Below are positions 1 through 64,000 of a stretch of 64,000 nucleotides of DNA, piece after piece (position 1 is the stretch's first letter; the number at the start of each line of letters is the position of its first letter). The translations under genes were made by a program, and so were the position numbers. The notes beneath the pieces are model-generated. The model had not been told where the DNA came from. It did no database searches and worked only from the letters and a program-made list of their open reading frames with translations. The DNA comes from a bacterium (GTDB taxonomy: Bacteria; Patescibacteriota; Minisyncoccia; JAUYLV01), in contig JAUSGO010000031.1 in the NCBI GenBank assembly GCA_030649025.1, positions 9,745-73,744 of the forward strand, read 5' to 3'.

Positions 1-548
1 TTCGAAAGCGCTGTGTTGCTTTTCCGCGTCTTTGTCACCTTGCCATCGGCACCGGGAATAATCTCGTCGTACTCATAGCGGACGGCAAGGGGCGGCACAG
101 CATAGGCGCCAAGCGGAAGGTTTCCCAGAAGTCGCAGGACAACGGTGAACTCTTGCGCCGTCACTCCTTCCGCACCGGGAAGCGTTATGCGATTTCCCAC
201 TGCGATTGAGACTACCGAGAAAGGCGCTAGGTCCTGACCGGCATCAACTTCGACGCGAACGCCGGCAAGAGATCTTACAACATAATGGAATTTCACGGGC
301 TCGTCTCCGACAAACACTTCCCGCTCCGCCAAAACACTAACAAGCACGGGTGGCCGACGGGGCGGCGCGGTCTTTCCTTCCTCGGGAGAAGGCTTGGGCA
401 CCGGAGCCTCCGCAGCTGCGGGAGGTTGAGCGGATTGTCCAAATTCGTTGGAAAATCCACCATCTTGAGCCGTTGCATAACCCTGAAAAAGGCAACCGAA
501 GAGCAGCACAAACGGCGCAAAACGGAACTTTCTTGACAAGTATTTCAT
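1..548 (-). CDS. Partial secreted hypothetical protein. It starts at ATG 548 and the 3' end runs off the window edge.
   Basis: Manual translation of the minus strand from 548 gives MKYLSRKFRFAPFVLLFGCLFQGYATAQDGG... with no stop before position 1. The N-terminus has a signal peptide. It is co-oriented with the DUF58 and MoxR genes. Confidence 0.45.
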   Translation of the reverse strand, partial: MKYLSRKFRFAPFVLLFGCLFQGYATAQDGGFSNEFGQSAQPPAAAEAPVPKPSPEEGKTAPPRRPPVLVSVLAEREVFVGDEPVKFHYVVRSLAGVRVEVDAGQDLAPFSVVSIAVGNRITLPGAEGVTAQEFTVVLRLLGNLPLGAYAVPPLAVRYEYDEIIPGADGKVTKTRKSNTALS

Positions 549-802
549 GATCCACCTCTCTAAAAGCGTATTGAGTTTTAAAATAACTTACAGAATCGTA
601 CTTTGTAGCGTACCGAAGAGATTGGGGAAAGTCAAACTCCTATATTAAGGGAGCCCATATGTGGAACGGATAACCGGATCAATAAAGAATAGCGAGGTAT
701 TGCCTAACAAATAATGACATCCTCCCCGGACTCTAAGGCCCAGATTCATGTGAGGTCCCCCGGTAAAAAGAAAAAGCCATGGGACGTACCCATGGCTTCA
801 TG

Positions 803-1639
803 TTAAATCTCTTCCCGCCGAGTTTCAAAAAAATCGGAGAGTTTTTCGTAGTGCTCCACGTCGGACTCCGATGTCCGGAGCAGGCAGGCGTCTATGCCAA
901 CGCGCTCAAGACCTGGCAGAGGATCGTAATCGCCGACTGACGATGCCCAGGATGTTGCTCCCGTTTCCGCATCGCGCAGCATGACCCCCCCTGCAAACGG
1001 CGGCAGCGATTCTTCGAGCGGATCACGCAGCGCCACTGCGATGACATCGCAGGCATCGGCAAGCATCTCCAGGTCTGTCGTATCCGTATTCGGAAAAAGA
1101 AAGTCCGATACGATACAAATAAGATCTGCGGGATCTTGCGGACGCATCGCGACGTCCCATGCGCGATTGAGGGCAGAAGAGGGGTCGGTCTTCTTTTCGG
1201 TAAGCGCGAGAACTTCGATCTGGGCAATAACGCTTTCGAGGGCATGCATGCTACGGATGGGATGGGACTCGAATTCGACGCGAGTCGTAAAAGCGAAAAC
1301 AACAATAGTGAAGTTTCTCGCGAGACATGCGGTTGCAAGACCGCGCATGACATCGAGCGATGCGGCGTGTTTCAAGCGCGCAGAGCCAAGAAATTCTGAG
1401 GCGGAAACATCCACAAGAAAAAGTACGAGGGCGTTCCGGTCGGGATGTTTTTCGACAACGACCATTTGTCCCGTCCGAAGATAGTCGCGGACGCTCAAGG
1501 CACGAGGCGGGTCATCGGGTGAGAACTCGCGCATACCCTGAGGCTCAAAGCCATCCTCATCCACAAGAGAACTTGCGAGACAATCCCCTTCACGCTGGCG
1601 GACGCGCTTTTTGATGATTAGGGGAAGGTTTTCCCACAT
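803..1639 (-). CDS. DUF58 / vWA-like protein, partner of MoxR.
   Basis: The FLVDVSASE motif is typical of the DUF58 family. It sits immediately downstream of MoxR with a 2-nt gap. Confidence 0.7.
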   Translation of the reverse strand: MWENLPLIIKKRVRQREGDCLASSLVDEDGFEPQGMREFSPDDPPRALSVRDYLRTGQMVVVEKHPDRNALVLFLVDVSASEFLGSARLKHAASLDVMRGLATACLARNFTIVVFAFTTRVEFESHPIRSMHALESVIAQIEVLALTEKKTDPSSALNRAWDVAMRPQDPADLICIVSDFLFPNTDTTDLEMLADACDVIAVALRDPLEESLPPFAGGVMLRDAETGATSWASSVGDYDPLPGLERVGIDACLLRTSESDVEHYEKLSDFFETRREEI

Positions 1640-1641
1640 GG

Positions 1642-2703
1642 CTACACCCCCTTCCCGCCTATCGGAACACTGCGCAACACTTCCTCGATGACCTGATTGT
1701 TCGAAGTGATTCCATATTTTCTGGAGAGCCGGGGATCGCGAGAGAATTTGAAACGCAGTACGGGCCGCGCTAATGCCCGGATATCGCCAAATTCGATGCG
1801 GTCGCGTCCGTTCAGGAATGCGCGCGCAGCGGCTGCACGCAGCATGTCTTCACCGGCGCGGATGCCGGGCGCCCATCCTTCGGCGCCGGTCTTGGGACTG
1901 CGAACAACGGCGTGATTGAAGATGGCATCAATAATGCTATCGCTGTAGCGCACAATGACATCATCGTGATCGTGGCTCCGCACGTACTGGTCGAAAACAG
2001 CATTTCCCACTTCAACGAAATCCTTGACGTCGAAGACGAGTTGTACGTCATTCATGAGCTCCTCGGCGTTGTGCACATCGACACGGCACCGAAGCTCCGG
2101 AGAAGGGTACGGAACGAGTATGTTGAGCATAAACCGCTCCATAAGCGCTTCGGGAAGCTGATTCGTGGACTGGGAAGATTCGACACGATTCTGTGTTGCG
2201 GCGCACACATAAAACTCGCCGAGACTCACCGTCTCGTTCTCGAAAGTGATCTGCTGTTCTTCCAGAACTTCCAGAAATACCGAGCAGGTCTTGGGAGCCA
2301 GCCGGTTGATCTCGTCCGCAAGCAAGAATTGCGTAAAAAGCGCGCCGCGGCCAAGGCGCATGTCCTGCAGTTTTCCGCCGCCGTCCTTGTCCCCAAACCC
2401 GGCCAATCTGTAGAGTATCTCCGCGGGCTTAAGGTCCGGCGTACACTGAATGCGGCTTCTTTGTGCGTTAATAGTCCGCCCAACGGCATTTGCGAGAAGG
2501 GTTTTCCCTACGCCCGGGTCGCCTTCCAAAATCACATGTCCCTTTGCAAGGATACCAATGTATAAAAGCTCAACCTGCTCGTCCAGGGCAATAACGGGTT
2601 TGTGCACTTCTTTGAGGGCACGCCCATATTTCTCAAGGAACGCTCGCCCCATGTCATTATGGGGAAGCTTGTCTTTCCCGAGTAATTCGGTATCTTTGTC
2701 CAT
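1642..2703 (-). CDS. MoxR-family AAA+ ATPase.
   Basis: Walker A GDPGVGKT, plus the conserved MoxR N-terminal and C-terminal regions. Confidence 0.9.
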   Translation of the reverse strand: MDKDTELLGKDKLPHNDMGRAFLEKYGRALKEVHKPVIALDEQVELLYIGILAKGHVILEGDPGVGKTLLANAVGRTINAQRSRIQCTPDLKPAEILYRLAGFGDKDGGGKLQDMRLGRGALFTQFLLADEINRLAPKTCSVFLEVLEEQQITFENETVSLGEFYVCAATQNRVESSQSTNQLPEALMERFMLNILVPYPSPELRCRVDVHNAEELMNDVQLVFDVKDFVEVGNAVFDQYVRSHDHDDVIVRYSDSIIDAIFNHAVVRSPKTGAEGWAPGIRAGEDMLRAAAARAFLNGRDRIEFGDIRALARPVLRFKFSRDPRLSRKYGITSNNQVIEEVLRSVPIGGKGV

Positions 2704-2784
2704 TTTTCTGCCTGCCTCTCTAAAAAAATTGAATGTATGTCAAGGAACCCTGTACTTCTTGAGTACATGTTATAGTATAAAATA

Positions 2785-4158
2785 ATGTTCCCGTTGTCAA
2801 AATATAACATCCCGATTAAACTGCTTCTGAAAAATTTTTCCGCGGCCCCAAAAAATACCGGGGTTTATTTCTTTTTGTCCCGCGCAGGAAAAGCCCTTTA
2901 CATCGGCAAGGCTATCGATATTAGAACGCGTCTTCGGTCACACTTTGCAAATGCGGATACGGCTAATCCTGCCAAGGCAAAGCTTCTTAAAGAAACGTGC
3001 GCGGTCCGGTGGGAGCTGTGCGATTCGGAGCCGGAAGCGCTCATTCGCGAGGCCGAACTCATTAAAAAACTGAAACCCAGATTCAATATCCTCCTGCGGG
3101 ACGACAAAAACTATTTTTTTGTCGCTATTACCAAAGAGCCTTTCCCAAAAGTATTTTTGACACACCAGCCTTCCACGCCCTTAAAATCCATAAGTTACGG
3201 ACAAGAAGCCAAATACATCGGGCCTTTTACGGACGGGGGCTCACTCAAACAGACATTAAAACATCTGCGGAAAATTTTTCCTTACTGTATCTGCAAAACA
3301 CCGCATAGACGGCCCTGCCTTGCTGCCCTTCTTGGAAGATGCGCCGGCGCCTGTTGCCTTAAAGAGGCAAGGTTAAAATTAAAAAACTACGGAGAAATTA
3401 AGCGCCGATACCGGCAGGGAATCTTATCGCTCGCGGAAACTCTTGGCGGAAAACGTTATGCGCTAGGCGCCAGGCTTTTGCGCGAAATGAAAATTTCTGC
3501 CCGAAAAAATGAATTTGAAAAAGCAGCGCTCCTGCGCGATCAACTTCGGGCGCTTGAGACAGTTTTTAGACATCGTGCAGTCGTGGCAAACCGGGACATC
3601 AAAGAGGAGCGCGAAAAGGCCTTGAGTCACCTGCAAAAGTTATTAGATCTGCCAAAAGCGCCGCGCCGCATTGAGATGTACGATATGTCGAATATCCAGG
3701 GAACATGGGCTGTCGGATCCATGGTTGTATTCACCGATGGCTTGCCCGACAAAAGCCAATACCGCAAGTTCCGCATAAAAACTGTTCGCGGCATCGACGA
3801 TACGGCCATGATGCAAGAAGTCATCTGGCGCCGCCTGCGGCACAATGAATGGCCGATAGCCGATATACTTGCGGTGGACGGAGGAAAAGGACAAATGAGC
3901 GCAACGCTTACAGCGTTGTACAATACCCAATATCCAATACCCAATATCCAATACATGCCAATCCTAGGATTGGCAAAGGGAAAGGACGAATTACATTACA
4001 TGACATTTGAGGCTAAAAGCTATGAGCTAAAAGCTATAAGCTCTATGCCCCGCTCCCGCCTCCCCCGCCCGCTCCGGCATCTTCTGAACCATCTTCAAGC
4101 CGAAGCGCACCGATTCGCAATTACCTACCATCGGAAATTACGATCTTCCGGAACTTAG
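2785..4158 (+). CDS. uvrC: Excinuclease ABC subunit C (UvrC), C-terminally short and lacking the (HhH)2 domain.
   Basis: N-terminal GIY-YIG motif (GVYFF...YIGKA). RNase H-like endonuclease region (MYDMSNIQG, DGGKGQ, EAHRFAITYHRK). The ORF ends about 150 aa earlier than a typical UvrC. Confidence 0.8.
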   Translation: MFPLSKYNIPIKLLLKNFSAAPKNTGVYFFLSRAGKALYIGKAIDIRTRLRSHFANADTANPAKAKLLKETCAVRWELCDSEPEALIREAELIKKLKPRFNILLRDDKNYFFVAITKEPFPKVFLTHQPSTPLKSISYGQEAKYIGPFTDGGSLKQTLKHLRKIFPYCICKTPHRRPCLAALLGRCAGACCLKEARLKLKNYGEIKRRYRQGILSLAETLGGKRYALGARLLREMKISARKNEFEKAALLRDQLRALETVFRHRAVVANRDIKEEREKALSHLQKLLDLPKAPRRIEMYDMSNIQGTWAVGSMVVFTDGLPDKSQYRKFRIKTVRGIDDTAMMQEVIWRRLRHNEWPIADILAVDGGKGQMSATLTALYNTQYPIPNIQYMPILGLAKGKDELHYMTFEAKSYELKAISSMPRSRLPRPLRHLLNHLQAEAHRFAITYHRKLRSSGT

Positions 4159-4175
4159 ACATGCGTCACAGAAAC

Positions 4176-4202
4176 AGAGAAAATTAAATCCCGCGTAACT
4201 GG
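4176..4202. terminator. Bidirectional rho-independent terminator between uvrC (+) and rplU (-).
   Basis: Perfect 10-bp stem AAATCCCGCG/CGCGGGATTT with an A/T-rich tract on each side. Confidence 0.55.
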
Positions 4203-4210
4203 CGCGGGAT

Positions 4211-4540
4211 TTATGATGTGATGCTTTCTATTTCAACTTCGGTAAACGACTGGCGATGACCGATACGTCTGCGATAGCGTTTCTTGGGCTTGTATTTAAG
4301 CATTTTTATTTTTCGTGCTCTGCCTTCCCCAACAATAACTTTCGCCGCAACGCGCGCCGATGGCAGATAGGGTTTCCCGACCGTAACGCTTTCGCCGTTT
4401 GCGTTGCCAATCAAAAGCACCTCTCCAAAGTAAAAATTTTCTCCGGTGTTTTTCCCCAGTTTCTCCACTTTTAGCCGTTTTCCCGGAGAAACAATGTATT
4501 GTTTCCCTCCGGTTTTTATAATTGCCAGCTTGTCGGACAT
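4211..4540 (-). CDS. rplU: 50S ribosomal protein L21.
   Basis: IIKTGGKQY... signature over the full length. No rpmA follows. Confidence 0.9.
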   Translation of the reverse strand: MSDKLAIIKTGGKQYIVSPGKRLKVEKLGKNTGENFYFGEVLLIGNANGESVTVGKPYLPSARVAAKVIVGEGRARKIKMLKYKPKKRYRRRIGHRQSFTEVEIESITS

Positions 4541-4608
4541 AGATGTTCTTTTACGCTAACTCAACGCCTTGAACGTAGTGTATCCTGTCGGAACCAAAAA
4601 GACAAGCC

Positions 4609-5895
4609 CTATGCAGGAGGAAGCTTCAACTCTTTCTCGATGTCTCCCGCAAGCTCCAAAATGCTATCGGCATAGAAAGCGAAGGCGGGATTATCCCAAT
4701 TTTCTCCGGCAAAATATATAAGCGCGGCCTTGCGCTCTGTAGCCTCGGTTTTTTCGCTTGCTCCGGCCTGGGCAAGTTTTAAAGCCGTTCCGGCAAACGC
4801 ATCATCAATATTCCATGGGGAAGGCAGCGCGTGACCTGTCAATTCTTTGATACCGTCTTCGTACCCAAGCCAGGTAAGAGGAAGGAACTGAGCCGGTCCC
4901 ATCGCGCCTCCCCATCCATAGGAAGGTTTTTTGGATACCGGGACCGTATCGGGATTAAGTCCGAGCTTCTGCACGATGATAAGAAATCCGGGCCATTGGG
5001 ATGGCTCCATGTCATCTTTCCAGTTCCCGGAGCCCTGTGAGGCGCCAAAACGTGATTCCTGCGCGACAAGCGCCAGCAAGAATGCCGGCCGTATGTTAAC
5101 TCGGCGCGTGAGAGTCTCGGCATGCGCATATGCCTCGGCCAAAGAAAGTTCCCTTCCTACCCCTTCTCGATCGAAAAACTCCTGCTGTAAAGAAACTGAC
5201 GCCAGCTCCGCCCGACGTAACAGATCCTGATAAAGCACCCCTCGTTTTTGCGTATACGCGCCGATTGCCTTTTTCCGGATGTCTTCCTGAAAAAGGGCGG
5301 ATTCCTGGCGAAGCTCGAGTTCATGCAAAAGAATAAGTTCGTGGCTCTGTTTTTGCAGGCTTCTTTTTTGACGATCGAGATTTCGCTGTTCTTCCCGGAT
5401 AAGCCCCACGCTTTCCCGAACCGCACGGTGCACAAGTTCGGTACTATGCACAGTATCGAAAAAACTCGAAAAGTTCGAAGCGGAAAGCACGAGATGTACC
5501 CGGCGTTTTTGCGACGTATCGATATCCCGTAGGAGCTCGGCGAGCATGCCGCGCTCCCTGGCGATGCGCTTCATGTATTCGGAGATCTTTCGATCAATAT
5601 CCGCGGAACGCTGGCCTGTATCGGCTATAGAAAATTGCGTAAGGGATTTTTCGAGCGAGAGTTTTTTCTTGCGAGTCTCAATAAGCAAGACGGCATCCTG
5701 AAGGGACCTCACCTCTTGAGAACTTTCTTCGATACGGGTTTTATAGCCCTGGATCTGCGAGCGAAGTTCAAAAAGAGAATCATGAAGCGTCTGGTCGGCA
5801 TATGCGTCTCGACACAATAAAAAAACGCATACAATGATGCATCCTGAAGCACAAATTCGAAGAGAGTCCCTGTAAAAATTTGAAAGTAGTAGCAT
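4609..5895 (-). CDS. Secreted coiled-coil protein with a C-terminal MltB-like lytic transglycosylase domain.
   Basis: N-terminal signal or anchor, a long coiled coil, then LLALVAQESRFG and GAMGPAQFLPLTW motifs. Confidence 0.55.
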   Translation of the reverse strand: MLLLSNFYRDSLRICASGCIIVCVFLLCRDAYADQTLHDSLFELRSQIQGYKTRIEESSQEVRSLQDAVLLIETRKKKLSLEKSLTQFSIADTGQRSADIDRKISEYMKRIARERGMLAELLRDIDTSQKRRVHLVLSASNFSSFFDTVHSTELVHRAVRESVGLIREEQRNLDRQKRSLQKQSHELILLHELELRQESALFQEDIRKKAIGAYTQKRGVLYQDLLRRAELASVSLQQEFFDREGVGRELSLAEAYAHAETLTRRVNIRPAFLLALVAQESRFGASQGSGNWKDDMEPSQWPGFLIIVQKLGLNPDTVPVSKKPSYGWGGAMGPAQFLPLTWLGYEDGIKELTGHALPSPWNIDDAFAGTALKLAQAGASEKTEATERKAALIYFAGENWDNPAFAFYADSILELAGDIEKELKLPPA

Positions 5896-5918
5896 TTAGA
5901 GACTACCCAAGAAGTCTC

Positions 5919-6641
5919 TTAGGCCTTAGCCTGCTTTCCGGCAGACGGAGATTTTAAATTTTCTTCTTTTTGGACAGCTTCTTCTTTCTTCTTATTACGC
6001 TCTTCCTCGCCAACCACCTTTATCTGACTAATCGCGGCCTGTTCCTCGGGAGCCTCACTAAGCTTCTCAAGCTCGCTTTCGGTGCGGGGCTCTTCGACAA
6101 GCGCAATAACCACATCCAAATTCGCCTCCACGGAAACTCCTTTGGGAAGTTTTATATCTTTGACGCGGACCATGTCATGGAATTTCTTAAGAAGCGAGAT
6201 ATCTACTTCCAGTTCTCTCGGCAAGTCCTGCGGAAGACATTCTACCTCTATATCCTGCATCGCGCGCACAAGCATGCCGCCTTCGTTCTTTACCGCAGAA
6301 GACTCTCCCACATACACCAGCGGGACTTTTGCCTTCAGCTTCTCGTCCATGCGCACTTCATAAAAATCAATATGCAAAAAACGATTCGTAAGCGCGTGAC
6401 GCGTCATATCGTGCACCAGCACCTTCCGAATATCGTCCTGGCCGATCTGGAGTGAAACAAGGGAGCTTACACCCGCTTCTTTATATACCTTCAAAAAATC
6501 CTTCTCCCCAACTAAAATAGGCACGGCGCCCTTATGTTTTCCACCGTAAAGTACCGCGGGAATAAAACCATCCTTGCGGTATCTTTTTACTTTTTTACCA
6601 AGAACGGTTCTTGGTTTTCCGACAAGTTTATGCGTCTGCAT
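5919..6641 (-). CDS. rplY: 50S ribosomal protein L25 / general stress protein Ctc.
   Basis: L25/Ctc N-terminal domain followed by an acidic, Lys-rich C-terminal tail. Confidence 0.85.
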   Translation of the reverse strand: MQTHKLVGKPRTVLGKKVKRYRKDGFIPAVLYGGKHKGAVPILVGEKDFLKVYKEAGVSSLVSLQIGQDDIRKVLVHDMTRHALTNRFLHIDFYEVRMDEKLKAKVPLVYVGESSAVKNEGGMLVRAMQDIEVECLPQDLPRELEVDISLLKKFHDMVRVKDIKLPKGVSVEANLDVVIALVEEPRTESELEKLSEAPEEQAAISQIKVVGEEERNKKKEEAVQKEENLKSPSAGKQAKA

Positions 6642-7017
6642 AGTTTAGTGATTTACTGGTGCCGTGCCCGCTCTGTAGCACGCCTTCCTCTGCCGTCCGC
6701 GACACGCGCTTTTCTAAAAATACGTGGACGTTGAGCACATCATCGGAAGTGATTTCCGAGGCATTCCAAAAACGTTCGATGTCGGCTCTTGCCAGATCCG
6801 AGAGCATGCCCATGGTCGTCACCATTCCCAGCATCCCGGAAAGGATCGTGAGGATCGCCGAACTGCGGCACCGGGAACATTCGGCATGCACTACCGTAAA
6901 ACGCTCGCCCTTTCGCAACATCTCGATACAACCCGAATCGTAGCCAAGACCGCACATCGGGCAGTGTCCAAAAACATGATGCTGGTGTTTTTTATGTCTC
7001 ATGTGCGTACTCAACAA
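6628..7017 (-). CDS. Cys/His-rich zinc-finger membrane protein with a ZAS-like HxxxCxxC motif.
   Basis: HCPMCG and HAECSRC motifs followed by a hydrophobic segment. No ECF sigma factor is adjacent. Confidence 0.3.
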   Translation of the reverse strand: MLSTHMRHKKHQHHVFGHCPMCGLGYDSGCIEMLRKGERFTVVHAECSRCRSSAILTILSGMLGMVTTMGMLSDLARADIERFWNASEITSDDVLNVHVFLEKRVSRTAEEGVLQSGHGTSKSLNYADA

Positions 7018-7071
7018 TCACTTAAGATACTACCGGCTCCTCAAAACGTCAACCCCCGCCCCATCTTATCT

Positions 7072-8034
7072 TTACGGGATAAGATTCGGGGGCGTGCGGC
7101 CTTCAAAAACTGCAATAATATTCTCGGCGGCAAGGCGTGCCATGGCTGACCTGGTCTCATGCGTTGCTGAAGCGGTGTGCGGCGTCAAAACCACGTTCGG
7201 AAGCTCCGCAAGTCCGGATGCAAGGGAGGGCTCATTCTCAAACACATCCAGGGCCGCGCCTCTGATCCATTCTTCTTTGAGAGCCCGTACCAATACCGCC
7301 TCATCCACAATAGGTCCCCGAGACGTATTGATGAGATAGGAGGATTTTTTCATTCCCCGCAATTCCTTTTCCCCAAAAAGATGGCGCGTGGTTTCGAGCA
7401 AAGGCACGTGAATACTCACGAAATCCGCTTCGCGCAGAAGCTCGGGAAGAGCGCGATACTGTGCCGAAAATTCCTTTTCAAATTCACTATTCGGCTTCAC
7501 GTCGTGATAGAGCACCTTCATGCCGAATCCTTTCACCGCTTTCTGGGCGAGCGCGCTTCCGATCCGTCCAAGTCCAACGATGCCCAAGGTCTTGCCGTGC
7601 ACTTCGCTCCCCAGTAGCAACATGGGCGCCCATCCGATATATTTTCCCGCACGAGTGAACGCGTCACTTTCTGGAATGCGGCGCGCTATGGCCATAAGAA
7701 GCGCAAAGGCGTGTTCCGCGACGGCTTCGGTGAGCACTCCCGGGGTATTAGTGACTGCGATGTGGCGTTCCTTAGCCGCAGCGATATCTATGTTGTCGAA
7801 TCCCACCGCGTAATTCGCGATGATTTTAAGCTGGACGCCAATGCTATCCATAACCTCCGCATTGATCTTGTCGGTTAAAAGCGAGATAAGCCCGTCGCAT
7901 CCTTTTGCGCTCTCTAAAATTTCTTCTTTTGTAAGAACCCGATCGTAAGGATTTACCGAAACGTCAAATCCCTTCTCTTTTAGTAAAGAGAGGGCGGGCT
8001 CGGGAATTCCACGAGTGATAAAGACTTTTGCCAT
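7072..8034 (-). CDS. D-isomer-specific 2-hydroxyacid dehydrogenase (glyoxylate/hydroxypyruvate reductase-like).
   Basis: NAD-binding GIVGLGRIG motif and catalytic-domain conservation. Confidence 0.85.
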   Translation of the reverse strand: MAKVFITRGIPEPALSLLKEKGFDVSVNPYDRVLTKEEILESAKGCDGLISLLTDKINAEVMDSIGVQLKIIANYAVGFDNIDIAAAKERHIAVTNTPGVLTEAVAEHAFALLMAIARRIPESDAFTRAGKYIGWAPMLLLGSEVHGKTLGIVGLGRIGSALAQKAVKGFGMKVLYHDVKPNSEFEKEFSAQYRALPELLREADFVSIHVPLLETTRHLFGEKELRGMKKSSYLINTSRGPIVDEAVLVRALKEEWIRGAALDVFENEPSLASGLAELPNVVLTPHTASATHETRSAMARLAAENIIAVFEGRTPPNLIP

Positions 8035-8035
8035 G

Positions 8036-8260
8036 TTAATTAGAACCGGAACGGGGAAAATCCCGCGAACGTTTAATTTCTATTGCTCCGAGAGTATTTT
8101 CATCAATGACCCTAAGCGTATCAAGCCAATACGTGATGGTCGTAACTAAAAACACAACCACGACCATGGCAATAACTCCCCAATAGAGCATGCCTCCGCG
8201 GTAGCTTTCGCCTCCTATGACAATGCTGGTAGCCGCCGATTTTTGTTCCGTCATGACCAT
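8036..8260 (-). CDS. Small single-TM protein.
   Basis: ORF packed tightly within the operon, with a hydrophobic core. Confidence 0.3.
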   Translation of the reverse strand: MVMTEQKSAATSIVIGGESYRGGMLYWGVIAMVVVVFLVTTITYWLDTLRVIDENTLGAIEIKRSRDFPRSGSN

Positions 8261-8279
8261 ACGCTTTGCGTGTTAAAAA

Positions 8280-9539
8280 TCACAAAGAAATGACTTGGCC
8301 TTCAAAATGCTCTATGAGCAATTTTTCCAACACCTCCTCGCCACCCATGTATTCCATAAATATCTTATTCCACAAGGCCTCTTGCTGGTGATAGAGGTAT
8401 TTTATCATGTGTTTTTCCATAACAAGCGCCATGATGTTGTCCAGGAGGTCGAAACTGATAAGGCGTTCCGACCCATCTTGCTCGCTTTTGAAGATATCCC
8501 CCACAAAATCAAGGTTATACCAGAACCCCACGTTCGTAAACGCAAAACGGTCGTTAAGCCGCGCAATGTCCCGTTCGGTCCTCCTCCAATGGAGCGCTTC
8601 GGGATTGACATGCGGGGTAAAAAGAAGCGGATGCCGTTCGTCTTCTTTCGCAAGATACCGCTGTACGATGAGCCAACGCGCTCCTTCGCCCAGAGCCTGG
8701 TCGGGTCTGGGTACGTCTCCCCGGAAAAGCGAGATGAGGCGCAGGGCAAAATCCGGACGTTGCGCATAGCGACGCATGAGCTTGGCATAAAAACTTACCT
8801 CGTGCAGATAATGGTTCAAAAGGCCATAGAGGCGGAGCGTCTCTCCCGGCGTATCTATGCGGTCTGGTATCACGAAGATAACACCAAGCTCTTTCAGGTG
8901 GCTCACGTTATGATATTTCTTTTTTTGGAATTTTTTTGCAATTTCAAGCCACTTGCCCCCAAGCACCGTCATGACAATGGGCCGCTCTTCAAAATCAGCG
9001 GGTGTCAACGCTTCATAGGCTTTGAAAAATACCGTATTGAGCCATTCCGAGCCTTCCACAATGCGCAGCGCGGCAAATACTTCATAAAAGTTCTCTTTGG
9101 CCAGAAGTTCCTGAACCGAAGCGTAGCCTAGCGCTGAAAGGATTTTCTGGGGAGGATATTGATAGAGAAATTCTTTTGCTTTTTTTTCCTTGAGAAAAAA
9201 CCCCTTCGGCGGGTACACAAATTCATACGCGAAGTTAAAAAGCGAGTGCAGTCCTTCAAGCGTTGTGCCATCCGGCTTGCGAAAAAGCTCGTAGAGTTCC
9301 GCGTCCGATTGGCGGAGCGCATCCAGCAACACTCCGTATGCCTGTTCGGCTGACGCGTTTTTATGCAGGCCGAACATATTGCGGATCAACAGCACGCGCT
9401 TCGCGTTCTCCGCGGCGATATTTTCAATGACCGTCGTCTTTCCGGTCGCCTTGGCCATTTTTGCTTCCAACGCATAAAGATCCCCGATGGGGATGCGCAG
9501 GATGGCCGCTATTTTATTGAACGATTCTTCCCGTTCCAT
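8280..9539 (-). CDS. Conserved hypothetical protein of unknown family.
   Basis: 419-aa ORF in a compact operon with the PfkB kinase. I recognise no family from the sequence. Confidence 0.5.
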   Translation of the reverse strand: MEREESFNKIAAILRIPIGDLYALEAKMAKATGKTTVIENIAAENAKRVLLIRNMFGLHKNASAEQAYGVLLDALRQSDAELYELFRKPDGTTLEGLHSLFNFAYEFVYPPKGFFLKEKKAKEFLYQYPPQKILSALGYASVQELLAKENFYEVFAALRIVEGSEWLNTVFFKAYEALTPADFEERPIVMTVLGGKWLEIAKKFQKKKYHNVSHLKELGVIFVIPDRIDTPGETLRLYGLLNHYLHEVSFYAKLMRRYAQRPDFALRLISLFRGDVPRPDQALGEGARWLIVQRYLAKEDERHPLLFTPHVNPEALHWRRTERDIARLNDRFAFTNVGFWYNLDFVGDIFKSEQDGSERLISFDLLDNIMALVMEKHMIKYLYHQQEALWNKIFMEYMGGEEVLEKLLIEHFEGQVISL

Positions 9540-9568
9540 ATCCGCAAAGTTTAATCCGCTTTGCCAAT

Positions 9569-10624
9569 TCAGATTCGGCTTCGGCTAACCGCAAAGTTGC
9601 GCCATCTGGGGCTTGTGAATTCGCGCCTGCCAAGAATCCCCGCCTTAGCTCCGAAATGCTCCACAACCGAGGTTGCGTTCGCCGAGCCCAGGCGCATAGC
9701 ATATTTAATGACATCCGGCGGGTATATATCGCACACCGCCGCCTTTTTCTTTCTTGCTCCTTGCTCCTTGTTCCTTGTTCCTTGAATCAGCCCCGCCACA
9801 AAACCGGACCCGAAGGCATCCCCAGCTCCCGTACGATTGACCAATTGCTTCTCGCGGAAAACCCCGGCAGTATAGAGATTTGCGCCGTCGGAAACCATAG
9901 CTCCATGCGCTCCATCCGTAAGTACCGCAAGACACGGCATCCATTCATCAATTTTCTTAAAAATGGCCTCGTGTTTCCGATATGGAATACCGGTGATCAT
10001 GCTTGCCTCCTCGCGGTTCATAATAAGCACGTCCACCTGCCGAAGCATGCTTCTAAAATACGCCGCGCCGCGCTTAAGCATGGGAAGCGAAGGATTCAGC
10101 GCCGTGCGGATGCCGTGCGCCCTGGCATACCGCAATGCTTTCTCGCACGTCTTGAATGCACCGCCAGGAAACAGAAAAAACCATCGCGTCTTCAGCTCTT
10201 CCCATGCGATATCTTCCGGAAGAAGGCGTTCGCTCGCTCCCCGATATACTAAAATAGTGCGCTCGCCCCCGGATAGCAGAAGCAGGGAATAGGCCGTGGA
10301 ATATTTTTTTGTTTTCAATAAAAAGCGCGCATCAACATGCTCGCCCAAAAGCCCGCTTCTCACCTCTTCGCCCGACACGTCGCTTCCCACTTTTGCAATG
10401 CATGCGGTTTTCAGTCCCTGCCGGGCAAAGGTCACTGCAGCATTCGTCGCGCCGCCTCCGGTGGTAAAAATTATCCTTGAGACGTCTATCTTTGCTCCTG
10501 CGGGCATAGAGAGCGCCTGTCCGGTCGAAAATTTTCTCTCTTTTCTCAAAACAAACGAGGGGCTTTCTATGAAAGCGTCGCGCGTCGCAGTTCCAATGGT
10601 GATAATGTCGTACACAGGCAACAA
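9569..10624 (-). CDS. PfkB-family carbohydrate kinase (ribokinase-like).
   Basis: TGAGDAF and GG motifs. It carries a low-complexity insert encoded by a ccttgtt tandem repeat at 9740-9790. Confidence 0.8.
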   Translation of the reverse strand: MLPVYDIITIGTATRDAFIESPSFVLRKERKFSTGQALSMPAGAKIDVSRIIFTTGGGATNAAVTFARQGLKTACIAKVGSDVSGEEVRSGLLGEHVDARFLLKTKKYSTAYSLLLLSGGERTILVYRGASERLLPEDIAWEELKTRWFFLFPGGAFKTCEKALRYARAHGIRTALNPSLPMLKRGAAYFRSMLRQVDVLIMNREEASMITGIPYRKHEAIFKKIDEWMPCLAVLTDGAHGAMVSDGANLYTAGVFREKQLVNRTGAGDAFGSGFVAGLIQGTRNKEQGARKKKAAVCDIYPPDVIKYAMRLGSANATSVVEHFGAKAGILGRREFTSPRWRNFAVSRSRI

Positions 10625-10694
10625 AGTGATTGAGTGACCGAGTCACGAAGTGATCGGCATAGGTCTCAACTAGGCTTGAACGATAACAATAATT

Positions 10695-11474
10695 CTATAA
10701 CGGCACTCCTCTTACCGGCATTTCTATAAGCCGAACATGCGGGTCCTCCGTAAGCTGTAAGAGCTTTTCAACACGAACTAGAGCTTGCACGATATTATCC
10801 GTTCCTTTTTGCTTAACACCGATATCGTCCGACATGACATAGTCATTATAGGTTATGTTTTGTATATAGATATAGACCTTAATGGAACCGCTCGTAATCT
10901 GCAGCCCATTTTTTCTAGCGAATTCCTCATAGTTGGAGGATTGTGTAAGTCCAAAGAGAACGCCTGAAAGCTTGGAAGTGTCTTGAGTTGACGCATCCCT
11001 TTCTTCAATCACTTTTTGTGAAGCATTAATGGCGTTTTGAATTCCTAATTTTGCCGGCTCTGGAACTTTTAAAAGAATGACCTGGAGCACCTGGAGATGT
11101 TTAGTAATAGCTTGCTCGAAACGCGTGGAGAGATCGGTCTCGTTTTTTCCCGATTTTTTTATCTCGCTGATCTTATCAAGTGCCTGCTGGAGCTGATTCT
11201 TATATTTCTCAAGGGTTTTCTCTGCAATATCTGTTTTCTCTTTTTCAATCAATTTCTGGTACTCGGCCATACGCACGTCCGCCAAGTGAAGATATTGTTT
11301 GGCCTTGTTTTCCGCCCCGAAGGTAAAGAAGGTCTGGATATTTTCCTTCCAGGTTTTCAAAAAATAAAAATGGCTGTCGGGCGTGATTCCCGAGTCTGGT
11401 AATCCTTCGGCTTTGGCGAAAACCAAACCAGAAAAAAGCAATGACAAAGCAATTAAAGAGATGGTGTATTTCAT
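10695..11474 (-). CDS. Secreted hypothetical protein. It is AT-rich relative to its surroundings.
   Basis: Signal peptide MKYTISLIALSLLFSGLVFAKA, coiled-coil-rich, compositionally distinct. Confidence 0.5.
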   Translation of the reverse strand: MKYTISLIALSLLFSGLVFAKAEGLPDSGITPDSHFYFLKTWKENIQTFFTFGAENKAKQYLHLADVRMAEYQKLIEKEKTDIAEKTLEKYKNQLQQALDKISEIKKSGKNETDLSTRFEQAITKHLQVLQVILLKVPEPAKLGIQNAINASQKVIEERDASTQDTSKLSGVLFGLTQSSNYEEFARKNGLQITSGSIKVYIYIQNITYNDYVMSDDIGVKQKGTDNIVQALVRVEKLLQLTEDPHVRLIEMPVRGVPL

Positions 11475-11601
11475 ATCTCTAAAAATAACAGATTTCGTAC
11501 TTTTAAAAAATATTTTTCTGGAGATCCGCCGGCTGGTGGAGAGTTAGCCCGCTTCGCCAAAGTTTCAGCGAGGCGAGGAAGTTTTTCTTTCGCGCTGCCA
11601 C

Positions 11602-12591
11602 TCATGACTTTCTCTTAAGTACTTTCTTTATCGCTTCCTTGATAGACCCCACGCCCATGCCGAAGGCTTCAATGAGCTCGTTGGGTTCACCCGATTCGCC
11701 GAAACGGTCGTGAACTCCAACAAATTCCATAGGAACAGGATGGTGCTGTACTAAAATTTCAGCGACGCGCGACCCCATGCCTCCCATAATTTGATGTTCT
11801 TCGACCGTGACCACCGCCCCGCAGGTCTTGGCCGCATTCGTTATTACTTCCTCATCCATCGGCTTTATGGAAGCATTATTCACCACCATACAAGAAATGC
11901 CCTCCTGCTCCAGGTCCCGTGCCGCAAGAAGCGCGTTATAGACGAGGGGACCACAGGCAATAATCGCAACATCTTTCCCTTCCCAAAAAACCTGCGCTTT
12001 GCCGATTTGGAAGGGGGTCTCCTCCGTAGTGAACACCGGCGTTTTTTCCCGCTGGAAACGGAAAAACGCGGGTTTTCCCGTATCGGCTATGGTCATGGTC
12101 ACTTTCCGATTCTCGATAGAATCACATGCAGAAAAAACCTGCATATTGGGCAGAGTGCGCATGATAGCGATATCTTCTATTGCCTGATGCGTCGCGCCAT
12201 CGGGTCCTACGGAAACTCCTGCATGGGCGCCTGCGATTTTCACCGGCTGGTCATTATAGCAGATAGTGGTGCGCACCTGCTCCCAGGCCCTTCCCGGACA
12301 GAACATCGTGTAGGAGGCAACGTAAGGAATCTTCCCCGCTGCGGCCATGCCGGATGCCACGGTAACAAGATTCTGCTCCGCCACACCCATCTGCACAAAT
12401 CTGTCCGGATACGAATCGGCAAACTTTTTTGTCTGCGTCGAGCCCGTAAGATCCGCGCAAAGCGCCACCACATTAGGATTTTTATCCCCGAGTAATTTCA
12501 AACCTTCGCCATACCCCATACGGGTCGGCTCCTGCTTGATCGCAGGATCGAACAGATTCTCAACAAGTTTTGCTTTTGGATTTACGGGCAT
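11602..12591 (-). CDS. Transketolase, C-terminal (pyrimidine-binding) subunit.
   Basis: Matches the transketolase Pyr and C-terminal domains. This is the split-subunit arrangement. Confidence 0.9.
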   Translation of the reverse strand: MPVNPKAKLVENLFDPAIKQEPTRMGYGEGLKLLGDKNPNVVALCADLTGSTQTKKFADSYPDRFVQMGVAEQNLVTVASGMAAAGKIPYVASYTMFCPGRAWEQVRTTICYNDQPVKIAGAHAGVSVGPDGATHQAIEDIAIMRTLPNMQVFSACDSIENRKVTMTIADTGKPAFFRFQREKTPVFTTEETPFQIGKAQVFWEGKDVAIIACGPLVYNALLAARDLEQEGISCMVVNNASIKPMDEEVITNAAKTCGAVVTVEEHQIMGGMGSRVAEILVQHHPVPMEFVGVHDRFGESGEPNELIEAFGMGVGSIKEAIKKVLKRKS

Positions 12592-12766
12592 GTGCGAGCT
12601 ATTAGGTTTATAGCTGATAACTTATAAGTTTTATAATAAGACGTGGCGGGTGGGGAGTCGTCCGCCAGCAGACGGATGGGGCAGCCGACATATTCCATGT
12701 CTATACCATCCCCTCTTTTTATGTTTTTGTTGCGGCGCGCTTAAGACAATTTTTCGAAGACAAAAA

Positions 12767-13249
12767 CTAGTTCGCCACCGTTACGCTCTGCTGTGTAATC
12801 GTTGAATATCCTATCGCGTCCGTCGCAAGCACCGCGATAATATGTTCGCCATTTTTTGCGCCGGCCGTATCCCATGCGAAGACATAAGGCTCCGCTGAAA
12901 AAACGGCAATCTCCGCGCCGTCCAAAAGGAACTTCACCGCCGATGCGTTCTTGTCCGATACCGCGCTTATCTGGATCTTGCCGCTTACGCTAGCATTTTT
13001 TGCCGGAGTAAGGATGCGGACACCGTCCTTCTGCATCATGCTTCCGCGCTTGATTTGCGTCATCATACGGTCTGAAAAATCAAAAAAAGACGTTTGCGTG
13101 CGGTTTGCCCGCGAAATTTCCACAACGGCAAGCAAAAACGCGAAAAACACGAACGCAAACCCCACTATGGTCCCTATCCAGAATGGATACCACTTGGAAA
13201 TCTCGGAACCATTACCCTTCACTAAACGAAAAGAAACATTATCGGGCAT
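12767..13249 (-). CDS. Membrane-anchored hypothetical protein with an Ig-like domain.
   Basis: One TM segment followed by a beta-rich extracellular domain. It lies between the two transketolase subunit genes. Confidence 0.4.
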   Translation of the reverse strand: MPDNVSFRLVKGNGSEISKWYPFWIGTIVGFAFVFFAFLLAVVEISRANRTQTSFFDFSDRMMTQIKRGSMMQKDGVRILTPAKNASVSGKIQISAVSDKNASAVKFLLDGAEIAVFSAEPYVFAWDTAGAKNGEHIIAVLATDAIGYSTITQQSVTVAN

Positions 13250-13305
13250 ACTGCTTGAGCTTCTAGCTTTCGGTTAATAGCTTTTAGAAATATCCATCCC
13301 CAAAA

Positions 13306-13347
13306 GGAGGGTTTCCTATAAGCTACAATCTATGAGCTATAAGCTGA
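13306..13347. repeat. AGCT-rich palindromic intercistronic repeat (TATAAGCT family).
   Basis: Sequence ctataagctacaatctatgagctataagctg. Related copies occur at 24696-24791, 50427-50511, 59466-59537 and 60022-60109. Confidence 0.5.
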
Positions 13348-14211
13348 TTACTCATGTTCGCTTTTTATTTTTCCTCCGAGCGTGCGCAGTTGGTTAAGAA
13401 AATCCTCCGCTTGCTTCTGGTCCTTGGGGGGGATGCCGTGCCATGCGTAATCGAATTCAATGGATTCCACGCCTTTGCCAGGAATATTGTGGGAAATAAT
13501 GCACACGGGTTTTTCATACACCGCGCGCGCCGTTTCATACGCATTTACGATCTCTTCGAAATTATGCCCATTAATGTCGATAACGTGCCAGTTGAACGCC
13601 TCGAATTTTGCGCGTAGGGGTTCGAGCGGCATAATGTCCTCCGTCATGCCGTCGATCTGTATGTTATTGCGGTCAATGAGCACCGTAAGATTGTCGAGCT
13701 TCAGTTTCCCTGCAAGCATGAAGGCTTCCCAGTTATTTCCCGCATCCAACTCTCCGTCGCCGACCAAACAGTGTACCTGCCATTTTTTCTTATCCATGCG
13801 CGCGGCAATGGCCATGCCAACCCCTTGCGACGTTCCGCTGCCCAGTGGCCCCGACGAAGTTTCAATGCCGGGCAATTTCTCGCGGTGCGGATGACCTTGC
13901 AGACGCGAGCCGAATTTTCTGAGCGTTTTTAATTCCTCTTTGGGGAAGTATCCCGCCTCGGCAAGCGTTGCGTAAAGCACGGGGCAGATGTGGCCGTTGG
14001 AGAGAATGATGCGGTCCCGTTCTTCCCAGCCGGGGTTTTTTGGGTCGTGCTTGACAATATGAAAGTAGAGCGCGGTAAACACATCGGCCATGCCCAAGGG
14101 GCCCGCCGTGTGTCCCGAACCTGCCGCAAGCAGCATGGGAATGAGATCTTCCCGTATCGCCTGGGCCTTCGCTTCCAAAAATTTAACTTTGTCGTCGTGA
14201 AGATGGGACAT
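13348..14211 (-). CDS. Transketolase, N-terminal (TPP-binding) subunit.
   Basis: SGHTAGPLGMADV and GDG motifs. Confidence 0.9.
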   Translation of the reverse strand: MSHLHDDKVKFLEAKAQAIREDLIPMLLAAGSGHTAGPLGMADVFTALYFHIVKHDPKNPGWEERDRIILSNGHICPVLYATLAEAGYFPKEELKTLRKFGSRLQGHPHREKLPGIETSSGPLGSGTSQGVGMAIAARMDKKKWQVHCLVGDGELDAGNNWEAFMLAGKLKLDNLTVLIDRNNIQIDGMTEDIMPLEPLRAKFEAFNWHVIDINGHNFEEIVNAYETARAVYEKPVCIISHNIPGKGVESIEFDYAWHGIPPKDQKQAEDFLNQLRTLGGKIKSEHE

Positions 14212-14388
14212 ACTAAAATTGTTTTACGAACCCCGCACTTATTTCAGAGCAAACGTGTGGTGATACGGTTGTTCATCGCGCGGTAGCGGCTTACGCCTCA
14301 CCTCATCTTAAGATAATGATTCTTGCAAGAATAAGTATGGGGTTTTGTTTTGTTTCCAAAAATTTCCAAGAAGTTTTTTGACAAAACA

Positions 14389-15042
14389 TCAAAAAAAACC
14401 TTTCTTTTTCTCAAAGAATCTATGCAAGAACGCCGCACCCAGCGCTCCAAGAACCGGCCCTATCCAATATATGAAGTGTCCCGACCATGAGCCGCTCACC
14501 AAAGCGGGTCCCAGAGCGCGCGCCGGGTTCATTGCAGCACCCGTGAACGGTCCTCCCAAAAGAATATCCATTGCAATGGTAAGCCCAATGATAAGTCCCG
14601 CCAGATTCTTTGCGCCGCTTCCTTCGTCAGTAACGGCGAACACAACAAAAACGAGCAGGAACGTTAAAAGAGCCTCTATCATCATGCCCTGTACCAACGA
14701 GGTTTCGGCTCCAGGAACCGGCGTACCGCCGCCTCCGGCTATGAACGCAACAGGAGCAAGTATGCGCAAAAAAATAGCCGCAACAATCGCGCCGCCTAAT
14801 TGTGCTCCTATGTAAATCCCTATCAGGTCCCTGCCAAGCTTCTTTCTTGCCCACATCGCGATAGACACTGCGGGATTCATGTGCGCCCCGGAAACATGCC
14901 CTACCGCATATACCATCGCGGCGATCGCAAACCCGTGAGCAAGCGCAATGGCCACAAGACCCCCGCCGGCAAGAACGCTGCCTGCACCGATAAAAATAAG
15001 CGCGAATGTGCCGATAAATTCGGCGAGAACGACTTTGAGCAT
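14389..15042 (-). CDS. Aquaporin / MIP-family channel.
   Basis: Two NPA boxes (HMNPAVS, AMNPARA) and six TM segments. Confidence 0.9.
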   Translation of the reverse strand: MLKVVLAEFIGTFALIFIGAGSVLAGGGLVAIALAHGFAIAAMVYAVGHVSGAHMNPAVSIAMWARKKLGRDLIGIYIGAQLGGAIVAAIFLRILAPVAFIAGGGGTPVPGAETSLVQGMMIEALLTFLLVFVVFAVTDEGSGAKNLAGLIIGLTIAMDILLGGPFTGAAMNPARALGPALVSGSWSGHFIYWIGPVLGALGAAFLHRFFEKKKGFF

Positions 15043-15056
15043 AGAATTTACAGATC

Positions 15057-15692
15057 TTAGAGATTCCTAAATTGTTCTACGGTGTGCGCGATGTCCGAAC
15101 TTGAGAAGATCTCGAAACCCGAACAAAGAGCGTTGGCGCCGGCTCCAGCCGCCGCTTTAGCCGTGCCGAGAGCCAAGCTGACGCCACCGTCAACTTCTAT
15201 TATACAAGAAGGGAATTGCCTACGTAAACGCACAACTTTGTCGATAATATCCGACCGCATGGTCTGCCCCGAAGGACCCGGCGTGACGCCCAGCACCAAC
15301 ACATAAGGTGTCAGAGGAGCATGCGGCGCGTAGGCGCCTTCGGGGGTCTCGGGACACAATGCCACTCCGATCTCCCGGCTCTCTTTATCCAGTCGCTCTT
15401 TGATCATAGAAAAATTTGTCGTGGATTCAACGTGCACCAAAAACCTCTTTGCTCCCGTCTTCAGCCATTCGGCAAGATGCTCCTCGGGCCTATCTATCAT
15501 AAGATGCAGCTCGATATTAAGAGGCGTTTTGAAATCATAGAGCGCGGCCGGGTCATTGAATATCTTAACGGACGAAAAAACACCATCGCTCACATCCACG
15601 TGAACCCAATGCACATACGGTTCCACGAGGCGAATACGACGGCGGATCTCTTCAGGATCTTTATGATTGATGGATGGTATAACCTCTATCAT
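15057..15692 (-). CDS. rpe: Ribulose-phosphate 3-epimerase.
   Basis: Rpe TIM-barrel motifs (VHVDVSDG, VDGG). Confidence 0.85.
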   Translation of the reverse strand: MIEVIPSINHKDPEEIRRRIRLVEPYVHWVHVDVSDGVFSSVKIFNDPAALYDFKTPLNIELHLMIDRPEEHLAEWLKTGAKRFLVHVESTTNFSMIKERLDKESREIGVALCPETPEGAYAPHAPLTPYVLVLGVTPGPSGQTMRSDIIDKVVRLRRQFPSCIIEVDGGVSLALGTAKAAAGAGANALCSGFEIFSSSDIAHTVEQFRNL

Positions 15693-16150
15693 GCAGACTT
15701 TTGGGCCGCCTTCTCTATTTCATCAAGTTTTTTCAGCCGGCGCATGTGCCGTTCCTCTCCGGAAAAAGGCGTCTGAAGCCACGTCTTCACTAAATGAAAA
15801 GTTTCTCTTTCGGTAAGATAATCCGCGGCAAGCGACAGAACGTTGGCATTATCATGCAGGCGCGAGAAACGCGCCATCTCGTCCGTTGCGATCAGGGAAC
15901 TGCGCACATTAGGATATTTGTTCGCCGCCACATCCACGCCGACCCCGGACCGGCAAAGCAGAATGCCGCGGTCTTGATCGGGGTTTTTTGAGACGGCCTC
16001 TGCCACTTTGCGCGCAAAATCCGGATAGTCGTCATCCGGGTCGTAGACGGCATTCCCCACATCCGTAAATTCAACACCCATCTCTTGCAGGAGTTTTTTT
16101 ATTTCCTCTTTTTTTTGAAACCCTCCGTGGTCGGAGCCGATGTAAAGCAT
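15689..16150 (-). CDS. rpiB: Ribose-5-phosphate isomerase B.
   Basis: GSDHGG and CGSGVG-type motifs of the RpiB/LacAB family. Confidence 0.9.
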   Translation of the reverse strand: MLYIGSDHGGFQKKEEIKKLLQEMGVEFTDVGNAVYDPDDDYPDFARKVAEAVSKNPDQDRGILLCRSGVGVDVAANKYPNVRSSLIATDEMARFSRLHDNANVLSLAADYLTERETFHLVKTWLQTPFSGEERHMRRLKKLDEIEKAAQKSA

Positions 16151-16151
16151 A

Positions 16152-16262
16152 GCAAAAATTTAAAATGCAAAAGTCAAAATGGAAAATTTAGGAATATCGT
16201 GGAAGTTTTTCTTGCAAGAAAAACTTCCACTCCTTAATTTTGATTTTTGATATTTGATTTTT
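16152..16262. repeat. Family-1 palindromic intergenic element: caaaat-repeat arms flanking a perfect hairpin, MITE/REP-like.
   Basis: Core hairpin GTGGAAGTTTTTCTTGCAAGAAAAACTTCCAC at 16209-16240, flanked by (caaaaNN)n on the left and (ttttgaN)n on the right. It is about 90% identical to the copy at 55926-56040. Confidence 0.7.
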
Positions 16263-16267
16263 TATTT

Positions 16268-16708
16268 TTAGGTGCGGAGCAGTTTAAGGCCCAGGCCGAA
16301 AAACAACAACAAAGACACAAGAATAATCCCAAGCACGATGATGCCCAATACGGTAGAAGCGATCATGAGCAGTCCGTAATGAAATCCGTAGCGCTTCCAT
16401 GACCAGTACGCGGGAAGCACTGTAAAGAGCAATACCGCAATGCCCGCGAGCCACGCCACAAGTAATATCAACGGGCCGGACTCCACTCCGCGCGACACCA
16501 CAAGCCAGCGCACCAAAGAAAGCGATGCGCCCAGCGTTGCCACAGTTACAACCGAGGTAAGTGCGGCATTGAGCAGCACTTCATCGGCATGCTCGCTTGC
16601 GTTATGCGGAGCGTTTTCAAGTTTTTTTATGGCAAGTGAAAGCATCGCGGAAGGAAGAATGCCGACGAGAATATATTTTGCAAAAAATTTAAGAAATTTT
16701 TTAAGCAT
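16268..16708 (-). CDS. Polytopic membrane protein, hypothetical.
   Basis: Multiple hydrophobic segments. Confidence 0.4.
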   Translation of the reverse strand: MLKKFLKFFAKYILVGILPSAMLSLAIKKLENAPHNASEHADEVLLNAALTSVVTVATLGASLSLVRWLVVSRGVESGPLILLVAWLAGIAVLLFTVLPAYWSWKRYGFHYGLLMIASTVLGIIVLGIILVSLLLFFGLGLKLLRT

Positions 16709-16716
16709 ATCCGGTT

Positions 16717-17742
16717 CTATAATAGTTTTCCGGCTTTAATAACATGCTGCAGAAGCGTTGCGGCATACCCCCATTCGTTGTCATACCAGGCAAGCACTTT
16801 CACCAGATCTCCGTCAATAACCTTGGTGAAGGATGTATCGACGATGGACCCGTGCGGATTTCCTATAATGTCGGATGAGACGAGTTGTTCATCGGTTAAG
16901 GCCAATATCCCCTTCCAACGCGGCTCGGCGGCCGCTTTGCGGAAAATATCGTTTATTTCTTCAACCGAGGTTCTTCGAGAAGCTACAAACGTAAAGTCAA
17001 CCAATGACCCCGTCGAGACGGGCACGCGGATCGCGATGCCATCAAACTTCCCGTCAAGTTCCGGCAAGGCTTTTCCGACGGAAATGGCCGCACCCGTGGT
17101 TGAGGGTACGATGTTTTGCGCGCCTGCGCGTCCCCTTCTCCAATCTTTTGCATCGGGACTATCCACGATTTTCTGGGTTGCCGTGTAGGCGTGTACCGTG
17201 GACAGCATGGCTTTTTTAACGCCGGGATTTGCCATCATAACAGCCGCAACCGGGCTTGCGGCGTTAGTGGTGCAGGAAGCATTGGAAGTTACCGCGCATC
17301 CTACCATACGGTCTTCGTTCAGCCCCATAAGCACCGTGACCCCCGCCTCTCCTTCTTTGCCCTTGCCGGGAGCCGAAATAATCACACGCTTGGCGCCTGC
17401 CGTGACATGGGCTGATGCTTTTTCGTAATCTTCAAAAAATCCCGTGCTTTCTATGACTACATCGATCTCCGACTCTTTCCACGGTAATTTTGCCGGGTCT
17501 TTTTCTTGCAGAAATTGGATTTCCTTTCCGTCTACCACAAGCTTGCCCTGTTTTTTATCGCTTCCCACCTGTCTCTCGTATTTTCCGTATACGGTGTCGT
17601 ACTTCAAGAGATAGGCGAGATTCTCAACATCACCCAAATCGTTTACCGCAACGATATCAATGCCGCCATAGTCGAATGCTTGGCGAAAAAATACCCGCCC
17701 TATCCTGCCAAAACCGTTAATGGCTATGCGAAGCTTTTTCAT
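16717..17742 (-). CDS. gap: Glyceraldehyde-3-phosphate dehydrogenase.
   Basis: INGFGRIGR NAD-binding motif and the catalytic ASCTTN region. Confidence 0.92.
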   Translation of the reverse strand: MKKLRIAINGFGRIGRVFFRQAFDYGGIDIVAVNDLGDVENLAYLLKYDTVYGKYERQVGSDKKQGKLVVDGKEIQFLQEKDPAKLPWKESEIDVVIESTGFFEDYEKASAHVTAGAKRVIISAPGKGKEGEAGVTVLMGLNEDRMVGCAVTSNASCTTNAASPVAAVMMANPGVKKAMLSTVHAYTATQKIVDSPDAKDWRRGRAGAQNIVPSTTGAAISVGKALPELDGKFDGIAIRVPVSTGSLVDFTFVASRRTSVEEINDIFRKAAAEPRWKGILALTDEQLVSSDIIGNPHGSIVDTSFTKVIDGDLVKVLAWYDNEWGYAATLLQHVIKAGKLL

Positions 17743-17807
17743 AATGCATGTGCTTGATGCTTATCTATCAGATAATTATATCACGGTATGGTAAAAACAC
17801 GAAGGTA

Positions 17808-19616
17808 TTATTGTATCCGCACGTAGAAATCCGGTTCCGCGACGGTTGAGCCGGAGCTTGAAACAAGACCGAACGGATAATCCCCCTCCGGCGCGTCGGC
17901 GTTTGCCGTGATGGTGTAGACGCCGATGCCGGATATCGTTTCCGTGTTGGTATTTGCAAAGAGGACTTCGCAAATTTTATCATCCGCAATATTCCGTACA
18001 CCGATAGAATTCTGCTCGCCCTTGGCATTACAGCCGAACGGATAACTCATGGGAATATATCCAAGCCCCGCAGCGCCGATACTCATCTTTGGGGGCTCGG
18101 CCGGACCCGCTCCATAAACGATAGTGCCGTCAAGAATATAGGAGTCTCCTCGATTGAGGCAAATAACGTTTAGACCGCTAAGTGAACCGCATTTTTTATC
18201 GCCGACGCTCGAGAAGACGGAAAATACGGCGTCAGCGGTAAAACTGTTTATACTTACTTTCTTAACCCATGACCCGGCAAGTCTCGGCACCCAAGCATAC
18301 CCCGCACCGGTCCAATTTCCGGAGGCATCCGTGACGTGTCCATAAAACGTATTTTGTTCTCCCGTCGGCACACCGTCTTTCCAGCTTGACCAGAGAATAT
18401 CGGAATTGGGCGCACCTCCGGTTATGGTATAGATGGGAACTTCTCCTGCTCCATAGCTAGCCTTATCGAGCGCCAGAAGAATCGCGCCTGGGCACGAAGC
18501 ACCGCTTGCCGTGCATGCATTTTGATTTGCACAAATGCCGGCGGTGTTCGGAACGGCAATGCATGCGCCCGATACGCATTCAAAATGCGTTCCCGGAGCA
18601 AGGCACGAATTCGTAGTAACCGAAATCCTGTTTGAGATCATGGCGCCACGAGAATCTTTGCCGGCACCGTCGTATCGCGCCTTGACCTCAAATTTATATA
18701 GCGTCCCCTTGGAAAGGCCGCTAATGTCGTAGGCTAAAACAGAACCCGGGATCAAAAGATCGGGAGTTCTTCCTATCTCAATATCGCTTGCGTTATACCA
18801 TATCACCGTATACTGGGAGGCTTTGCGGTCATCCCAATTCAATCGGACCGTAACCGTGTTGTTCGCCTGACACGCGCCTTGAGGAGCGGCCGCTTCAATC
18901 CGAAGCGTCGGAGCCGGAACGGGCGGAACGCTCACGCACCCCAGCATAATGGCCTGCGCACTCGCGTCACTGGAAATTGAAAGCATAAGACCGTTAACAA
19001 TCTGCCATGGCCGAGCTCCGTTTCCGTCAATCCTGCTTACCGCTTTCAAATTCCCTTCGGATGAATACCCGGCCTCTTCGCAGTTTCCGTCATTCGGCGC
19101 GTTGTATCCGGCGCTTCCACCCTTCCGAAGATTCGTTTTGGGATCAAGTTGCTGGTAATCCTGATAGACGCAGACCTGTGAGGGATTTGAGGTGCTGCCA
19201 CACCGATTCGGCACACCTCCTCCGTCCGTAGTCGAGAAAGTATATCCCCACCAATTAACAACTTGGTTCGCCGGACAAAAACTTTTAGGCAGACTTCCTC
19301 CCTGTCCTCCGCTTCCGCAAAAACCAGCTGTGGCCCATGGACCTTGGCAGGTATCGGTCGTCCCATCAACGTTCAGTTCGCACCTGAAGTCATAGAGCCA
19401 GGCCTCGCTGTCATCCGAACCATACCCGTATCCCGTCAGCACATTCATGTTGCCGCTTGCCGGATCGAATACCGGTGCCGGCCCGGGAAAGGCACTGGTC
19501 GCGTGCGCAATATTCTCCGCGCCAACAAACATTGCCAACGAAAAAAGAAGAAAGCTCGCTTCCTTGAAAAGAACGACGTACGCGCTTCTCTTTTTTTCTG
19601 AAAACTTGTCTCTCAT
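17808..19616 (-). CDS. Large secreted Cys-rich protein with a fibronectin-III-like domain.
   Basis: Signal peptide, many paired Cys residues, FN3-like segment (TLYKFEVKARYDGAG). Confidence 0.5.
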   Translation of the reverse strand: MRDKFSEKKRSAYVVLFKEASFLLFSLAMFVGAENIAHATSAFPGPAPVFDPASGNMNVLTGYGYGSDDSEAWLYDFRCELNVDGTTDTCQGPWATAGFCGSGGQGGSLPKSFCPANQVVNWWGYTFSTTDGGGVPNRCGSTSNPSQVCVYQDYQQLDPKTNLRKGGSAGYNAPNDGNCEEAGYSSEGNLKAVSRIDGNGARPWQIVNGLMLSISSDASAQAIMLGCVSVPPVPAPTLRIEAAAPQGACQANNTVTVRLNWDDRKASQYTVIWYNASDIEIGRTPDLLIPGSVLAYDISGLSKGTLYKFEVKARYDGAGKDSRGAMISNRISVTTNSCLAPGTHFECVSGACIAVPNTAGICANQNACTASGASCPGAILLALDKASYGAGEVPIYTITGGAPNSDILWSSWKDGVPTGEQNTFYGHVTDASGNWTGAGYAWVPRLAGSWVKKVSINSFTADAVFSVFSSVGDKKCGSLSGLNVICLNRGDSYILDGTIVYGAGPAEPPKMSIGAAGLGYIPMSYPFGCNAKGEQNSIGVRNIADDKICEVLFANTNTETISGIGVYTITANADAPEGDYPFGLVSSSGSTVAEPDFYVRIQ

Positions 19617-19626
19617 ATCATCTTAT

Positions 19627-20199
19627 TCATCGTTGTTCAATGGTCTGTCTGCCATTTTGCCTATACGAGACCTGGATACCAACTTCTCCCGTAGGAATTT
19701 GCACCATCGCGATGCGCACGCCGTCCTCTCCCTTTACCGCATCAAGCCTCCCCTCGTTGGCATCGGCCTGGGTCATGGCATTCTGGATGAACTCCCAGCC
19801 CCGTTTTGCGAAATAGTCAGAAAAATATTCTTTATGCTCCTCCAAAGATCGTTTCGAAACATATTCAACTAAAAGATAGGCGTACTGCTCTCCCGGATGT
19901 TCCTGTCTCCAGCTTTGTTTAAAAATAATATCTCTTTCGATAATAAGGTCTTGCGGAAATCCGTGGGGAAGCGCTCCGGGCTTGGAAAAAACGGGCGGCA
20001 GTTCAATCGGCATGCCGGGTGCGGGAATTTGCGAGATCTGCGGCCCGTAATTACGCCCGGGATCGCTGACAAGATATGTAACAGGACTGTTTATGGAAAA
20101 AAATCGTTGCAGCACCCCGTATCTCCAAATGACGAGTGCCATGATAAACGAAGCGATGATTATTGAAATCAAAAGAATTTTTTTTGATCGAGATGCCAT
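19627..20199 (-). CDS. Membrane-anchored hypothetical protein.
   Basis: N-terminal TM helix. It is packed between two secreted-protein genes. Confidence 0.4.
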   Translation of the reverse strand: MASRSKKILLISIIIASFIMALVIWRYGVLQRFFSINSPVTYLVSDPGRNYGPQISQIPAPGMPIELPPVFSKPGALPHGFPQDLIIERDIIFKQSWRQEHPGEQYAYLLVEYVSKRSLEEHKEYFSDYFAKRGWEFIQNAMTQADANEGRLDAVKGEDGVRIAMVQIPTGEVGIQVSYRQNGRQTIEQR

Positions 20200-20305
20200 G
20201 GCTATAATTTTACACTAACCTCGGGATTCAAAAAAGCTTTAAAATTCTCCGCCATTCCCAAAATAAGGACGGCTCGGGCGTTAAACACACATGCGCAAAG
20301 TACGT

Positions 20306-22438
20306 TCACAAAGCTGTGCCACCGCCGCACGAGCCATCGCATTGTATGCTCATATTCTCAATACAAATGTTCGTATTGCATGCGCTGCCCTTGTTTGGGA
20401 CACAACAGGTAGTATTGTCTGGCTGGCAGACGGCCTGCACCCCGGTGCAGGTATTATTGCACGTCCCGCCGCATCCATTATCTCCTCCACATTTTACCGG
20501 CGGACCGGAGCAATTGGGAACACATGCGGCATCGGCAGGGGCAAGGGTAACAACGACGCCCGGCGAGACGCTGCTGTTCCCCGCCGCGTCATACGCTTTT
20601 GCCTGCAAGCGATAGGAACCGTCGTTAATGCTTGAAATATCCCAGTCAAACTCGAAAGATTTAAGATCGTCCCCTCGCCTGCCTGCTCCGATAAGCGCAT
20701 CATTTGCGAGGAAATCAACCCTGACCGCCCCTACATTGTCGCTTGTTACCGCCCAGATAGCGAAATTGTCCTTGAGCGCCGTTACGGGGTTGGTTTGCTT
20801 GGGACTCGTGATATTCACCGTTGGCTTCTGTGTGTCGGCGCCGGGGAAAGGCGCTATGCCAACTTTGGCAAGGCGCTTTTGCAACAATACCCTGCTTAAA
20901 GCGTTGTACCCGAAAGGGTCGGAAAGCGAACGCATGAGAGAGCTTGGAGACGATCGGTAATAAACCGTTTTGCCCGCGCATCCGGCGATACAGGCTGTAA
21001 TATTATATGTGGCGTTATCCCAAAGCGGGCAGGTTTGCGACCCATCGCAGTTTCTTCCCGAAAAGTATGGCGTTGGCTTGTTGTGGTATTCGTCAAGCAG
21101 ACTGCCGAAGGAGTGGCTGAACTCATGTACCGCGGTTCTGGCTACAAAATTCCTTTTCCCCCCAACCGTTGTAACAAATGCCTGTCCTCCAACGCCAAGG
21201 TCCATCTCATTATGGTTTCGATCGTAAGACGATATGCTGGTATCGAAATACGCGCAGCCGGTAGGAGCATCCAACGTACCCGAGCGAACAAATGTTAAGA
21301 CCGTATCGTACGGCCCTTGAGAATTCGTAAGGGCTGTTACGGCGCTTTGATTGCAGGAATAGGCGGGAGCGCATTCGTTCTGGGAACAGTTAAGACGCGT
21401 ATCGGAAAGCGGGAGAAAGCCGACCGGTTCAATGCTGATGGCCGAAGCGAATGCGGCATATGGCTCAAGAGAAAGGAGAAGATCCCTGAACGCCTGCCAG
21501 TCTCCGTCAAACTCCTCCTGGCTCGGATAATTCACGCCGAGCACCGCAATACGCAGCATTCCGCCTGCCGCGCGCGCGGTATTCGGAGCGAACTTGAACG
21601 TCATTTCGGATGCGATGCCGGAGGAACCGTGCCGAAGCGCGAATTTTCTGTGTGATTCTTGGATCGCACTTGCAACAGTCTGTTGGGTAATGAAATTTCC
21701 AATCGCATCGGTAATGACAAGCGTTTTGGCTCCGGTAATTGCCGGCAAAACCATGCCGGCGTTCAATGATCCGATATCCCCCCCGACAAGCTGCGCGGGG
21801 TCAATATTGCCAGATGCATCCAGGACCTCTCCGATCACGGTATTGGGAGCATTGAACGGATGCACAAAAAGCGTCTCACCGTTCACATCCAGAAGTTTTG
21901 CGATATATTCTCCACTGTCGAGCGTCGGTGGCGTATAAAATCCGTCGAATGGCGCTCCGGCTGCAGAAATAACGCTCCCTTCGCCATCGCCGGAGATGTT
22001 CATGTCAACAAAGATCATTGGCGCAGATGCCGGACCGCCTTCTTCTCCGTTACTACCGGTAACTCCGGCCGGGCTTCCCGTGCCGACGAAAGTGCCTACT
22101 ACCTGCACAAAGACCCTTGCGAGAATAAGTATGGTAAACCCTATGACGGCCCACAGCAGGATTTCCTTCGCTTTTCGATATCGTTCTTCGTTGCCAAATG
22201 AGAGCATCATGCGCACACCGGCATACACAATAAGAAAGGCCGCTGCAATGATGCCGATAAAGACGAGAAAATTAACAAGATTGGTGATAAGTTCTTTAAC
22301 AGATCTTGCATTCAAAAAATTCGGTATGGACGCACTGCCGAAAACCACTTGCGCATGCGCTAGCGCCGGTACGGCAAGTGCCAAAACTATAAGAACCAAA
22401 AAAACCAAAGAGATTTTTTTCATATTTTTCCGCATCAA
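20306..22438 (-). CDS. Secreted zinc metallopeptidase (HEFSH...DEY, M64-like) with an N-terminal VirB2/TrbC-like two-helix pilin module and a C-terminal Ig-like Cys-rich region.
   Basis: HEFSHSFGSLLDEY motif. The N-terminus (signal peptide, then helix-SFGNEERYRKAKE-helix) is homologous to the stand-alone pilin-like gene at 43858-44253. Confidence 0.5.
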   Translation of the reverse strand: MMRKNMKKISLVFLVLIVLALAVPALAHAQVVFGSASIPNFLNARSVKELITNLVNFLVFIGIIAAAFLIVYAGVRMMLSFGNEERYRKAKEILLWAVIGFTILILARVFVQVVGTFVGTGSPAGVTGSNGEEGGPASAPMIFVDMNISGDGEGSVISAAGAPFDGFYTPPTLDSGEYIAKLLDVNGETLFVHPFNAPNTVIGEVLDASGNIDPAQLVGGDIGSLNAGMVLPAITGAKTLVITDAIGNFITQQTVASAIQESHRKFALRHGSSGIASEMTFKFAPNTARAAGGMLRIAVLGVNYPSQEEFDGDWQAFRDLLLSLEPYAAFASAISIEPVGFLPLSDTRLNCSQNECAPAYSCNQSAVTALTNSQGPYDTVLTFVRSGTLDAPTGCAYFDTSISSYDRNHNEMDLGVGGQAFVTTVGGKRNFVARTAVHEFSHSFGSLLDEYHNKPTPYFSGRNCDGSQTCPLWDNATYNITACIAGCAGKTVYYRSSPSSLMRSLSDPFGYNALSRVLLQKRLAKVGIAPFPGADTQKPTVNITSPKQTNPVTALKDNFAIWAVTSDNVGAVRVDFLANDALIGAGRRGDDLKSFEFDWDISSINDGSYRLQAKAYDAAGNSSVSPGVVVTLAPADAACVPNCSGPPVKCGGDNGCGGTCNNTCTGVQAVCQPDNTTCCVPNKGSACNTNICIENMSIQCDGSCGGGTAL

Positions 22439-23675
22439 TTTATGCTTCTTGTTCCCCGGAGCACAGAGGCCCGCTCAAGACGCCGCAGCGCAACGGCATA
22501 TGCCGCGTATTTCAATGATGTACGGGAAGATTTTTTTTCCTGAAGCACCGCTTTTAGCCCTTCCGTCATAAGTTTGCGGAGTTTTTCGTGCACTTCTTGC
22601 TTCTCCCAGTAATACCCCGTGCGGTTCTGCACCCATTCCAGGTAACTTACGGCGACTCCGCCGCTATTTGCAAGAATGTCGGGGATTACGGAAATGCGGC
22701 GTTTTTCCAGCAATGCATCCGCCTCCGGAGTTGTCGGGCCGTTAGCAAGCTCCAGGATCAGCTTTGCTTTGACGCGTTTGGCGTTTTCTTTTGTCAGCTG
22801 GCTCTCAAGAGCCGCTGGAACCAGAACGTCAACCGGAAGCTCGAGAAGTTCGGCGTTGGTCAAGTTATATTTCGGCAATTTTTTTCCATTCTTCTTTAAA
22901 GAAAGAAGTTTTTTTACGGCAAGCCCCTGCGCGTTAAACCAGGCGCCTTTTGAATCGGATATCGCAACGATCGTATGTCCCCGCTCCTGAAGTAGCTGCG
23001 CCGCAATTCCTCCGACGTTCCCCATGCCTTGTATGGCAATGGCAAGTTTTGAATTTTGAATTTTGAATTTTGCTTGAGGTACTCCTCAAGTGTATAGATG
23101 CCGCCGAGCGCCGTCGCCTCTTCCCGGCCCTGGGAACCGCCAAGCTCCGCGGGCTTTCCCGTAAATGCTCCCCATGCGGATACGCCCATAAGGCGCGAGT
23201 ACTCGTCGGCCATCCACGCCATGATGCGCGCATCGCTCCCTACGTCCGGCGCGGGTACATCTATATCCGGACCAATGCTGCGCCAGAAGGCCCTTACCCA
23301 TGCGCGCGAGAGTCTTTCCAGCTCCTTGGGCGAAAGTGCTTTTGGGTCAACGCCGATGCCACCTTTGCCGCCGCCCATGGGGATGCCTATAACGGCACAT
23401 TTAAGCGTCATGCCAAGCGCCAATCCCTTTACCTCTTCCGAATCGACATCTGGATGAAACCGGATACCGCCTTTGTAAGGACCGCGGAGATTATTGTGCT
23501 GTATCCGATATGCGTCAAAAACCGCGGGCTTGCCATTGTCTAGCTTGATGTGCAACTTCTTGCGCAAAATCCTATCCGGGTTTTTGAGAACGTTAAGAAC
23601 AGAAGGCTTAATATGCGCCTTCTTTCCGGCCCGCCACAGACCGCGCATCATGTTTTCGAAAAGTGAAGCGCTCAT
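22435..23675 (-). pseudogene. gdh: Glutamate dehydrogenase split by a frameshift at a (caaaatt)3 heptanucleotide repeat. It may be a sequencing error.
   Basis: ORF 22914-23675 carries KGGIRF, GGGKGG and GREEAT. ORF 22435-23025 carries GNVGG onward. The second frame read upstream gives KLAIAIQGMGNVGG. A fourth heptamer copy would restore one continuous frame. Confidence 0.7.
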
Positions 23676-23755
23676 TTAAATTATGCCTCGATTATTAACT
23701 TCCGCGGAGCTCCGGAGCGCAACATCCAATGCAGCGGCACAACAAGAACATGAGA

Positions 23756-24694
23756 TTATTTTTGAGACATCAGCCACTGGTGAGCTGCCAGCGTTGCCTT
23801 CGCCGCCTCCCCAGAGGCAATGATCGCCTGTTTGTAGGGAATGTCGGTAACATCGCCGGCCGCGAAGATCCCCGGATGCGATGTCATATTGGTTTTGGAG
23901 TCTACCACAATTTCTCCGAACCGATTAACTTCCACGAGGTCCTTCACCAAAGCGGAGTTCGGAGAAAATCCGACAGCAATAAAAACTCCGTCAAGGGCAA
24001 GTTCAAAAACTTCCTCACTCTTTGCGTCTTTGTAGCGCAGTCCCGTGACCCATCCGTCTTTTCCGAGAATTTCTGTGGTGATGGCGTTATAAATAACCGT
24101 GATCTGCTCTCCGGCGGCTTTTATATTCTCTTTCGTCACTTCGTCGGCTTTCAGCGTTTCTCCCCGGTGCAAGAGATACACCTTCGTCGCGTATTTCGTA
24201 AGAAGTAAGGCGGCTTCCGTTCCCGTATTTCCTCCCCCGATAACCGCAGTGCGTTTCCCAACAAAAAGAGGCGCGTCGCACGTCGCGCAATACGTTACGC
24301 CCTTATTCGTATGCATCTGCTCTCCGGGAACTTGCAAGAACTTCGGTTTGCCCCCGGTAGCGACCAGAATGGCCCGCGTTTCTATCACCTCCCCTTTCGC
24401 GCTCACTGCCTGGAATATCTCGCGCCCCTCTTCTCTGCGGCTGATAATTTTCTCGACCAGCCACGGCTCCTTCAAATCAACCTCCAGTCCGGAAACCTGC
24501 TGTTTCATGTTTTGCACCAATTTGTATCCATCAACATCAATGTACCCGGGATAATTATGAAACTCGGGCTGCAGCGCCGCCTGTCCCCCTATCTCGCCTG
24601 CCGTCATCGCCACTTTCATTTTTTTTCTTCCGGCATAGATACCCGCGGTCATCGCCGCAGCTCCGCCGCCCACGATTACCAAGTCATAGACCAT
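23756..24694 (-). CDS. trxB: Thioredoxin-disulfide reductase.
   Basis: Two FAD/NAD GxGxxG motifs and the CATCD redox motif. Confidence 0.9.
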   Translation of the reverse strand: MVYDLVIVGGGAAAMTAGIYAGRKKMKVAMTAGEIGGQAALQPEFHNYPGYIDVDGYKLVQNMKQQVSGLEVDLKEPWLVEKIISRREEGREIFQAVSAKGEVIETRAILVATGGKPKFLQVPGEQMHTNKGVTYCATCDAPLFVGKRTAVIGGGNTGTEAALLLTKYATKVYLLHRGETLKADEVTKENIKAAGEQITVIYNAITTEILGKDGWVTGLRYKDAKSEEVFELALDGVFIAVGFSPNSALVKDLVEVNRFGEIVVDSKTNMTSHPGIFAAGDVTDIPYKQAIIASGEAAKATLAAHQWLMSQK

Positions 24695-24695
24695 G

Positions 24696-24791
24696 AAATA
24701 AGATTAGCTTACCAGCTTGTTAGCTTATTAGCCCAAAAAGTTCGAAATTTCCTAGAAAGCTAGTCAGCTAGAAAGCTAGTCAGCTAGAAAG
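24696..24791. repeat. AGCT-rich intercistronic repeat (tandem agctagtcagctagaaagct units).
   Basis: Located between the ROK kinase stop and the trxB start. Confidence 0.5.
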
Positions 24792-25688
24792 CTAAAAGCT
24801 CTCAAATAGCATTGCCGCTCCCAGCGCTCCGGCATCATCAATATTTTTTGCTGGCATGATGGGAAGGCGTTTTGCGCGCCCAGATATGATGTGCGCAAAC
24901 GCCACCTTCCGCGCGACACGAAGAAAAAGTTTATGTGCATTTGCTATGCCTCCCCCAAGTACTACTGCGTCAGGGTCCAGAGTATTGGCGATATTCGCAA
25001 TACCAATTCCAAGATTATAGCCAAAATCCTCGTAAATCTTTTTTGCCTTGCGGTTTCCGGAAAAAGCCGACTCTCCCAGCTCCTTCGGTTCTTTCCCTCC
25101 GACCCGCATGATAAACTTACGCGACGCATACATCTCGAGACACCCTCTCTGACCGCACACGCATCGCTCTCCCTTTGGCATTATAACGGTATGTCCGATC
25201 TCTCCGGCCATATCATGGGCTCCCGCCCAGATCTTTTTACCGACCAGAACTCCCCCTCCCAGACCCGTACCAATGGTCAGCCCAACAATAATCGGTGCAC
25301 CCAGACGGCCCCTCGAACGAACCGGAAAAGACGCCTTGGCCCCTTTTACAAAACATCTCGCATCGTTCTCGAGCCTTATGGGAATATGTGAACGACGTTG
25401 AAGCCATGAGGAAAGACCCAGGCCTCTTAGTGCCGGGAAATTCGGAGCGGAAAGAAGCGTTCCTCTTTTTTCGTCAAGGTCGGAAGGGACCCCAATGCCG
25501 ATCCCGTCTATTTTTTCTCCCACGGCAAATTGTTGCAGAGTCTCCACAGTTCGCAAAATTACCTCAAGCACCGCTTCACGCGTCCTTTTTTTGTGCAGAA
25601 CATGCACGCGCTCAATAATACGGCCTCCTTTCATCAGGATGCCGTGTATTTTCGTTCCTCCGATATCAATACCGATAATGTAGGCCAC
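24792..25688 (-). CDS. ROK-family glucokinase or transcriptional-regulator-like sugar kinase.
   Basis: IGIDIGGTK N-terminus and the ROK Cys/His zinc motif (CVCGQRGC). Confidence 0.8.
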   Translation of the reverse strand: MAYIIGIDIGGTKIHGILMKGGRIIERVHVLHKKRTREAVLEVILRTVETLQQFAVGEKIDGIGIGVPSDLDEKRGTLLSAPNFPALRGLGLSSWLQRRSHIPIRLENDARCFVKGAKASFPVRSRGRLGAPIIVGLTIGTGLGGGVLVGKKIWAGAHDMAGEIGHTVIMPKGERCVCGQRGCLEMYASRKFIMRVGGKEPKELGESAFSGNRKAKKIYEDFGYNLGIGIANIANTLDPDAVVLGGGIANAHKLFLRVARKVAFAHIISGRAKRLPIMPAKNIDDAGALGAAMLFESF

Positions 25689-25756
25689 GATCAGACGTAA
25701 TCACGCATTGCGGACTTCGGATTGAGATAATCCGTGATCCGTAATCCGTGATTCGC

Positions 25757-25996
25757 TCAATTTTTTATTCCTAAAAGCTCCATAAGGCGCGCCTTATCAA
25801 ATCCCACGATAAGTTGGCCGTCTACATCAATGACCGGCACGCCCATCTGTCCCGAGCGCTGGATCATTTCGTCCCGGTAAGAAGCGTCTTGGGCTACGTT
25901 GTGATCCGTGTAGAGAATCTTATGCTGATCAAAAAATTCCTTTGCCATGCGGCAATAGACGCAGGTGGGCGTTGAATAGATATTTATTGTTGGCAT
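25757..25996 (-). CDS. Glutaredoxin-like protein (NrdH/Grx).
   Basis: CVYC active site. Start moved to MPTINIY; the ORF-track N-terminal extension was rejected. Confidence 0.7.
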   Translation of the reverse strand: MPTINIYSTPTCVYCRMAKEFFDQHKILYTDHNVAQDASYRDEMIQRSGQMGVPVIDVDGQLIVGFDKARLMELLGIKN

Positions 25997-26076
25997 ACGG
26001 TAATGGGTTAACAAGCTAATGAGTTGGCGAGTTCGCAACCCGCTAACCCGTTAACTGGATAATCATGATTAAAAAA

Positions 26077-26451
26077 CTACACGAGCAACGAATGTATATA
26101 ACGTTTAAGCTGTTCTTTCTCCGGCACCATCCCCTGACTATACACCTTCCCATCAATTTCGAGAATGGGAGGACGGGAAGCTCCTTTGCATAGAGGGAAA
26201 AACCACCAGAATATCCACGAGCGAACGCGAAATCTGACCGCCCGCTCCACCCCAAGCTCGCGTATGATCCCCGCCACAAGATCGGCAAGGACGTCCTCTC
26301 TGTCCGCGCGGCGGTATACAATAATAGAAAGCGTACGGCGAGCCGGCCAGGTTTTTTCTATCATGCGGGCAACCGGCTCCATGACGTGGCCTGAGGAGCC
26401 GACTACCGCACTTGTCGTTGATTGCAGTGATGCCTCATTCGTTGTGGGCAT
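26077..26451 (-). CDS. Thioredoxin-fold-like hypothetical protein.
   Basis: C-terminal region ILEIDGKVYSQG has a Grx-like fold. No CxxC motif. Confidence 0.3.
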   Translation of the reverse strand: MPTTNEASLQSTTSAVVGSSGHVMEPVARMIEKTWPARRTLSIIVYRRADREDVLADLVAGIIRELGVERAVRFRVRSWIFWWFFPLCKGASRPPILEIDGKVYSQGMVPEKEQLKRYIHSLLV

Positions 26452-26626
26452 AGCGCTCTTTAATTTCCTTCACTTCATTTTCAACTTCCTCCAGCCTCTC
26501 TTTGCACGAATGCACCAATTGCAGCCCCTCCGCGTATTTTTTCATCGCCTCTTCAACGTCGGCCTCATCGCCTTCAAGTTCCAAGACAATACGCTCGAGC
26601 CGTTCGAACGCTTCTTTGAATTTCAT
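26435..26626 (-). CDS. xseB: Exodeoxyribonuclease VII small subunit.
   Basis: MKFKEAFERLERIV... is 63 aa of coiled coil typical of XseB. The longer ORF-track start was rejected. Confidence 0.8.
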   Translation of the reverse strand: MKFKEAFERLERIVLELEGDEADVEEAMKKYAEGLQLVHSCKERLEEVENEVKEIKERYAHNE

Positions 26627-26669
26627 TGGCTTACTTTTTGGAGTTGTTGATCTTTTTATCGGCATATAT

Positions 26670-26990
26670 TTAATCCCTTGAAAACACCAAAATAGCGAAT
26701 GCACCGTATGCAAGAGAAAATCCGTTAAGTACGAGGGAGGCGATGCCGAGTCCTTCGGCGCGGCCAATTCTTTTTATGCGCAATAACGTCAGCACAAGAC
26801 TTAGCGCAATCGGCGCGAAAAATAGCACCGCCGAGAGTGTAGTTGCCTCAACCGCATTGGCGGCCTGGGACGGAGGAGTTCCTTGGCTCTGTACGGGAAT
26901 CATGCCCGCGCCATACAAGAGATGGGTTATTATACTCATCGCCGAGAGCACCGAGGACCAAAGCGAAAGGGAAAATGAAAGATAGGGCAT
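26670..26990 (-). CDS. Small two-TM membrane protein.
   Basis: Two hydrophobic helices separated by a basic loop. Confidence 0.35.
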   Translation of the reverse strand: MPYLSFSLSLWSSVLSAMSIITHLLYGAGMIPVQSQGTPPSQAANAVEATTLSAVLFFAPIALSLVLTLLRIKRIGRAEGLGIASLVLNGFSLAYGAFAILVFSRD

Positions 26991-27026
26991 GATATAAAAA
27001 TCCTAATATTCCTTTTGTAGAACCTG

Positions 27027-28283
27027 CTATTCTTTCACTATGGATACGAACTTCCCTTTCGCAAGGAGCGTCTCGACCTCTTCATGCGCACTAAGCTCTA
27101 AAGCATCTTTTATCACTCTACCATTTTTCCTGGTGATGGAGTAGCCCCGGGCTAAAATTCCGCGGGGATTGAGCGTTTTGAGCAGATCGGAAATGCGCCG
27201 TATTTCCTGACGATACTTTTCCATGCGCCCCGAAAAAGCGGTCTGCAATCTTGAAGAAAGCATTCTTCCTTTTTCTATCTTTTCAAGAAGCGGCCGCGCA
27301 AGCCGCCTCATCGCCTCCCCAAGGCGTTCGGATGCCAAACGTGCGTGCCGTTGTATTAAGCTTCCGAGTTCGACTTCCCACGTATCCAATTCGAATTGAA
27401 CTCCCTCGCGAGAAGGTGTTACAACCTCGGCGGCATTTGAGGGCGTAGACGCCCGCAGATCGCAAGCAAGATCCGCCAAAGTAATGTCCCGCTCGTGCCC
27501 GACGCCAACCACCACCGGGATTTTTGAAGCGAAGATCGCCCGCGCAACGCTCTCGGTGTTAAATGCCGCAAGGTCCTCTAGCGACCCTCCCCCGCGTACC
27601 ACAACCAAAACATCGGGTACGGGCATGTGATCGTTAAAATACTGTACCGCACGGACAACCTCTTCCTCGGCTTTAGCACCCTGCACATGCACGTTCATGA
27701 ACGATATTTCAATGCCGCCCCAGCGGTTGTTGAGAATTCTCAGAAAATCAGAATACGCCGCCGCCTCACGCGAGGTGATAAGTCCGATCCGCTCCGGAAA
27801 GCGAGGCAGGGTTTTTTTACGCTCGGGCAAAAATAACCCCTCCGCTTCAAGCTTCCGCCGCATAATTTCAAAAGCGCGCTTAAGCGCCCCTTCACCGACC
27901 GGCTCAATGGATTTTACGCGGAACGTGTATTTTCCGTAGGGAACATAGAGACCCGGAGAACCGGTTACGAGAACTTCCATGCCGTCTTCCAATTCCGTAC
28001 GCAACTGGAATGCCATGATAAAACAATTCATGCGCGCCGCCTCATCCTTGAGATCGAAGTAGATGAACTTTCCGTTCTGCGAGCGTTTGAAGTCGCAAAC
28101 CTCTCCCCGAACTCGCACCATCACTTCAGAAAGTTCCGCATTCACAAAGTTGCTAAGCTCGGCTACCGTATAGATTTTTTGATCATCAAGCAGCATAAGA
28201 TTCCTAAAAACATCATACCATATTTGGGAACTTGACCCCCACACCTTTAGTGCGTTGACGGCGCAAAGCGCCGCGAACAGCAT
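27027..28283 (-). CDS. xseA: Exodeoxyribonuclease VII large subunit.
   Basis: N-terminal OB fold plus the catalytic domain. Confidence 0.9.
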   Translation of the reverse strand: MLFAALCAVNALKVWGSSSQIWYDVFRNLMLLDDQKIYTVAELSNFVNAELSEVMVRVRGEVCDFKRSQNGKFIYFDLKDEAARMNCFIMAFQLRTELEDGMEVLVTGSPGLYVPYGKYTFRVKSIEPVGEGALKRAFEIMRRKLEAEGLFLPERKKTLPRFPERIGLITSREAAAYSDFLRILNNRWGGIEISFMNVHVQGAKAEEEVVRAVQYFNDHMPVPDVLVVVRGGGSLEDLAAFNTESVARAIFASKIPVVVGVGHERDITLADLACDLRASTPSNAAEVVTPSREGVQFELDTWEVELGSLIQRHARLASERLGEAMRRLARPLLEKIEKGRMLSSRLQTAFSGRMEKYRQEIRRISDLLKTLNPRGILARGYSITRKNGRVIKDALELSAHEEVETLLAKGKFVSIVKE

Positions 28284-28372
28284 CTAAAGCAGGAGAAGAA
28301 TTTTCTTGGAAATACACTTCTTGCTATATGCCCACGCGTACCATATACGCACTAAAGGTGAGGGGGTTGACA

Positions 28373-28400
28373 AAATTTAAAGAGATAGTATAATGGACAT
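28373..28400 (+). promoter_or_regulatory. Consensus sigma70-type promoter: TTGACA, 16-nt spacer, TATAAT.
   Basis: Exact -35 (28373-28378) and -10 (28395-28400) hexamers. No protein gene lies downstream on the plus strand. Confidence 0.5.
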
Positions 28401-28404
28401 CGTG

Positions 28405-28823
28405 AGGCTGAGTTCTTTTATGCCCCGACTAAAAGCGGCTGATTCGAGGAAGTATTGGCCTCCCCAATTTTTGTGAGGGGGGATAACGCTGAATTCCAGC
28501 TCCGGAACTGGGAACGCCGTGAAATCCAGTATAACCTCGCTTGATGATTGCGCGCATGCCGCCTCCTGTGGGGGCCATCACAAGGGGAAGAATCGCCCAC
28601 CATCTCTTTTTTTTACAGAGGGCGCTATCCCCGGTAAATTCGCGGAGAGTATCCCGTTTATCCTTTTGTCATTTGGAGTGCTACTCCCGACTCGGCCTTT
28701 TTGAAGCGCCCGACGGGACGGGGAAAGAAACCCCCGTCCTCCGGGCCAAACCCCGCCTTGCGGCGGATTGTTGGGTAAAAAACCCGGCGTGGTCTTCATG
28801 ACACGCCGGGTATAAATTTTTTT
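28405..28823 (+). ncRNA. Candidate structured ncRNA of about 400 nt, identity unknown, driven by the consensus promoter and ending at a terminator hairpin.
   Basis: No credible ORF. Many GC-rich helices, for example GACGGGG-AAAGAAAC-CCCCGUC and CCGCC-UUGC-GGCGG. The hairpin 28783-28810 is followed by a T-tract. RNase P, tmRNA and SRP signatures were not found by eye. Confidence 0.35.
28777..28823. terminator. Bidirectional rho-independent terminator: clpB on the minus strand, candidate ncRNA on the plus strand.
   Basis: Stem CCCGGCGTG...CACGCCGGG with an A-tract upstream and a T-tract downstream. Confidence 0.6.
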
Positions 28824-28879
28824 ACGCAAAAAAGGCCTGGAGACAATCCGGGCTTTTTAAAAAAACTCTCGTGCCGACC

Positions 28880-31501
28880 CTATTTCTTGGACACAATCAC
28901 CACTTTACCGCCTATCAGGTCGGCCTCTACCGTGTCCCCTTCCTTCACTTTGCCTTCTATGATCTCGCGCGCCATGGGGTCCATAATGACCGTTTGCATA
29001 ACGCGCTTTAACGGACGCGCGCCATACGACGGATCATAGCCCATACCCGCAAGAAATTTCCTTGCTGCCGTGGAAACTTCGAGTTTTACCTGTTTATCCT
29101 GTAGACGCTCGTTAAGCCTTTTCACCTGCACGTCCACGATCTTCTCTATCACGCGGGGTGTGAGGTTGTTGAATATCACGACTTCATCGATGCGATTTAA
29201 AAACTCCGGGCGGAAATGCTTTGTAAGTTCCCGTCCGACCTCCTCCTTGATCTCGTCTTTGGCAACACCCTCCATGAAAAGATTTTGCGCAAGGTTTGAG
29301 GTCATGATAATAATGGTATTTTTGAAATTCACCGCTCTGCCTTTGGCATCGGTGAGTTTTCCGTTGTCGAGCACCTGCAGGAGAATGTTAAAAATTTCCG
29401 GGTGCGCTTTCTCGATCTCATCAAATAGTACTACGCTGTAGGGCCTGCGGCGCACCGCTTCGGTCAATTGTCCCCCTTCCTCAAATCCGACGTAGCCCGG
29501 AGGAGAGCCGATGAGGCGCGATACGGCATGCTGTTCCATATATTCGGACATATCAAGCCGTATTAAAGCTTTTTCATCATTGAATAAGAACTCCGCCAGG
29601 GCACGAGCAAGCTCGGTCTTTCCCACGCCGGTAGGCCCCAGGAAAATAAACGATGCGGTCGGCCGCGTGGCCTCGGCAAGGCCCGCCCGGCTTCTGCGAA
29701 TGGCGTCCGCGATGCTCCGCACCGCATCATCCTGTCCGATAACGCGTTTCCCAAGGATCTCTTCCATGAGCGAGAGTTTCATGGATTCGGTTTCTCGGAG
29801 TTTGGTGACCGGGATCCCGGTCCATTGCGCCACCACGCGGGCAATATCCTCCTCATCGACCTCTTCTTTCAAAAAGCGGTGTTTTTTTTCAAGATCAAAA
29901 AGTTTTTTATCGAGGTCTTTTAGCTTATTTTCGACATTGGGCAGGCGGCCATAGCGGATCTCCGCAACCTTCTCCAGGTTCCCTTCCCGCTCATGACGTT
30001 CGGCTTCGGCACGAAGCCTTTCGCGTTCCTCCTTGGCTTTCCGGATCTCGGCTATCATATTCTTTTCCTTATGCCACTGCGCTTCAAGGATTTTGACCTT
30101 CTCTCTCGTATCGGCAATTTCCTTCTCGACTTTCTCAAGCCGTTCCTGTATGCGTTTGTCTTTTTTCCGTCCAAGAAGTTTTTGCTCGTTTTTTAACGCC
30201 TCGCGCTCGATCTCAAGCGTCGTAATGCGCCGAGAAGCCGTATCGAGTTCCTGCGGCATTGAGTCAATTTCCAGCCGAATGAATGAAGCAGCCTCATCCA
30301 TCAAATCAACGGCTTTATCTGGAAGGAATCGTTCGGCTATGTAGCGGTGCGAGAGTTCCGAGGCCGCGATAAGCGCCCGGTCGGTAATACGCACGCCATG
30401 ATGCACCTCGTAGCGTTCCTTGAGTCCCCGCAAGATCGCTATCGTATCTTCCACCGAAGGCTCTTTAACCAAAACCGGCTGGAAGCGTCGCTCCAGCGCC
30501 GCGTCTTTTTCAATATGGCGCTGGTATTCTTTGATGGTGGTTGCCCCGATGGCATGCAGTTCCCCGCGTGCAAGCGCCGGCTTAAGGAGATTTGAAGCGT
30601 CAATGGAGCCTTCGGCTGCGCCTGCGCCGATAAGCATGTGCAATTCATCTATAAAAAGGATGATCTTCCCTTCATTGGCCGTGACCTCCTTCACCACGGC
30701 TTTCAGCCGCTCTTCGAATTCCCCGCGGAACTTCGTGCCGGCAACCAGACTTCCCAGATCAAGCGCAACAAGCTCTTTGCGCTTCAAGCTCTCGGGAACA
30801 TCGCCCGCGACAATACGTTGCGCCAGACCTTCCACAATTGCGGTTTTTCCGACGCCCGCCTCTCCGATAAGCACGGGATTATTTTTCGTACGGCGTGCCA
30901 ACACCTGCATGACGCGGCGAATCTCTCCGTCTCTCCCGATAACCGGATCCAACTTCCCTTCCCGCGCGAGCTTTGTAAGATTCCGCGCATACTTCTCCAG
31001 TATCTGATATTTTGATTCCGGTTCATGCGATTCCACGCGCTGCGACCCCCGAAGGGATTTAAGCGCCTTAAGGGTCGCTTCCTCCGAAACATTGGCTTCT
31101 TCAAGAACCTTCAGGGCAAGGGATTTCTGGCGCAGGAGACCAAGGAGCAGATGCTCGGTAGAAACGTAATCGTCGTGCATTGTCTGTCGCGCACGATCGG
31201 CTTCGGCAAATACACCGGCAAGTTCCTGGGTCAGATACATCTGATTGCCGGCGTTCTCCTGAACATTGCGTGTCCGCGGAAGCTGGGATAGCGCTTCATC
31301 GGTACGGGCAAGTATCATTTTTGCGTCAATGCCTATTTTAGAAAATATCTGCGGAATAAAACCATCGGCGTCCGAAGCCAATGAAAAAAGAAGGTGCAGG
31401 GCGTCAATGCTCTGCTGCCCCCGGGCGCGCGCAACATGCGCGGCTTGTTCAACCGCCTGCTGGGCTTTGTTCGTGAAACTGTTCGGGTCCATGACGGGCA
31501 T
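28880..31501 (-). CDS. clpB: ATP-dependent chaperone ClpB.
   Basis: Two AAA+ modules with Walker A GEAGVGKT and GPTGVGKT, a middle coiled coil, and the N-terminal Clp_N domain. Confidence 0.95.
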
Positions 31502-31645
31502 ATACTGAAAATTTCTAATGTCTAATGCCTAAATAGAGCTTGGGATGGATTTTTTTAATAATCTGCTTTGTTGGTATTTCGGAAAAAATGCTTGGTTGGT
31601 AAGTATGATGTAAAATAATGGCTCAATAATGGGTTTTTTTAATGC

Positions 31646-31678
31646 CATTATATCGAATTTTTGAAAAATTCGATATAA
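31646..31678. promoter_or_regulatory. Perfect 33-bp palindrome (16-bp arms), candidate operator in the clpB/helicase divergent region.
   Basis: ATTATATCGAATTTTT-G-AAAAATTCGATATAAT. It does not match CIRCE or CtsR consensus. Confidence 0.4.
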
Positions 31679-31764
31679 TTCCGGCGCTCCAAGAAAGCGT
31701 AAGCAAGCTTCCGCCTTGCTTCTCGCTTGGAATTATAGCATATCCTTTAGTACTTGACAAGAGC

Positions 31765-31792
31765 ATAAGATAATTATACAATTTATATTCGT
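31765..31792 (+). promoter_or_regulatory. Candidate promoter for the helicase gene: TTGACA, 16 nt, TACAAT.
   Basis: Near-consensus hexamers about 150 nt upstream of ATG 31944. Confidence 0.4.
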
Positions 31793-31943
31793 AGCTTTTT
31801 TACAATCTCGTGCTAACTCGTACTGACAAAGACCATGGGCGGCCTTGCCCTACAAAGCCTCTTATTCGAGGAAGTGCACGCAGTGCGCGCAAGTAGACAA
31901 GGCGGTCGCTTTCGCGATCTATGTCTGCCTGTGGGAGAAAAGA

Positions 31944-34244
31944 ATGCAATTACCAATTCTGGAATCGCGCGGTAAGATCATCGAAACAGTTTTCCAAAAC
32001 CAGGTCACCATCGTTGTCGGCGAAACCGGGAGCGGCAAGACGACGCAGATCCCGCAGTATTTGTACCACGCGGGGTTTGCCAAAGATGGCATCATCGGCA
32101 TTACGGAACCGCGGCGCATCGCTGCGATCTCCACCGCCGAGTTTGTTGCCAAGCAACTCAAAATGCCGCTTGGCGGTCTTGTCGGATACCAAGTCCGTTT
32201 CGACGACACGTCCTGCGACGGCACCCAGCTCAAGTTTATGACTGACGGAATTCTCCTTCGGGAATTCCAGTCGGACCCGGACTTGAGAAAGTATGCCATC
32301 ATTGTTGTGGATGAGGCTCACGAGCGGAGCCAGAACATCGATTTTGCTCTCGGCCTCTTGAAAAATCTTCTGAAGCGGAGAAAAGACCTGAAGGTCGTTG
32401 TGGCTTCTGCCACGATCGACGAAGGTAAGTTCTCGCGCTACTTCGACAACGCTCCCGTCATCAACGTTTCCGGCCGGATGTTTCCCGTAACCACCGCGTG
32501 GTCAGAGAAAAACATCCCGGAAGAAAAGATGGTGGATGCCGTTGTTGGAAAAGTAAGGGAGATCCACGAACAGGAAAGTCTTGGAGACATTCTGGTCTTC
32601 ATGACCGGACAGGACACCATTCATGCGGTCATCGAAGGCTTGGAAGAGCTTCATCTTTCGGATCTCGTGACCATCCCCGTCTACGCCGCCCTCTCCCAAG
32701 AGGAGCAGCAGAAAATCTTTGCTGCCTACCCCGGGAAACGCAAGGTGGTGGTTGCGACGAACATCGCGGAGACATCGATAACCATCGATGGCATCGTATG
32801 TGTAGTCGACTCGGGACTCGTCAAACAGTCCAACTTTCACCCCGAAAGCGGCATCGAAAGCCTCGACGTCGTGGAACATTCACAAGCCGGATGCGAGCAG
32901 CGCAAAGGCAGAGCCGGAAGAACGCAGGCGGGTATCTGCTACCGTATGTACACCCAGGAAAACTTTCAGGCGCGGACAAAGTTTACCGAACCTGAAATCC
33001 GCAGAACCAGCCTTGCAAGCGTGGTTCTGGCCATGGAGGACATTGGCATCAAGGATATCCGGGAATTCGATTTCATTGATCCGCCGGAGAAAGAGGCCTT
33101 TTTTGAAGCGTACGAGACCTTAATTGCACTCGGAGCAATTCTCCGGGAGAAGAAAGGTCTTACCGAGACGGGAAAATCCATGGCGCGTCTTCCCCTGGAA
33201 CCGCGCATTGCCCGCATGCTTCTTGAAGCGGCCAAGCACAACTGCGTCAAGGACGTCTCTACAATCGCGGCGTTTCTGTCGGTACGGAGCATCTTTGTCC
33301 GACCAAAGGAAAAGGAAGTTGAAGCCGATGCCGCGCATTACCGACTGAAGGTACCAAGTTCCGACGCACTCACGTTCCTGAAAGTCTGGCGAGCTTACGA
33401 GCAAGCTGGATTTTCCAGTTCCTGGTGCTTCGGTAACTTTCTGAACGCAAAAGCCTTGCAGGAGGTGGTGAAGATCCGAACCCAGCTTTTCGAGATCCTT
33501 TCCCGCGAGGGGATGGAACTTACGGAAAGCAAGGATCAGGACGCCATTGCCAAAGCGGTATCGGTAGGGTTGGCTTACAACCTTTTCGAACACCGGTCTC
33601 GGCAATGGTACAGAGGCGTGCTTCGTACAAACAGCGAGGTGGCAATTCATCCAAGCTCAGCCGTATTCGGCAACATGGGGCTGCATTGGGTGGTGGCTTG
33701 CGAAATCGTGCGCACAACTAAGGTTTGGGCACGAGGTTGCACGGCAGTGAAACCGGAGTGGCTGCCGGATATCGCACCCCCGCTTTACAAGTTCGGCGAA
33801 CCTATACTCGATTCCTACACCTCTGGTGAGGATTGGGTGGTGGCGAAAAAGCCGGTTCTCTTTCGCGACCAGATCGTGGGATACGCGAAAAGCAAAATCA
33901 CCATACCTGAAGCTGCTCGGATTCAGCAAGAACGGATACGGGAAGCTACTGCCAAGGGGATGATTGCCCTTACGTTCAAAAAGGCACCCGGCTTATTTGG
34001 CTCCCTCGACAACATGGTTGCCGAACTGAACGGCGTCTCTTACAAGACCTGGTCTCACTACGATGTTGAGGAAGAACAGACCTACTACTGTACTACCGAG
34101 GACTTTATCGGTAGAAAGTACGCGAGGACGGCGTTCAAGGTCTTCAATCTTCCTGAACACGAAGGAGAAAAAGCGACAGCTGCGAGTATACAACCAAGCG
34201 CTCTGGACAATCTTGCTAGACACTGGGGCGCGCGGTTGAAGTAA
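31944..34244 (+). CDS. ATP-dependent DEAH-box helicase, HrpB/HrpA-like.
   Basis: GETGSGKTTQ, DEAHERS and HA2/OB C-terminal domains. Start set at ATG 31944 with a GGGAGA RBS; the TTG start at 31845 was rejected. Confidence 0.85.
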   Translation: MQLPILESRGKIIETVFQNQVTIVVGETGSGKTTQIPQYLYHAGFAKDGIIGITEPRRIAAISTAEFVAKQLKMPLGGLVGYQVRFDDTSCDGTQLKFMTDGILLREFQSDPDLRKYAIIVVDEAHERSQNIDFALGLLKNLLKRRKDLKVVVASATIDEGKFSRYFDNAPVINVSGRMFPVTTAWSEKNIPEEKMVDAVVGKVREIHEQESLGDILVFMTGQDTIHAVIEGLEELHLSDLVTIPVYAALSQEEQQKIFAAYPGKRKVVVATNIAETSITIDGIVCVVDSGLVKQSNFHPESGIESLDVVEHSQAGCEQRKGRAGRTQAGICYRMYTQENFQARTKFTEPEIRRTSLASVVLAMEDIGIKDIREFDFIDPPEKEAFFEAYETLIALGAILREKKGLTETGKSMARLPLEPRIARMLLEAAKHNCVKDVSTIAAFLSVRSIFVRPKEKEVEADAAHYRLKVPSSDALTFLKVWRAYEQAGFSSSWCFGNFLNAKALQEVVKIRTQLFEILSREGMELTESKDQDAIAKAVSVGLAYNLFEHRSRQWYRGVLRTNSEVAIHPSSAVFGNMGLHWVVACEIVRTTKVWARGCTAVKPEWLPDIAPPLYKFGEPILDSYTSGEDWVVAKKPVLFRDQIVGYAKSKITIPEAARIQQERIREATAKGMIALTFKKAPGLFGSLDNMVAELNGVSYKTWSHYDVEEEQTYYCTTEDFIGRKYARTAFKVFNLPEHEGEKATAASIQPSALDNLARHWGARLK

Positions 34245-34253
34245 GTAAGCATC

Positions 34254-34290
34254 ATCGGCTCGGAAAACATCCCGAGCCGATTATTTTTAT
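34254..34290 (+). terminator. Rho-independent terminator of the helicase gene.
   Basis: ATCGGCTCGG-loop-CCGAGCCGAT followed by TTATTTTTAT. Confidence 0.7.
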
Positions 34291-34446
34291 TGGCACAGAG
34301 GGGCATACCCCGCACTAAAACTCGAATAACGTCCGCGAACAGATATTTATATGAGTCTCGGAATCCGCCTTCGGCTCTGGACATCACTTGCAAATGTCTG
34401 AAGAAAAGCTTAGTGCGGGGTTTCATTTTGTACCCCCGCCTTGGCG

Positions 34447-34487
34447 GGGAAAAAATATCAAAAAACACCTTAACTCAAGCGAGTTGG
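34447..34487 (-). terminator. Rho-independent terminator of ispH.
   Basis: On the minus strand: CACCAACTCGCTTGAGTTAAGGTG followed by TTTTTTGATATTTTTT. Confidence 0.65.
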
Positions 34488-34497
34488 TGTTTTAGTG

Positions 34498-35412
34498 TTA
34501 AGATCGGACATCCCAGGAGTCGTTACGCGCGAAGCCGAAAACTTCGAGTTTCCGCAATACGCTCTCTATGGAGGATGACGGCGTTGAGGCGCCGGCAGTG
34601 ACAAAGATGTGCTCCGCCCCGTCAAGATCTTCTTTCAGAAGTTCTTCATCGCGCAGAATAAAAAGCGTATGCCTTTGCAGTTCATTCGAGGAAATTTCCG
34701 CAAGATGCGTCGAGTTTGCGCTTCGCGGGTCTCCTATCACGATGACCGCGTCAAACGCTCTTCCCCGTTCGCGGAGCTCTGCTTGTTTTTTTGAGATATC
34801 GTCGCACATGGTTGGAATGTATCTCACATTCACAAACCGTGCGTGGAGCGCTTCAAGGATACGGTCAATTTCTTTGGCATTGAACGTCGTCTGGTTTACT
34901 ACGCCTATCGGTTCGCGTGCTTCATATGGAAGAGATGTAACTTCATCCGGAAACTGAACAACATGTACCTCGCCCTCAAGAACGCCGATAACTCCGGCAA
35001 CCTCCGGATGATGGCGCGAACGGATGCCGATAAGCACCATCTTCCTTCCCTCATTCTTGAGCTCAAGCGCCATCGCATGAAGATTTTTAACGATAGGGCA
35101 GGTCATATCAATAACCTGTTTATCGCCGAGTAGATCCCTGGCCTGCTCAATATCTTTCGGATTGCGGCCGTGCGCAGTAATAAAAAGCGTGCTTCCCTTC
35201 GCTTCTTCCATATGTTCTGTCACGCGTATGCCCTTTTGCTCAAGGTCTTCGACGGCAACCGCGTTATGCACAAGGTTCCCAAGAACAAAAAAGTTCTGGC
35301 CGTCTTTTCCCCGTATGTCTTTGGCTCCTCTTGCGCCATCTATGGCGCGCTCAACCCCCCAGCAAAACCCCGCGGTCCGGGCAAGCGTAACAGTACGCAA
35401 TAAGTGGGTCAT
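34498..35412 (-). CDS. ispH: 4-hydroxy-3-methylbut-2-enyl diphosphate reductase.
   Basis: LytB/IspH conserved Cys and His motifs over the full length. Confidence 0.9.
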   Translation of the reverse strand: MTHLLRTVTLARTAGFCWGVERAIDGARGAKDIRGKDGQNFFVLGNLVHNAVAVEDLEQKGIRVTEHMEEAKGSTLFITAHGRNPKDIEQARDLLGDKQVIDMTCPIVKNLHAMALELKNEGRKMVLIGIRSRHHPEVAGVIGVLEGEVHVVQFPDEVTSLPYEAREPIGVVNQTTFNAKEIDRILEALHARFVNVRYIPTMCDDISKKQAELRERGRAFDAVIVIGDPRSANSTHLAEISSNELQRHTLFILRDEELLKEDLDGAEHIFVTAGASTPSSSIESVLRKLEVFGFARNDSWDVRS

Positions 35413-35966
35413 CAGCGCCTCCTCTCAACCACAATACTTATCTCTCTTCCGGGATGATGGGGTGCCGCGTCAAAGTCCACGAAAAGCAGGACGGATTGGT
35501 ACGTTCCCAGGTCCAGCAAATTTTTATGGACGTTCAAATGCAAAGAGCCGTCTTTCACTTCGCCGGGCACCGAGCAGGGAAAGGTTCTGGCCAAGAGATG
35601 GCTCAACGCATTGCGCGGCTCCGTGCCGCCAAGAGACTGTATCCGTTCTTCCCGATCATGAACGAAATTCCGACCCTCGCCCCATGCAAAAATTTTTCGC
35701 ATGAAATCCAGAGCAAACTCCGGCAGATCATGCCGTACAAGGCCTTCTTCATTTTCCTGCACACAAAGCATCGGCAGAAAACCGGCCGTGGTGTGCTTCA
35801 CTTGGATGTTAACAATGCCATTCTGGATTTCAAGATGCTTAATCACGCCGTTCAGATGAGGGGTCAGGTCAATGAATTTGATGTGCTCAAACTCCGTTGG
35901 TAAAAGTTCATGTAGCCCGACATTAAGCGTCATGTGGCCCGTTTCCCGCTTCTGGCGAGTCGGCAT
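35412..35966 (-). CDS. YjbQ/UPF0047-like protein (secondary thiamine-phosphate synthase family).
   Basis: Weak family resemblance (GTYQSV, HLNVHK). It is longer than typical YjbQ proteins. Confidence 0.4.
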   Translation of the reverse strand: MPTRQKRETGHMTLNVGLHELLPTEFEHIKFIDLTPHLNGVIKHLEIQNGIVNIQVKHTTAGFLPMLCVQENEEGLVRHDLPEFALDFMRKIFAWGEGRNFVHDREERIQSLGGTEPRNALSHLLARTFPCSVPGEVKDGSLHLNVHKNLLDLGTYQSVLLFVDFDAAPHHPGREISIVVERRR

Positions 35967-36309
35967 ATCTTTTCCTCCTGTGATTTATGATGTAAATGTG
36001 CGTAAGGTATGAAAAGCTTATGATAAAAAATGCCGGAAGTCAACCCCGTTAGAGATCCGATACCTATTGCATTGGCACCCCCCCACCTCGGCTCTTAACA
36101 AAACTCTTGCTGGACAAAGAGGAGTTTTTTTGATATGAGGAACCCGAAAAGTTATGAGCGGAGCACCCTCCGCTCTTTTTCGTTGCCGTTGCGCGCTTGC
36201 AAAAAAAGGTGGCAGCGTGCTACAGTGTCCTTTCGGGCGCACAAATTCAAAAGGCTTGCCGTATGCGCCGCAGAAGGTCTTTTACAAATTCTTCCGGAGG
36301 AGACATTCA

Positions 36310-36744
36310 ATGATAAGAGCAGTTTTCGGCTTGATCACAATGGTTTTGCTTGCCGCCTTTCTCTTTATATGGGGAATGTACGGTTTCGTTGCGCCACTAC
36401 TCACCCACTCGGTCACATACGAAGATGGGGCTGTGTCTGAAATCAGGGCACCGGGGCCTTTCCTGCATGGCCGGATAAGCACCGTTCGGTACCAACGAAC
36501 TCAATATACCGAAGAAGCTTCATTGTTTCTGATGCCATTGCCGTTTTCTGACCCAGGGTCCATTTCCGTCTTGGCAGAGTTTGAACCGGATGGTTCCAGT
36601 CAAATCAAGCGAGTGATCATCGGCGACCATGCCTACACGGAGCAAACGCTGCACAATCACCCCGATGTGCTCGAAAAAGCCACAAGGGTGCTCAAACTTG
36701 GTCGCGTGAAATATGCGGAAATTACATTAACTCCGGAACGCTGA
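36310..36744 (+). CDS. Membrane-anchored hypothetical protein.
   Basis: ATG 36310 with a GGAGGA RBS and one TM segment. The upstream ORF-track extension was rejected. Confidence 0.4.
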   Translation: MIRAVFGLITMVLLAAFLFIWGMYGFVAPLLTHSVTYEDGAVSEIRAPGPFLHGRISTVRYQRTQYTEEASLFLMPLPFSDPGSISVLAEFEPDGSSQIKRVIIGDHAYTEQTLHNHPDVLEKATRVLKLGRVKYAEITLTPER

Positions 36745-36873
36745 TACGTTCTTTTCTGGGCAACACTGCCCAGATTTTTTTAATTTCCAGATCCGCACAC
36801 ACGGGTAACATAAAGCGCCCCCAGTGGGGCGCTTTTCTTCTTCCGATAGCCAAAGGGATGCGAGAATCTGTTT

Positions 36874-37128
36874 CTAGGAAAGATGTTTGGAGACGAGTTT
36901 TGTCATCTCAAACATATCAACCGTCGCCTTTCCGCCGAATACTACCTTCAGAGCCGCATCAGCATTGATATTGCGTTTCTTGGCAGGGTCCTGGAGGTTT
37001 TTGCTTTTAATATACACCCAGAGCTTTTTAACAACTTCCGATCTGGGCATTGGCCCCTCGCCGACTACGACGGCCAACTCCTTACTGACACTCATCGGCT
37101 TCATGAACGCTGAATTTTTTTGCGCCAT
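36874..37128 (-). CDS. SWIB/MDM2-domain protein.
   Basis: LAVVVGEGPMPRSEVVKKLWVYIKSKNLQDPAKKRNINADAALKVVFGG... matches the SWIB domain. Confidence 0.7.
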   Translation of the reverse strand: MAQKNSAFMKPMSVSKELAVVVGEGPMPRSEVVKKLWVYIKSKNLQDPAKKRNINADAALKVVFGGKATVDMFEMTKLVSKHLS

Positions 37129-37282
37129 ATATTGATATTACTTAATAATTATTAATTATCTGTGAGTTCATTATACCTGATTACACTTAAATTTACCATG
37201 GCACTTCGGTGGAAGAGAATTAGGCATGTTTGTACAACGCTGTGCTCCGGCGGCAGGATTCGAACCTGCGACCAAGGGATTA

Positions 37283-37818
37283 CACGTGATCCTCTGCTTT
37301 CGTAGAGGCGCGGACTATATCTTCACCATGATCCGACTATAACCGGACTTTAGGTGCTCTGGTATCTAGTCTCTACGGCGCCCCACCTAAGTCTTGCTTT
37401 GCAAAATTGAGGCAGGTTCCCACGGTATTACCCGTTCTTGCGAACAAGGGCTTCACCGTTATCCCAGAGAGTTCATTCCTAAGTTTCCTTAGGAAGCTGC
37501 GTAAAGCTGGCTTCGATTTCTCGATGGCAATTCGCACACACCAATATACATTTATCTAGCTCCCGCTTAATAGCGTCCCATGAGCGCGTATAACCTTTGT
37601 CACCGATTGCAAACTCTTTAGAAGCTGGGTTGCGGTGATGTAGATCAAGTGCCCAGATGCATTTTTTATATCCGCATACTTGGCATTTTCCTCCTTTGTA
37701 CTCCACCGCAAGCATCTTGAGTTTCCTTCTGCGCTTTGCAACCGCTTTCTTCAGGTATTCCGCACGATCACGGTATGTGCGTTTTTCGACCTTTGCCATA
37801 TAAAGCCAGCCAATAGCC
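37283..37818 (-). mobile_element. Group I intron (IC3-like core) in the tRNA-Asn anticodon loop, between U35 and U36, carrying an HNH homing endonuclease gene.
   Basis: The 3' core reads GUAGAGACUAGAUACC...CACCUAAAG...UAUAGUCGG with an omega-G before exon 2. It matches my recollection of the Azoarcus tRNA-Ile intron P7-P9 (GUAGAGACUAGACGGCACCCACCUAAGG). The exon-1 end is U and the exon-2 start is UAA. Confidence 0.7.
37479..37799 (-). CDS. HNH homing endonuclease encoded inside the group I intron.
   Basis: CQVCGY...LDLHHRNP...CANCH is an HNH motif flanked by Cys pairs. Start set at MAKVEK, because the longer ORF-track N-terminus overlaps tRNA exon 1. Confidence 0.65.
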   Translation of the reverse strand: MAKVEKRTYRDRAEYLKKAVAKRRRKLKMLAVEYKGGKCQVCGYKKCIWALDLHHRNPASKEFAIGDKGYTRSWDAIKRELDKCILVCANCHREIEASFTQLPKET

Positions 37819-37880
37819 ACAGTCCCCTGCGCTACCGCTGCGCTACGCCGGAGCATAGCGTTGTACATAATTTTTAACAC

Positions 37881-39065
37881 CTAATATCCGCCCAATTTAC
37901 GCAGACTTACGTGCTGGCGGATTTTTTCAATGGCCTTTGCTTCAATTTGCCGTATACGCTCTCTCGTTACGCCAAATTCTTTTCCAACCTCTTCCAGGGT
38001 GTGTGTGATGCCGTCTTCAAGCCCAAAGCGCATCTGCAGGATCTTTTGCTCTCTGGGCGTTAAATCCTTGACGATGATGTTGAGGTGATCTTTAAGAAGC
38101 TTCCGTGCCGCCTGTTGAACGGGTGAGGTCTCCTTTTCATCTTCAATAAACTCCACCAGCGTCGAATCCTCCTCTCCTTCTCCGACCGGCGCTTCCAAAG
38201 ATACCACATCCTGGGAAATTTTTCTAATCTGGCGGATCTTTTCAAGCGCCATTCCCATCTCGCTCGATAATTCCTCGTCGAGCGGCTCTCTTCCCAGATC
38301 CTGCAGAAGCCGCCGTTTGACCTGCGTATATTTGGAAATGGTTTCTACCATGTGCACAGGGATGCGGATGGTGCGCGCCTGGTCGGCAAGGGCGCGGGTG
38401 ATCGCCTGCCTTATCCACCAGGTGGCATACGTGGAAAACTTGTATCCGCGCCGGTAATCGAATTTTTCCACGGCCTTAAAAAGGCCAATATTGCCTTCCT
38501 GTATGAGGTCCAGGAGCGTAAGATTCTGGCTTCTTCCCACATAGCGCTTGGCGATGGATACCACCAGACGCAAATTTGCCTGGGTGAGTTTCTGCCGGGC
38601 CGCTTCTTCGTTTTTTTCAATGAGTTTTGCAAGCTCCACCTCTTCAGCTCCTTTCAGCAAGGGCACGCGCCCAATCTCCCGCAAATACATCTGCACGGAA
38701 TCGTGCGCAGCTCCCTCCGCTTCCCCGGCGTCCCGTTTTTTTCCCTTCGGAACGGCACCTTCTTTGCCCTTCTTCGGCAATGTATCAAAAAATCCCCTTG
38801 TCTCCTTAATAACAATGTTCTGCGTCTCAAGTTCCCGATACAGTTTTTCAATATCCTCGACGTTTTCTTCGGCATTCGGCACGAAATGGAGGACTTCCAG
38901 TTCCGTAACAAATCCTCTCTCGCGGCCGCGGCGCAGCAACTCCTCAATATGCGTCCGGTCAAGGCTTATGCGTGCCTCGCGTTTTTTCGCGCTACGGCGT
39001 TTTTGAGAACGGCGCGTCGCATGCGCCTTTCGGCTCCGTATGATCTTTTTTTGCTTCTTTTTCAT
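37881..39065 (-). CDS. rpoD: RNA polymerase primary sigma factor.
   Basis: Sigma70 regions 1.2 to 4 ([13 protein letters not shown] and the region 4.2 helix-turn-helix). Confidence 0.9.
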
Positions 39066-39090
39066 ATGTTGTTGAAATTTTCGAAAGAGA

Positions 39091-40887
39091 TTACCGGGGG
39101 GCGGCTATCATACTCTGTTTTTCGCGTTTTTGCAACTCGCCGGATACCCGGGTGAATTCTTCAAGGATCACGGAGCGCAGCGAGACATTCGCGGATTTGA
39201 CCTCCTGGCCCAACGTTCTCAGGCGCTCACGAAGCTTGCGTAGCGAAAGTTCATGGATGAACGCCTCCATTTCTTTTACGGGATTGATCTTCGGAAGCGT
39301 CTCGGTATAACGGTCCGCCTTAAGCAAAAGTTGGTCCAGATGCATCTGGAATTCTTCCGAAACAACATCCGGCGCTTCCTTGGAAGAATCGGTTTGTATG
39401 CTGGGTATAATATGAAGGAAGAGCGAGCGCGTATGTTCCGAAGAAAAAAGGTCCTGCGTGAGGTGCTGGGCAAGAAGGCGGCCCGCATCGGGATACTTCA
39501 CAAGGAACGCAATAAGAAATTCCTCTATGTCCGACCATCGGCTTCGGACAATTTGAGCAGGAACGGAAGAAGTTTGAGATGGCTCGCTTCGATGTTCTTG
39601 GGGAATCTTTTGCATCGCCTCGTGTAAAAAACGCTCTTCAACGCCGATGGATCCTGCCAGTTTTGCCAAATAATGGCCCTGCATGACGGGGTTGGGGAAA
39701 ATGCGGATAAAAGGAAGAAGATCGTCGGTAATTCTGCGCTTGCCTTCCGGCGTTTTGGTATCGCTTACAAAAGAAGCTTTCTGCAGGTAATAATCCATTG
39801 CGGGCATTGCCTCTTCAACCGCACGAAGCCAGCTTGATGCATCCTGCAAAACCAGATCGGCAGGATCCTTTCCCCCTTCGATGCGGATAATGCAGACCGC
39901 GATATCGCAAGACAAAAGAAGCATGACGGAGCGCTTGGTTGCCAAGATCCCTGCTTCGTCGCTGTCGAAAGCCGTCGAAACATTTGAAGCGTACCGCTTA
40001 AGGAGTCTGGCGTGCTCCTGGGTAAGCGCGGTACCGGATGTCGCAACCGTGTGCAGGATGCCGGCCTGATGGGACAAGAGAAGATCGAACTGACCTTCCA
40101 CAAGCACCGCATGGTCTTTTTCCCGGATAGCCTGTTTAGCCCTGTCCAGACCGTAAAGAAGCCTGCTTTTGCTATATATGAGTGTTTCCGGGGTATTTAC
40201 ATACTTTGCCGGCGTCATGGAAGACCCTGCCGGATGGCGAGACTCGTAGTGCCGTCCGGAAAACCCGACCGCATTTCCCTGAATATCAAAAAGCGGAAAC
40301 ATGATGCGGTTATGAAAACGGTCTCTCCAGTCTCCCCGTTCCGTCCGTATGGCAAGCCCCGCGTGTTCTATCTCCTCCGGCCGGAACCCTTTGAATTTAA
40401 GATGACGCAAAAGACCGTCCCATGAAGCGCTCGGCGCATATCCAAGCCTGAAGTTCTCGGAGGTATCGGTGGCTACTCCCCGACCTATAAGATATTCTCG
40501 TATCTCGCGCTCCGTCTCCTTAGCCAATGTTTCCTGGTAGAACGCAACGGCGGCTTTAAGAGTGTCGTACATGCGCGCGCGCTCGCTCCGCACCCGTGGA
40601 TCCTCCTGCCTAAGGACAACGCCGGCTCGATCGGCCAAGATACGCAGAGCATCGGGGAATTCAACGCCGTCCATTTTCATCACGAACGAGAACATGTCTC
40701 CCCCGAGGCCGCATCCGAAGCAGTGCCATATCTGCTTGTCTTTCGAAACATAAAACGATGGGGTTTTTTCATGGTGAAAGGGGCAGAGCCCTTTTAGGTT
40801 TGCTCCGACCTGATTTAGTTTCATGTAGCCCCCGATGACATCGGCCACATCAAGGCGATTTTTTACTTCTTCGGATGGGGAAAGCAT
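39091..40887 (-). CDS. dnaG: DNA primase.
   Basis: CHC2 zinc finger [11 protein letters not shown]...CFGCG, TOPRIM domain, and a C-terminal helicase-binding region. Confidence 0.9.
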
Positions 40888-40904
40888 ACTCGTGAGTAAA
40901 ACTC

Positions 40905-40990
40905 AAAAGATAAAAGTCAAAACTACAACTTAAAAATCAAAATTTTCTTCCAGAAAATTCTTGTAATCAAAAAATTCTCATTTTACGTTC
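40905..40990. repeat. Partial family-1 element: left caaaa-repeat arm plus a small hairpin.
   Basis: aaaactcaaaagataaaagtcaaaactacaacttaaaaatcaaaattttcttccagaaaatt. Confidence 0.4.
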
Positions 40991-40991
40991 A

Positions 40992-41480
40992 CTACCGGGC
41001 ATACACAACGCTCACTTTCGTTTCATTTTGCGAAAGGGCAAAAAGAACCACATGGACCGATGCAAGCCCTTTGGTGCCCCGAAGCGTCGTATATCCTTCC
41101 CCGGATGTTCTGAAACCAAGCGTCCAGCCCTGTGTCCTAAAAACTTCAAGATAAAAAGTTTCCAGTTTTTCAAGCGGCAGGGAGGCGCGATATGCGACGC
41201 TTTGCTGGAGTGCTCCGGTAAAAGCGGTCGTCTCTTCCGCCGAAAACCCCCGCTGGGCTGAAGGCGCAATAAATATCCGGGGGAAGGCTTCGGGAAGGGT
41301 GCCAAGCCGAAGAATATCCTTTCCTGCTTTTGGCAGGGTAAAGCCCGATAAATCTGCCGGATCCGATTCCTTTCTGCTACCTATAAAATCCCTGTACAAC
41401 CCAAAAAATATGGGGTGCGTGTAATATATAACACCCGTAAGTACAATGCCGCAAATAATGGGAATAGCGCTTCGACGCAT
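40992..41480 (-). CDS. Membrane-anchored hypothetical protein.
   Basis: N-terminal TM segment. Confidence 0.4.
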   Translation of the reverse strand: MRRSAIPIICGIVLTGVIYYTHPIFFGLYRDFIGSRKESDPADLSGFTLPKAGKDILRLGTLPEAFPRIFIAPSAQRGFSAEETTAFTGALQQSVAYRASLPLEKLETFYLEVFRTQGWTLGFRTSGEGYTTLRGTKGLASVHVVLFALSQNETKVSVVYAR

Positions 41481-41510
41481 AACTGAATTTGTTTTTCAAC
41501 TTAACAGCTT

Positions 41511-43838
41511 CTAAGGAACTAATTGTCCGCACACATATACCTGAAATCCCAGGAACGTCATCATTGAGACAAAAACAGGCTTTGCAAGGAGCAGCACCAA
41601 AAGCCCCAAGACTCCCGCCCCAAGCGCCTGTTTGCCCTTTTGAACCCGCGCGGGATTTCCAAGCGAAAGGAAAAGGGAGAATCCCGCAAGCACGATAAGA
41701 ATGGCAAATGAGGGAATACCGTACCGGACGAGCACCTTATACACTTCGCAGAGCGAGTAATCGGGAACGCCGCTGACGGGAGGCGCTGTGGGTCCCACAA
41801 TATCTTCCACCGTAAGCGTGCAGGAAGCCGTATTGGCTTTCTGGGGACTGGAACTGTCCGTAACATCAACCGTTGCGTTGTAAATACCGGGATCCGGAAA
41901 TGTTTGGTTAAAGGCGCATGTGCTTTTGCCGTCAATGAGGGGGCTGTCCGAATGCCATGCGCACGAATAAGGCTCCGTGCCGTTTGAAACGTTAATGCTG
42001 AAATCTGCCGTTCCGTCTTCGCTGATAAGGCTTGGAGACATGCGGCATGAGGCATCAAGTATTGATACGCATCTGCCTTCTGCCGTGCATACCTCGCCCT
42101 CTCCAGAACAGGTGCCGCAATCCAGGCATCCGGTCTGGTTATCCGGATTTGGATCGCCGGGAATACAGGCATCACAGCCGTTGGACCACGCACCGCACTG
42201 GGCTCCACCGCTAGCGACCGTGCTACAGGTCTTCGGAATACAAGGGATTTTGGTAAACTCTATAAGAAATTCTGTGGGACGCACCGCATCCAGAGTCCCA
42301 TTAAGTAGTTCGGTGCACGGCTTCTCATCTGTGATATCAACGAGTCCGGGAGTGCCCGCAGAAGAGTTTGGATCAGTGGTTCCCCCCGGCGTAAAATTCG
42401 GGTCATAGGTTCCCCCCGGAGAATAGGTCGGATAATAGCCCCCTCCCTGCGCAAAACTTTGGTTTACGATTCCCGGCGCAAAGCCTTGAGCAATAGTATC
42501 TTGTCCCATATCAAAGCTCTGGTCGATAAGGCGCAATTTGCAGGTGTAATTGGCAAAAAGCGATTCGGTGCCCGGCGGCACGCTCAACGTGTAGGAACCA
42601 AGTTCCATCTTATCATCGTCAAAGGCCAAGGCGGGGGTTGTTGTTGCTGTACCCGGAGCTCCCGCGGTGCTCTCTTTGCGCTCATACGGCGAGGGGCCCT
42701 GGAGAATGAAGGGAAGCCCCAGCTCCGTATCCGGAGCCTCGGCCTTTACGGAACGCACGATGATGCGTCCCGTCACGTTGTAGGCAAGACATAATCCATC
42801 TATTCCCGCATCATCGTCAATTGAGAATTTAATTCCGTAAATGATCCGCCGGGAAGGAGGCAGATTGGGATCGGTAATATCCACTACCGGCGCGGAGTAT
42901 TGGCACTCATTGTACCATCCGCTGTTGCTTCCCGATGCTTTACATCTATTACTCTCGCTCCGCGCATTCTTGTTGGGATCGGGCAGGTCGCTTACAAGCC
43001 GCACGGTTTTGAGATCCATGCCGCCTCTATAGTCACGTTCATCACAGGTACCGTTGTAATCAGCCGGGCTAAGATTATCCAATCCCCTGCCGCTCCAGCC
43101 AAGCAAGGGCCCTATAAGCGTGCCCGATGCCTTATCAACCTTCCGGAATATCTGAAAATAGCAGGGAAGTGTAGGAGACCCATCATCCATATCATCTATA
43201 TCATAACCCCTGCCGCCGCTCGTGCGCGAAGGAGTGAAGCGCCATCCGACGGCATATTTGTCTCTTGGCACAAAAACTTCATAGTCCTTCCTGTCGGGCA
43301 AGTCTCCTGAATTGCACATTCTGGCATGTTGTGCTCCGAGTTGTCCCAATCCCGTAGGGTTATATTTTATCGCGCCACCGGGCTGCAATTCTCCTTCATA
43401 GACATTGGTCATGCATTCTTTATCGTCCGACCCGAAACCGAAGCCGACCATGGCGTATCCTTGTGGACCTACAGTAAGGGCGCCGGGTCCTTCAAGCGGC
43501 GTTCTATTATTTAAATACCAGCTGATGAGTTTGTAGGTAACGAATATGGTAGTAAGAACTATGCCTACAATCGGTATAACATTCGAGCTTAAAATACTGG
43601 AGCCTCCTCCGCCACCTAACGATACCTCTTTTATGGGTTCGAGAAGAATACTGACAGCATTCGCGTCTTGAACGGGATTGAGCGGATCTGCTCTTGCTTC
43701 TAGTGCAGTACTCCCTTCACAGACCGCGGCGATATCCTGGGCTAGAGCTTCCTTGGGTGCGTGCGCCAAAAGCACGCTTAAAAGAATTGCGCCGGCTATT
43801 AAAATTCTTTTATTGTAGAGCATACCAAGAAACATCAT
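41511..43838 (-). CDS. Giant surface protein with a PKD-like Cys-rich extracellular region and a C-terminal VirB2/TrbC-like two-helix pilin module.
   Basis: Signal peptide. C-terminus ...FAILIVLAGFSLFLSLGNPARVQKGKQALGAGVLGLLVLLLAKPVF is homologous to the adjacent 131-aa pilin-like protein (ARRRTAKTTLEAAVIGLLVLLFAKSII). Confidence 0.5.
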   Translation of the reverse strand: MMFLGMLYNKRILIAGAILLSVLLAHAPKEALAQDIAAVCEGSTALEARADPLNPVQDANAVSILLEPIKEVSLGGGGGSSILSSNVIPIVGIVLTTIFVTYKLISWYLNNRTPLEGPGALTVGPQGYAMVGFGFGSDDKECMTNVYEGELQPGGAIKYNPTGLGQLGAQHARMCNSGDLPDRKDYEVFVPRDKYAVGWRFTPSRTSGGRGYDIDDMDDGSPTLPCYFQIFRKVDKASGTLIGPLLGWSGRGLDNLSPADYNGTCDERDYRGGMDLKTVRLVSDLPDPNKNARSESNRCKASGSNSGWYNECQYSAPVVDITDPNLPPSRRIIYGIKFSIDDDAGIDGLCLAYNVTGRIIVRSVKAEAPDTELGLPFILQGPSPYERKESTAGAPGTATTTPALAFDDDKMELGSYTLSVPPGTESLFANYTCKLRLIDQSFDMGQDTIAQGFAPGIVNQSFAQGGGYYPTYSPGGTYDPNFTPGGTTDPNSSAGTPGLVDITDEKPCTELLNGTLDAVRPTEFLIEFTKIPCIPKTCSTVASGGAQCGAWSNGCDACIPGDPNPDNQTGCLDCGTCSGEGEVCTAEGRCVSILDASCRMSPSLISEDGTADFSINVSNGTEPYSCAWHSDSPLIDGKSTCAFNQTFPDPGIYNATVDVTDSSSPQKANTASCTLTVEDIVGPTAPPVSGVPDYSLCEVYKVLVRYGIPSFAILIVLAGFSLFLSLGNPARVQKGKQALGAGVLGLLVLLLAKPVFVSMMTFLGFQVYVCGQLVP

Positions 43839-43857
43839 AACTCAATATACTATATCA

Positions 43858-44253
43858 TCAACACGTCATGGACGTAAGCCGTAAGCCGATGAAATGCAGG
43901 AAGATAATGATAATGCTTTTTGCAAAAAGAAGTACAAGGAGCCCTATGACAGCTGCTTCAAGCGTGGTTTTTGCCGTGCGCCTTCTTGCCTCGTCCCCCT
44001 GCGAGGTCAAAAACCTTATGCCCGCAATGCCGATAATGATGACAACCACAATAAGTCCGAGGGTAACGAGCCAATTTGCCGCAGTACAAAAAATACTATA
44101 GAAAGAAAGAGATGGCAGAGGGTTTTTGGTGGTGAGGTCGTAGATCTCTTCTGCAAGAGCGCCCCTCGCCCTAAAAAAAACAATGCCGGCTAAAATAAAA
44201 AAGGCGGCAGGAAGCGTAGACAATTCGATATTAAACTTTTTAAAAGGATTCAT
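43858..44253 (-). CDS. VirB2/TrbC-like pilin, about 100-aa mature protein with helix-loop-helix topology.
   Basis: Signal peptide cleaved near ARGALA/EE, then two hydrophobic helices separated by the RFLTSQGDEARRRTAKTT loop. Confidence 0.45.
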   Translation of the reverse strand: MNPFKKFNIELSTLPAAFFILAGIVFFRARGALAEEIYDLTTKNPLPSLSFYSIFCTAANWLVTLGLIVVVIIIGIAGIRFLTSQGDEARRRTAKTTLEAAVIGLLVLLFAKSIIIIFLHFIGLRLTSMTC

Positions 44254-44410
44254 GGGTGGATGCCGTATGCCCGGCGGAGGGTGCGGGGTTCGAACTCGCG
44301 GTTCCTGGATAGCTTTTCACTCATTGAAGACATTGTAGCTACCCGCGAAAAGCCAAGACTTTGGCTTTTCGCCCCTTGCGGGTCGCACGCTTTCTGTTGA
44401 AAAACCTAGC

Positions 44411-44498
44411 TGGCGGAGGCGAGAGGATTCGAACCTCTGATACCTTGCGGTATACTCGCTTTCCAAGCGAGCGCACTCGACCGCTATGCGACGCCTCC
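44411..44498 (-). tRNA. tRNA-Ser(GGA) with a long variable arm and encoded CCA.
   Basis: GGAGGCG...CUCGC-UUGGAAA-GCGAG...long variable arm...AGAGG-UUCGAAU-CCUCU-CGCCUCC-G-CCA. Confidence 0.85.
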
Positions 44499-44671
44499 TT
44501 AATGTGAAAATAAGCGCACTAGTTCCTGGGTCGCCTCTCATCCATTAGAAACAAAGTAGCAACCCGCGGAATCTGAAAACCTTCAGATTCCGCCCATTAT
44601 GAGAACCCTCCGTCCCCTCGTCTTACAACCATTACCCAAAAGACTTCCCCACTCTCCAAGGGGGTCCTTTG

Positions 44672-45304
44672 CTACTGCGGTGTCAGCTGGTACATCGCCC
44701 GAGAGCCGGGGTTCTGGCCGAATGCGATTGTGTAGCCTGCAAGCGCCTGCTGGCTGTTTCGCTCATCAATATCGAAAATGACTTCTCCTTTTTTTGTGGC
44801 ACCGGCACCAACTCCATAATTCAGGAATTCGCTCGACCATCCCGCGGGCGGCATAATGGACCCATCGGGGGTGATGAGGCGCATATCGGCATTCGTGAAA
44901 GGACCCGAGGGCCCTTTTCCGACATTAAGGATCTCGAAGCTCACTACGACAAATTTTCTTCCCGGAGCAATCGGCTTTTGATCATTATAGGTATCGCGGT
45001 ACTCTACCTTCAATACATCAAGCTTTAATTCCGCTCCTCCCGCAACGGTGTAGGCGACATTTTCGGGACCTTTCACGGGAGCGAATTTGTCTTTCTCCGG
45101 GCTTAGCCGATTGATGAGCCCCACCACCGCAAAACCGAGGCCAAGAATGATGACGGCAACCAAAATAATGCTTGCGACAGGGAAGATCTTGCTTTTTTGG
45201 AATTGCTTCCACATGTCCCCCAGCGAGGAACCGGGAGAGGACGGGGATGAAGACGGTAAAGGAGGACGAAAATTCTGTTGTGGAGGATTGATGTCCATAT
45301 CCAT
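44672..45304 (-). CDS. Membrane-anchored DUF4352-like protein.
   Basis: Pro/Ser-rich N-terminus, one TM segment and a beta-sandwich domain. Confidence 0.45.
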   Translation of the reverse strand: MDMDINPPQQNFRPPLPSSSPSSPGSSLGDMWKQFQKSKIFPVASIILVAVIILGLGFAVVGLINRLSPEKDKFAPVKGPENVAYTVAGGAELKLDVLKVEYRDTYNDQKPIAPGRKFVVVSFEILNVGKGPSGPFTNADMRLITPDGSIMPPAGWSSEFLNYGVGAGATKKGEVIFDIDERNSQQALAGYTIAFGQNPGSRAMYQLTPQ

Positions 45305-45330
45305 TGAGATTAGTGAAATAAATTAGAGAT

Positions 45331-46239
45331 TTAAATTTTTATTCCTCGTAATGCCGCAATACGCTCTTCGATGGGCGGATGCGTCATGAAAAGTTTTGCG
45401 AACCAGCTTACGCGCCCATCGCGCCCTGCCAAGGGAGAAGCGATATAGAGGTGCGCGGTGGCGTTGGACGCCATCTCGAGTTTCGGCGCGTAAGATATTT
45501 TTTCAAGCGCTCGCGCAAGTCCTTCCGGATACCGCGTGACCAAGGCTCCCGCAGCATCGGCCAAAAATTCCCTCCTGCGCGATACCGCAAACTGTATCAT
45601 CTGTGCCGCAAGCGGGGCCAAAAGCGCAAAAAGAATTCCAAGCGCCAGGAAAATAATGCCGGCACTGCCCCCTCCTTCCCTGTCACGTCGTCCTCTTCCT
45701 CCAAAGAAAGAAAACCGGAAGAACCAATCGGCAAGCAGAACCACCAGTCCGGCCAATATCGCCACAACGGTAGACACAAGCGTGTCGCGATTGCCAATGT
45801 GACTCATCTCATGCGCCAACACGCCCTCAAGCTCGCTTTTTTCAAGCGTCCGCATAATACCTTCCGTCACCGCTACCACCCCATGCGCCGGATCTCGCCC
45901 AGTTGCAAAGGCGTTCAGAGCGTGGCTCGGGAGCATAAAGAGCCGTGGCATGGGAAGCCCCATCGTCAGGGCAAGATTTTCAACAATACGGTAAAACTCC
46001 GGGTTGTCCTTCTTTTCGATGGGACGCGCCTGATGAAGCGCTAAGACAATTCTATCAGACCACCAGTAAGATGCAATGCTCATCGCGGAACTGAACATGA
46101 CCGCGAAAAATAATATTTCCGGGCTTCCGTACACCCGAGAGAACAGCCACCCGAGCATAATGACAAAACCAAAAAAAAGGCTTATGAGAAGCCAGGTTTT
46201 ATGGATATTCGATTCGGCTTGTTGGTAAAGAGTCGGCAT
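45331..46239 (-). CDS. htpX: Zinc metalloprotease HtpX (M48).
   Basis: HEMSHIGNRD HExxH motif and four TM segments. Confidence 0.9.
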   Translation of the reverse strand: MPTLYQQAESNIHKTWLLISLFFGFVIMLGWLFSRVYGSPEILFFAVMFSSAMSIASYWWSDRIVLALHQARPIEKKDNPEFYRIVENLALTMGLPMPRLFMLPSHALNAFATGRDPAHGVVAVTEGIMRTLEKSELEGVLAHEMSHIGNRDTLVSTVVAILAGLVVLLADWFFRFSFFGGRGRRDREGGGSAGIIFLALGILFALLAPLAAQMIQFAVSRRREFLADAAGALVTRYPEGLARALEKISYAPKLEMASNATAHLYIASPLAGRDGRVSWFAKLFMTHPPIEERIAALRGIKI

Positions 46240-46245
46240 GCTTTT

Positions 46246-46545
46246 CTAAAGAAAACTTCCATACCTTCCGCCTAACGCCTTTTGTAATTCCACATCAAGC
46301 GTCTTCAGCATACCTCGGTATGACCTATCGATGACCGGCGTAACATTTCCCAGGAACTGCTTCAGTTCTTTCTCGTCCATGCCCCGGAATTGCCCATGTT
46401 CATTCAGATACCCGGCCGCCATAGCCCGTATTTTCTGAAATTCCTCATGAGGAACACCGCGATGCTTGCGGGAGACCGCACTTAGCACCTTCTCGAATTC
46501 TTCTTCCGAAACAACGCGAGACGGCGGATTGTTGAATAGACCCAT
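46246..46545 (-). CDS. Hypothetical protein.
   Basis: Lies between lemA and htpX. Confidence 0.4.
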   Translation of the reverse strand: MGLFNNPPSRVVSEEEFEKVLSAVSRKHRGVPHEEFQKIRAMAAGYLNEHGQFRGMDEKELKQFLGNVTPVIDRSYRGMLKTLDVELQKALGGRYGSFL

Positions 46546-46560
46546 AAGCGCTTCGCTTAA

Positions 46561-46667
46561 ATTTAAAACTCAAAAGTCAAAAATCAAAATTTTGGAGTCT
46601 TGTGAAGGTTTTACGCGTAAAACCTTCATGCCTCAACAATTTTACATTTTGAGATTTACATTTTGCA
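46561..46667. repeat. Family-1 palindromic element, diverged copy.
   Basis: caaaa repeats, hairpin GTGAAGGTTTTACGCGTAAAACCTTCAT, then ttttga-type repeats. Confidence 0.5.
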
Positions 46668-47228
46668 TTAGAATTTCACTTTCACCGGCTCTTTGGCTGC
46701 GGGATTATCAAGATCAAAAAATTCTTTTTTGGCAAACCCAAACCATCCGGCGACGATATTCGAAGGAAAGGATTCCACTTTGGTGTTCAGCTCCATGACC
46801 ACGGAGTTAAAAAATCTCCGCGCGGCCTGGATCTTATCCTCCGTATCGGTCAGTTCGCGCTGCAACTCCAAAAAATTCTGATTGGCTTTCAGGTCCGGAT
46901 AATTTTCGGAGACCGCAAAGAGGGTCTTTAGGGCTCCGGAGAGCATGTTCTCGGCCTGCAAGTGCTCTTTGTTTTGCGTACCGCCGCTCTGCATCGCCCG
47001 CGTCCGCGCTTCCGTCACTTTCTCAAAAACCCCCTTTTCGTGACCGGCGTATCCCTTCACCGTCTCCAATAAATTCGGGATAAGATCGTACCGGCGTTTT
47101 TGCTGTACTTCGATGTCGGACTCGGCTTCCTGTGTTCGCTGGCGCAAGCGAATAAAGCCGTTATACATGGCAATAAACCAAAGTAGGAGAACAACGATAA
47201 GCGCAATGAGTATGTACCAGATATTCAT
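46668..47228 (-). CDS. LemA-family protein.
   Basis: N-terminal TM segment followed by the LemA domain. Confidence 0.85.
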   Translation of the reverse strand: MNIWYILIALIVVLLLWFIAMYNGFIRLRQRTQEAESDIEVQQKRRYDLIPNLLETVKGYAGHEKGVFEKVTEARTRAMQSGGTQNKEHLQAENMLSGALKTLFAVSENYPDLKANQNFLELQRELTDTEDKIQAARRFFNSVVMELNTKVESFPSNIVAGWFGFAKKEFFDLDNPAAKEPVKVKF

Positions 47229-47365
47229 ATATTTTTAACTATGTTAATGCTGTAAAATACCCCAACATCAGTATACCAAATGGAAGAAAGTCTAGCAAAA
47301 AAGCCTCAACAGAGGCGCACCTTGAGACTCCGGGCTAGATTTAAATGCTCTCCGGCTTTACCGCC

Positions 47366-47896
47366 CTATGGAACTTGCCCGGTGCTTCCTGCTTTTTGGT
47401 GATATAAAATAATGTCCTTGACGCGTTCAGGGTGCGGAATGGTTTTGAAGGTAAAGGCGGGGCCTTCGCCGGCGGTTCCCACGACCAGGTCTCCGAATTT
47501 CAATGTCGTAGCCAGGGCTCCTTTAATTTCTACCCGCACATCCTGTACGCGCGAAATGAGAAATTCCGATATTTCACGGTGAAAAATATCATGCTGATCG
47601 ATCTTCACGATCCGTTCCGTGGTGATAATGGCAACATCGAACCAGTATTTAGACCATGAAAGAAAGGTAAAGGCCCAGACGGCATACAGCCAAAGCGCAG
47701 CCAGAAGCCACAGGATGTCTTGCGCCGCTCCTTCTAAAATCTGCGGAATTGATATGTTCAGAAGCAGCAAGGCTAGCGGCACGGCAAGCACCAGGATAAA
47801 CGAAGTTCCTGCCGACCCCAAAAACACAATCCAGTGCGGCCGGGTTACCGCAATGATCGTTTCCTTTTCGTGTTGGCCGAGAAAATGCTTGAACAA
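47366..47896 (-). CDS. Bacterial PH-domain (YdbT/DUF304-like) membrane protein.
   Basis: Two TM segments followed by a bPH domain. Confidence 0.5.
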   Translation of the reverse strand: MFKHFLGQHEKETIIAVTRPHWIVFLGSAGTSFILVLAVPLALLLLNISIPQILEGAAQDILWLLAALWLYAVWAFTFLSWSKYWFDVAIITTERIVKIDQHDIFHREISEFLISRVQDVRVEIKGALATTLKFGDLVVGTAGEGPAFTFKTIPHPERVKDIILYHQKAGSTGQVP

Positions 47897-47906
47897 ATAA
47901 AATATT

Positions 47907-48158
47907 TTAACGGAAAATATTGTTCAGTTGGACCGTAAGATCATCCGCGATGCTTGAGGCGGCATCGTTCCATGAAACGCGCAGAAAGAGCAGTATAATG
48001 ACGGCCACGAACACCGCATTGCCGCCGGTGAAAACGGCGATCATGCTGTGATGCACGCGATCATCTTCCACGATATATTTTTTTAAATACCAAAGAATAA
48101 CCGCATTCCACGAGAGAATCGCAAGAAATGCGACAAGAAAAAAAACGACAATAATCAT
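47907..48158 (-). CDS. Small two-TM membrane protein.
   Basis: Overlaps the exonuclease gene by 4 nt. Confidence 0.3.
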   Translation of the reverse strand: MIIVVFFLVAFLAILSWNAVILWYLKKYIVEDDRVHHSMIAVFTGGNAVFVAVIILLFLRVSWNDAASSIADDLTVQLNNIFR

Positions 48159-48727
48159 AGTTGCAGTCTTAGTGGCGCTTCATGCGCCGGGGTCTTCTTC
48201 CAGGAAACCGACGCCTCGCGGGCCTCGCCAAAACGATCTTCAAATAAAAGCTTTCCGTGCCGAGCCCCATATTCATACACCATGCGGGTAAGCTTCACGT
48301 CCTGCAGACAATACTCCGCAAGCTCTTTCAACTTTCCTTCTTTATAAAGCCGCAATGCTTTGAGGCCGTCTCCGGTCTTTCGTTCTCCCAGGGTTTTGGA
48401 AGCGATGCTGTCCAAACTTACGCGGTGACCAAGATTTTTTGCGACTTCTTCAAGAATATCCAGCGTCGGCAAAGCTTTGAGATTGATAGAGACGTGGGGC
48501 TGAAGCACCGCGTAATCAAAATTCTTTATGTTAAACCCGATGACGCGGTCTGCTCGCCGGAGCATTTCTTCAAGATCCTTAAGCTCATTTTCGAGAAATG
48601 ACCTGTAGGCATCTTTTGCATAATCGTAGATACCCACCAAAGAGACTTCAAGCAAGTGAAAGTTGGTTCTTCCTCCCACGTCATCAAATGATTTTTTTGT
48701 CTCAAGATCCAGAACAAGTTCGGCCAT
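48155..48727 (-). CDS. DEDD-type 3'-5' exonuclease (RNase H-like fold).
   Basis: LDLET, FNIKNFD and YCLQDV motifs. Confidence 0.5.
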   Translation of the reverse strand: MAELVLDLETKKSFDDVGGRTNFHLLEVSLVGIYDYAKDAYRSFLENELKDLEEMLRRADRVIGFNIKNFDYAVLQPHVSINLKALPTLDILEEVAKNLGHRVSLDSIASKTLGERKTGDGLKALRLYKEGKLKELAEYCLQDVKLTRMVYEYGARHGKLLFEDRFGEAREASVSWKKTPAHEAPLRLQL

Positions 48728-48788
48728 GCCAATGTGATCTAAATTTTAAGCCGAGCTCGATGCGAGGCGTGAAAATTTAGCCATCACA

Positions 48789-49105
48789 TTGAGCACCCCG
48801 CCCTCTAAGCGTTTAGAGGATGATTCTTTTTCTGAGAGCTCGCCACGCACTCCCATAGTGCTTCAGTTTTCTTTCGCGCTCTCGGGCCACTTTCTCTGCC
48901 TGATAGGCTTCATAGTATATGAGTTCGCAGGGCCACTCTTTCTGATGCTCCGCAAGACGCCTGGGCAAATTGTTTGTATACCCAATGTACCACTCACCCT
49001 TTTTGCGATGTAGCACGTACGTGTAGTGCATAGAGGGCGGGGTAAAGAGCTTGTTGCTGAAATTCGTTCGCGACAAGGCGCTCCGAATTTCAGACAAGCT
49101 TATAC
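48789..49105 (-). mobile_element. GIY-YIG mini-element, copy A: IR-L, GIY-YIG ORF, IR-R, then a 17-bp conserved covarying hairpin.
   Basis: IR CACCCCGCCCTCT (48794-48806) pairs with AGAGGGCGGGG (49032-49042). Hairpin AGCTTGTCTGAAATTCG...CGAATTTCAGCAACAAGCT on the minus strand. Confidence 0.6.
48813..49031 (-). CDS. GIY-YIG nuclease family protein (YhbQ/UPF0213-like), 72 aa.
   Basis: MHYTYVLHRKKGEWYIGYTNNLPRRLAEH... is a GIY-YIG core. Paralog of the gene at 54412-54672. Confidence 0.75.
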   Translation of the reverse strand: MHYTYVLHRKKGEWYIGYTNNLPRRLAEHQKEWPCELIYYEAYQAEKVARERERKLKHYGSAWRALRKRIIL

Positions 49106-49600
49106 GTGCTTATCCGCAACCGAGGAGGCTGCATAGGATTCCGGCTTGATCTTGACCGCAAAGCCGTTGCCTAAAATCATGCCTACGACTTCTTTGATCA
49201 TGTCTCGCGTAGCGCCGAACTGGCCAATATCCACATGCACTTCAAGCTGGCAGACGCCGCTTGTGAGATACCCGTTCAATGATTCTCCAACGCCCTGGGT
49301 AAGTTCTTGAGCCAAAGCCAGCGAAAGCGATGCTTCGTGATAGATGCGCTGCCGAAGCGAGGGCATACGATTCTGGCGCGTTCTTATCCAAAAATATCTG
49401 GCGCGCGCGCCAATGCGATGTACCACGATGACGCTTACAAAATCCGTCTCCTCGCGCGCTTCGGAGGAATCCGTTCCCACAATAAGTTTGTAGGCACGGG
49501 ACGGTTCTTCCTCAATAAACTCCGACACCTCTCTAATAACGCCCGGAAACGCCAGCTCTCCTTTGGTGGGACTTGTGAACACTGAAAGATCGGAAAACAT
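49100..49600 (-). CDS. DUF458/YkuK-like RNase H-fold protein.
   Basis: Weak family resemblance. The stop codon is embedded in the hairpin of the GIY-YIG element. Confidence 0.4.
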   Translation of the reverse strand: MFSDLSVFTSPTKGELAFPGVIREVSEFIEEEPSRAYKLIVGTDSSEAREETDFVSVIVVHRIGARARYFWIRTRQNRMPSLRQRIYHEASLSLALAQELTQGVGESLNGYLTSGVCQLEVHVDIGQFGATRDMIKEVVGMILGNGFAVKIKPESYAASSVADKHV

Positions 49601-49643
49601 GGCATTAGTATAGTGGAATGGGGATGATTAGACAAGATGGTCT

Positions 49644-50426
49644 TTAGGTGCGCCGGCGCGTAAAAAGCGACAAGATAAAAATCGCGACAAGCGTAATAAC
49701 CACCGCGGGGCCCGGTAGAACCTCAAAACGTTCCGCAAAGACAAGTCCTCCGATCATGGAGAGCACCGAGACGGTGGAAGCGCCAAGGAACATGATGCGC
49801 AGATTTGGCGTGAAATTTTTTGCGATCGCCGCAGGGAGCACGAGCACCGCCCCCATCAGCAGTACCCCCATAAATTGAATGCCCAGAGCTACCGCAATGG
49901 CAATGATAAGAAAAAACAGCAAGCGCGTACGCTCAAGCGCAATGCCACTCGCGTGCGCCAGCTCCGCAGAGAGCGTAAGGAGCGCAAACTTCCGCGCCAA
50001 AAGCCATGTTGCAATCGTGACGAGTATGCCTCCGCAAAGGGATAATAGAGCGGATGAGCGCGTGAGCTTCGTGATATCTCCAAAAAGGGATTCGAGAAGA
50101 TGCTCTTCCGGAATGAGCAAGAGCCCTACTGCCAGCGCAACCATGAAAATAACACCCAGCGCGGTTTCCGGAGCTATGTTGTGGCGGGTTTCGAGCCTGA
50201 CAATAAGCAGAACCCCGAGTATAAGCATGAGGAGCCCGCCGAGCGAAGGGGAAACGCCGAACAGAAGCCCCAGCGCAATGCCCGGGAGGGCCACATGCGA
50301 AAATGCGTCCGCCACAAGCGCCATGCGCCGCAAAATCATAAAAACACCAAGAAACGAGGCGCCCACGGCGACCGAAATCGCGGCGGCAAGAACCAATGGT
50401 GAGGTTGGAGGAAGAAATTCTGGCAC
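49644..50426 (-). CDS. Metal (Zn/Mn) ABC transporter permease, ABC-3 family.
   Basis: Eight TM segments typical of ZnuB/MntB. Confidence 0.85.
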   Translation of the reverse strand: MPEFLPPTSPLVLAAAISVAVGASFLGVFMILRRMALVADAFSHVALPGIALGLLFGVSPSLGGLLMLILGVLLIVRLETRHNIAPETALGVIFMVALAVGLLLIPEEHLLESLFGDITKLTRSSALLSLCGGILVTIATWLLARKFALLTLSAELAHASGIALERTRLLFFLIIAIAVALGIQFMGVLLMGAVLVLPAAIAKNFTPNLRIMFLGASTVSVLSMIGGLVFAERFEVLPGPAVVITLVAIFILSLFTRRRT

Positions 50427-50511
50427 GCATAAAGCTTATAGCTGATAGCTTATAGCTTATAGAGATTTTGATGGCACCTATAAGCTATAACCTAAAAACT
50501 AAAAGCTGTGC
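50427..50511. repeat. AGCT-rich palindromic intercistronic repeat.
   Basis: aagcttatagctgatagcttatagcttatag...ctataagctataacc, with inverted arms. Confidence 0.5.
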
Positions 50512-51219
50512 TTAGTGTTTATGCTCATACAGCTGTATGTTTTGTCCGTACAGGCGCTTCAACTGGTCTTCGGTAAGCACGTCTTTTGGAGCTCCGGAAC
50601 ACAGGAGATTCCGGTTAAGGCACAGCACGTGATCCACAAACGTATAAAGAATATTGATATCATGTGAAATAAAAAATACCGACAGGTGGTATTCCTGGGC
50701 AAGATGTTTTACGAGATTATAGATGGTCGCTTCGCCGGCAAGATCAATGCCGCTGGTCGGCTCGTCAAAAAGCAGAACCTCCGGTTTTCCCATGAGCGCA
50801 TAAGCGATAAGGAGGCGCTGAAGTTCACCTCCGGACATCTCGCCGATGCTCCGGTTTTCCAGATGCCCAGCCTGCACATGTGCGAGCATGTCTTTGATGT
50901 CCCGAGAAAGTTCCTCCGACGGAAACCAAAAACCCTTCGAACCGCGCAATAAAAGAAGCTCTTTTCCCGTTAAGGGAAGCGATTTGTCGAAATCCAGTCT
51001 TTGGGGCACATAACCGATGCGCGCCTTTTTGTGCCATATGATCTCTCCTCTGTATGGGATGAGCCCGAGTATCGCGCGAAAAAGCGTCGTCTTGCCGGCG
51101 CCATTCGGACCGATGATGCCGAACACCTCTCCCTCCTCAACCGAAAAAGAGATATTCTCCAAAACCGTTTCTTTGCCGAATCGGACGGAGAGATTTTTTA
51201 CTTCAAGAATGATGGACAT
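50512..51219 (-). CDS. Metal ABC transporter ATP-binding protein (ZnuC-like).
   Basis: Walker A GPNGAGKTT, the LSGGE signature, and Walker B. Confidence 0.9.
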   Translation of the reverse strand: MSIILEVKNLSVRFGKETVLENISFSVEEGEVFGIIGPNGAGKTTLFRAILGLIPYRGEIIWHKKARIGYVPQRLDFDKSLPLTGKELLLLRGSKGFWFPSEELSRDIKDMLAHVQAGHLENRSIGEMSGGELQRLLIAYALMGKPEVLLFDEPTSGIDLAGEATIYNLVKHLAQEYHLSVFFISHDINILYTFVDHVLCLNRNLLCSGAPKDVLTEDQLKRLYGQNIQLYEHKH

Positions 51220-51237
51220 GTCTGGAGTATACCATTA

Positions 51238-51345
51238 CTCATGCAAAAATTAAAATTCAAAAATCAAAGTTAAGGAGTGAAAGTTTTTCTTGTAAAAAAA
51301 CTCTCACGATATTCAAAAATTTTGCATTTTGAGTTTTGCATTTTG
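51238..51345. repeat. Family-1 palindromic element in inverted orientation.
   Basis: Hairpin GTGAAAGTTTTTCTTGTAAAAAAACTCTCAC flanked by caaaa and ttttg repeats. Confidence 0.6.
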
Positions 51346-51348
51346 AAT

Positions 51349-52626
51349 TTACCCTGGGAGACTGTTCGTACGAGCAATCTCTGCGTACACATCCGCCGAT
51401 GGCCGTTTTTTGCGCTCAAGGGTTTTACGGTCCACTTCAAAAAGCCCGAACCTCGGCCAAAATCCCTTGTCCCATTCGAAATTATCCAGAAGCGACCAGT
51501 AAAAATATCCCCGTACATCCACGCCTTCTTGAATGGCTTTGTGCACCCACTCCAGATGCTCTCTAATGAACCGTGCGCGCTTTTTATCTCCGGCATCGGC
51601 AATACCATTCTCGGTAATATAGACGGGCTTATGAGGGGCGCTAAGCTTTTTAAGAAGATGATATATGCCTTCGGGATAAATTTCCCATCCCATGTCCGAA
51701 ACAGCACGATTCTCATTGCGCACCGAGAAAGGAAATTTTACCCTTGAATGAAAATAGTAGTGGAGATCTAGAAAATCATGCGTATCCCCCGTAAGGCCAA
51801 AAAAATAGTCGTTTGACCAAAATCCAAAAAACCGCGCCGCCGCACGGTCAAGAAGCGAGGTGCTGTGCGGCTCCGTATATATAAGTATATTCCCAAAACC
51901 AACGCGAACGGACGGAAAAAGCCCATGCAGTATATTATAGGCTTCCCGGTGCGCGCGTGCGAGATTTTTTGCGGCACGATACGCCGCCACAACACTACGC
52001 TTTTGCGGCGGCCAAACCCCCCTAAGGTAGCCGTTCAAAAGTACGGATGTCGGCTCGTTCAATGTTATCCAGAATTGAACAAGATCTCCCAGAGATCCTC
52101 CAACCTTCTTTGCATATCGGGCGAAGTATTCCGGAAACCTATCATCCTCAACGCCGCCACGCCGGGAAATCCATACGGGCAGAGTCCAGTGCCACAAGGT
52201 GGTAAGTGGCTCCAGTCCGCGCTGGCGAAGCGCCCTTAATACCTTTCGATAATGTTCTATCTCTTTTTCGTCAAACACGCCCTCGCTCGGCTCAATGCGA
52301 GACCATTCGATAGAAAAGCGATGCGCGTTATGGCCCAGGGATTTAGCCAAGTCAAAATCCTCGGCATACCGCTCATAGTGACCGCAGGATGAACCGGACA
52401 CATAATTCTCGGCAGAAAACGCCTCCGGGGGAAGAGAAATCGCCGGGAGTCCGGAGGCGAGCCCCGCTTCCCGCACCGCACGCTTTTCGGCCTCGCGAGC
52501 AAGACGTCCGCCGTTCTTTTTCTCCCATTCCGTCCAATCGTTATGCATGCCACCCTCCACCTGATGAGCGCTGGTTGTGGCACCCCATAAGAAATTTTTT
52601 GGAAATTCTTTCGGAAACATGTACAC
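51349..52626 (-). CDS. GH1 beta-glucosidase.
   Basis: NEP and ITENG catalytic glutamate motifs. Confidence 0.9.
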   Translation of the reverse strand: MYMFPKEFPKNFLWGATTSAHQVEGGMHNDWTEWEKKNGGRLAREAEKRAVREAGLASGLPAISLPPEAFSAENYVSGSSCGHYERYAEDFDLAKSLGHNAHRFSIEWSRIEPSEGVFDEKEIEHYRKVLRALRQRGLEPLTTLWHWTLPVWISRRGGVEDDRFPEYFARYAKKVGGSLGDLVQFWITLNEPTSVLLNGYLRGVWPPQKRSVVAAYRAAKNLARAHREAYNILHGLFPSVRVGFGNILIYTEPHSTSLLDRAAARFFGFWSNDYFFGLTGDTHDFLDLHYYFHSRVKFPFSVRNENRAVSDMGWEIYPEGIYHLLKKLSAPHKPVYITENGIADAGDKKRARFIREHLEWVHKAIQEGVDVRGYFYWSLLDNFEWDKGFWPRFGLFEVDRKTLERKKRPSADVYAEIARTNSLPG

Positions 52627-52647
52627 AAGTATAGCATCCTATCTGCA

Positions 52648-52771
52648 AATCCGCATCACCCCGTTAGAAGTCGCAAACGCTCTTGCCCCGCTAGAGATAA
52701 TCCCGCCTTTGGCGGATGCCGGTTCCCCCGGAATCGGATCTCTAACGGGGTGAATCAGCGTCCTACTTCTA
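52648..52771. repeat. Nested inverted-repeat element with CCCCGTTAGAG-type termini (family 3).
   Basis: Outer IR caccccgttagaagt / acttctaacggggt. Inner IR ccccgctagagat / atctctaacgggg. Confidence 0.55.
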
Positions 52772-52826
52772 ACGGGGTCATACAAAAATGCCCCTTGCAG
52801 CATTGCAAGGGGCATTTTTCTCTAAA

Positions 52827-53429
52827 TCAAGAACGGATGCAATAGATCGTATCATTGGCAGCGCTTCCGCAATCGCGCGTCGGACAAGAATAGGTTGACG
52901 GCGCGCTGAACGTGCAGGTGACGGATGAAGCTCCCCCTATCCATCCTCCCCCGCCCTGCGAGCCGATGTTTCCGTCCTCGTCATTTACAAACCCCGCTTT
53001 CATGCTTGACGGCAATTCGAAAAATGACGTACGCAACAGCCATTGCTTGGGTTGAAGAGGCAATTCGGTATAGTATTCGTAACGCGAAGAGGCGGAACAG
53101 GATGCTCCCGCATCCTGCGGATCGCGAGGAAGCTGGGCAAGATAGCCGGAAAGTTGAGCCGCAAGGCCGCAGTATCCTTGAGGATCGGAATTCGGATAAC
53201 GCTTCTTGTCCTTGAAATATTGCTCAAGGGAAATGCGCACCTGATTAAGGTCGGCGAGCCTTCGTGCGTCTCTGGCCCTTTGGCGCGCCGAGAATATTGC
53301 TACCGTAACGATAGAAAGCAGAAGCGCCATAATGCCAACTACCACGAGCATTTCGACGAGCGTAAACCCCCTCACTAATCGGGGATTGGCGCAAAGTTTT
53401 TTGATGACATTAATTCTTCCCTTCATCAT
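52827..53429 (-). CDS. Type IV pilin / pseudopilin.
   Basis: Prepilin cleavage and methylation motif GFTLVEMLVV. Confidence 0.8.
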   Translation of the reverse strand: MMKGRINVIKKLCANPRLVRGFTLVEMLVVVGIMALLLSIVTVAIFSARQRARDARRLADLNQVRISLEQYFKDKKRYPNSDPQGYCGLAAQLSGYLAQLPRDPQDAGASCSASSRYEYYTELPLQPKQWLLRTSFFELPSSMKAGFVNDEDGNIGSQGGGGWIGGASSVTCTFSAPSTYSCPTRDCGSAANDTIYCIRS

Positions 53430-53620
53430 ATTTTAGCGAGTTTCGGAAAATTTGTGAGATCTAGCGCCGAAGGCACAATCCCCGATTAGTGTGGGGGTGA
53501 ATCCTTTTTTGATCTGCTGTATGCGCAACATCATAACATTACCGACCCCATCTCTTCTTTTAAAATTTCAAGAGTGGGGTCGGAATGAACGAAACAAGAA
53601 TTTTTGGTTCTTTCTGGGAC

Positions 53621-54196
53621 CTAGGCACCTACGCAATAGGCAATGCCGTTGGCTCCGCCGGAATCCGTACAATCGTAACCATTGTTCGCCGCGTACCCGC
53701 CGGTTGCACTGTCATTGTCGTTGCCCAAAGATGCATTTGTGCTTTCTTCGATCGTTGCGGTCAGAATATAGTGAAGACATGTGTCCGCTGCTGCATCGCA
53801 ATTTAGCGGAGATGCCGCACTATCGCCTGGAATATAGCCATAGATATACGTTGCGCCTCCTGTTGGATCGCTCGGCAGTCCGCCTATATACGTGGGAACG
53901 AGAGCTCCGATGCCTGTCGATGCGGTTCCTATGAAAGCAGTATTTGCCTGTGCCTTTGTGTACAAAGCTCCTGATGCTTGCGCAAAGTATGGATACTCTT
54001 GACTGGCATCAAAATATAATTCCAGCGCAAGCTGTATCTGGCGAAGGTCGCCCACACGACGCGAGTCGCGGGCTTTGCGGCGCGCCGAGGACAGCGACAC
54101 CAGCACGATAGATGCGAGTAATCCGATAATAGCGATAACCACGAGGAGCTCAATAAGAGTGAACCCATGCATGGCTTTTCTGAATTTTTGTATCAT
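53621..54196 (-). CDS. Type IV pilin.
   Basis: GFTLIELLVVIAIIGLLASIV N-terminus. Confidence 0.8.
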   Translation of the reverse strand: MIQKFRKAMHGFTLIELLVVIAIIGLLASIVLVSLSSARRKARDSRRVGDLRQIQLALELYFDASQEYPYFAQASGALYTKAQANTAFIGTASTGIGALVPTYIGGLPSDPTGGATYIYGYIPGDSAASPLNCDAAADTCLHYILTATIEESTNASLGNDNDSATGGYAANNGYDCTDSGGANGIAYCVGA

Positions 54197-54394
54197 AGCG
54201 GCTTATTAACAAGTTAACGAATTTTTGGTTAACCGGTTAAAAAGAAATTAAAGCTAAATGTTAATATAATATAACAAAACTGACATTGCTCCGGAAGGCG
54301 TTAAGAGTAAATATTCGACCTTTTACCCTAAAGTCAGCCGAAACAGCATGTTTACATTATCTCACGTTTTTTTCTTAAGGAAAAGCGCGATTAT

Positions 54395-54711
54395 CCACAC
54401 CCCTACACCTTTTAAGCCCGGACGATGCTGCTTCGTATACGGCGTTTGAGCTGGCCCCAGGCTTTCCCATTGCGCTTCATCTGCTTCTCTCTTCGGGCAG
54501 CATCGTCCTGATCACCATATGCTTCGTAATATGCCAAAGTGAATGGTCTGCGAGGTTTTGTTGATTGCACAAGCCCGCGCTGATGTTCTGCAAATCTTTT
54601 CCGCAAATCACCGGTGAAGCCTAGATAGAGTTTATGATCGTGTTTACTTTTCAGAATATAGAAATAGTGCATGATTTGCAGAACATAGGCTTGAAAGGTG
54701 TGGGGGCACAG
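54395..54711 (-). mobile_element. GIY-YIG mini-element, copy 2: the ORF is bracketed by the 13-bp IR CACCCCTACACCTTT / AAAGGTGTGGGGG.
   Basis: The IR arms lie at 54397-54411 and 54695-54707 and flank the ORF. Same architecture as copy A but with different IR sequence. Confidence 0.5.
54412..54672 (-). CDS. GIY-YIG nuclease family protein, 86 aa.
   Basis: MHYFYILKSKHDHKLYLGFTGDLRKRFAEH... Paralog of the gene at 48813-49031. Confidence 0.75.
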   Translation of the reverse strand: MHYFYILKSKHDHKLYLGFTGDLRKRFAEHQRGLVQSTKPRRPFTLAYYEAYGDQDDAARREKQMKRNGKAWGQLKRRIRSSIVRA

Positions 54712-54716
54712 CCTAT

Positions 54717-55925
54717 CTAGCCGGCCGTTGAGACGCTGTTATAGATGGGGAGCAAAATGGACAAAACGAGCACCAAAACCCCGCCGCCCAGAACCAAGAT
54801 GACCAGCGGCTCGATGAGGGTAGTGAGATTCTCCGTCATGCTGTCAACTTCACGCGCGTAGAACCGCGAAAGGCTCGCCAGAATACTATCGAGCTTCCCC
54901 GACCGCTCTCCCACGGAGATCATCTGCGAAACCATAAGCGGCATGTGCGGCGACTTCTGGAACACCGAACTTATCGTATTGCCCGCTTTCACTTCCTCCA
55001 TGCTCTTTTTTATCAGCGCGACGTATACCTCGTTACCGACCACGCGGGAGGTGACGTCGAGCGCCTTGATAATGGGAAGCCCGCCTTTGATGAGCGTGGA
55101 GAGATTTTCTGAAATTCTCGAGATATAAAGTTTGGTGAACATGTCCCCCAAAACCGGAAATTTAAGAAGAAGCCTGTCCGTGATGGCTTTACCTTGCGGC
55201 GTTTGCACCACCCAGCGTCCTGCAAAAAATAGCGCTCCCGCGATAAGCGGAAGCGTGAACCACCAATGCTGAAAGAAGGAACTTGCGGCAATGAGTATTT
55301 TTGTGGGAAGGGGCAGCTCCGTTCCGAGCTCCGTCAGTACGGAGGTGAGCTTTGGGATAACGAAGATCATGAGGAAAATGGTTATCAGGATGAAAACAAT
55401 GATAATCACCGCAGGATACATGAGCGCCCCGCGGACCTTCTGCATGAGCGCATATTCCTTCTCTTCGTGATTGGCGAGATAATCAAGGGATTCCTGCAGT
55501 CTTCCCGACACTTCTCCGGATTCCACCATGCTCACATAATACTTGGAGAAGATCTTCGGATACTTGGCAAGCGTCTGGGAGAAAGCAGTTCCGGCATCCA
55601 CTTCTTCGGCCATCGCGCCCAGCACGCTTCGGAAGTATTCATTATCCGTCTGCACCCCGAGCGTCCGCAGACTTTCCACCAAGGGAACGGTTGCTTCAAA
55701 AAGCGTGGCAAGCTGCCGCGAAAAGATAACGATATCCTTGTTTTTGACACTCTGAAAAAGCTTCGAGAGCGAACTCAAGAATTTGGAGTGCTGTACCTGC
55801 TCCAGGGAGACAACTACCAGATTATTGCGATGAAGCAGGTCTAGCGCGGCATCCTGCGTTGCGGCTTCAACCATGCCGTTTTGCGTCTCTCCGTTTTTTG
55901 TTCTGGCGGTATAACTGAACTGCAT
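54717..55925 (-). CDS. pilC: Type IV pilus assembly platform protein PilC (GspF family).
   Basis: Two GspF repeats and three TM segments. Confidence 0.9.
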   Translation of the reverse strand: MQFSYTARTKNGETQNGMVEAATQDAALDLLHRNNLVVVSLEQVQHSKFLSSLSKLFQSVKNKDIVIFSRQLATLFEATVPLVESLRTLGVQTDNEYFRSVLGAMAEEVDAGTAFSQTLAKYPKIFSKYYVSMVESGEVSGRLQESLDYLANHEEKEYALMQKVRGALMYPAVIIIVFILITIFLMIFVIPKLTSVLTELGTELPLPTKILIAASSFFQHWWFTLPLIAGALFFAGRWVVQTPQGKAITDRLLLKFPVLGDMFTKLYISRISENLSTLIKGGLPIIKALDVTSRVVGNEVYVALIKKSMEEVKAGNTISSVFQKSPHMPLMVSQMISVGERSGKLDSILASLSRFYAREVDSMTENLTTLIEPLVILVLGGGVLVLVLSILLPIYNSVSTAG

Positions 55926-56040
55926 TAAAGAAATTCAAAATGCAAAACTCAAAATGCAAAATTTAGGAATATCGTGAAAGTTTTTCTTCAAAAAACTTTC
56001 ACTCCAAAATTTTGATTTTTGATTTTTGATTTTGCTTAAA
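55926..56040. repeat. Family-1 palindromic element.
   Basis: caaaatgcaaaactcaaaatgcaaaatttaggaatatcGTGAAAGTTTTTCTTCAAAAAACTTTCACtccaaaattttgatttttgatttttgattttg. Confidence 0.7.
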
Positions 56041-56043
56041 TCA

Positions 56044-57120
56044 TCATTTCAACGATGATTTGAGCATCATATGAAGCTCTTGCGGATTTTGGGAATACGC
56101 TTCGGCGTCTTCGAAGGCAATGGCGCCCGTGTGCACCAGCGTTGACAAAGACTTGTTAAGCGAGATCATGCCTTCGTCGGCGCTCGTCTCAATGACCAGA
56201 TCAAGCTGATGGGTCTTTCCCTCGCGGATGAGCGTGCGTATCGCCGAATTTGCCACCATAAGCTCGACCGCGGGTATCACTCCCCCTCCGATACGGGGAA
56301 TGAGGCGCTGGGAAATAATGCCCAGCAAAGAACTGGAAAGCTGTGACTTTATCTGTCCTTGGGCTTGCGGCGGAAACGAGTCGATGATGCGGTCAATGGT
56401 TTGCGCCGCGGAATTCGTATGGAGGGTGGAAAAAATGAGATGCCCTGTTTCGGCAGCCGTGACCGCGGCCGCGATGGTTTCGGGGTCCCGCATTTCTCCT
56501 ATCATCACCACGTCGGCGTCCTGGCGGAACACACTGCGCAACGCCCGGTGAAATGACAGCGAATCGTGATAAACTTCGCGCTGGTCAATAATCGCCCTAT
56601 CGGGAGAAAAAATGTACTCTATGGGATCCTCGATGGTAATGATGTGGTCTGCCCGCGTATGGTTTATTTCATCTATAATAGCCGCCAGCGTCGTGGATTT
56701 GCCATGTCCGGTGGGACCGGCCACCAGCACGAATCCCTGAGAAGGTTTTACGAATTCACGCACGATGGGAGGAAGCGACAGCTCCTCCATGGTCCGAATC
56801 TTCGTGGGAATAAGCCGCATGGCTACCGACAAAAACCCGCGCTGAAAAAAAACATTCACGCGGAAGCGCGCCTTTTCTTTGTAGTCGAACGACATGTCCA
56901 TTTCCTTGTCGCGCGCAAGCTGTTCCGACTGCTCTTTGGAGAGCATGATGCCTACAATACCGCGCGTGTACTCGGCGGTTGAAAAATCTTTCTTGCTGAT
57001 GGCATACAACACCCCGTCGATACGAAGCGAGGGGTGGCGGCCCACCGTCAAATGCAGATCCGATGCATTCTGTTTTATCACGGTGCTTAGAAGATCGTCG
57101 AGTTCAAGTTCGTAGTTCAT
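56044..57120 (-). CDS. pilT: Twitching motility ATPase PilT.
   Basis: GPTGHGKSTT Walker A plus the PilT Asp and His boxes. Confidence 0.9.
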   Translation of the reverse strand: MNYELELDDLLSTVIKQNASDLHLTVGRHPSLRIDGVLYAISKKDFSTAEYTRGIVGIMLSKEQSEQLARDKEMDMSFDYKEKARFRVNVFFQRGFLSVAMRLIPTKIRTMEELSLPPIVREFVKPSQGFVLVAGPTGHGKSTTLAAIIDEINHTRADHIITIEDPIEYIFSPDRAIIDQREVYHDSLSFHRALRSVFRQDADVVMIGEMRDPETIAAAVTAAETGHLIFSTLHTNSAAQTIDRIIDSFPPQAQGQIKSQLSSSLLGIISQRLIPRIGGGVIPAVELMVANSAIRTLIREGKTHQLDLVIETSADEGMISLNKSLSTLVHTGAIAFEDAEAYSQNPQELHMMLKSSLK

Positions 57121-57224
57121 CCCGTTAGAGGCAGGTCGCGGTCTTCTGGGACCGAACTGCCTGATAAATAGTAAGAATTCATTAAAAAGTTTACTTCATT
57201 TAAATCCTCGCTAGCGACCGCGGC
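57121..57224. repeat. Family-3 inverted-repeat element abutting the pilT start codon.
   Basis: CCCGTTAGAGGCAGGTCGCGGTC ... GACCGCGGCCTCTAACGGG, about 20-bp arms. Confidence 0.55.
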
Positions 57225-57258
57225 CTCTAACGGGATTCGTACCATTGTTCATTTCAGC

Positions 57259-57630
57259 TTATCCCAGAATCGATTTAACTTTGTCCACCACTTCCTGCGG
57301 CGTAAAATGCGCTTTAACCACATAGGATACGGCGCCGAGCGCCTTCCCTTTTTCAATATCTTCTTTCTGTCCAAGATTGGTCAACATCATCACCGGCACT
57401 GCCGAGATTGTAGGATCCTTTTTGAGCGCGGCCAAAACCTCAAATCCGTCCATTTCCGGAATAAGTACGTCGAGCAAAACCACGTCGGGCATCCATTCTT
57501 TTGCTTTGGCAAGACCATCTTTGCCGGTCATGGCAACCTCGCAGGCATACCCCTGCTTTTCAAATTTGGTCACGTACATCTCGGAGATGAACGGATCATC
57601 TTCAACCAATAATATCTTTTTTTTATCCAT
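57259..57630 (-). CDS. CheY-like single-domain response regulator (PilH-like).
   Basis: Receiver domain with DD...D...K residues. Confidence 0.85.
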   Translation of the reverse strand: MDKKKILLVEDDPFISEMYVTKFEKQGYACEVAMTGKDGLAKAKEWMPDVVLLDVLIPEMDGFEVLAALKKDPTISAVPVMMLTNLGQKEDIEKGKALGAVSYVVKAHFTPQEVVDKVKSILG

Positions 57631-57681
57631 ATGGGTGCGTTACGCTTAGAAGTAAACTGGGTTCCGCATTTAAAAATTTTA

Positions 57682-59460
57682 TCACTCTTCCACTTCCGTT
57701 TCTACGGTCTGCAACACCTCCTCAAGCGTGGTAAATCCCTGCAGGACTTTTTGGAGACCATCTTGCTTCATGGTAACCATATTCTGACGCCTGGCTTCTT
57801 CCTGAAGTTTTTCTTCGGTAACGCCGGAAAGCACGATGCGCTCAAGCTGGGGGGTCATCGTGAGCATTTCATAAATAGCAATTCTCCCCTTCAACCCTTT
57901 ATTGCCGCATTTCTTGCAACCCTTAGCTTCCCATAGCTTAAGCGGGGGAACAAGGGATATGATGGATTTATTCTCTTCGGGCAGGCTCTGCAATTCTTTC
58001 AAGATAAGATCTTCTTTTTCTTTTGGAGCGGGAACCTGGATTCTGCAGTCCTGGCATAATTTTCGCACAAGCCGCTGTGCTACGGCAAGAAGTATGGAAG
58101 AAGGAAGCAGAAACGGCTGAACACCCATGTCAATGAGACGCGGAAAAACGCCCAGAGCATCGTTCGTGTGGAGCGTAGACAGCACGAGGTGTCCCGTAAG
58201 CGCGGCGTGCACCGCAAGTTCCGCCGTTTCGTTGTCTCGAATTTCGCCGACCATGATGATGTCGGGGTCCTGGCGCAAAATTGAACGGAGACCCGAGGCA
58301 AAAGTATAGTCCACTTCCGGCTGGATCTGCGACTGGTTGATGCCTTCGATAAAATACTCCACCGGATCCTCCAGCGAGATGATGTTCACGCCTTCTTCGT
58401 TGAGCGTGCTGAAAACCGAGTATAGCGTTGTCGTCTTGCCCGATCCGGTGGGACCCGTGATGAGCATCATGCCGAAAGGCTTGTCGATGGCCAGTTCCAG
58501 AAGCCGCAGATTCCTTCCCTGAAGACCCAATCCCTCAAAAGTCTTGATCCCCACGATAGGATCCAAAATACGCAGTACTGCCTTCTCGCCAGTTACCGTA
58601 GGCAGAATGGAGACGCGGAAATCGATCTTCCGGTTTTCCAGCCTGGTGTGGAAACGGCCGTCCTGGGGCTTTCGCGTTTCGTCTATTTTGAGATTCGAGA
58701 GGATTTTGATGCGCGCGGTTACCGCCGCATGCACCTGCTTGGGAAGAATGATGGACGTATGCAACACGCCGTCCACCCGGAACCGCACGCGCACTTCTTT
58801 CTCTATGGGCTCTATGTGAATATCGGACGCCCTCCCTTCAATGGCATGCTTCAAAATTACGGCCACCATTTTGGTGATAGGAGCCTCTTCACCAAGCTCT
58901 TCTTCTCCTTTTTTCTTGGAAGCCGCCAATGCCGCCCCTCCGGCATCTTTCTCCTTTCCGGATGCGATTTCATGCTGTAACTCCTCGAGCGCTTTTTCAA
59001 CTTCGCCCTTAAGCGTTCTGTATTGTTTCAGGATGTCCAGAAAATCCTGCGGGCTCACCAAAAATATCTTGGCGACAAGCCCGAGCCGCAGAGCTATGAA
59101 TTGCAGAGCCTCCTGCGCCACGACATCTTCCGGCGACAGCATGCCTACTTCAAGGATACGCGCGGCCTTATCGACTTTGATGGGAAAGAACCGGTAGTGT
59201 TTCGCCGCCTCTTCGGGAATCTCGCGCAATGTTTCATAATTTGCCTGAAAACCGGCAAGATCCCGATACGGAAATCCTGAAAATTTTGATTTTGCTTCCA
59301 GGAGTTTTTTTTCGTCAATAAGCCGCCGCGCATAGATGATCTCCATCGCGTCTTTATCTTCATCTTTTTCCGCTTTTATAATTTCTTTGCAGACATCCTC
59401 ATCGAGCAGTTTCTCTGCAACCAGGTATTCAAGAAAAGTTTTTTGAGAATCGGAAACCAC
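57682..59460 (-). CDS. pilB: Type IV pilus assembly ATPase PilB (GspE family).
   Basis: GSPII_E N-terminal domain, GPTGSGKTTT, and a C-terminal tetracysteine motif. Confidence 0.9.
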   Translation of the reverse strand: MVSDSQKTFLEYLVAEKLLDEDVCKEIIKAEKDEDKDAMEIIYARRLIDEKKLLEAKSKFSGFPYRDLAGFQANYETLREIPEEAAKHYRFFPIKVDKAARILEVGMLSPEDVVAQEALQFIALRLGLVAKIFLVSPQDFLDILKQYRTLKGEVEKALEELQHEIASGKEKDAGGAALAASKKKGEEELGEEAPITKMVAVILKHAIEGRASDIHIEPIEKEVRVRFRVDGVLHTSIILPKQVHAAVTARIKILSNLKIDETRKPQDGRFHTRLENRKIDFRVSILPTVTGEKAVLRILDPIVGIKTFEGLGLQGRNLRLLELAIDKPFGMMLITGPTGSGKTTTLYSVFSTLNEEGVNIISLEDPVEYFIEGINQSQIQPEVDYTFASGLRSILRQDPDIIMVGEIRDNETAELAVHAALTGHLVLSTLHTNDALGVFPRLIDMGVQPFLLPSSILLAVAQRLVRKLCQDCRIQVPAPKEKEDLILKELQSLPEENKSIISLVPPLKLWEAKGCKKCGNKGLKGRIAIYEMLTMTPQLERIVLSGVTEEKLQEEARRQNMVTMKQDGLQKVLQGFTTLEEVLQTVETEVEE

Positions 59461-59465
59461 ATGAA

Positions 59466-59537
59466 TAGCTTTTAGCTTATGGCTTATGGCTTTTAGGGAA
59501 TATCATTGTGCCCTATAAGCTATAAGCTGTAAGCTAT
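59466..59537. repeat. AGCT-rich palindromic intercistronic repeat.
   Basis: tagcttttagcttatggcttatggcttttaggg-loop-ccctataagctataagctgtaagcta. Confidence 0.55.
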
Positions 59538-59586
59538 GCGCTGTTTATTGCTCATAGCAATCCAAAATCAAAGATAGTCCGAAACT

Positions 59587-60021
59587 TCACAATGGCAATT
59601 CAAAAGACAAAGAGGGCTCCGGAGTAAAAGTCGGCGGAGAAGATGTAACTGAAAGAACGGGGGTCGCCAGTGATTGCTTCAAAAAAGGATTTGGGTTCCC
59701 TTTTTCCGGAACGGTTACGGGATTATCTTTTGAATATGTTCTCAATTCCTTAAACAGCTCGCTCTTCACCACCTCGGTATCGAGTTTTATGCGCCCAATG
59801 TCGAGAGCGGGAACGGTTCTCGAACCTCCGCGAGAAGTTTGGGATTGGGGAACAGCCTGGGTTTGAGAAGAAACTTCTTGGCTAGATAACAGGGCGGGAG
59901 AGTAAAAAAATACGCGATACACGATAATGCCGGCCACTATGAAGAATGTACCGGCAATAATAAGCAGGCGTTTTTGTTTCGGATCTTTTAATTGAGACTG
60001 GAAGTTTGTTTGAAAGGCCAC
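59587..60021 (-). CDS. Membrane-anchored hypothetical protein, possibly a PilP-like pilus assembly protein.
   Basis: One TM segment. Its position between pilO and pilB is the only functional evidence. Confidence 0.35.
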   Translation of the reverse strand: MAFQTNFQSQLKDPKQKRLLIIAGTFFIVAGIIVYRVFFYSPALLSSQEVSSQTQAVPQSQTSRGGSRTVPALDIGRIKLDTEVVKSELFKELRTYSKDNPVTVPEKGNPNPFLKQSLATPVLSVTSSPPTFTPEPSLSFELPL

Positions 60022-60109
60022 ACGAATAGCTTTTAGCTTTTAGCTTTTAGCTTTTAGGGGGACGGCGCGGTCAGTTCCTATAAGCTACGGGCTATGAGCT
60101 ATGAGCCGC
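60022..60109. repeat. AGCT-rich palindromic intercistronic repeat.
   Basis: (agctttt)4...cctataagctacgggctatgagctatgagc. Confidence 0.55.
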
Positions 60110-60670
60110 TTATGTTTGTAGACCGTAGTACATGCGCACACTTAGATTAAAAGTGAAGAGTTGTGATCCTTCCCCTGACGGAACCGAGAATTGCAGCGCC
60201 CACACGTCTATGATGCGAAGTTCTTTTTCAAGAGCTTTCAGGAACCCGTCCAACGCTTCATAACTTCCCGTCACGGAGATGCTTGCTTGCATCGTCTGAT
60301 ACGGGAGGGATCCTTGGGTCTTCGATCTCGTTGTTGCGTCCAATGCGGTCTCGCTGACATTAAAAGAGATGTCGTCAAGCGTCATGCCGTTTTGCGAGGC
60401 TATTTCCGGAATTTCGACAAGAAGATTCGGAATATCGGGCATTGGGGGGAAGATCTGCGCGACTTTTGATGCAACATCTTCCACTTCGCGATACTGGGCT
60501 TCAAGATTTTTAATCTTGGATACGAGAAGCTGTTTTTCCTGCAACGCCTCTTCGGCCTGGGTGCGCGCGACCTTCGCTTCTCCGAGACCTCGGTATTCGG
60601 GCAATACCAACCACACTACCACTGCAATGGTACCGAGGGACAGGAGAGCAATGAAGAGTTTTTTGAGCAT
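60110..60670 (-). CDS. PilO-like pilus assembly protein.
   Basis: TM segment, coiled coil, then a ferredoxin-like domain. Operon position supports the call. Confidence 0.55.
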   Translation of the reverse strand: MLKKLFIALLSLGTIAVVVWLVLPEYRGLGEAKVARTQAEEALQEKQLLVSKIKNLEAQYREVEDVASKVAQIFPPMPDIPNLLVEIPEIASQNGMTLDDISFNVSETALDATTRSKTQGSLPYQTMQASISVTGSYEALDGFLKALEKELRIIDVWALQFSVPSGEGSQLFTFNLSVRMYYGLQT

Positions 60671-60764
60671 GTACGACGCATCGATACGAATATACGAATT
60701 ACTGATGATGCGGATGAAATCCCGTTCGTATAATCCGCATCATTGGTATATTGGCATCGATGCT

Positions 60765-61364
60765 CTATTGCGCTAATACCGCCTTCTTATCAAACGTGAG
60801 CGTTGCGCTGAATGTATTGCCACCATCTTCCTTTCCAATTTCGAATGACGACATGCCGCCGCTTTTAATTTTCGGATCGTGGCGATATATCACCATCTGC
60901 CGCGCAAGATCGAGAAGCGTCGGAGCGCTTCCTTGCAATTCTATGCGGACAATTTCATCCCCCGTTGCGCCAGATGCGCTTTCGGCTCCAAAAGAAACGT
61001 TCATGCTGTCATAAAATACCGTAGGAAGCGTCACTTCTCCCACCAAAGGAATAATTCTGGAGAGATATACGTGTGAGCGGAGAATCGTGGAGAGCGCATT
61101 GATGCGCTTTTCAAAAATAAAGATCTCTGATTCAAGTTTTTTGTTGCGCGTACGCTCCAGATCGTCCGTATGGCCATGGATCAATTCGGTATCCGAAGAG
61201 ATCTTCACGCGAAAAGAGAACAGCGCCGCATACACGACAAACGAGAGGCCGAACAGCGTAAGAAGTATAATAACGCCCGGACCGTACGCCGTCTGCCGTT
61301 CGGCAACGATAAAACCGCTGGAGGATGTTTCTTTTTTCGATTCGGATTGGAAGAGAAGAGGCAT
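60765..61364 (-). CDS. PilN-like pilus assembly protein.
   Basis: TM segment and coiled coil. Located between pilM and pilO. Confidence 0.5.
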   Translation of the reverse strand: MPLLFQSESKKETSSSGFIVAERQTAYGPGVIILLTLFGLSFVVYAALFSFRVKISSDTELIHGHTDDLERTRNKKLESEIFIFEKRINALSTILRSHVYLSRIIPLVGEVTLPTVFYDSMNVSFGAESASGATGDEIVRIELQGSAPTLLDLARQMVIYRHDPKIKSGGMSSFEIGKEDGGNTFSATLTFDKKAVLAQ

Positions 61365-61499
61365 GCCAATGTCGTCTAACCCAGCCGTCTAAGCTCTAAA
61401 AAATAGCTTCGGGCTGAATGATAGTACATTATTTTTCTTGATGATTTATTTTTCTTTTTATGTATAGACGGCTGGGTTAGCTACGACGTTGAGCACCCC

Positions 61500-61655
61500 G
61501 CCCTCTAAGCCATTTTAATATATTCTCGGAAATCTTTCTCGCCTTCTTGCCAAAGCGGCTCTTGTCTACACATCCCTATCGCATAGAGGGCGGGGTAAGG
61601 TTTTGTTCCTGCGTTTCGTTCGCAACAAAGCGCTTCGAAACGCAGACAAAGCCCT
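61500..61655 (-). repeat. ORF-less (MITE-like) derivative of the GIY-YIG element, copy B.
   Basis: Same IR (gagcaccccgccctctaag / atagagggcggggtaa) and a covarying 17-bp hairpin CTGCGTTTCG...CGAAACGCAG. Only a short ATGC remnant of the ORF start remains. Confidence 0.6.
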
Positions 61656-62869
61656 TATATTTCCTTCATTGCAAGCCCTGCGGCATTGGCAAGCTCGGGA
61701 CCGATAAGCCCGGAGACGGGAACAAGATCTTTAGGAAGCGAAATGTGGGAAAAAGGGCTAACCGTTTGCACGGACAGGCGAAGGCGGGATGCGAAATACT
61801 CATCAAGTCCCCTAAGTAGTGCGGTGTTTCCCGAAAGGATCAGGCGGGTTATCTGCCTGGAACTTGTTTTCCAATATGCAGACATCACCCGCTCGACTTC
61901 ACGCGCAAGAGCTTCAAGCAACGGCAAGTATGCGGTGACTATTTCTTTTTCTCCGCCGCTTGCATAAAGCCCGAAGGTCTGCTTGTAACTTTCCGCCCGC
62001 TCCATATCCGTTCCCAAAGCCCGGGAGCATGCCCGGGTAAAATCGCTCGATGCGATGCCGACATGATGGGCGATGCGCAAAGATCCTTCGTCAAAAACCG
62101 CAATACTCGAAGAAAATGCGCCCATATCGAGCAGGAGAACTGCCGTCTTTTCATCCAGAGCTCCGGCGCGCGCAAGAGCAAAAGATTCTATTTCAAGACC
62201 CATCAACGTAAGTTCCGACAATTGGGCGATGCGCACATATTTCTGCACCATGTCCCGCGGAGCTGCCATAAGTAAAACCTTGGTGCCTTGGTGCTTCGGG
62301 CTAAAAGACGGTGTTTCTTTTTGAGACTGTGTTGACGCGTTCTTTTCTTCCATTGTCATCGCGCCACCGACATTCTGCGTCCTTGGAGATTGGTCCGTAA
62401 GAGAATTGGGTAGAGCGGGTTCTGCCCGGGTAAGATCGGATTTTTTTGTTGTCTCTACGATCTTCCAATCAAGGACCACCTCGGAGATGGGAATGGGTAT
62501 ATACTCGCGCGCCTGGAGCGGAACTGCATTTGCCATCGCCTTCTCGTCAAGAATCGGCATTTCCATAATGGTCACGAACGTTGAAAAAATTGGCAGAGAC
62601 ATGACCGCGGTATCGGTTGTGAACCCGGATTCTTTTATGAGAAATTTTATGTACTGCGCTATTCGGGCTTCTTCCAGATCAAATAGAAGACCTCGGACAC
62701 TTTCATCTCCCGGCGAGCGTTTTGGAGCCAGCACCGCGTAATTTAAAAGATTGAAATGGCTATTGGATTCCCGCCGGAGCTCCACGATCTTAATTGATGA
62801 CGTGCCAATATCAATGCCGAGCACCGATGTAACGCGTTTCTTGAATATGAAATCAAGTGGATTGAACAT
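61655..62869 (-). CDS. pilM: Type IV pilus assembly protein PilM (actin-like ATPase fold).
   Basis: IGIDIGTSSIKIVEL N-terminus and the PilM/FtsA fold. Confidence 0.8.
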   Translation of the reverse strand: MFNPLDFIFKKRVTSVLGIDIGTSSIKIVELRRESNSHFNLLNYAVLAPKRSPGDESVRGLLFDLEEARIAQYIKFLIKESGFTTDTAVMSLPIFSTFVTIMEMPILDEKAMANAVPLQAREYIPIPISEVVLDWKIVETTKKSDLTRAEPALPNSLTDQSPRTQNVGGAMTMEEKNASTQSQKETPSFSPKHQGTKVLLMAAPRDMVQKYVRIAQLSELTLMGLEIESFALARAGALDEKTAVLLLDMGAFSSSIAVFDEGSLRIAHHVGIASSDFTRACSRALGTDMERAESYKQTFGLYASGGEKEIVTAYLPLLEALAREVERVMSAYWKTSSRQITRLILSGNTALLRGLDEYFASRLRLSVQTVSPFSHISLPKDLVPVSGLIGPELANAAGLAMKEI

Positions 62870-62921
62870 GCTAATGTCGTCTAAAATTATAAGCGGAGCT
62901 CATGGCGTAGCGCAATAATTT

Positions 62922-63118
62922 TATCTACGACATTGAGCACCCCCTCACTCATCCTTGCGAGAGTTTTTCGATATACAAAACCAGTGAGCCGCAGGCGGCT
63001 TCGCCTTTTCAGCTACATATAGCGAAAATGTCTTGCCGGGATGAGTGAGGGGGTAAAGAGCGTGTTGCTGAAATCCTTTCACGCAGAGGCGCTCGGGATT
63101 TCAGACACGCTTATACTA
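62922..63118 (-). repeat. ORF-less derivative of the GIY-YIG element, copy C, with compensatory IR changes.
   Basis: IR caccccctcactcatcc / ggatgagtgagggggta. Hairpin CTGAAATCC...GGATTTCAG. Outer AGCGTGT/ACACGCT covaries with AGCTTGT/ACAAGCT in copy A. Confidence 0.6.
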
Positions 63119-63253
63119 TACCACGAAAGACGGATATGAGACGACGGGCTATCCACATAGCCTATTGGCGTAGCAATACAATAAGAGTCTCAATAAGTCA
63201 AAATCCCGCAGAACATTGCGGGATTTCGGCTCATTGAACGAATTTCCAATAAT

Positions 63254-63943
63254 TTACTCCACTATATTTGGAAGAATGGATGTCCGTGTGCCCGTAGGCT
63301 CATCGGGAAAGGGAGTCGGGGTTTGAGCCGAACTGTCTTCTGCGGATTCATGAGAGGAGTCTGCCGACAGAATGTCGGAAGAAGACGGCGAGTCCTCCTG
63401 AAAAGTCTGGGAGGAGCCGGAAGAAACGCTTGAAGCGCTTTCCGGAATCAAAATCTCTTCCGCGGTCGATTGCGCCTCCATGGAAACGGCCTTTGCGTCC
63501 TCAAAAATCGGCAAGGACGAGCTTGCAGTGTCAAATGTTGAAAGAAGAACCGTATAGGCACGGGCGGTTTCATCAAGTTTTTCGGCCTTCTCCCGAGCAA
63601 GATCCTCGTTACCGCTCGCCTGCATCTGTTTGACCGCAAAAGAAGAATCACCCAAAGCCTTGGTGTAGCGTTGAAGCGTCTGAGCAATGAGCGCCGTCTG
63701 CCTCTCACTATGAGCTTCGATCGTGGCTTCCCGGGATAGCAACGTTAATTCTTGGATGCGTTCTTGCGCAACCGCTAAACCGTAATCGGCTTTTTGTTCC
63801 TCCGTAAACACCAGCGCTTCTTTTACCCTCTCCTTCGCCAATTTGATCGGATATAAGGCGCTCGAGGGTGAGATTTCGGACATACCGGCTCCCAGTACCA
63901 TGCCAATGCCTCCTACGAACAGTGCCAATAACAATCCCGCCAT
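63254..63943 (-). CDS. Membrane-anchored hypothetical protein with a coiled coil and an acidic Ser-rich tail.
   Basis: N-terminal TM segment. Confidence 0.4.
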   Translation of the reverse strand: MAGLLLALFVGGIGMVLGAGMSEISPSSALYPIKLAKERVKEALVFTEEQKADYGLAVAQERIQELTLLSREATIEAHSERQTALIAQTLQRYTKALGDSSFAVKQMQASGNEDLAREKAEKLDETARAYTVLLSTFDTASSSLPIFEDAKAVSMEAQSTAEEILIPESASSVSSGSSQTFQEDSPSSSDILSADSSHESAEDSSAQTPTPFPDEPTGTRTSILPNIVE

Positions 63944-64000
63944 GACGATTTGAGGCTTGGCGAGGCTTCGAAAGAGGGCTAAAACAGAGTATGCGGAATT

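Follow-up and report, generated by a model that had tools for sequence, protein, structure and literature searches.

A VirB2-like pilin hairpin, alone and joined to large candidate surface domains, in a Patescibacterial genome

Can the small hairpin of a type IV secretion system (T4SS) pilin serve as one module of much larger surface proteins? The question is raised by three genes in a 64 kb stretch of DNA (the window), which is placed in Patescibacteria by its ClpB. All three lie on the minus strand: p131 (43858-44253), p775 (41511-43838) and p710 (20306-22438). An earlier note on this DNA had ascribed to p131 the topology of a T4SS pilin and had seen the same module at the C-terminus of p775 and at the N-terminus of p710, an architecture that it took to be undescribed. 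The open reading frames were confirmed at these coordinates (the NCBI start of p710 lies five codons later, giving 705 aa; P0003). A homologous module, consisting of a hydrophobic helix, a basic loop and a second hydrophobic helix, is common to the three proteins, with the loops DEARRRTAK in p131, PARVQKGK in p775 and EERYRKAK in p710. According to hydropathy, p131 and p710 start with a signal-peptide-like segment that is followed by the two hydrophobic helices. In p775 the C-terminal helices are located at aa 699-730 and 737-767; here, unlike the direct succession in p131 and p710, signal peptide and hairpin are separated by an ectodomain.

The resemblance is strong enough to be detected by pairwise alignment: BLASTP with composition-based statistics aligns p131 to the C-terminus of p775 with 35% identity over 85 aa (E=7e-5) and to the N-terminus of p710 with 35% identity over 80 aa (E=2e-12). 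A profile built from 63 modules taken from other organisms scores 88.9 bits for p710, 84.4 bits for p131 and 52.8 bits for p775; the next best of the 895 six-frame open reading frames of the window reaches 4.6 bits, and those at or below this value include the membrane proteins HtpX, PilC and an aquaporin. The same profile was applied to 300 global shuffles and 300 shuffles preserving the hydrophobic/polar pattern, which gave maxima of 10-20 bits (at most 14 bits for shuffles of the p775 module) against 58-95 bits for real modules. Since the real modules score far above the pattern-preserving shuffles, the similarity is not compositional, and generic hydrophobic composition was rejected on the window-wide background as well. 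The repetition of the p131 module in both large proteins, as claimed earlier, is thereby borne out. No fourth copy was found when the window was searched with a profile of the three modules.

The family to which the module belongs is indicated by Pfam. T4SS_pilin (PF18895, gathering threshold 26.6 bits) is matched above threshold by p131 (32.8 bits, aa 58-115) and p710 (51.0 bits, aa 45-114), and it is the top Pfam match of the p775 C-terminus, though below threshold (17.8 bits, E=0.0037). The HMMER comparison with TrbC/VirB2 (PF04956) is partly in line with the earlier expectation: p710 comes near the gathering threshold of 27.9 bits without attaining it (25.4 bits, E=1.6e-5, profile positions 6-96 of 98), but p131 and p775 had no match to this family in the Pfam scan. 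Related multi-module proteins (P0067, P0088, L008:10107-13190) reach 61-76 bits with PF04956. In NCBIfam, weak sub-threshold matches were obtained to the 'Mbov_0395 family pilin-like conjugal transfer protein'.

For p131, AF2 models the expected helical hairpin (H47-83 and H88-122, pLDDT 79-89), in line with hydropathy. A Foldseek search of the PDB with this model ranked first 8dfu, the conjugation pilus of Aeropyrum pernix (probability 0.96; with E=0.49 not significant), and PDB sequence searches with module profiles of 3 and 66 sequences found no solved pilin. Alignment and profile evidence identifies all three modules as copies of the VirB2-like pilin hairpin of Patescibacteria, and the reading as a VirB2/TrbC-related pilin module stands, given the PF18895 membership of p131 and p710 and the near-threshold PF04956 match of p710. 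Two other identities were rejected. Pilins of type IV pili are not concerned, as none of the three proteins matches PF07963 (N_methyl); true type IV pilins with this motif are encoded elsewhere in the window, at 52827-53429 and 53621-54196. Likewise, the p775 C-terminus is not a sorting signal of the LPXTG, PEP-CTERM or PGF-CTERM kind: its two helices enclose a basic loop, and its final residues, ...VCGQLVP, form no basic tail.

The stand-alone pilin p131 is composed of a signal peptide (approximately aa 1-34, ALA/EE) and the hairpin module (aa 42-131, 43861-44130), and contains exactly two cysteines, C56 and C131, one on either side of the hairpin. Orthologues are P0043, L003:1-216 and L007:689-1048. 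It is located immediately upstream of p775, from which it is separated by 19 nt. The latter begins with a signal peptide (aa 1-33), followed by about 50 aa, a hydrophobic helix (aa 86-110) and an ectodomain that we call X (aa 111-380). A middle region leads on to a Cys-rich region (aa 531-595) and a PKD-like domain (aa 596-680), after which comes the pilin hairpin (aa 684-775; 41514-41789, minus strand); p775 has 26 cysteines in total. The PKD family PF00801 matches aa 596-680 with 17.5 bits (cutoff 23.5), and AF2 predicts beta strands for aa 590-680 (pLDDT 70-80), which makes an Ig-like fold plausible for this part. The AF2 model of the whole protein (5-row alignment, pLDDT 37.7) is unusable save for the PKD-like part. 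The C-terminal module is retained in the orthologues P0002 (62% identity), L005:3833-6139 (42%) and L007:1042-2733. The extra helix at aa 86-110 (43509-43583, minus strand), recognized by hydropathy between signal peptide and ectodomain, is kept in P0002 and the L005 orthologue; the L007 orthologue has a plain signal peptide without it. If membrane-spanning, this helix would put the ectodomain in the cytoplasm, which does not suit a simple topology.

Downstream of p775, at a distance of 30 nt, follows p162 (40992-41480, minus strand), a small N-terminally anchored protein that is syntenic in L003, L005 and L007. It had no match in the Pfam scan, and its orthologues carry weak or unmarked PF27226 AF_1845 labels. 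Four independent assemblies (the window, L003, L005 and L007) share the cassette of pilin, p775-type protein, small protein and DnaG. Synteny of the locus across four genomes led us to reject a recent origin from a mobile element. A fragment resembling a tRNA 3' end lies just upstream of p131; it was rejected as an att-site repeat, since it differs by more than 5 edits from the 3' end of the neighbouring tRNA-Ser and is not repeated elsewhere in the window. Scans for promoters and terminators gave nothing above shuffle expectation.

At the second locus, p710 carries its module at the opposite end: a signal peptide and the hairpin (aa 40-125, 22064-22321) are followed by a Gly/Ser linker, an M64-like HExxH region, a Big_7 Ig domain (20600-20824; 35.9 bits) and a Cys-rich tail. 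The HEFSH motif is found at 21113-21127 (HEFSHSFGSLLDEY from aa 438). Matches to Peptidase M64 (PF09471, threshold 26 bits) are sub-threshold both for p710 (17.0 bits) and for its orthologues (19.7-22.1 bits), and the putative peptidase in PDB 4df9 is matched weakly (E=0.17). The orthologues P0004 and P0005 show the combination of PF18895, Big_7 and M64-like matches as well. All 21 cysteines of p710 come after the module, its helices and loop having none. Further downstream are p190 (19627-20199, minus strand), a small N-terminally anchored protein and weak paralogue of p162 (E=3e-4), and p602 (17808-19616, minus strand), a secreted Cys-rich protein whose single N-terminal hydrophobic segment is a signal peptide only, without a pilin hairpin. 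Ectodomain X is common to p602 and p775 (E=1e-5 over 153 aa), and p602 has an fn3-like region scoring 21.8 bits (cutoff 25).

The cysteines bear on the question of which side of the membrane the hairpin ends face. In p775 the hairpin is bracketed by C697 and C770, both invariant in the family alignment. Among 436 modules, cysteines before helix 1 and after helix 2 are both present in 97, one is present in 28 and neither in 311 (Fisher p=3e-66). Such a strongly co-occurring pair flanking the hairpin argues that both ends are outside the cell. P0004, with Ig and Cys-rich domains before its single hairpin and the peptidase after it, is consistent with the same topology, and thus with the earlier suggestion that the hairpin displays the domains attached at either of its ends. 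The single leading signal peptide of tandem multi-hairpin proteins (see below) and the position of all p710 cysteines after its module speak for this topology as well. In p131 and p775 the flanks of the hairpin are probably tied by a disulfide. In VirB2 and TrbC, cyclisation joins head to tail, and the cysteine pair may be a functional substitute for it.

To what extent is the fused architecture conserved? Compared with the L007 orthologue and P0140, the p775 module is 54% identical and the N-terminal ectodomains are 18-31% identical; the hairpin is the best conserved part of the p775 orthologues. The L005 orthologue of p131 (P0033) itself has an ectodomain of 425 aa in front of the same hairpin. 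In sequence databases the module profile matches 26,854 clusters at 50% identity, and among the top 150 cluster representatives approximately 30 are extended by at least 150 residues at either end, some with extra domains at both. Many matches are tandem 'poly-pilins', with 2 to 17 hairpins and no other domain. In these, a single signal peptide precedes a series of units of about 83 aa; since the units lack internal signal peptides, they do not represent read-through of gene arrays. The p131 subfamily alignment, used as a search pattern, retrieved one locus (L007), and no member of the p775 family was found in species-representative genomes or JGI metagenomes.

Recurrence also bears on the concern that the fusions are artefacts, that is, chance products of generic two-helix composition, or of frameshifts or stop-codon read-through in metagenome assembly. 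The p775 module does stay under the Pfam cutoff, and a glutamate dehydrogenase gene in the window looks frameshifted. Nonetheless, shuffle controls, window-wide background and BLAST E-values effectively refute this explanation, and the same fusion is present in independent NCBI, ENA and Logan assemblies, leaving it a negligible probability. As judged from these assemblies, the chimeric architecture is conserved and under selection. The earlier claim of novelty holds in part. Stand-alone Patescibacterial VirB2-like pilins and pilin arrays have already been published; we found no description of a pilin hairpin fused to large ectodomains in the literature searched, relative to which the fusion is new, but such proteins are common in sequence databases.

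Taken together, the data are best explained, with fair confidence, by p131 being an ordinary small pilin and p775 and p710 being chimeric pilins that combine this hairpin with large extracellular domains. In this scheme the Sec pathway would insert the precursor and the signal peptide would be removed. Helix 1 would cross the membrane inwards, the short basic loop would be cytoplasmic and helix 2 would lead back outside, leaving both flanks extracellular; anything fused before or after the hairpin would therefore be surface-displayed. For p775 these would be the adhesin-like X, Cys-rich and PKD domains before the hairpin, for p710 the M64-like zinc peptidase and Ig domain after it, in each case on the surface of a monoderm cell. 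We consider surface display the most likely mechanism. As the hairpin has preserved its family-specific sequence and varies least among the parts of the p775 orthologues, contact with normal pilin partners (other pilins or the assembly platform) may be inferred. Co-transcribed with p131, p775 would then act as a minor pilin bearing an adhesin beside a major pilin. A place in a pilus is plausible for such proteins, but their co-assembly into a filament is speculative. A VirB2-type helical lattice cannot accommodate an ectodomain of 600 aa on each of its subunits, and incorporation, if any, would therefore be sparse or terminal.

It might also be argued that the ectodomains are attached transiently, with proteolysis at the junction freeing a soluble protein and a mature small pilin, so that the hairpin would serve as an export carrier. 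VirB2, TraA and TrbC pilins are indeed made with long leaders and then processed. Moreover, in the p131 family a junction motif, YDLTxxNPLxxLSF, precedes the hairpin in bare (p131, P0043) and extended (P0033, P0044, P0058) versions alike, and p710 itself bears a putative protease domain. However, p775 and p710 lack the YDLT motif, no cleavage motif is known, domains flank the hairpin on both sides in P0004 and the cysteine just before helix 1 would need to stay with the pilin. We therefore regard release as very unlikely.

The genomic context makes it less obvious that these proteins are linked to a secretion system. In the scanned open reading frames of the 64 kb window, no VirB4, VirB6, VirD4, VirB3 or VirB8 family was found with Pfam. 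Both loci lie amid housekeeping genes (dnaG and rpoD by p131/p775, GAPDH and a thioredoxin-reductase-like gene by the other); the housekeeping synteny around p710 is shared by its orthologues in L004. This setting speaks for a purely anchoring role, in which the PF18895 hairpin, pilin-derived or convergent, is a two-pass anchor with both ends outside that tethers ectoenzymes and adhesins to the cytoplasmic membrane, without a link to a T4SS or filament. Proteins of 2-17 hairpins without other domains likewise resemble polytopic membrane proteins rather than filament subunits, and F- and T-pilus structures illustrate that a VirB2 lattice is sterically ill suited to large ectodomains. Against it, the hairpin retains family-specific residues far beyond hydrophobicity, a mere anchor would not usually be better conserved than the rest of the protein, as the hairpin is in the p775 orthologues, and in the window, L003, L005 and L007 p775 is always paired with a small pilin of the same Cys-stapled subtype directly upstream. 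In addition, a published survey found a pilin gene near virB4 in 1,135 of the 1,948 assemblies having both (PMC12102498). Overall, a pure anchor is possible, though on the unlikely side.

Support for a role of such pilins in T4SS comes from other members of the phylum. VirB2-like pilins are widespread in Patescibacteria (PMC12102498, PMC10633639, PMC12857230), and the epibiotic life of one genetically tractable representative, S. epibionticum, requires the type IV secretion genes together with their VirB2-like pilin array (PMC10633639). PrgB-like adhesins were not found in Patescibacteria (PMC12102498), which leaves a role open for adhesin-bearing pilins. An experimentally seen filament of PF18895 proteins was not found in the literature searched. 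A further-reaching reading, which we hold to be doubtful, is that the VirB2-type hairpin is a general incorporation tag in Patescibacteria, by which tagged adhesins and enzymes would pass from the pool of pilins in the membrane into a T4SS-dependent filament or stalk at host contact. Here p131 and p775 would form a major/tip pair, p710 would be a pilus-borne protease and the poly-pilins would be pre-linked protofilament segments.

If the reading as an incorporation tag were true, no chimeric pilin system of the VirB2 class would have preceded this one, with its enzyme- and adhesin-decorated conjugative-type pilus at host contact, and the adhesins and effectors that are missing from the epibiont T4SS would be accounted for. 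Chimeric pilins with adhesin-like or protease domains would be candidates for host-contact and effector functions of the T4SS, and would give a natural precedent for cargo display on VirB2-class pilins. Should the hairpin be an anchor, the outcome would still be a widespread means of surface-protein anchoring in a phylum with reduced genomes, and the co-varying cysteine staple supports a topology with both hairpin ends outside under that reading too.

Among known systems, the VirB2-like pilins and pilin arrays of Ca. Southlakia epibionticum ML1 and Ca. Nanosynbacter lyticus TM7x (PF18895; PMC10633639, PMC12102498) belong to the same family and phylum as the modules of the window. They share the signal peptide and two-helix hairpin, the presence of several divergent paralogues per genome and a chromosomal rather than plasmid location. 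The published pilins, however, are small, stand-alone and often arrayed by virB4, whereas in the window two copies out of three carry ectodomains of 580-680 aa, the 64 kb contain no type IV secretion gene and the pair of pilin and chimera adjoins dnaG and rpoD. The TrbC/VirB2/TraA pilins of diderms (PF04956) and the archaeal Ced pilins (PDB 8dfu) are alike in leader peptide, hydrophobic hairpin and short basic loop; they differ in that the window modules have no sequence match to solved pilins and carry a probable disulfide staple instead of being cyclised. VirB5 tip adhesin, PrgB-type adhesins and extended VirB6 are functional analogues (contact and adhesion) without homology to the window proteins; the last of these illustrates that membrane subunits of type IV secretion can gain large hydrophilic domains (PMC12857230).

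Weak matches of p131 and p710 over the hairpin were obtained to three NCBIfam families of conjugation membrane proteins of monoderms that have a pilin-like module, NF045849 (Mbov_0395), NF045848 (MMCAP2_0566) and NF045890 (pLS20_p028), at 13-25 bits against curated cutoffs of 40-150; these families are uncharacterised. The models of NF045848 and NF045890 comprise 322-377 positions, that is, a hairpin plus extra sequence. Large domains fused to a natural VirB2, TraA or TrbC are not known to us, nor was a case found in the literature searched. In other pilus classes, FimH (type 1 pili) and the TcpB, CofB and GspK-type minor pilins (type IV pili) combine a pilin docking domain with an adhesin or enzyme domain and are encoded beside the major pilin. 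Folds and assembly machines are unrelated, and incorporation, which is proven there, is for p775 only inferred; the design principle is nevertheless the one proposed for p775 beside p131.

The three open reading frames (ORFs) are confirmed, all on the minus strand: the small stand-alone pilin p131 (43858-44253), p775 (41511-43838), which carries a pilin hairpin at its C-terminus, and p710 (20306-22438), which carries one at its N-terminus and begins with a TTG codon (705 aa with the NCBI start). Kyte-Doolittle profiles place two strongly hydrophobic helices behind an N-terminal signal-like segment in p131 and p710, and at the extreme C-terminus in p775. Using BLASTP with composition-based statistics, p131 aligns both with p775 (aa 42-126 against aa 684-767; 35% identity, E=7e-5) and with p710 (aa 44-123 against aa 40-119; 35% identity, E=2e-12). 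The two-helix module that the earlier note ascribed to all three ORFs is borne out by these results; searched with a profile of the three modules, the window's 895 six-frame ORFs yield no fourth copy.

Sequence comparisons argue that the hairpin is more than a generic two-helix anchor. PF18895 (Pfam T4SS_pilin; cutoff 26.6 bits) is matched by p131 at 32.8 bits and by p710 at 51.0 bits, and it ranks first, under threshold, for the p775 C-terminus scanned alone (17.8 bits, E=0.0037). The TrbC/VirB2 family (PF04956), proposed in the earlier note, is approached but not reached: p710 aligns over profile positions 6-96 of 98 and scores 25.4 bits, just under the cutoff of 27.9. As a less circular test we used a profile of 63 modules from other organisms, with the three window sequences excluded (though these modules had been collected using a profile seeded with window sequences). 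It yields 88.9 bits for p710, 84.4 for p131, 52.8 for p775 and 43-53 for p775 orthologues, against 4.6 bits for the next-best window ORF, several polytopic membrane proteins being among the ORFs compared. Scored with the same profile, real modules reach 58-95 bits and shuffled ones at most 10-20 bits (300 global shuffles and 300 retaining the hydrophobic/polar class at every position), so that a purely compositional or generic two-helix explanation is not upheld. The AF2 model of p131 is a helical hairpin (H47-83 and H88-122, pLDDT 79-89); its best PDB match is the Aeropyrum pernix conjugation pilus 8dfu (probability 0.96, E 0.49), and no match reaches 1e-3. Module profiles gave no sequence match to solved pilins, and the NCBIfam models for pilin-like conjugal transfer proteins from Mycoplasma integrative conjugative elements are matched weakly, below threshold.

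Relatives of p775 are few (P0002 with 62% identity, L005:3833-6139 with 42% identity, L007:1042-2733 and the fragment P0140), and all keep the C-terminal hairpin. In comparisons with P0140 and the L007 orthologue, the most distant of these, identity is 54% in the hairpin and 18-31% in the N-terminal ectodomains. Four independent assemblies show the same gene order, namely a small pilin, a p775-type protein, a small anchored protein of ~162 aa and DnaG, with RpoD following wherever the contig extends that far; in the window the gaps are 19 nt (p131-p775) and 30 nt (p775-p162). The pilin slot of this cassette varies: in L005 it is occupied by P0033, in which a signal peptide and a 425-aa stretch with Ig-like and Cys-rich domains precede a p131-type hairpin, a design also seen in the shorter P0044 and P0058. 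Orthologues of p710 (P0004, P0005) combine PF18895 with Big_7 and a sub-threshold M64-like match. P0004 is flanked by a thioredoxin-reductase-like gene and GAPDH, the setting also found in the window, and carries Ig-like and Cys-rich domains also before the hairpin, giving ectodomains on both sides of a single hairpin. The chimeras are genuine and conserved.

The ectodomain X of p775 is common to its secreted Cys-rich paralogue p602 (E=1e-5). The loci 17808-22438 and 40992-44253 each hold a pilin-module protein, an X-ectodomain protein (p602 and p775) and a small N-terminally anchored protein (p190 and p162, E=3e-4), and from these similarities they look like paralogous cassettes. Orthologues of p162 are labelled PF27226 AF_1845, one label being weak.

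Of the 436 modules that the top-150 proteins contain, 97 have both a Cys just before helix 1 and a Cys shortly after helix 2; one of the two is present on the N-side only in 20, on the C-side only in 8 and not at all in 311 (Fisher p=3e-66 for co-occurrence). p131 has exactly two Cys, C56 and C131, flanking the hairpin (module 43861-44130), and the invariant C697 and C770 bracket that of p775 (module 41514-41789); p710 belongs to the Cys-less class. Such covariation would imply a disulfide, and hence that both flanks of the hairpin lie on one, extracytoplasmic side; this agrees with a basic loop inside, with the even helix count of tandem-hairpin proteins (poly-pilins) and with P0004. The pair also defines a 'stapled' PF18895 subclass. 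VirB2 and TrbC are cyclised head-to-tail, whereas the stapled modules carry a putative disulfide, which is plausible as a functional counterpart of that cyclisation.

A strongly hydrophobic helix of p775 (aa 86-110; 43509-43583), between its canonical signal peptide and ectodomain, breaks this simple topology; P0002 and the orthologue in L005 have kept it. If membrane-spanning, it would leave the Cys-rich ectodomain in the cytoplasm, a reading that conflicts with the L007 orthologue (plain signal peptide, extra helix absent), with p602 (signal peptide as sole hydrophobic segment) and with the even number of Cys in p775 (26, including the conserved C40).

The earlier note considered the fused architecture undescribed. 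We found no description of poly-pilins or pilin-ectodomain fusions in the open-access and bioRxiv literature, where absence is no proof, but in sequence databases the module is widespread: the three-module profile matches 26,854 clusters (50% identity) at E<=1e-3 and 987 at E<=1e-10. In a sample of 152 proteins (the top 150 representatives plus homologues already retrieved) a single module is present in 18 and 2-11 can be detected locally in 134, with up to 17 matched stretches per protein in the remote search; about 30 have at least 150 non-module residues before, after or between hairpins. Most top matches are poly-pilins with 2-17 tandem hairpins (P0006, P0008, P0009, P0012, P0015 and others), some of them also with large N- or C-terminal ectodomains. 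With one signal peptide followed by ~83-aa units, and internal signal peptides absent, the tandem poly-pilins are genuine. The unrelated contig L008 holds two giant genes (4846-7848 and 10107-13190) with ectodomains, one of them a PPC domain, and at least six hairpins, scoring 65-76 bits on TrbC; the fusion principle is therefore widespread. PIN and toxin-antitoxin genes surround both of them.

The window ClpB shares ~60% identity with proteins named Parcubacteria, Patescibacteria group, Portnoybacteria, Magasanikbacteria and Uhrbacteria, which identifies the source as a deep-branching Patescibacterium. A Pfam scan of essentially all sizeable window ORFs returned housekeeping genes (DnaG, RpoD, HtpX, LemA, GAPDH, a split transketolase, ClpB, DEAH helicase, XseA, UvrC, IspH) and, at 52827-62869 on the minus strand, a type IV pilus cluster (PilM, PilO, PilB, PilT, PilC and two N-methyl pilins), a system distinct from the VirB2-like pilins. 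According to the literature, type IV pili serve host adhesion in cultured Saccharibacteria. The transketolase (11602-14211, minus strand) consists of an N-terminal (13348-14211) and a C-terminal gene (11602-12591), with a 160-aa Big_7 Ig-domain protein (12767-13249) between them, and DUF5667 occurs in two proteins (10695-11474 and 63254-63943). By eye, glutamate dehydrogenase (22435-23675, minus strand) seems to be split between ORFs 22914-23675 and 22435-23025, which overlap and lie in different frames; this would be a frameshift, pseudogene or assembly error. A short sequence similar to a tRNA T-arm with acceptor 3' end (GAGTTCGAACCCCGCACCCTCCGCC) occupies 44273-44302 (minus strand), ~110 nt downstream of tRNA-Ser(GGA) (44411-44498) and ~20 nt upstream of where p131 starts. 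It does not closely match the 3' end of the adjoining tRNA-Ser, occurs once in the window and is possibly a tRNA remnant.

The best-supported reading of the chimeras is surface display. A hairpin whose two ends both lie outside the cell after insertion would expose the adhesin-like ectodomains of p775 (X, a Cys-rich region and a PKD-like domain) and likewise the p710 ectodomain, an M64-like HEFSH...DEY peptidase with an Ig domain. In the main rival reading the hairpin would be nothing but an anchor, unconnected to any filament. This is favored by the housekeeping context of the loci, by the steric problem that large ectodomains pose and by the lack of type IV secretion genes, as Pfam detects no VirB4, VirB6, VirD4, VirB3 or VirB8 among the sizeable ORFs of the 64-kb window. 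The earlier interpretation is partly supported: it stands for the pilin family (PF18895 for p131 and p710), and the link to a pilus is speculative. Because the p775 hairpin is typical of its family and strongly conserved, and because a small pilin of its own stapled subtype accompanies it in every case, it may still engage pilin partners, which would make p775 a candidate minor pilin bearing an adhesin.

Earlier publications describe patescibacterial VirB2-like pilins, among them arrays of 2-11 genes, and show them to be essential for S. epibionticum (PMC12102498, PMC12857230, PMC10633639); one of these, a survey, found no PrgB-like adhesins in the phylum (PMC12102498). Whereas those pilins are already known, what is new here are chimeric VirB2-class pilins, in which the hairpin is fused to an ectodomain.

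Follow-up and report, generated by a model that had tools for sequence, protein, structure and literature searches.

The 64,000-nucleotide stretch analyzed here (hereafter the window) carries three homologous elements on its minus strand, A (48728-49101), C (61365-61656), and D (62870-63112), together with a separate cassette, B. Each of the three elements is laid out as a hairpin (P1), a 16-nt box of the sequence ACCCCGCCCTCTATGC, an insert, the box in inverted orientation, and a further hairpin (P3). The two ends of an element face each other, and each end consists of a hairpin and the near-invariant box. The initial annotation of this DNA described small GIY-YIG genes within inverted repeats, hairpins, and ORF-less copies, and all of the sequence features it listed are present. 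The mapped features are given below.

49045..49101, minus strand: P1, the left-end hairpin of A (P1 covariance-model match of 66.3 bits; covariation)
49028..49043, minus strand: 5′ box of A, ACCCCGCCCTCTATGC, near-invariant in 140 elements
48813..49031, minus strand: gene for a 72-aa single-domain GIY-YIG nuclease (PF01541 profile match, alignment)
48795..48810, minus strand: 3′ box of A, GCTTAGAGGGCGGGGT, the 5′ box inverted with one conserved T-T mismatch
48728..48794, minus strand: P3, the right-end hairpin of A, an inverted paralogue of P1
61597..61656, minus strand: P1 of C (covariance-model match of 68.9 bits)
61495..61596, minus strand: boxes and ORF-less insert of C, medium class (insert of 78-79 nt)
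61365..61494, minus strand: P3 of C, with strands at 61478-61494 and 61365-61379
63056..63112, minus strand: P1 of D (covariance-model match of 57.9 bits)
62939..63054, minus strand: compensatory boxes and ORF-less insert of D (84 nt between the 16-nt boxes as mapped)
62870..62938, minus strand: P3 of D (P1 model match on the opposite strand, 62871-62943 (+), E 0.005)
54400..54706, minus strand: cassette B, in which boxes of its own enclose an 86-aa GIY-YIG gene (54412-54672)

In element A, the basal stem of P1 leads through a 2-nt bulge to an upper stem, at whose apex GAG and CGAA enclose a mini-hairpin. The hairpin expected on the side of the ORF start is found as P1 (~57 nt) in A, C, and D, and its proposed ending on the stop codon of the upstream gene is borne out by a 2-nt overlap with the TAA of the RNaseH-like (DUF458) gene (49100-49600) in A and with that of pilM (61655-61657) in C. 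The ATG within the 5′ box of A is the GIY-YIG start codon. P3, which lies between the 3′ box and the next ATG and was missed by the initial annotation, abuts the ATG (48727) of a downstream exonuclease-like gene in A and is matched by the P1 model on the opposite strand (48730-48799 (+), E 0.012). The nearest relative of copy A (82%) sits in another gene context. Synteny provides no empty-site counterpart of site A, as the DUF458 homologues in loci L152 and L077 have other downstream neighbors.

Elements C and D flank pilM and contain no ORF. The boxes of C (61581-61596 and 61495-61510) are those of A, and the 3′ part of its insert is still similar to the 3′ end of the GIY-YIG ORF. P3 of C ends at the ATG (61364) of a pilN-like gene and houses a degenerate nested cassette, E (ACCCAGCCGTCT ... 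AGACGGCTGGGT, 61379-61477). Element D follows a promoter-like stretch, TATAGTATAAG, upstream of pilM, and its P3 ends at the pilM ATG (62869). Its boxes, ACCCCCTCACTCATCC and GGATGAGTGAGGGGGT (63039-63054 and 62939-62954), have changed in compensatory fashion. The claim that the ORF-less copies share the termini of A therefore holds for the sequence of C, but for D it holds in structure only. Cassette B has neither the A-type P1 nor the A-type P3. Its boxes are CCCCCACACCTTT (54694-54706) and AAAGGTGTAGGGG (54400-54412), and its GIY-YIG gene differs from the 72-aa gene of A.

Both nuclease genes are bracketed by inverted boxes, as first described, and both products match the PF01541 profile (72-aa protein, E 3.5e-8, 34.1 bits; 86-aa protein, E 3e-15, 56.7 bits; cut-off 22.6) and consist of the GIY-YIG domain alone. 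Y5, Y15, G17, R25, H29, and E53 are invariant across an alignment of 54 family sequences, and the copy A protein retains all of the invariant Tyr, Tyr, Arg, His, and Glu positions. From these sequences, the nuclease is clearly under purifying selection. The nearest solved structures are the UPF0213 proteins 1zg2 (E 9e-10) and 1ywl. Among NCBIfam models, the 72-aa protein has no match and the 86-aa protein reaches TIGR01453 at 16.3 bits, far below the cut-off of 56; a PADLOC search gave no match.

Outside the window, approximately 150 further copies occur in public genomes and metagenomes, chiefly in Parcubacteria-type genomes, for a set of 35 genome and 120 metagenome loci. Groundwater samples from the Hainich contributed many of the loci. 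The elements apparently represent a large, previously undescribed family of small palindromic DNA elements in ultra-small (CPR) bacteria. Across 140 elements, each box position is conserved at more than 93%, including the T-T mismatch, though conservation of the 3′ arm arises partly by construction, since the metagenome sample was picked by the 3′ box plus 4 nt; the count of G-T versus A-C pairs in the boxes likewise carries a bias, the 3′ arm having been set by the search pattern. Compared with these nearly constant boxes, the encoded proteins share only 55-80% identity. The end hairpins come in two types, the long P1/P3 form and the GA-clamped mini-hairpin of a compact variant. Repeat finding places P1 of A, C, and D in one family (66-85% identity), and the motif TTGAGCACCCC has four matches, three exact and one with a single mismatch, against a chance expectation of 0.9 at up to one mismatch. 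An additional box family, ACCCCGTTAGAR, was also observed. Viral contigs scanned for short-loop box hairpins and the 3′ box yielded only chance matches in G+C-rich phage DNA.

Inserts fall into discrete size classes of 21-30 (~27), 75-81 (~78), and 215-231 (~222) nt. The ~222-nt class corresponds to the intact 72-aa GIY-YIG ORF, the one gene between the boxes of the full-length form, while many other elements have no gene. Nearly all of the 33 long-form ORFs extracted are intact (71-75 aa), and the same boxes bracket the ORF in approximately 50 independent loci. The suspected cassette belongs to a real and widespread family. The gene starts within the 5′ box or just 3′ of it, and most copies have a TAG stop codon located within the 3′ box; copy A is an exception, with a TAA 2 nt upstream of the box. 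Alignment of one medium form reveals a deletion of the ORF that keeps ~25 nt of its 5′ end and ~50 nt of its 3′ end, in agreement with the view of the ORF-less copies as relics, as they look like deletion derivatives. Medium inserts contain no conserved ORF or small peptide and no convincing -35/-10 pair. The 86-aa subfamily, comprising B of the window and loci L170/171, L165/166, and L032, has boxes of the CCCCCACACCT type, so that box type tracks nuclease subfamily.

The hairpins are under selection. In P1, compensatory changes affect 16 of 18 pairs with 92% pairing, a score reached by none of 500 shuffles, and the short P3 has 18 double-change cells, which again no shuffle of 500 attains. 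Folds within the window are also much more stable than those of shuffled sequence (z = -4.0 and -7.9). P3 is an inverted copy of P1, which gives the element terminal inverted repeats, and the P1 covariance model picks up P3 from the opposite strand, both within the window and at no fewer than 12 loci. A GA-stem-loop-stem-GA mini-hairpin adjoins the left box on the sense strand in 76 of 137 elements and the right box on the antisense strand in 83, with wrong-strand occurrences in only 3 and 1 elements (~17 and ~12 in shuffled flanks). Together, the inversion of P1 in P3 and the placement of the mini-hairpins on opposite strands point to recognition of hairpins at the level of DNA or ssDNA. By raw folding energy P1 folds better on the sense strand and the P3 side on the antisense strand; composition-corrected z scores are equal on both strands. 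The initial proposal that covariation reflects a selected RNA or DNA structure is upheld as to selection, but its RNA half is unsupported given the two-fold inverted symmetry. An H-type pseudoknot (GAGC/GCTC and GCGAA/TTCGC across P2) was considered and rejected, as tail variants (ACTCA...TTCGT) occur without covariation with the upstream motif; this pattern is better explained by two independent hairpins that are mutually inverted copies.

Evidence for movement comes from orthologous sites, which occur empty or with the short, medium, or long form. In the window and in L173 an element is present downstream of pilM, where L174 and L175 have an empty site, and the upstream site, filled by D in the window, is empty in L172 and L173. 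Proteins that are 89% identical occupy different sites, and genomes can hold several ORF copies at different sites (L005/L006). Two copies on one contig are reciprocal best matches (79%). The earlier reading of a mobile cassette gains from this variability and from the related ORFs at different sites, but the junctions of A, C, D, and L173 lack target-site duplications. The terminal sequences TATAAGC and CATTRGC show conservation across copies, not a separate duplication at each one. Upstream of rpsP the long form is always found across diverged genomes, and upstream of mraZ it is found in 11 loci, the orthologous mraZ-like site L119 having the medium form. Sites are retained in genomes whose flanks share only 70-80% identity. 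Such stable occupation of many sites is as consistent with vertical retention or domestication as with mobility.

The elements sit exactly between the stop codon of the upstream gene and the start codon of the next. A co-oriented ORF begins within 120 nt of 113 of 125 elements, and in 64 of these 113 the next ATG lies 15 to 18 nt past the 3′ box, directly after P3. This strict polarity and abutment of start codons are not predicted by a model of purely selfish DNA. In the window genome, genes mostly lack an SD and many have a TATACT-like box ~7 nt before the ATG, which together suggest leaderless mRNAs on the basis of sequence; such a box precedes element D, and the pilM ATG follows it. Seven of the approximately 10 box elements of the window fall in a type IV pilus and DNA-uptake cluster (52.6-63.2 kb). 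A promoter scan found nothing coincident with parts of the elements.

The closest parallel is with the Ssn proteins, single-domain GIY-YIG ssDNA nucleases that are flanked by hairpin repeats, in which the 94-aa SsnA and its NTS repeats modulate the recombination or integration of imported DNA in Neisseria (Chenal et al., 2025, PMC11893778). As in the NTS-ssnA-NTS arrangement, a tiny single-domain protein (72-86 aa here) is encoded between two hairpin-forming repeats, each adjoined by conserved sequence, ORF-less copies of the repeats are dispersed, and nuclease variants are paired with repeat variants in an IS-like layout. By size, domain, and layout the proteins are candidate members of the Ssn family (cd10448); UPF0213, to which the nearest solved relatives belong, is another small GIY-YIG clade. 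The repeat sequence, however, is unrelated: the SRM consensus (HGTCWY N0-2 YYVSBRH N0-5 WNVSBRG N0-2 RNCYNB) has two matches in the 64 kb, at 1845 and 49445, neither of which flanks a GIY-YIG gene or element. Unlike Ssn, the CPR elements are compact single cassettes with close-set ends and inserts of three discrete sizes. They have a conserved box 3′ of the hairpin and CPR hosts in which they fill stop-to-start gaps.

Other systems share part of this design. REP/BIME-RAYT systems and the palindrome derivatives of IS200/IS605 also comprise short intergenic hairpin repeats that flank a cognate small nuclease gene, with many non-autonomous copies and no target-site duplication, but their enzyme is an HUH Y1 transposase rather than a GIY-YIG protein and their end hairpins lie on the same strand, whereas those described here lie on opposite strands as a true inverted repeat. 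MITEs and the neisserial dRS3-flanked intergenic mosaic elements resemble this family in having terminal inverted repeats and uniformly sized internal deletion derivatives and in their intergenic location with effects on neighboring genes; they differ in that the present elements have structured hairpin-plus-box ends that abut start codons exactly, and in contrast to MITEs and TIR transposons there is no DDE transposase partner, the sole ORF being the GIY-YIG gene, and no target-site duplication. Free-standing GIY-YIG homing endonucleases (Seg of phage T4 and the I-TevI family) have in common with it the catalytic domain, an intergenic position, presence or absence at orthologous sites, and, as may apply here, copying into cut alleles. 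Those enzymes have a separate DNA-binding domain, span at least 200 aa, and lack bracketing inverted repeats, whereas the 72-aa catalytic domain is the entire protein here.

Elements A, C, and D are best explained, with a probability of roughly 0.55, as IS/MITE-like elements resembling Ssn-NTS, deletion derivatives included, whose nuclease recognizes its own hairpin-plus-box ends. By analogy with Ssn/NTS, and given the co-variation of nuclease subfamily with box sequence, the enzyme would recognize and cut these ends, probably when they are single-stranded or extruded. Empty or ORF-less copies would be cut, and copying from a full copy would then carry the gene from site to site, with the shared ends providing homology; we infer homing as the mechanism of spread. 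To our knowledge, a hydrolytic GIY-YIG enzyme alone is incapable of strand transfer. Internal deletions would give rise to the medium (~78 nt) and short (~27 nt) non-autonomous forms, with C and D as such derivatives. Since the elements have no promoter of their own, are co-oriented with host genes, and fill the stop-to-start space, they are probably read through within host transcripts, where folding of the inverted repeats would sequester the nuclease start codon. The observation first made in the window is thus confirmed, and the interpretation placed on it is partly supported.

A bolder and rather doubtful proposal is that the family constitutes a new class of insertion element, with the ~72-aa nuclease as its sole protein, that moves via hairpin-ended ssDNA and inserts precisely at stop/start junctions, perhaps at the melted start of leaderless genes, its subfamilies having co-evolved with their end boxes. 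It is also possible, though unlikely, that the copies are immobile and belong to a domesticated Ssn-like system, in which a host ssDNA nuclease uses the box-plus-hairpin repeats as recognition sites and modulates how imported DNA recombines or integrates, in the manner of SsnA/NTS. Long retention at the same sites, purifying selection on the protein, the concentration of elements in the DNA-uptake cluster, and the NTS-ssnA-NTS parallel would all fit such a role, but the gene is always confined within its own box pair, several ORF copies occupy different sites in one genome, empty-site polymorphism exists, and the canonical SRM motif is absent.

The gene context lends itself to another account, in which P1-P2-P3 is a cis-acting intercistronic or 5′-UTR RNA module of the host, needed to process or stabilize mRNA or to select start codons in a largely SD-less organism, and the ORF is a passenger in the P2 loop. 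Co-orientation and ATG abutment, upstream stop codons that overlap the left hairpin, the signs of leaderless mRNAs, the position of D, and the strong covariation could be so understood. We nevertheless regard this account as improbable: RNA has no need of inverted symmetry, as seen in the antisense tandem G-A clamp of the right end and in P3 itself, corrected folding scores do not distinguish the strands, the boxes are conserved in sequence beyond pairing, and box type follows nuclease subfamily. Nor does Rfam 15 offer a match, as the whole window at gathering score gives tRNA-Ser only and the region 61400-63200, at E up to 10, gives chance miRNA models and no ribozyme or other family. This result also weighs against the suggestion in the initial annotation of a small self-cleaving ribozyme or rho-independent terminator beside unrelated small GIY-YIG genes, which the start of the hairpins at upstream stop codons might favor. 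A terminator scan called none of P1, P2, and P3, the hairpins are followed by the tails CTTTACCCC or GCTCA rather than a T tract, the next gene begins immediately past P3, and the recurrence of the same boxes around the ORF is at odds with unrelated neighbors, making either of these options very improbable.

The preferred reading, of nuclease-bearing elements with their deletion derivatives, bears on the biology of CPR/Patescibacteria, whose genomes are very small and densely packed. The presence of up to ~10 structured stop-to-start repeats in 64 kb implies that these repeats are either strongly selfish or useful. The logic of a tiny GIY-YIG nuclease with hairpin repeats, introduced with Ssn/NTS in 2025, would extend to another branch of bacteria, with a repeat and an architecture unlike those of Ssn/NTS. 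The many natural pairs of nuclease and box offer candidate sequence-specific ssDNA nucleases, and the three discrete sizes and start-codon abutment provide handles on the coexistence of these elements with gene expression where mRNAs are seemingly leaderless.

Around the elements, almost every gene lies on the minus strand. Three homologous elements (A, C, and D) contain the same parts in identical order: a long hairpin (P1) and a 16-nt box, separated by a short linker (CTTTA or CTTA), then the insert, followed by the box in inverted form and a second long hairpin (P3). In A and C, P1 begins on the upstream gene's stop codon, and in D it is preceded by a promoter-like stretch; in all three, P3 ends 0–1 nt short of the following gene's ATG. 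The boxes ACCCCGCCCTCTATGC / GCTTAGAGGGCGGGGT are common to A and C, D carries ACCCCCTCACTCATCC / GGATGAGTGAGGGGGT, and the 72-aa ORF of A matches the Pfam GIY-YIG family. The initial annotation was correct in describing GIY-YIG ORFs between inverted boxes together with ORF-less copies, here C and D. Other box-type inverted repeats occur at five sites in the window, with an insert range of 75–130 nt.

Elements, cassettes, and box-type inverted repeats in the window
48728–49101, minus strand: element A, insert with the 72-aa ORF
61365–61656, minus strand: element C, ORF-less insert of ~80 nt
62870–63112, minus strand: element D, ORF-less insert of ~80 nt
54412–54672: cassette B, 86-aa GIY-YIG gene, boxes CCCCCACACCTTT / AAAGGTGTAGGGG, without A-type hairpins
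61376–61480: box-type inverted repeat in the region of element C (nested degenerate cassette E)
28235–28367: B-type box pair ACCCCCACACCTTTAGTGCGT ... ACGCACTAAAGGTGAGGGGGT, 91-nt insert, distant from the B-type GIY-YIG gene
52655–52781 (nested double) and 57119–57236: box family ACCCCGTTAGAR ... YTCTAACGGGGT, inserts of 35–109 nt
53366–53498: 23-nt inverted repeat ACCCCCACACTAATCGGGGATTG (sequence on the coding, minus strand), arms 96% complementary

The pair at 28235–28367 is probably an ORF-less derivative of the second, B-type family. The 3′ arm of the repeat at 53366–53498 falls within a type IV pilin gene, in the part that codes for the leader peptide (…RLVRG/FTLVEML). In the 86-aa gene, a perfect 14-nt inverted repeat joins its own coding region (54583–54596) to its 5′ leader (54673–54686), and this pairing could mask the start codon in the mRNA.

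Close relatives of the 72-aa protein number more than 100, and the sources name their hosts as Parcubacteria-group bacteria; a profile search found 821 clusters at E ≤ 1e-10. Within a reference-genome sample of 35 loci, the same boxes bracket the ORF almost throughout, with proteins merely 55–80% identical; the hosts are Wolfe-, Jorgensen-, Kuenen-, Nealson-, Harrison-, Yanofsky-, Staskawicz-, and Liptonbacteria. A scan of metagenome contigs for the 3′ box extended by four bases yielded at least 120 further loci. Among 140 oriented, non-redundant elements, box conservation is at least 93% at every position, with independent evidence of conservation given by the 5′ arm alone, as the 3′ arm was set by the search pattern; a T-T mismatch between the boxes is retained in 128. 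Relatives of the 86-aa protein were found on only a handful of contigs; five different loci were examined, and in four of them CCCCCACACCT-like boxes surround the gene. Box sequences in this subfamily include GGCCCCCACACCTTTT / AAAAGGTGTGGGGGC (numbered loci L170 and L171), CCCTCACACCTTGAA (L165 and L166), and ACCCCCACACCTAATCAGCAT (L032). That the nuclease recognizes the box is suggested mainly by the invariance of the boxes at the sequence level and by the change of box sequence along with protein subfamily. Other box types recur at unrelated loci with no ORF within the stretches examined (ACCCCGTTAGAR, eight cases; ACCCAGCCGTCT, two), and the ACCCCGTTAGAR ... YTCTAACGGGGT family is also present at L003, L009, L046, L047, L068, L085, and L091.

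The hairpins are under selection, as the covariation reported in the initial annotation had indicated. RNAalifold, applied to 13 long P1 hairpins taken from unrelated contigs as well as from the window, predicts 18 pairs, of which 16 show compensatory double changes. On that structure, paired cells amount to 92%, compared with 70% in shuffles, and 44 cells are changed on both sides (11.4 in shuffles; reached by 0/500). Pairing falls to 33–56% when the 3′ partner is slid by 1–3 columns. These hairpins have in common a conserved 2-nt bulge and the apical motif RAG[mini-hairpin]CGMAG. In a compact variant of the element, the upstream part consists of the apical motif alone (TTGAG-[hairpin]-CGAAA), and the 15-nt downstream tail GCTCAYNNNRTTCGC forms a small hairpin (GC / UC-UC mismatch / AY-loop-RU) in which three of four pairs covary, with 18 double-change cells (0/500 shuffles).

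The result that most changes the interpretation is the symmetry of the two ends. The P1 covariance model, which scores the window's three P1 copies at 58–69 bits, also matches P3 of D (E 0.005) and of A (E 0.012) on the opposite strand, and at other loci such opposite-strand pairs flank the boxes in at least 12 cases (E 1e-8 to 1e-4). The compact variant repeats this pattern: of 137 elements, 76 have a mini-hairpin with a tandem G-A clamp (GA-NN-loop-N′N′-GA) on the sense strand, 1–6 nt ahead of the left box, and 83 have it on the antisense strand, at a distance of 2 nt from the right box. On the wrong strand, the motif occurs in 3 and 1 elements, respectively, against ~17 and ~12 in shuffled flanks. 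Thus, at both scales, each end is a hairpin plus a box, and the ends are inverted copies of one another.

The initial annotation left open a selected structure in RNA or in DNA. A role of the RNA is supported chiefly by the exact abutment of the structures to coding sequence, the downstream gene being translated behind them, and the element transcript would also fold. However, a sense-strand RNA has no need of two-fold inverted symmetry, and its right end would show tandem U-C mismatches rather than G-A. Composition-corrected folding scores are equal on both strands. The inverted symmetry is taken as evidence that the hairpins matter in DNA, extruded or single-stranded on opposite strands. Of the other suggestions made for the hairpin, a ribozyme finds no counterpart in Rfam, no family of which matches the elements, and a terminator is disfavored by the lack of a T tract behind any element hairpin. 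Downstream of the DUF5667 gene, at 63190–63237, lies a terminator-like hairpin (plus-strand sequence AAATCCCGCA...TGCGGGATTTCGG) with a short T run, TTTT, on the minus strand. This hairpin was not called by a terminator scan covering the region, and indicates that the genome has terminator-like hairpins distinct from the elements. The sole Rfam or ARAGORN match in the window is a tRNA-Ser (GGA) at 44411–44498 on the minus strand.

The elements are placed closely between genes. A co-oriented ORF starts no more than 120 nt after the 3′ box in 113 of the 125 elements with enough downstream sequence; the ATG lies at +15 to +18, directly after a short P3, in 64 elements, and likewise immediately behind P3 in the long variant. 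Downstream proteins (L21, S16, MraZ, MreB, S18, and others) keep normal N-termini, and the upstream stop codon is often the TGA of TTGAGC or a TAA at the base of P1. At the gene starts of the window (49600, 51219, 52620, 43838, and 2785, for example), Shine-Dalgarno sequences are mostly absent, and many starts have a TATACT, TATAGT, or TATAAT box ~7 nt before the ATG, which suggests leaderless mRNAs in this genome. Arrays of GTGGGGATAAC / TGTGGATAA with ~10–11-nt spacing precede the element before mraZ (L008–L011, L016, L018, L021, L023, L031, and L045) and are probably an MraZ operator or DnaA-box-like repeats. Two further repeat families occur in the window.

Side repeat families in the window
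16147–16266, 46550–46676, 51245–51363, 55922–56047, also 23035–23083 and 40898–40951: A+T-rich intergenic repeats (AAAATGCAAAAGTCAAAATG..., TTTTGATTTTTGATTTT...), upstream of several genes
4010–4047, 13248–13350, 50423–50512, 59457–59547, and 60018–60112: TAGCTTATAGCT / CTATAAGCTATAAGC units, partly palindromic (I3 at 50433–50507), directly before start codons

The spacing between the 11-nt box cores is 21–30, 75–81, or 215–231 nt, with intermediates almost absent; once duplicates are removed, the short class has 25 elements, the medium class 76, and the long class 47. Nearly all of the 33 long-form ORFs extracted are intact (71–75 aa), and the TAG of GCTTAGAGGG serves as their stop codon. Medium inserts are A+T-rich and fall into sequence subfamilies, the biggest with 29 members. 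At the orthologous site upstream of an mraZ-like gene, the medium insert of L119, aligned with the long insert of L045, resembles the result of an internal deletion in which ~25 nt of the ORF's 5′ end and ~50 nt of its 3′ end were kept. Since the insert of C also resembles the 3′ end of the ORF, medium and short forms are read as deletion derivatives, in line with the view of ORF-less copies in the initial annotation, and their lengths are strikingly uniform.

Signs of movement come from the pilM region, where the order DUF5667–pilM–pilN-like is retained in four relatives (PilM 51–60% identical). Downstream of pilM, the window carries C with nested cassette E (290 nt in total), L173 has homologous P1 and P3 yet B-type boxes (ACCCCCACACCTAT), the space in L172 is taken up by unrelated A+T-rich repeats, and the gaps of L174 and L175 are merely 31 and 21 nt. 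The L172 filling is of the same kind as the A+T-rich repeats of the window. Upstream of pilM, L172 reads TGTGGATAGG...TATAAT-TAAAGC-ATG and the window TGTGGATAG...TATAGT-ATAAGC-[element D]-ATG; from this comparison, D looks like an insertion between the -10-like box and the start codon. A single TGTGGATAG is kept upstream of pilM in the window (~63150), L172, and L173. In a wider sample, orthologous sites with 70–81% identical flanks hold long, medium, or short forms. Protein clusters follow the site in part (upstream of rpsP, 84–90%) and in part span different sites: the proteins of L045 (upstream of mraZ) and L107 (at another site) are 89% identical, and L005 and L006, at different sites of one contig, are reciprocal best matches (79%). 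The closest relative of A, L001 (82%), has neighbors not homologous to those of A. Empty and occupied pilM sites and cross-site relatives speak for the proposed mobile cassette. No target-site duplication was seen at the junctions compared, those of A, C, D, and L173.

The closest known system is Ssn/NTS, in which the gene for a 94-aa single-domain GIY-YIG ssDNA nuclease lies between oriented hairpin repeats that are also dispersed in hundreds of copies, an arrangement its authors liken to an insertion sequence (PMC11893778). The CPR family is like it in outline, but has another repeat sequence and another host range, forms compact cassettes of three sizes that sit between cistrons, and places the box differently with respect to the hairpin. 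The elements lack the Ssn-related motif of Chenal et al. The best solved relatives of the GIY-YIG protein are UPF0213 proteins, and no NCBIfam or PADLOC model matched above threshold. REP/RAYT and IS200/IS605 follow a similar logic, but their enzymes are HUH and their hairpins same-strand. MITEs have inverted ends and deletion derivatives in common with the family and differ from it in enzyme and in duplications. In the literature found, coverage of which was incomplete, no description of such elements in CPR bacteria was met. The finding is real and goes beyond the initial annotation; the favored reading, with a probability of about 0.55, is an element that encodes a GIY-YIG nuclease, has inverted ends made of hairpin plus box, and gives rise to non-autonomous derivatives.
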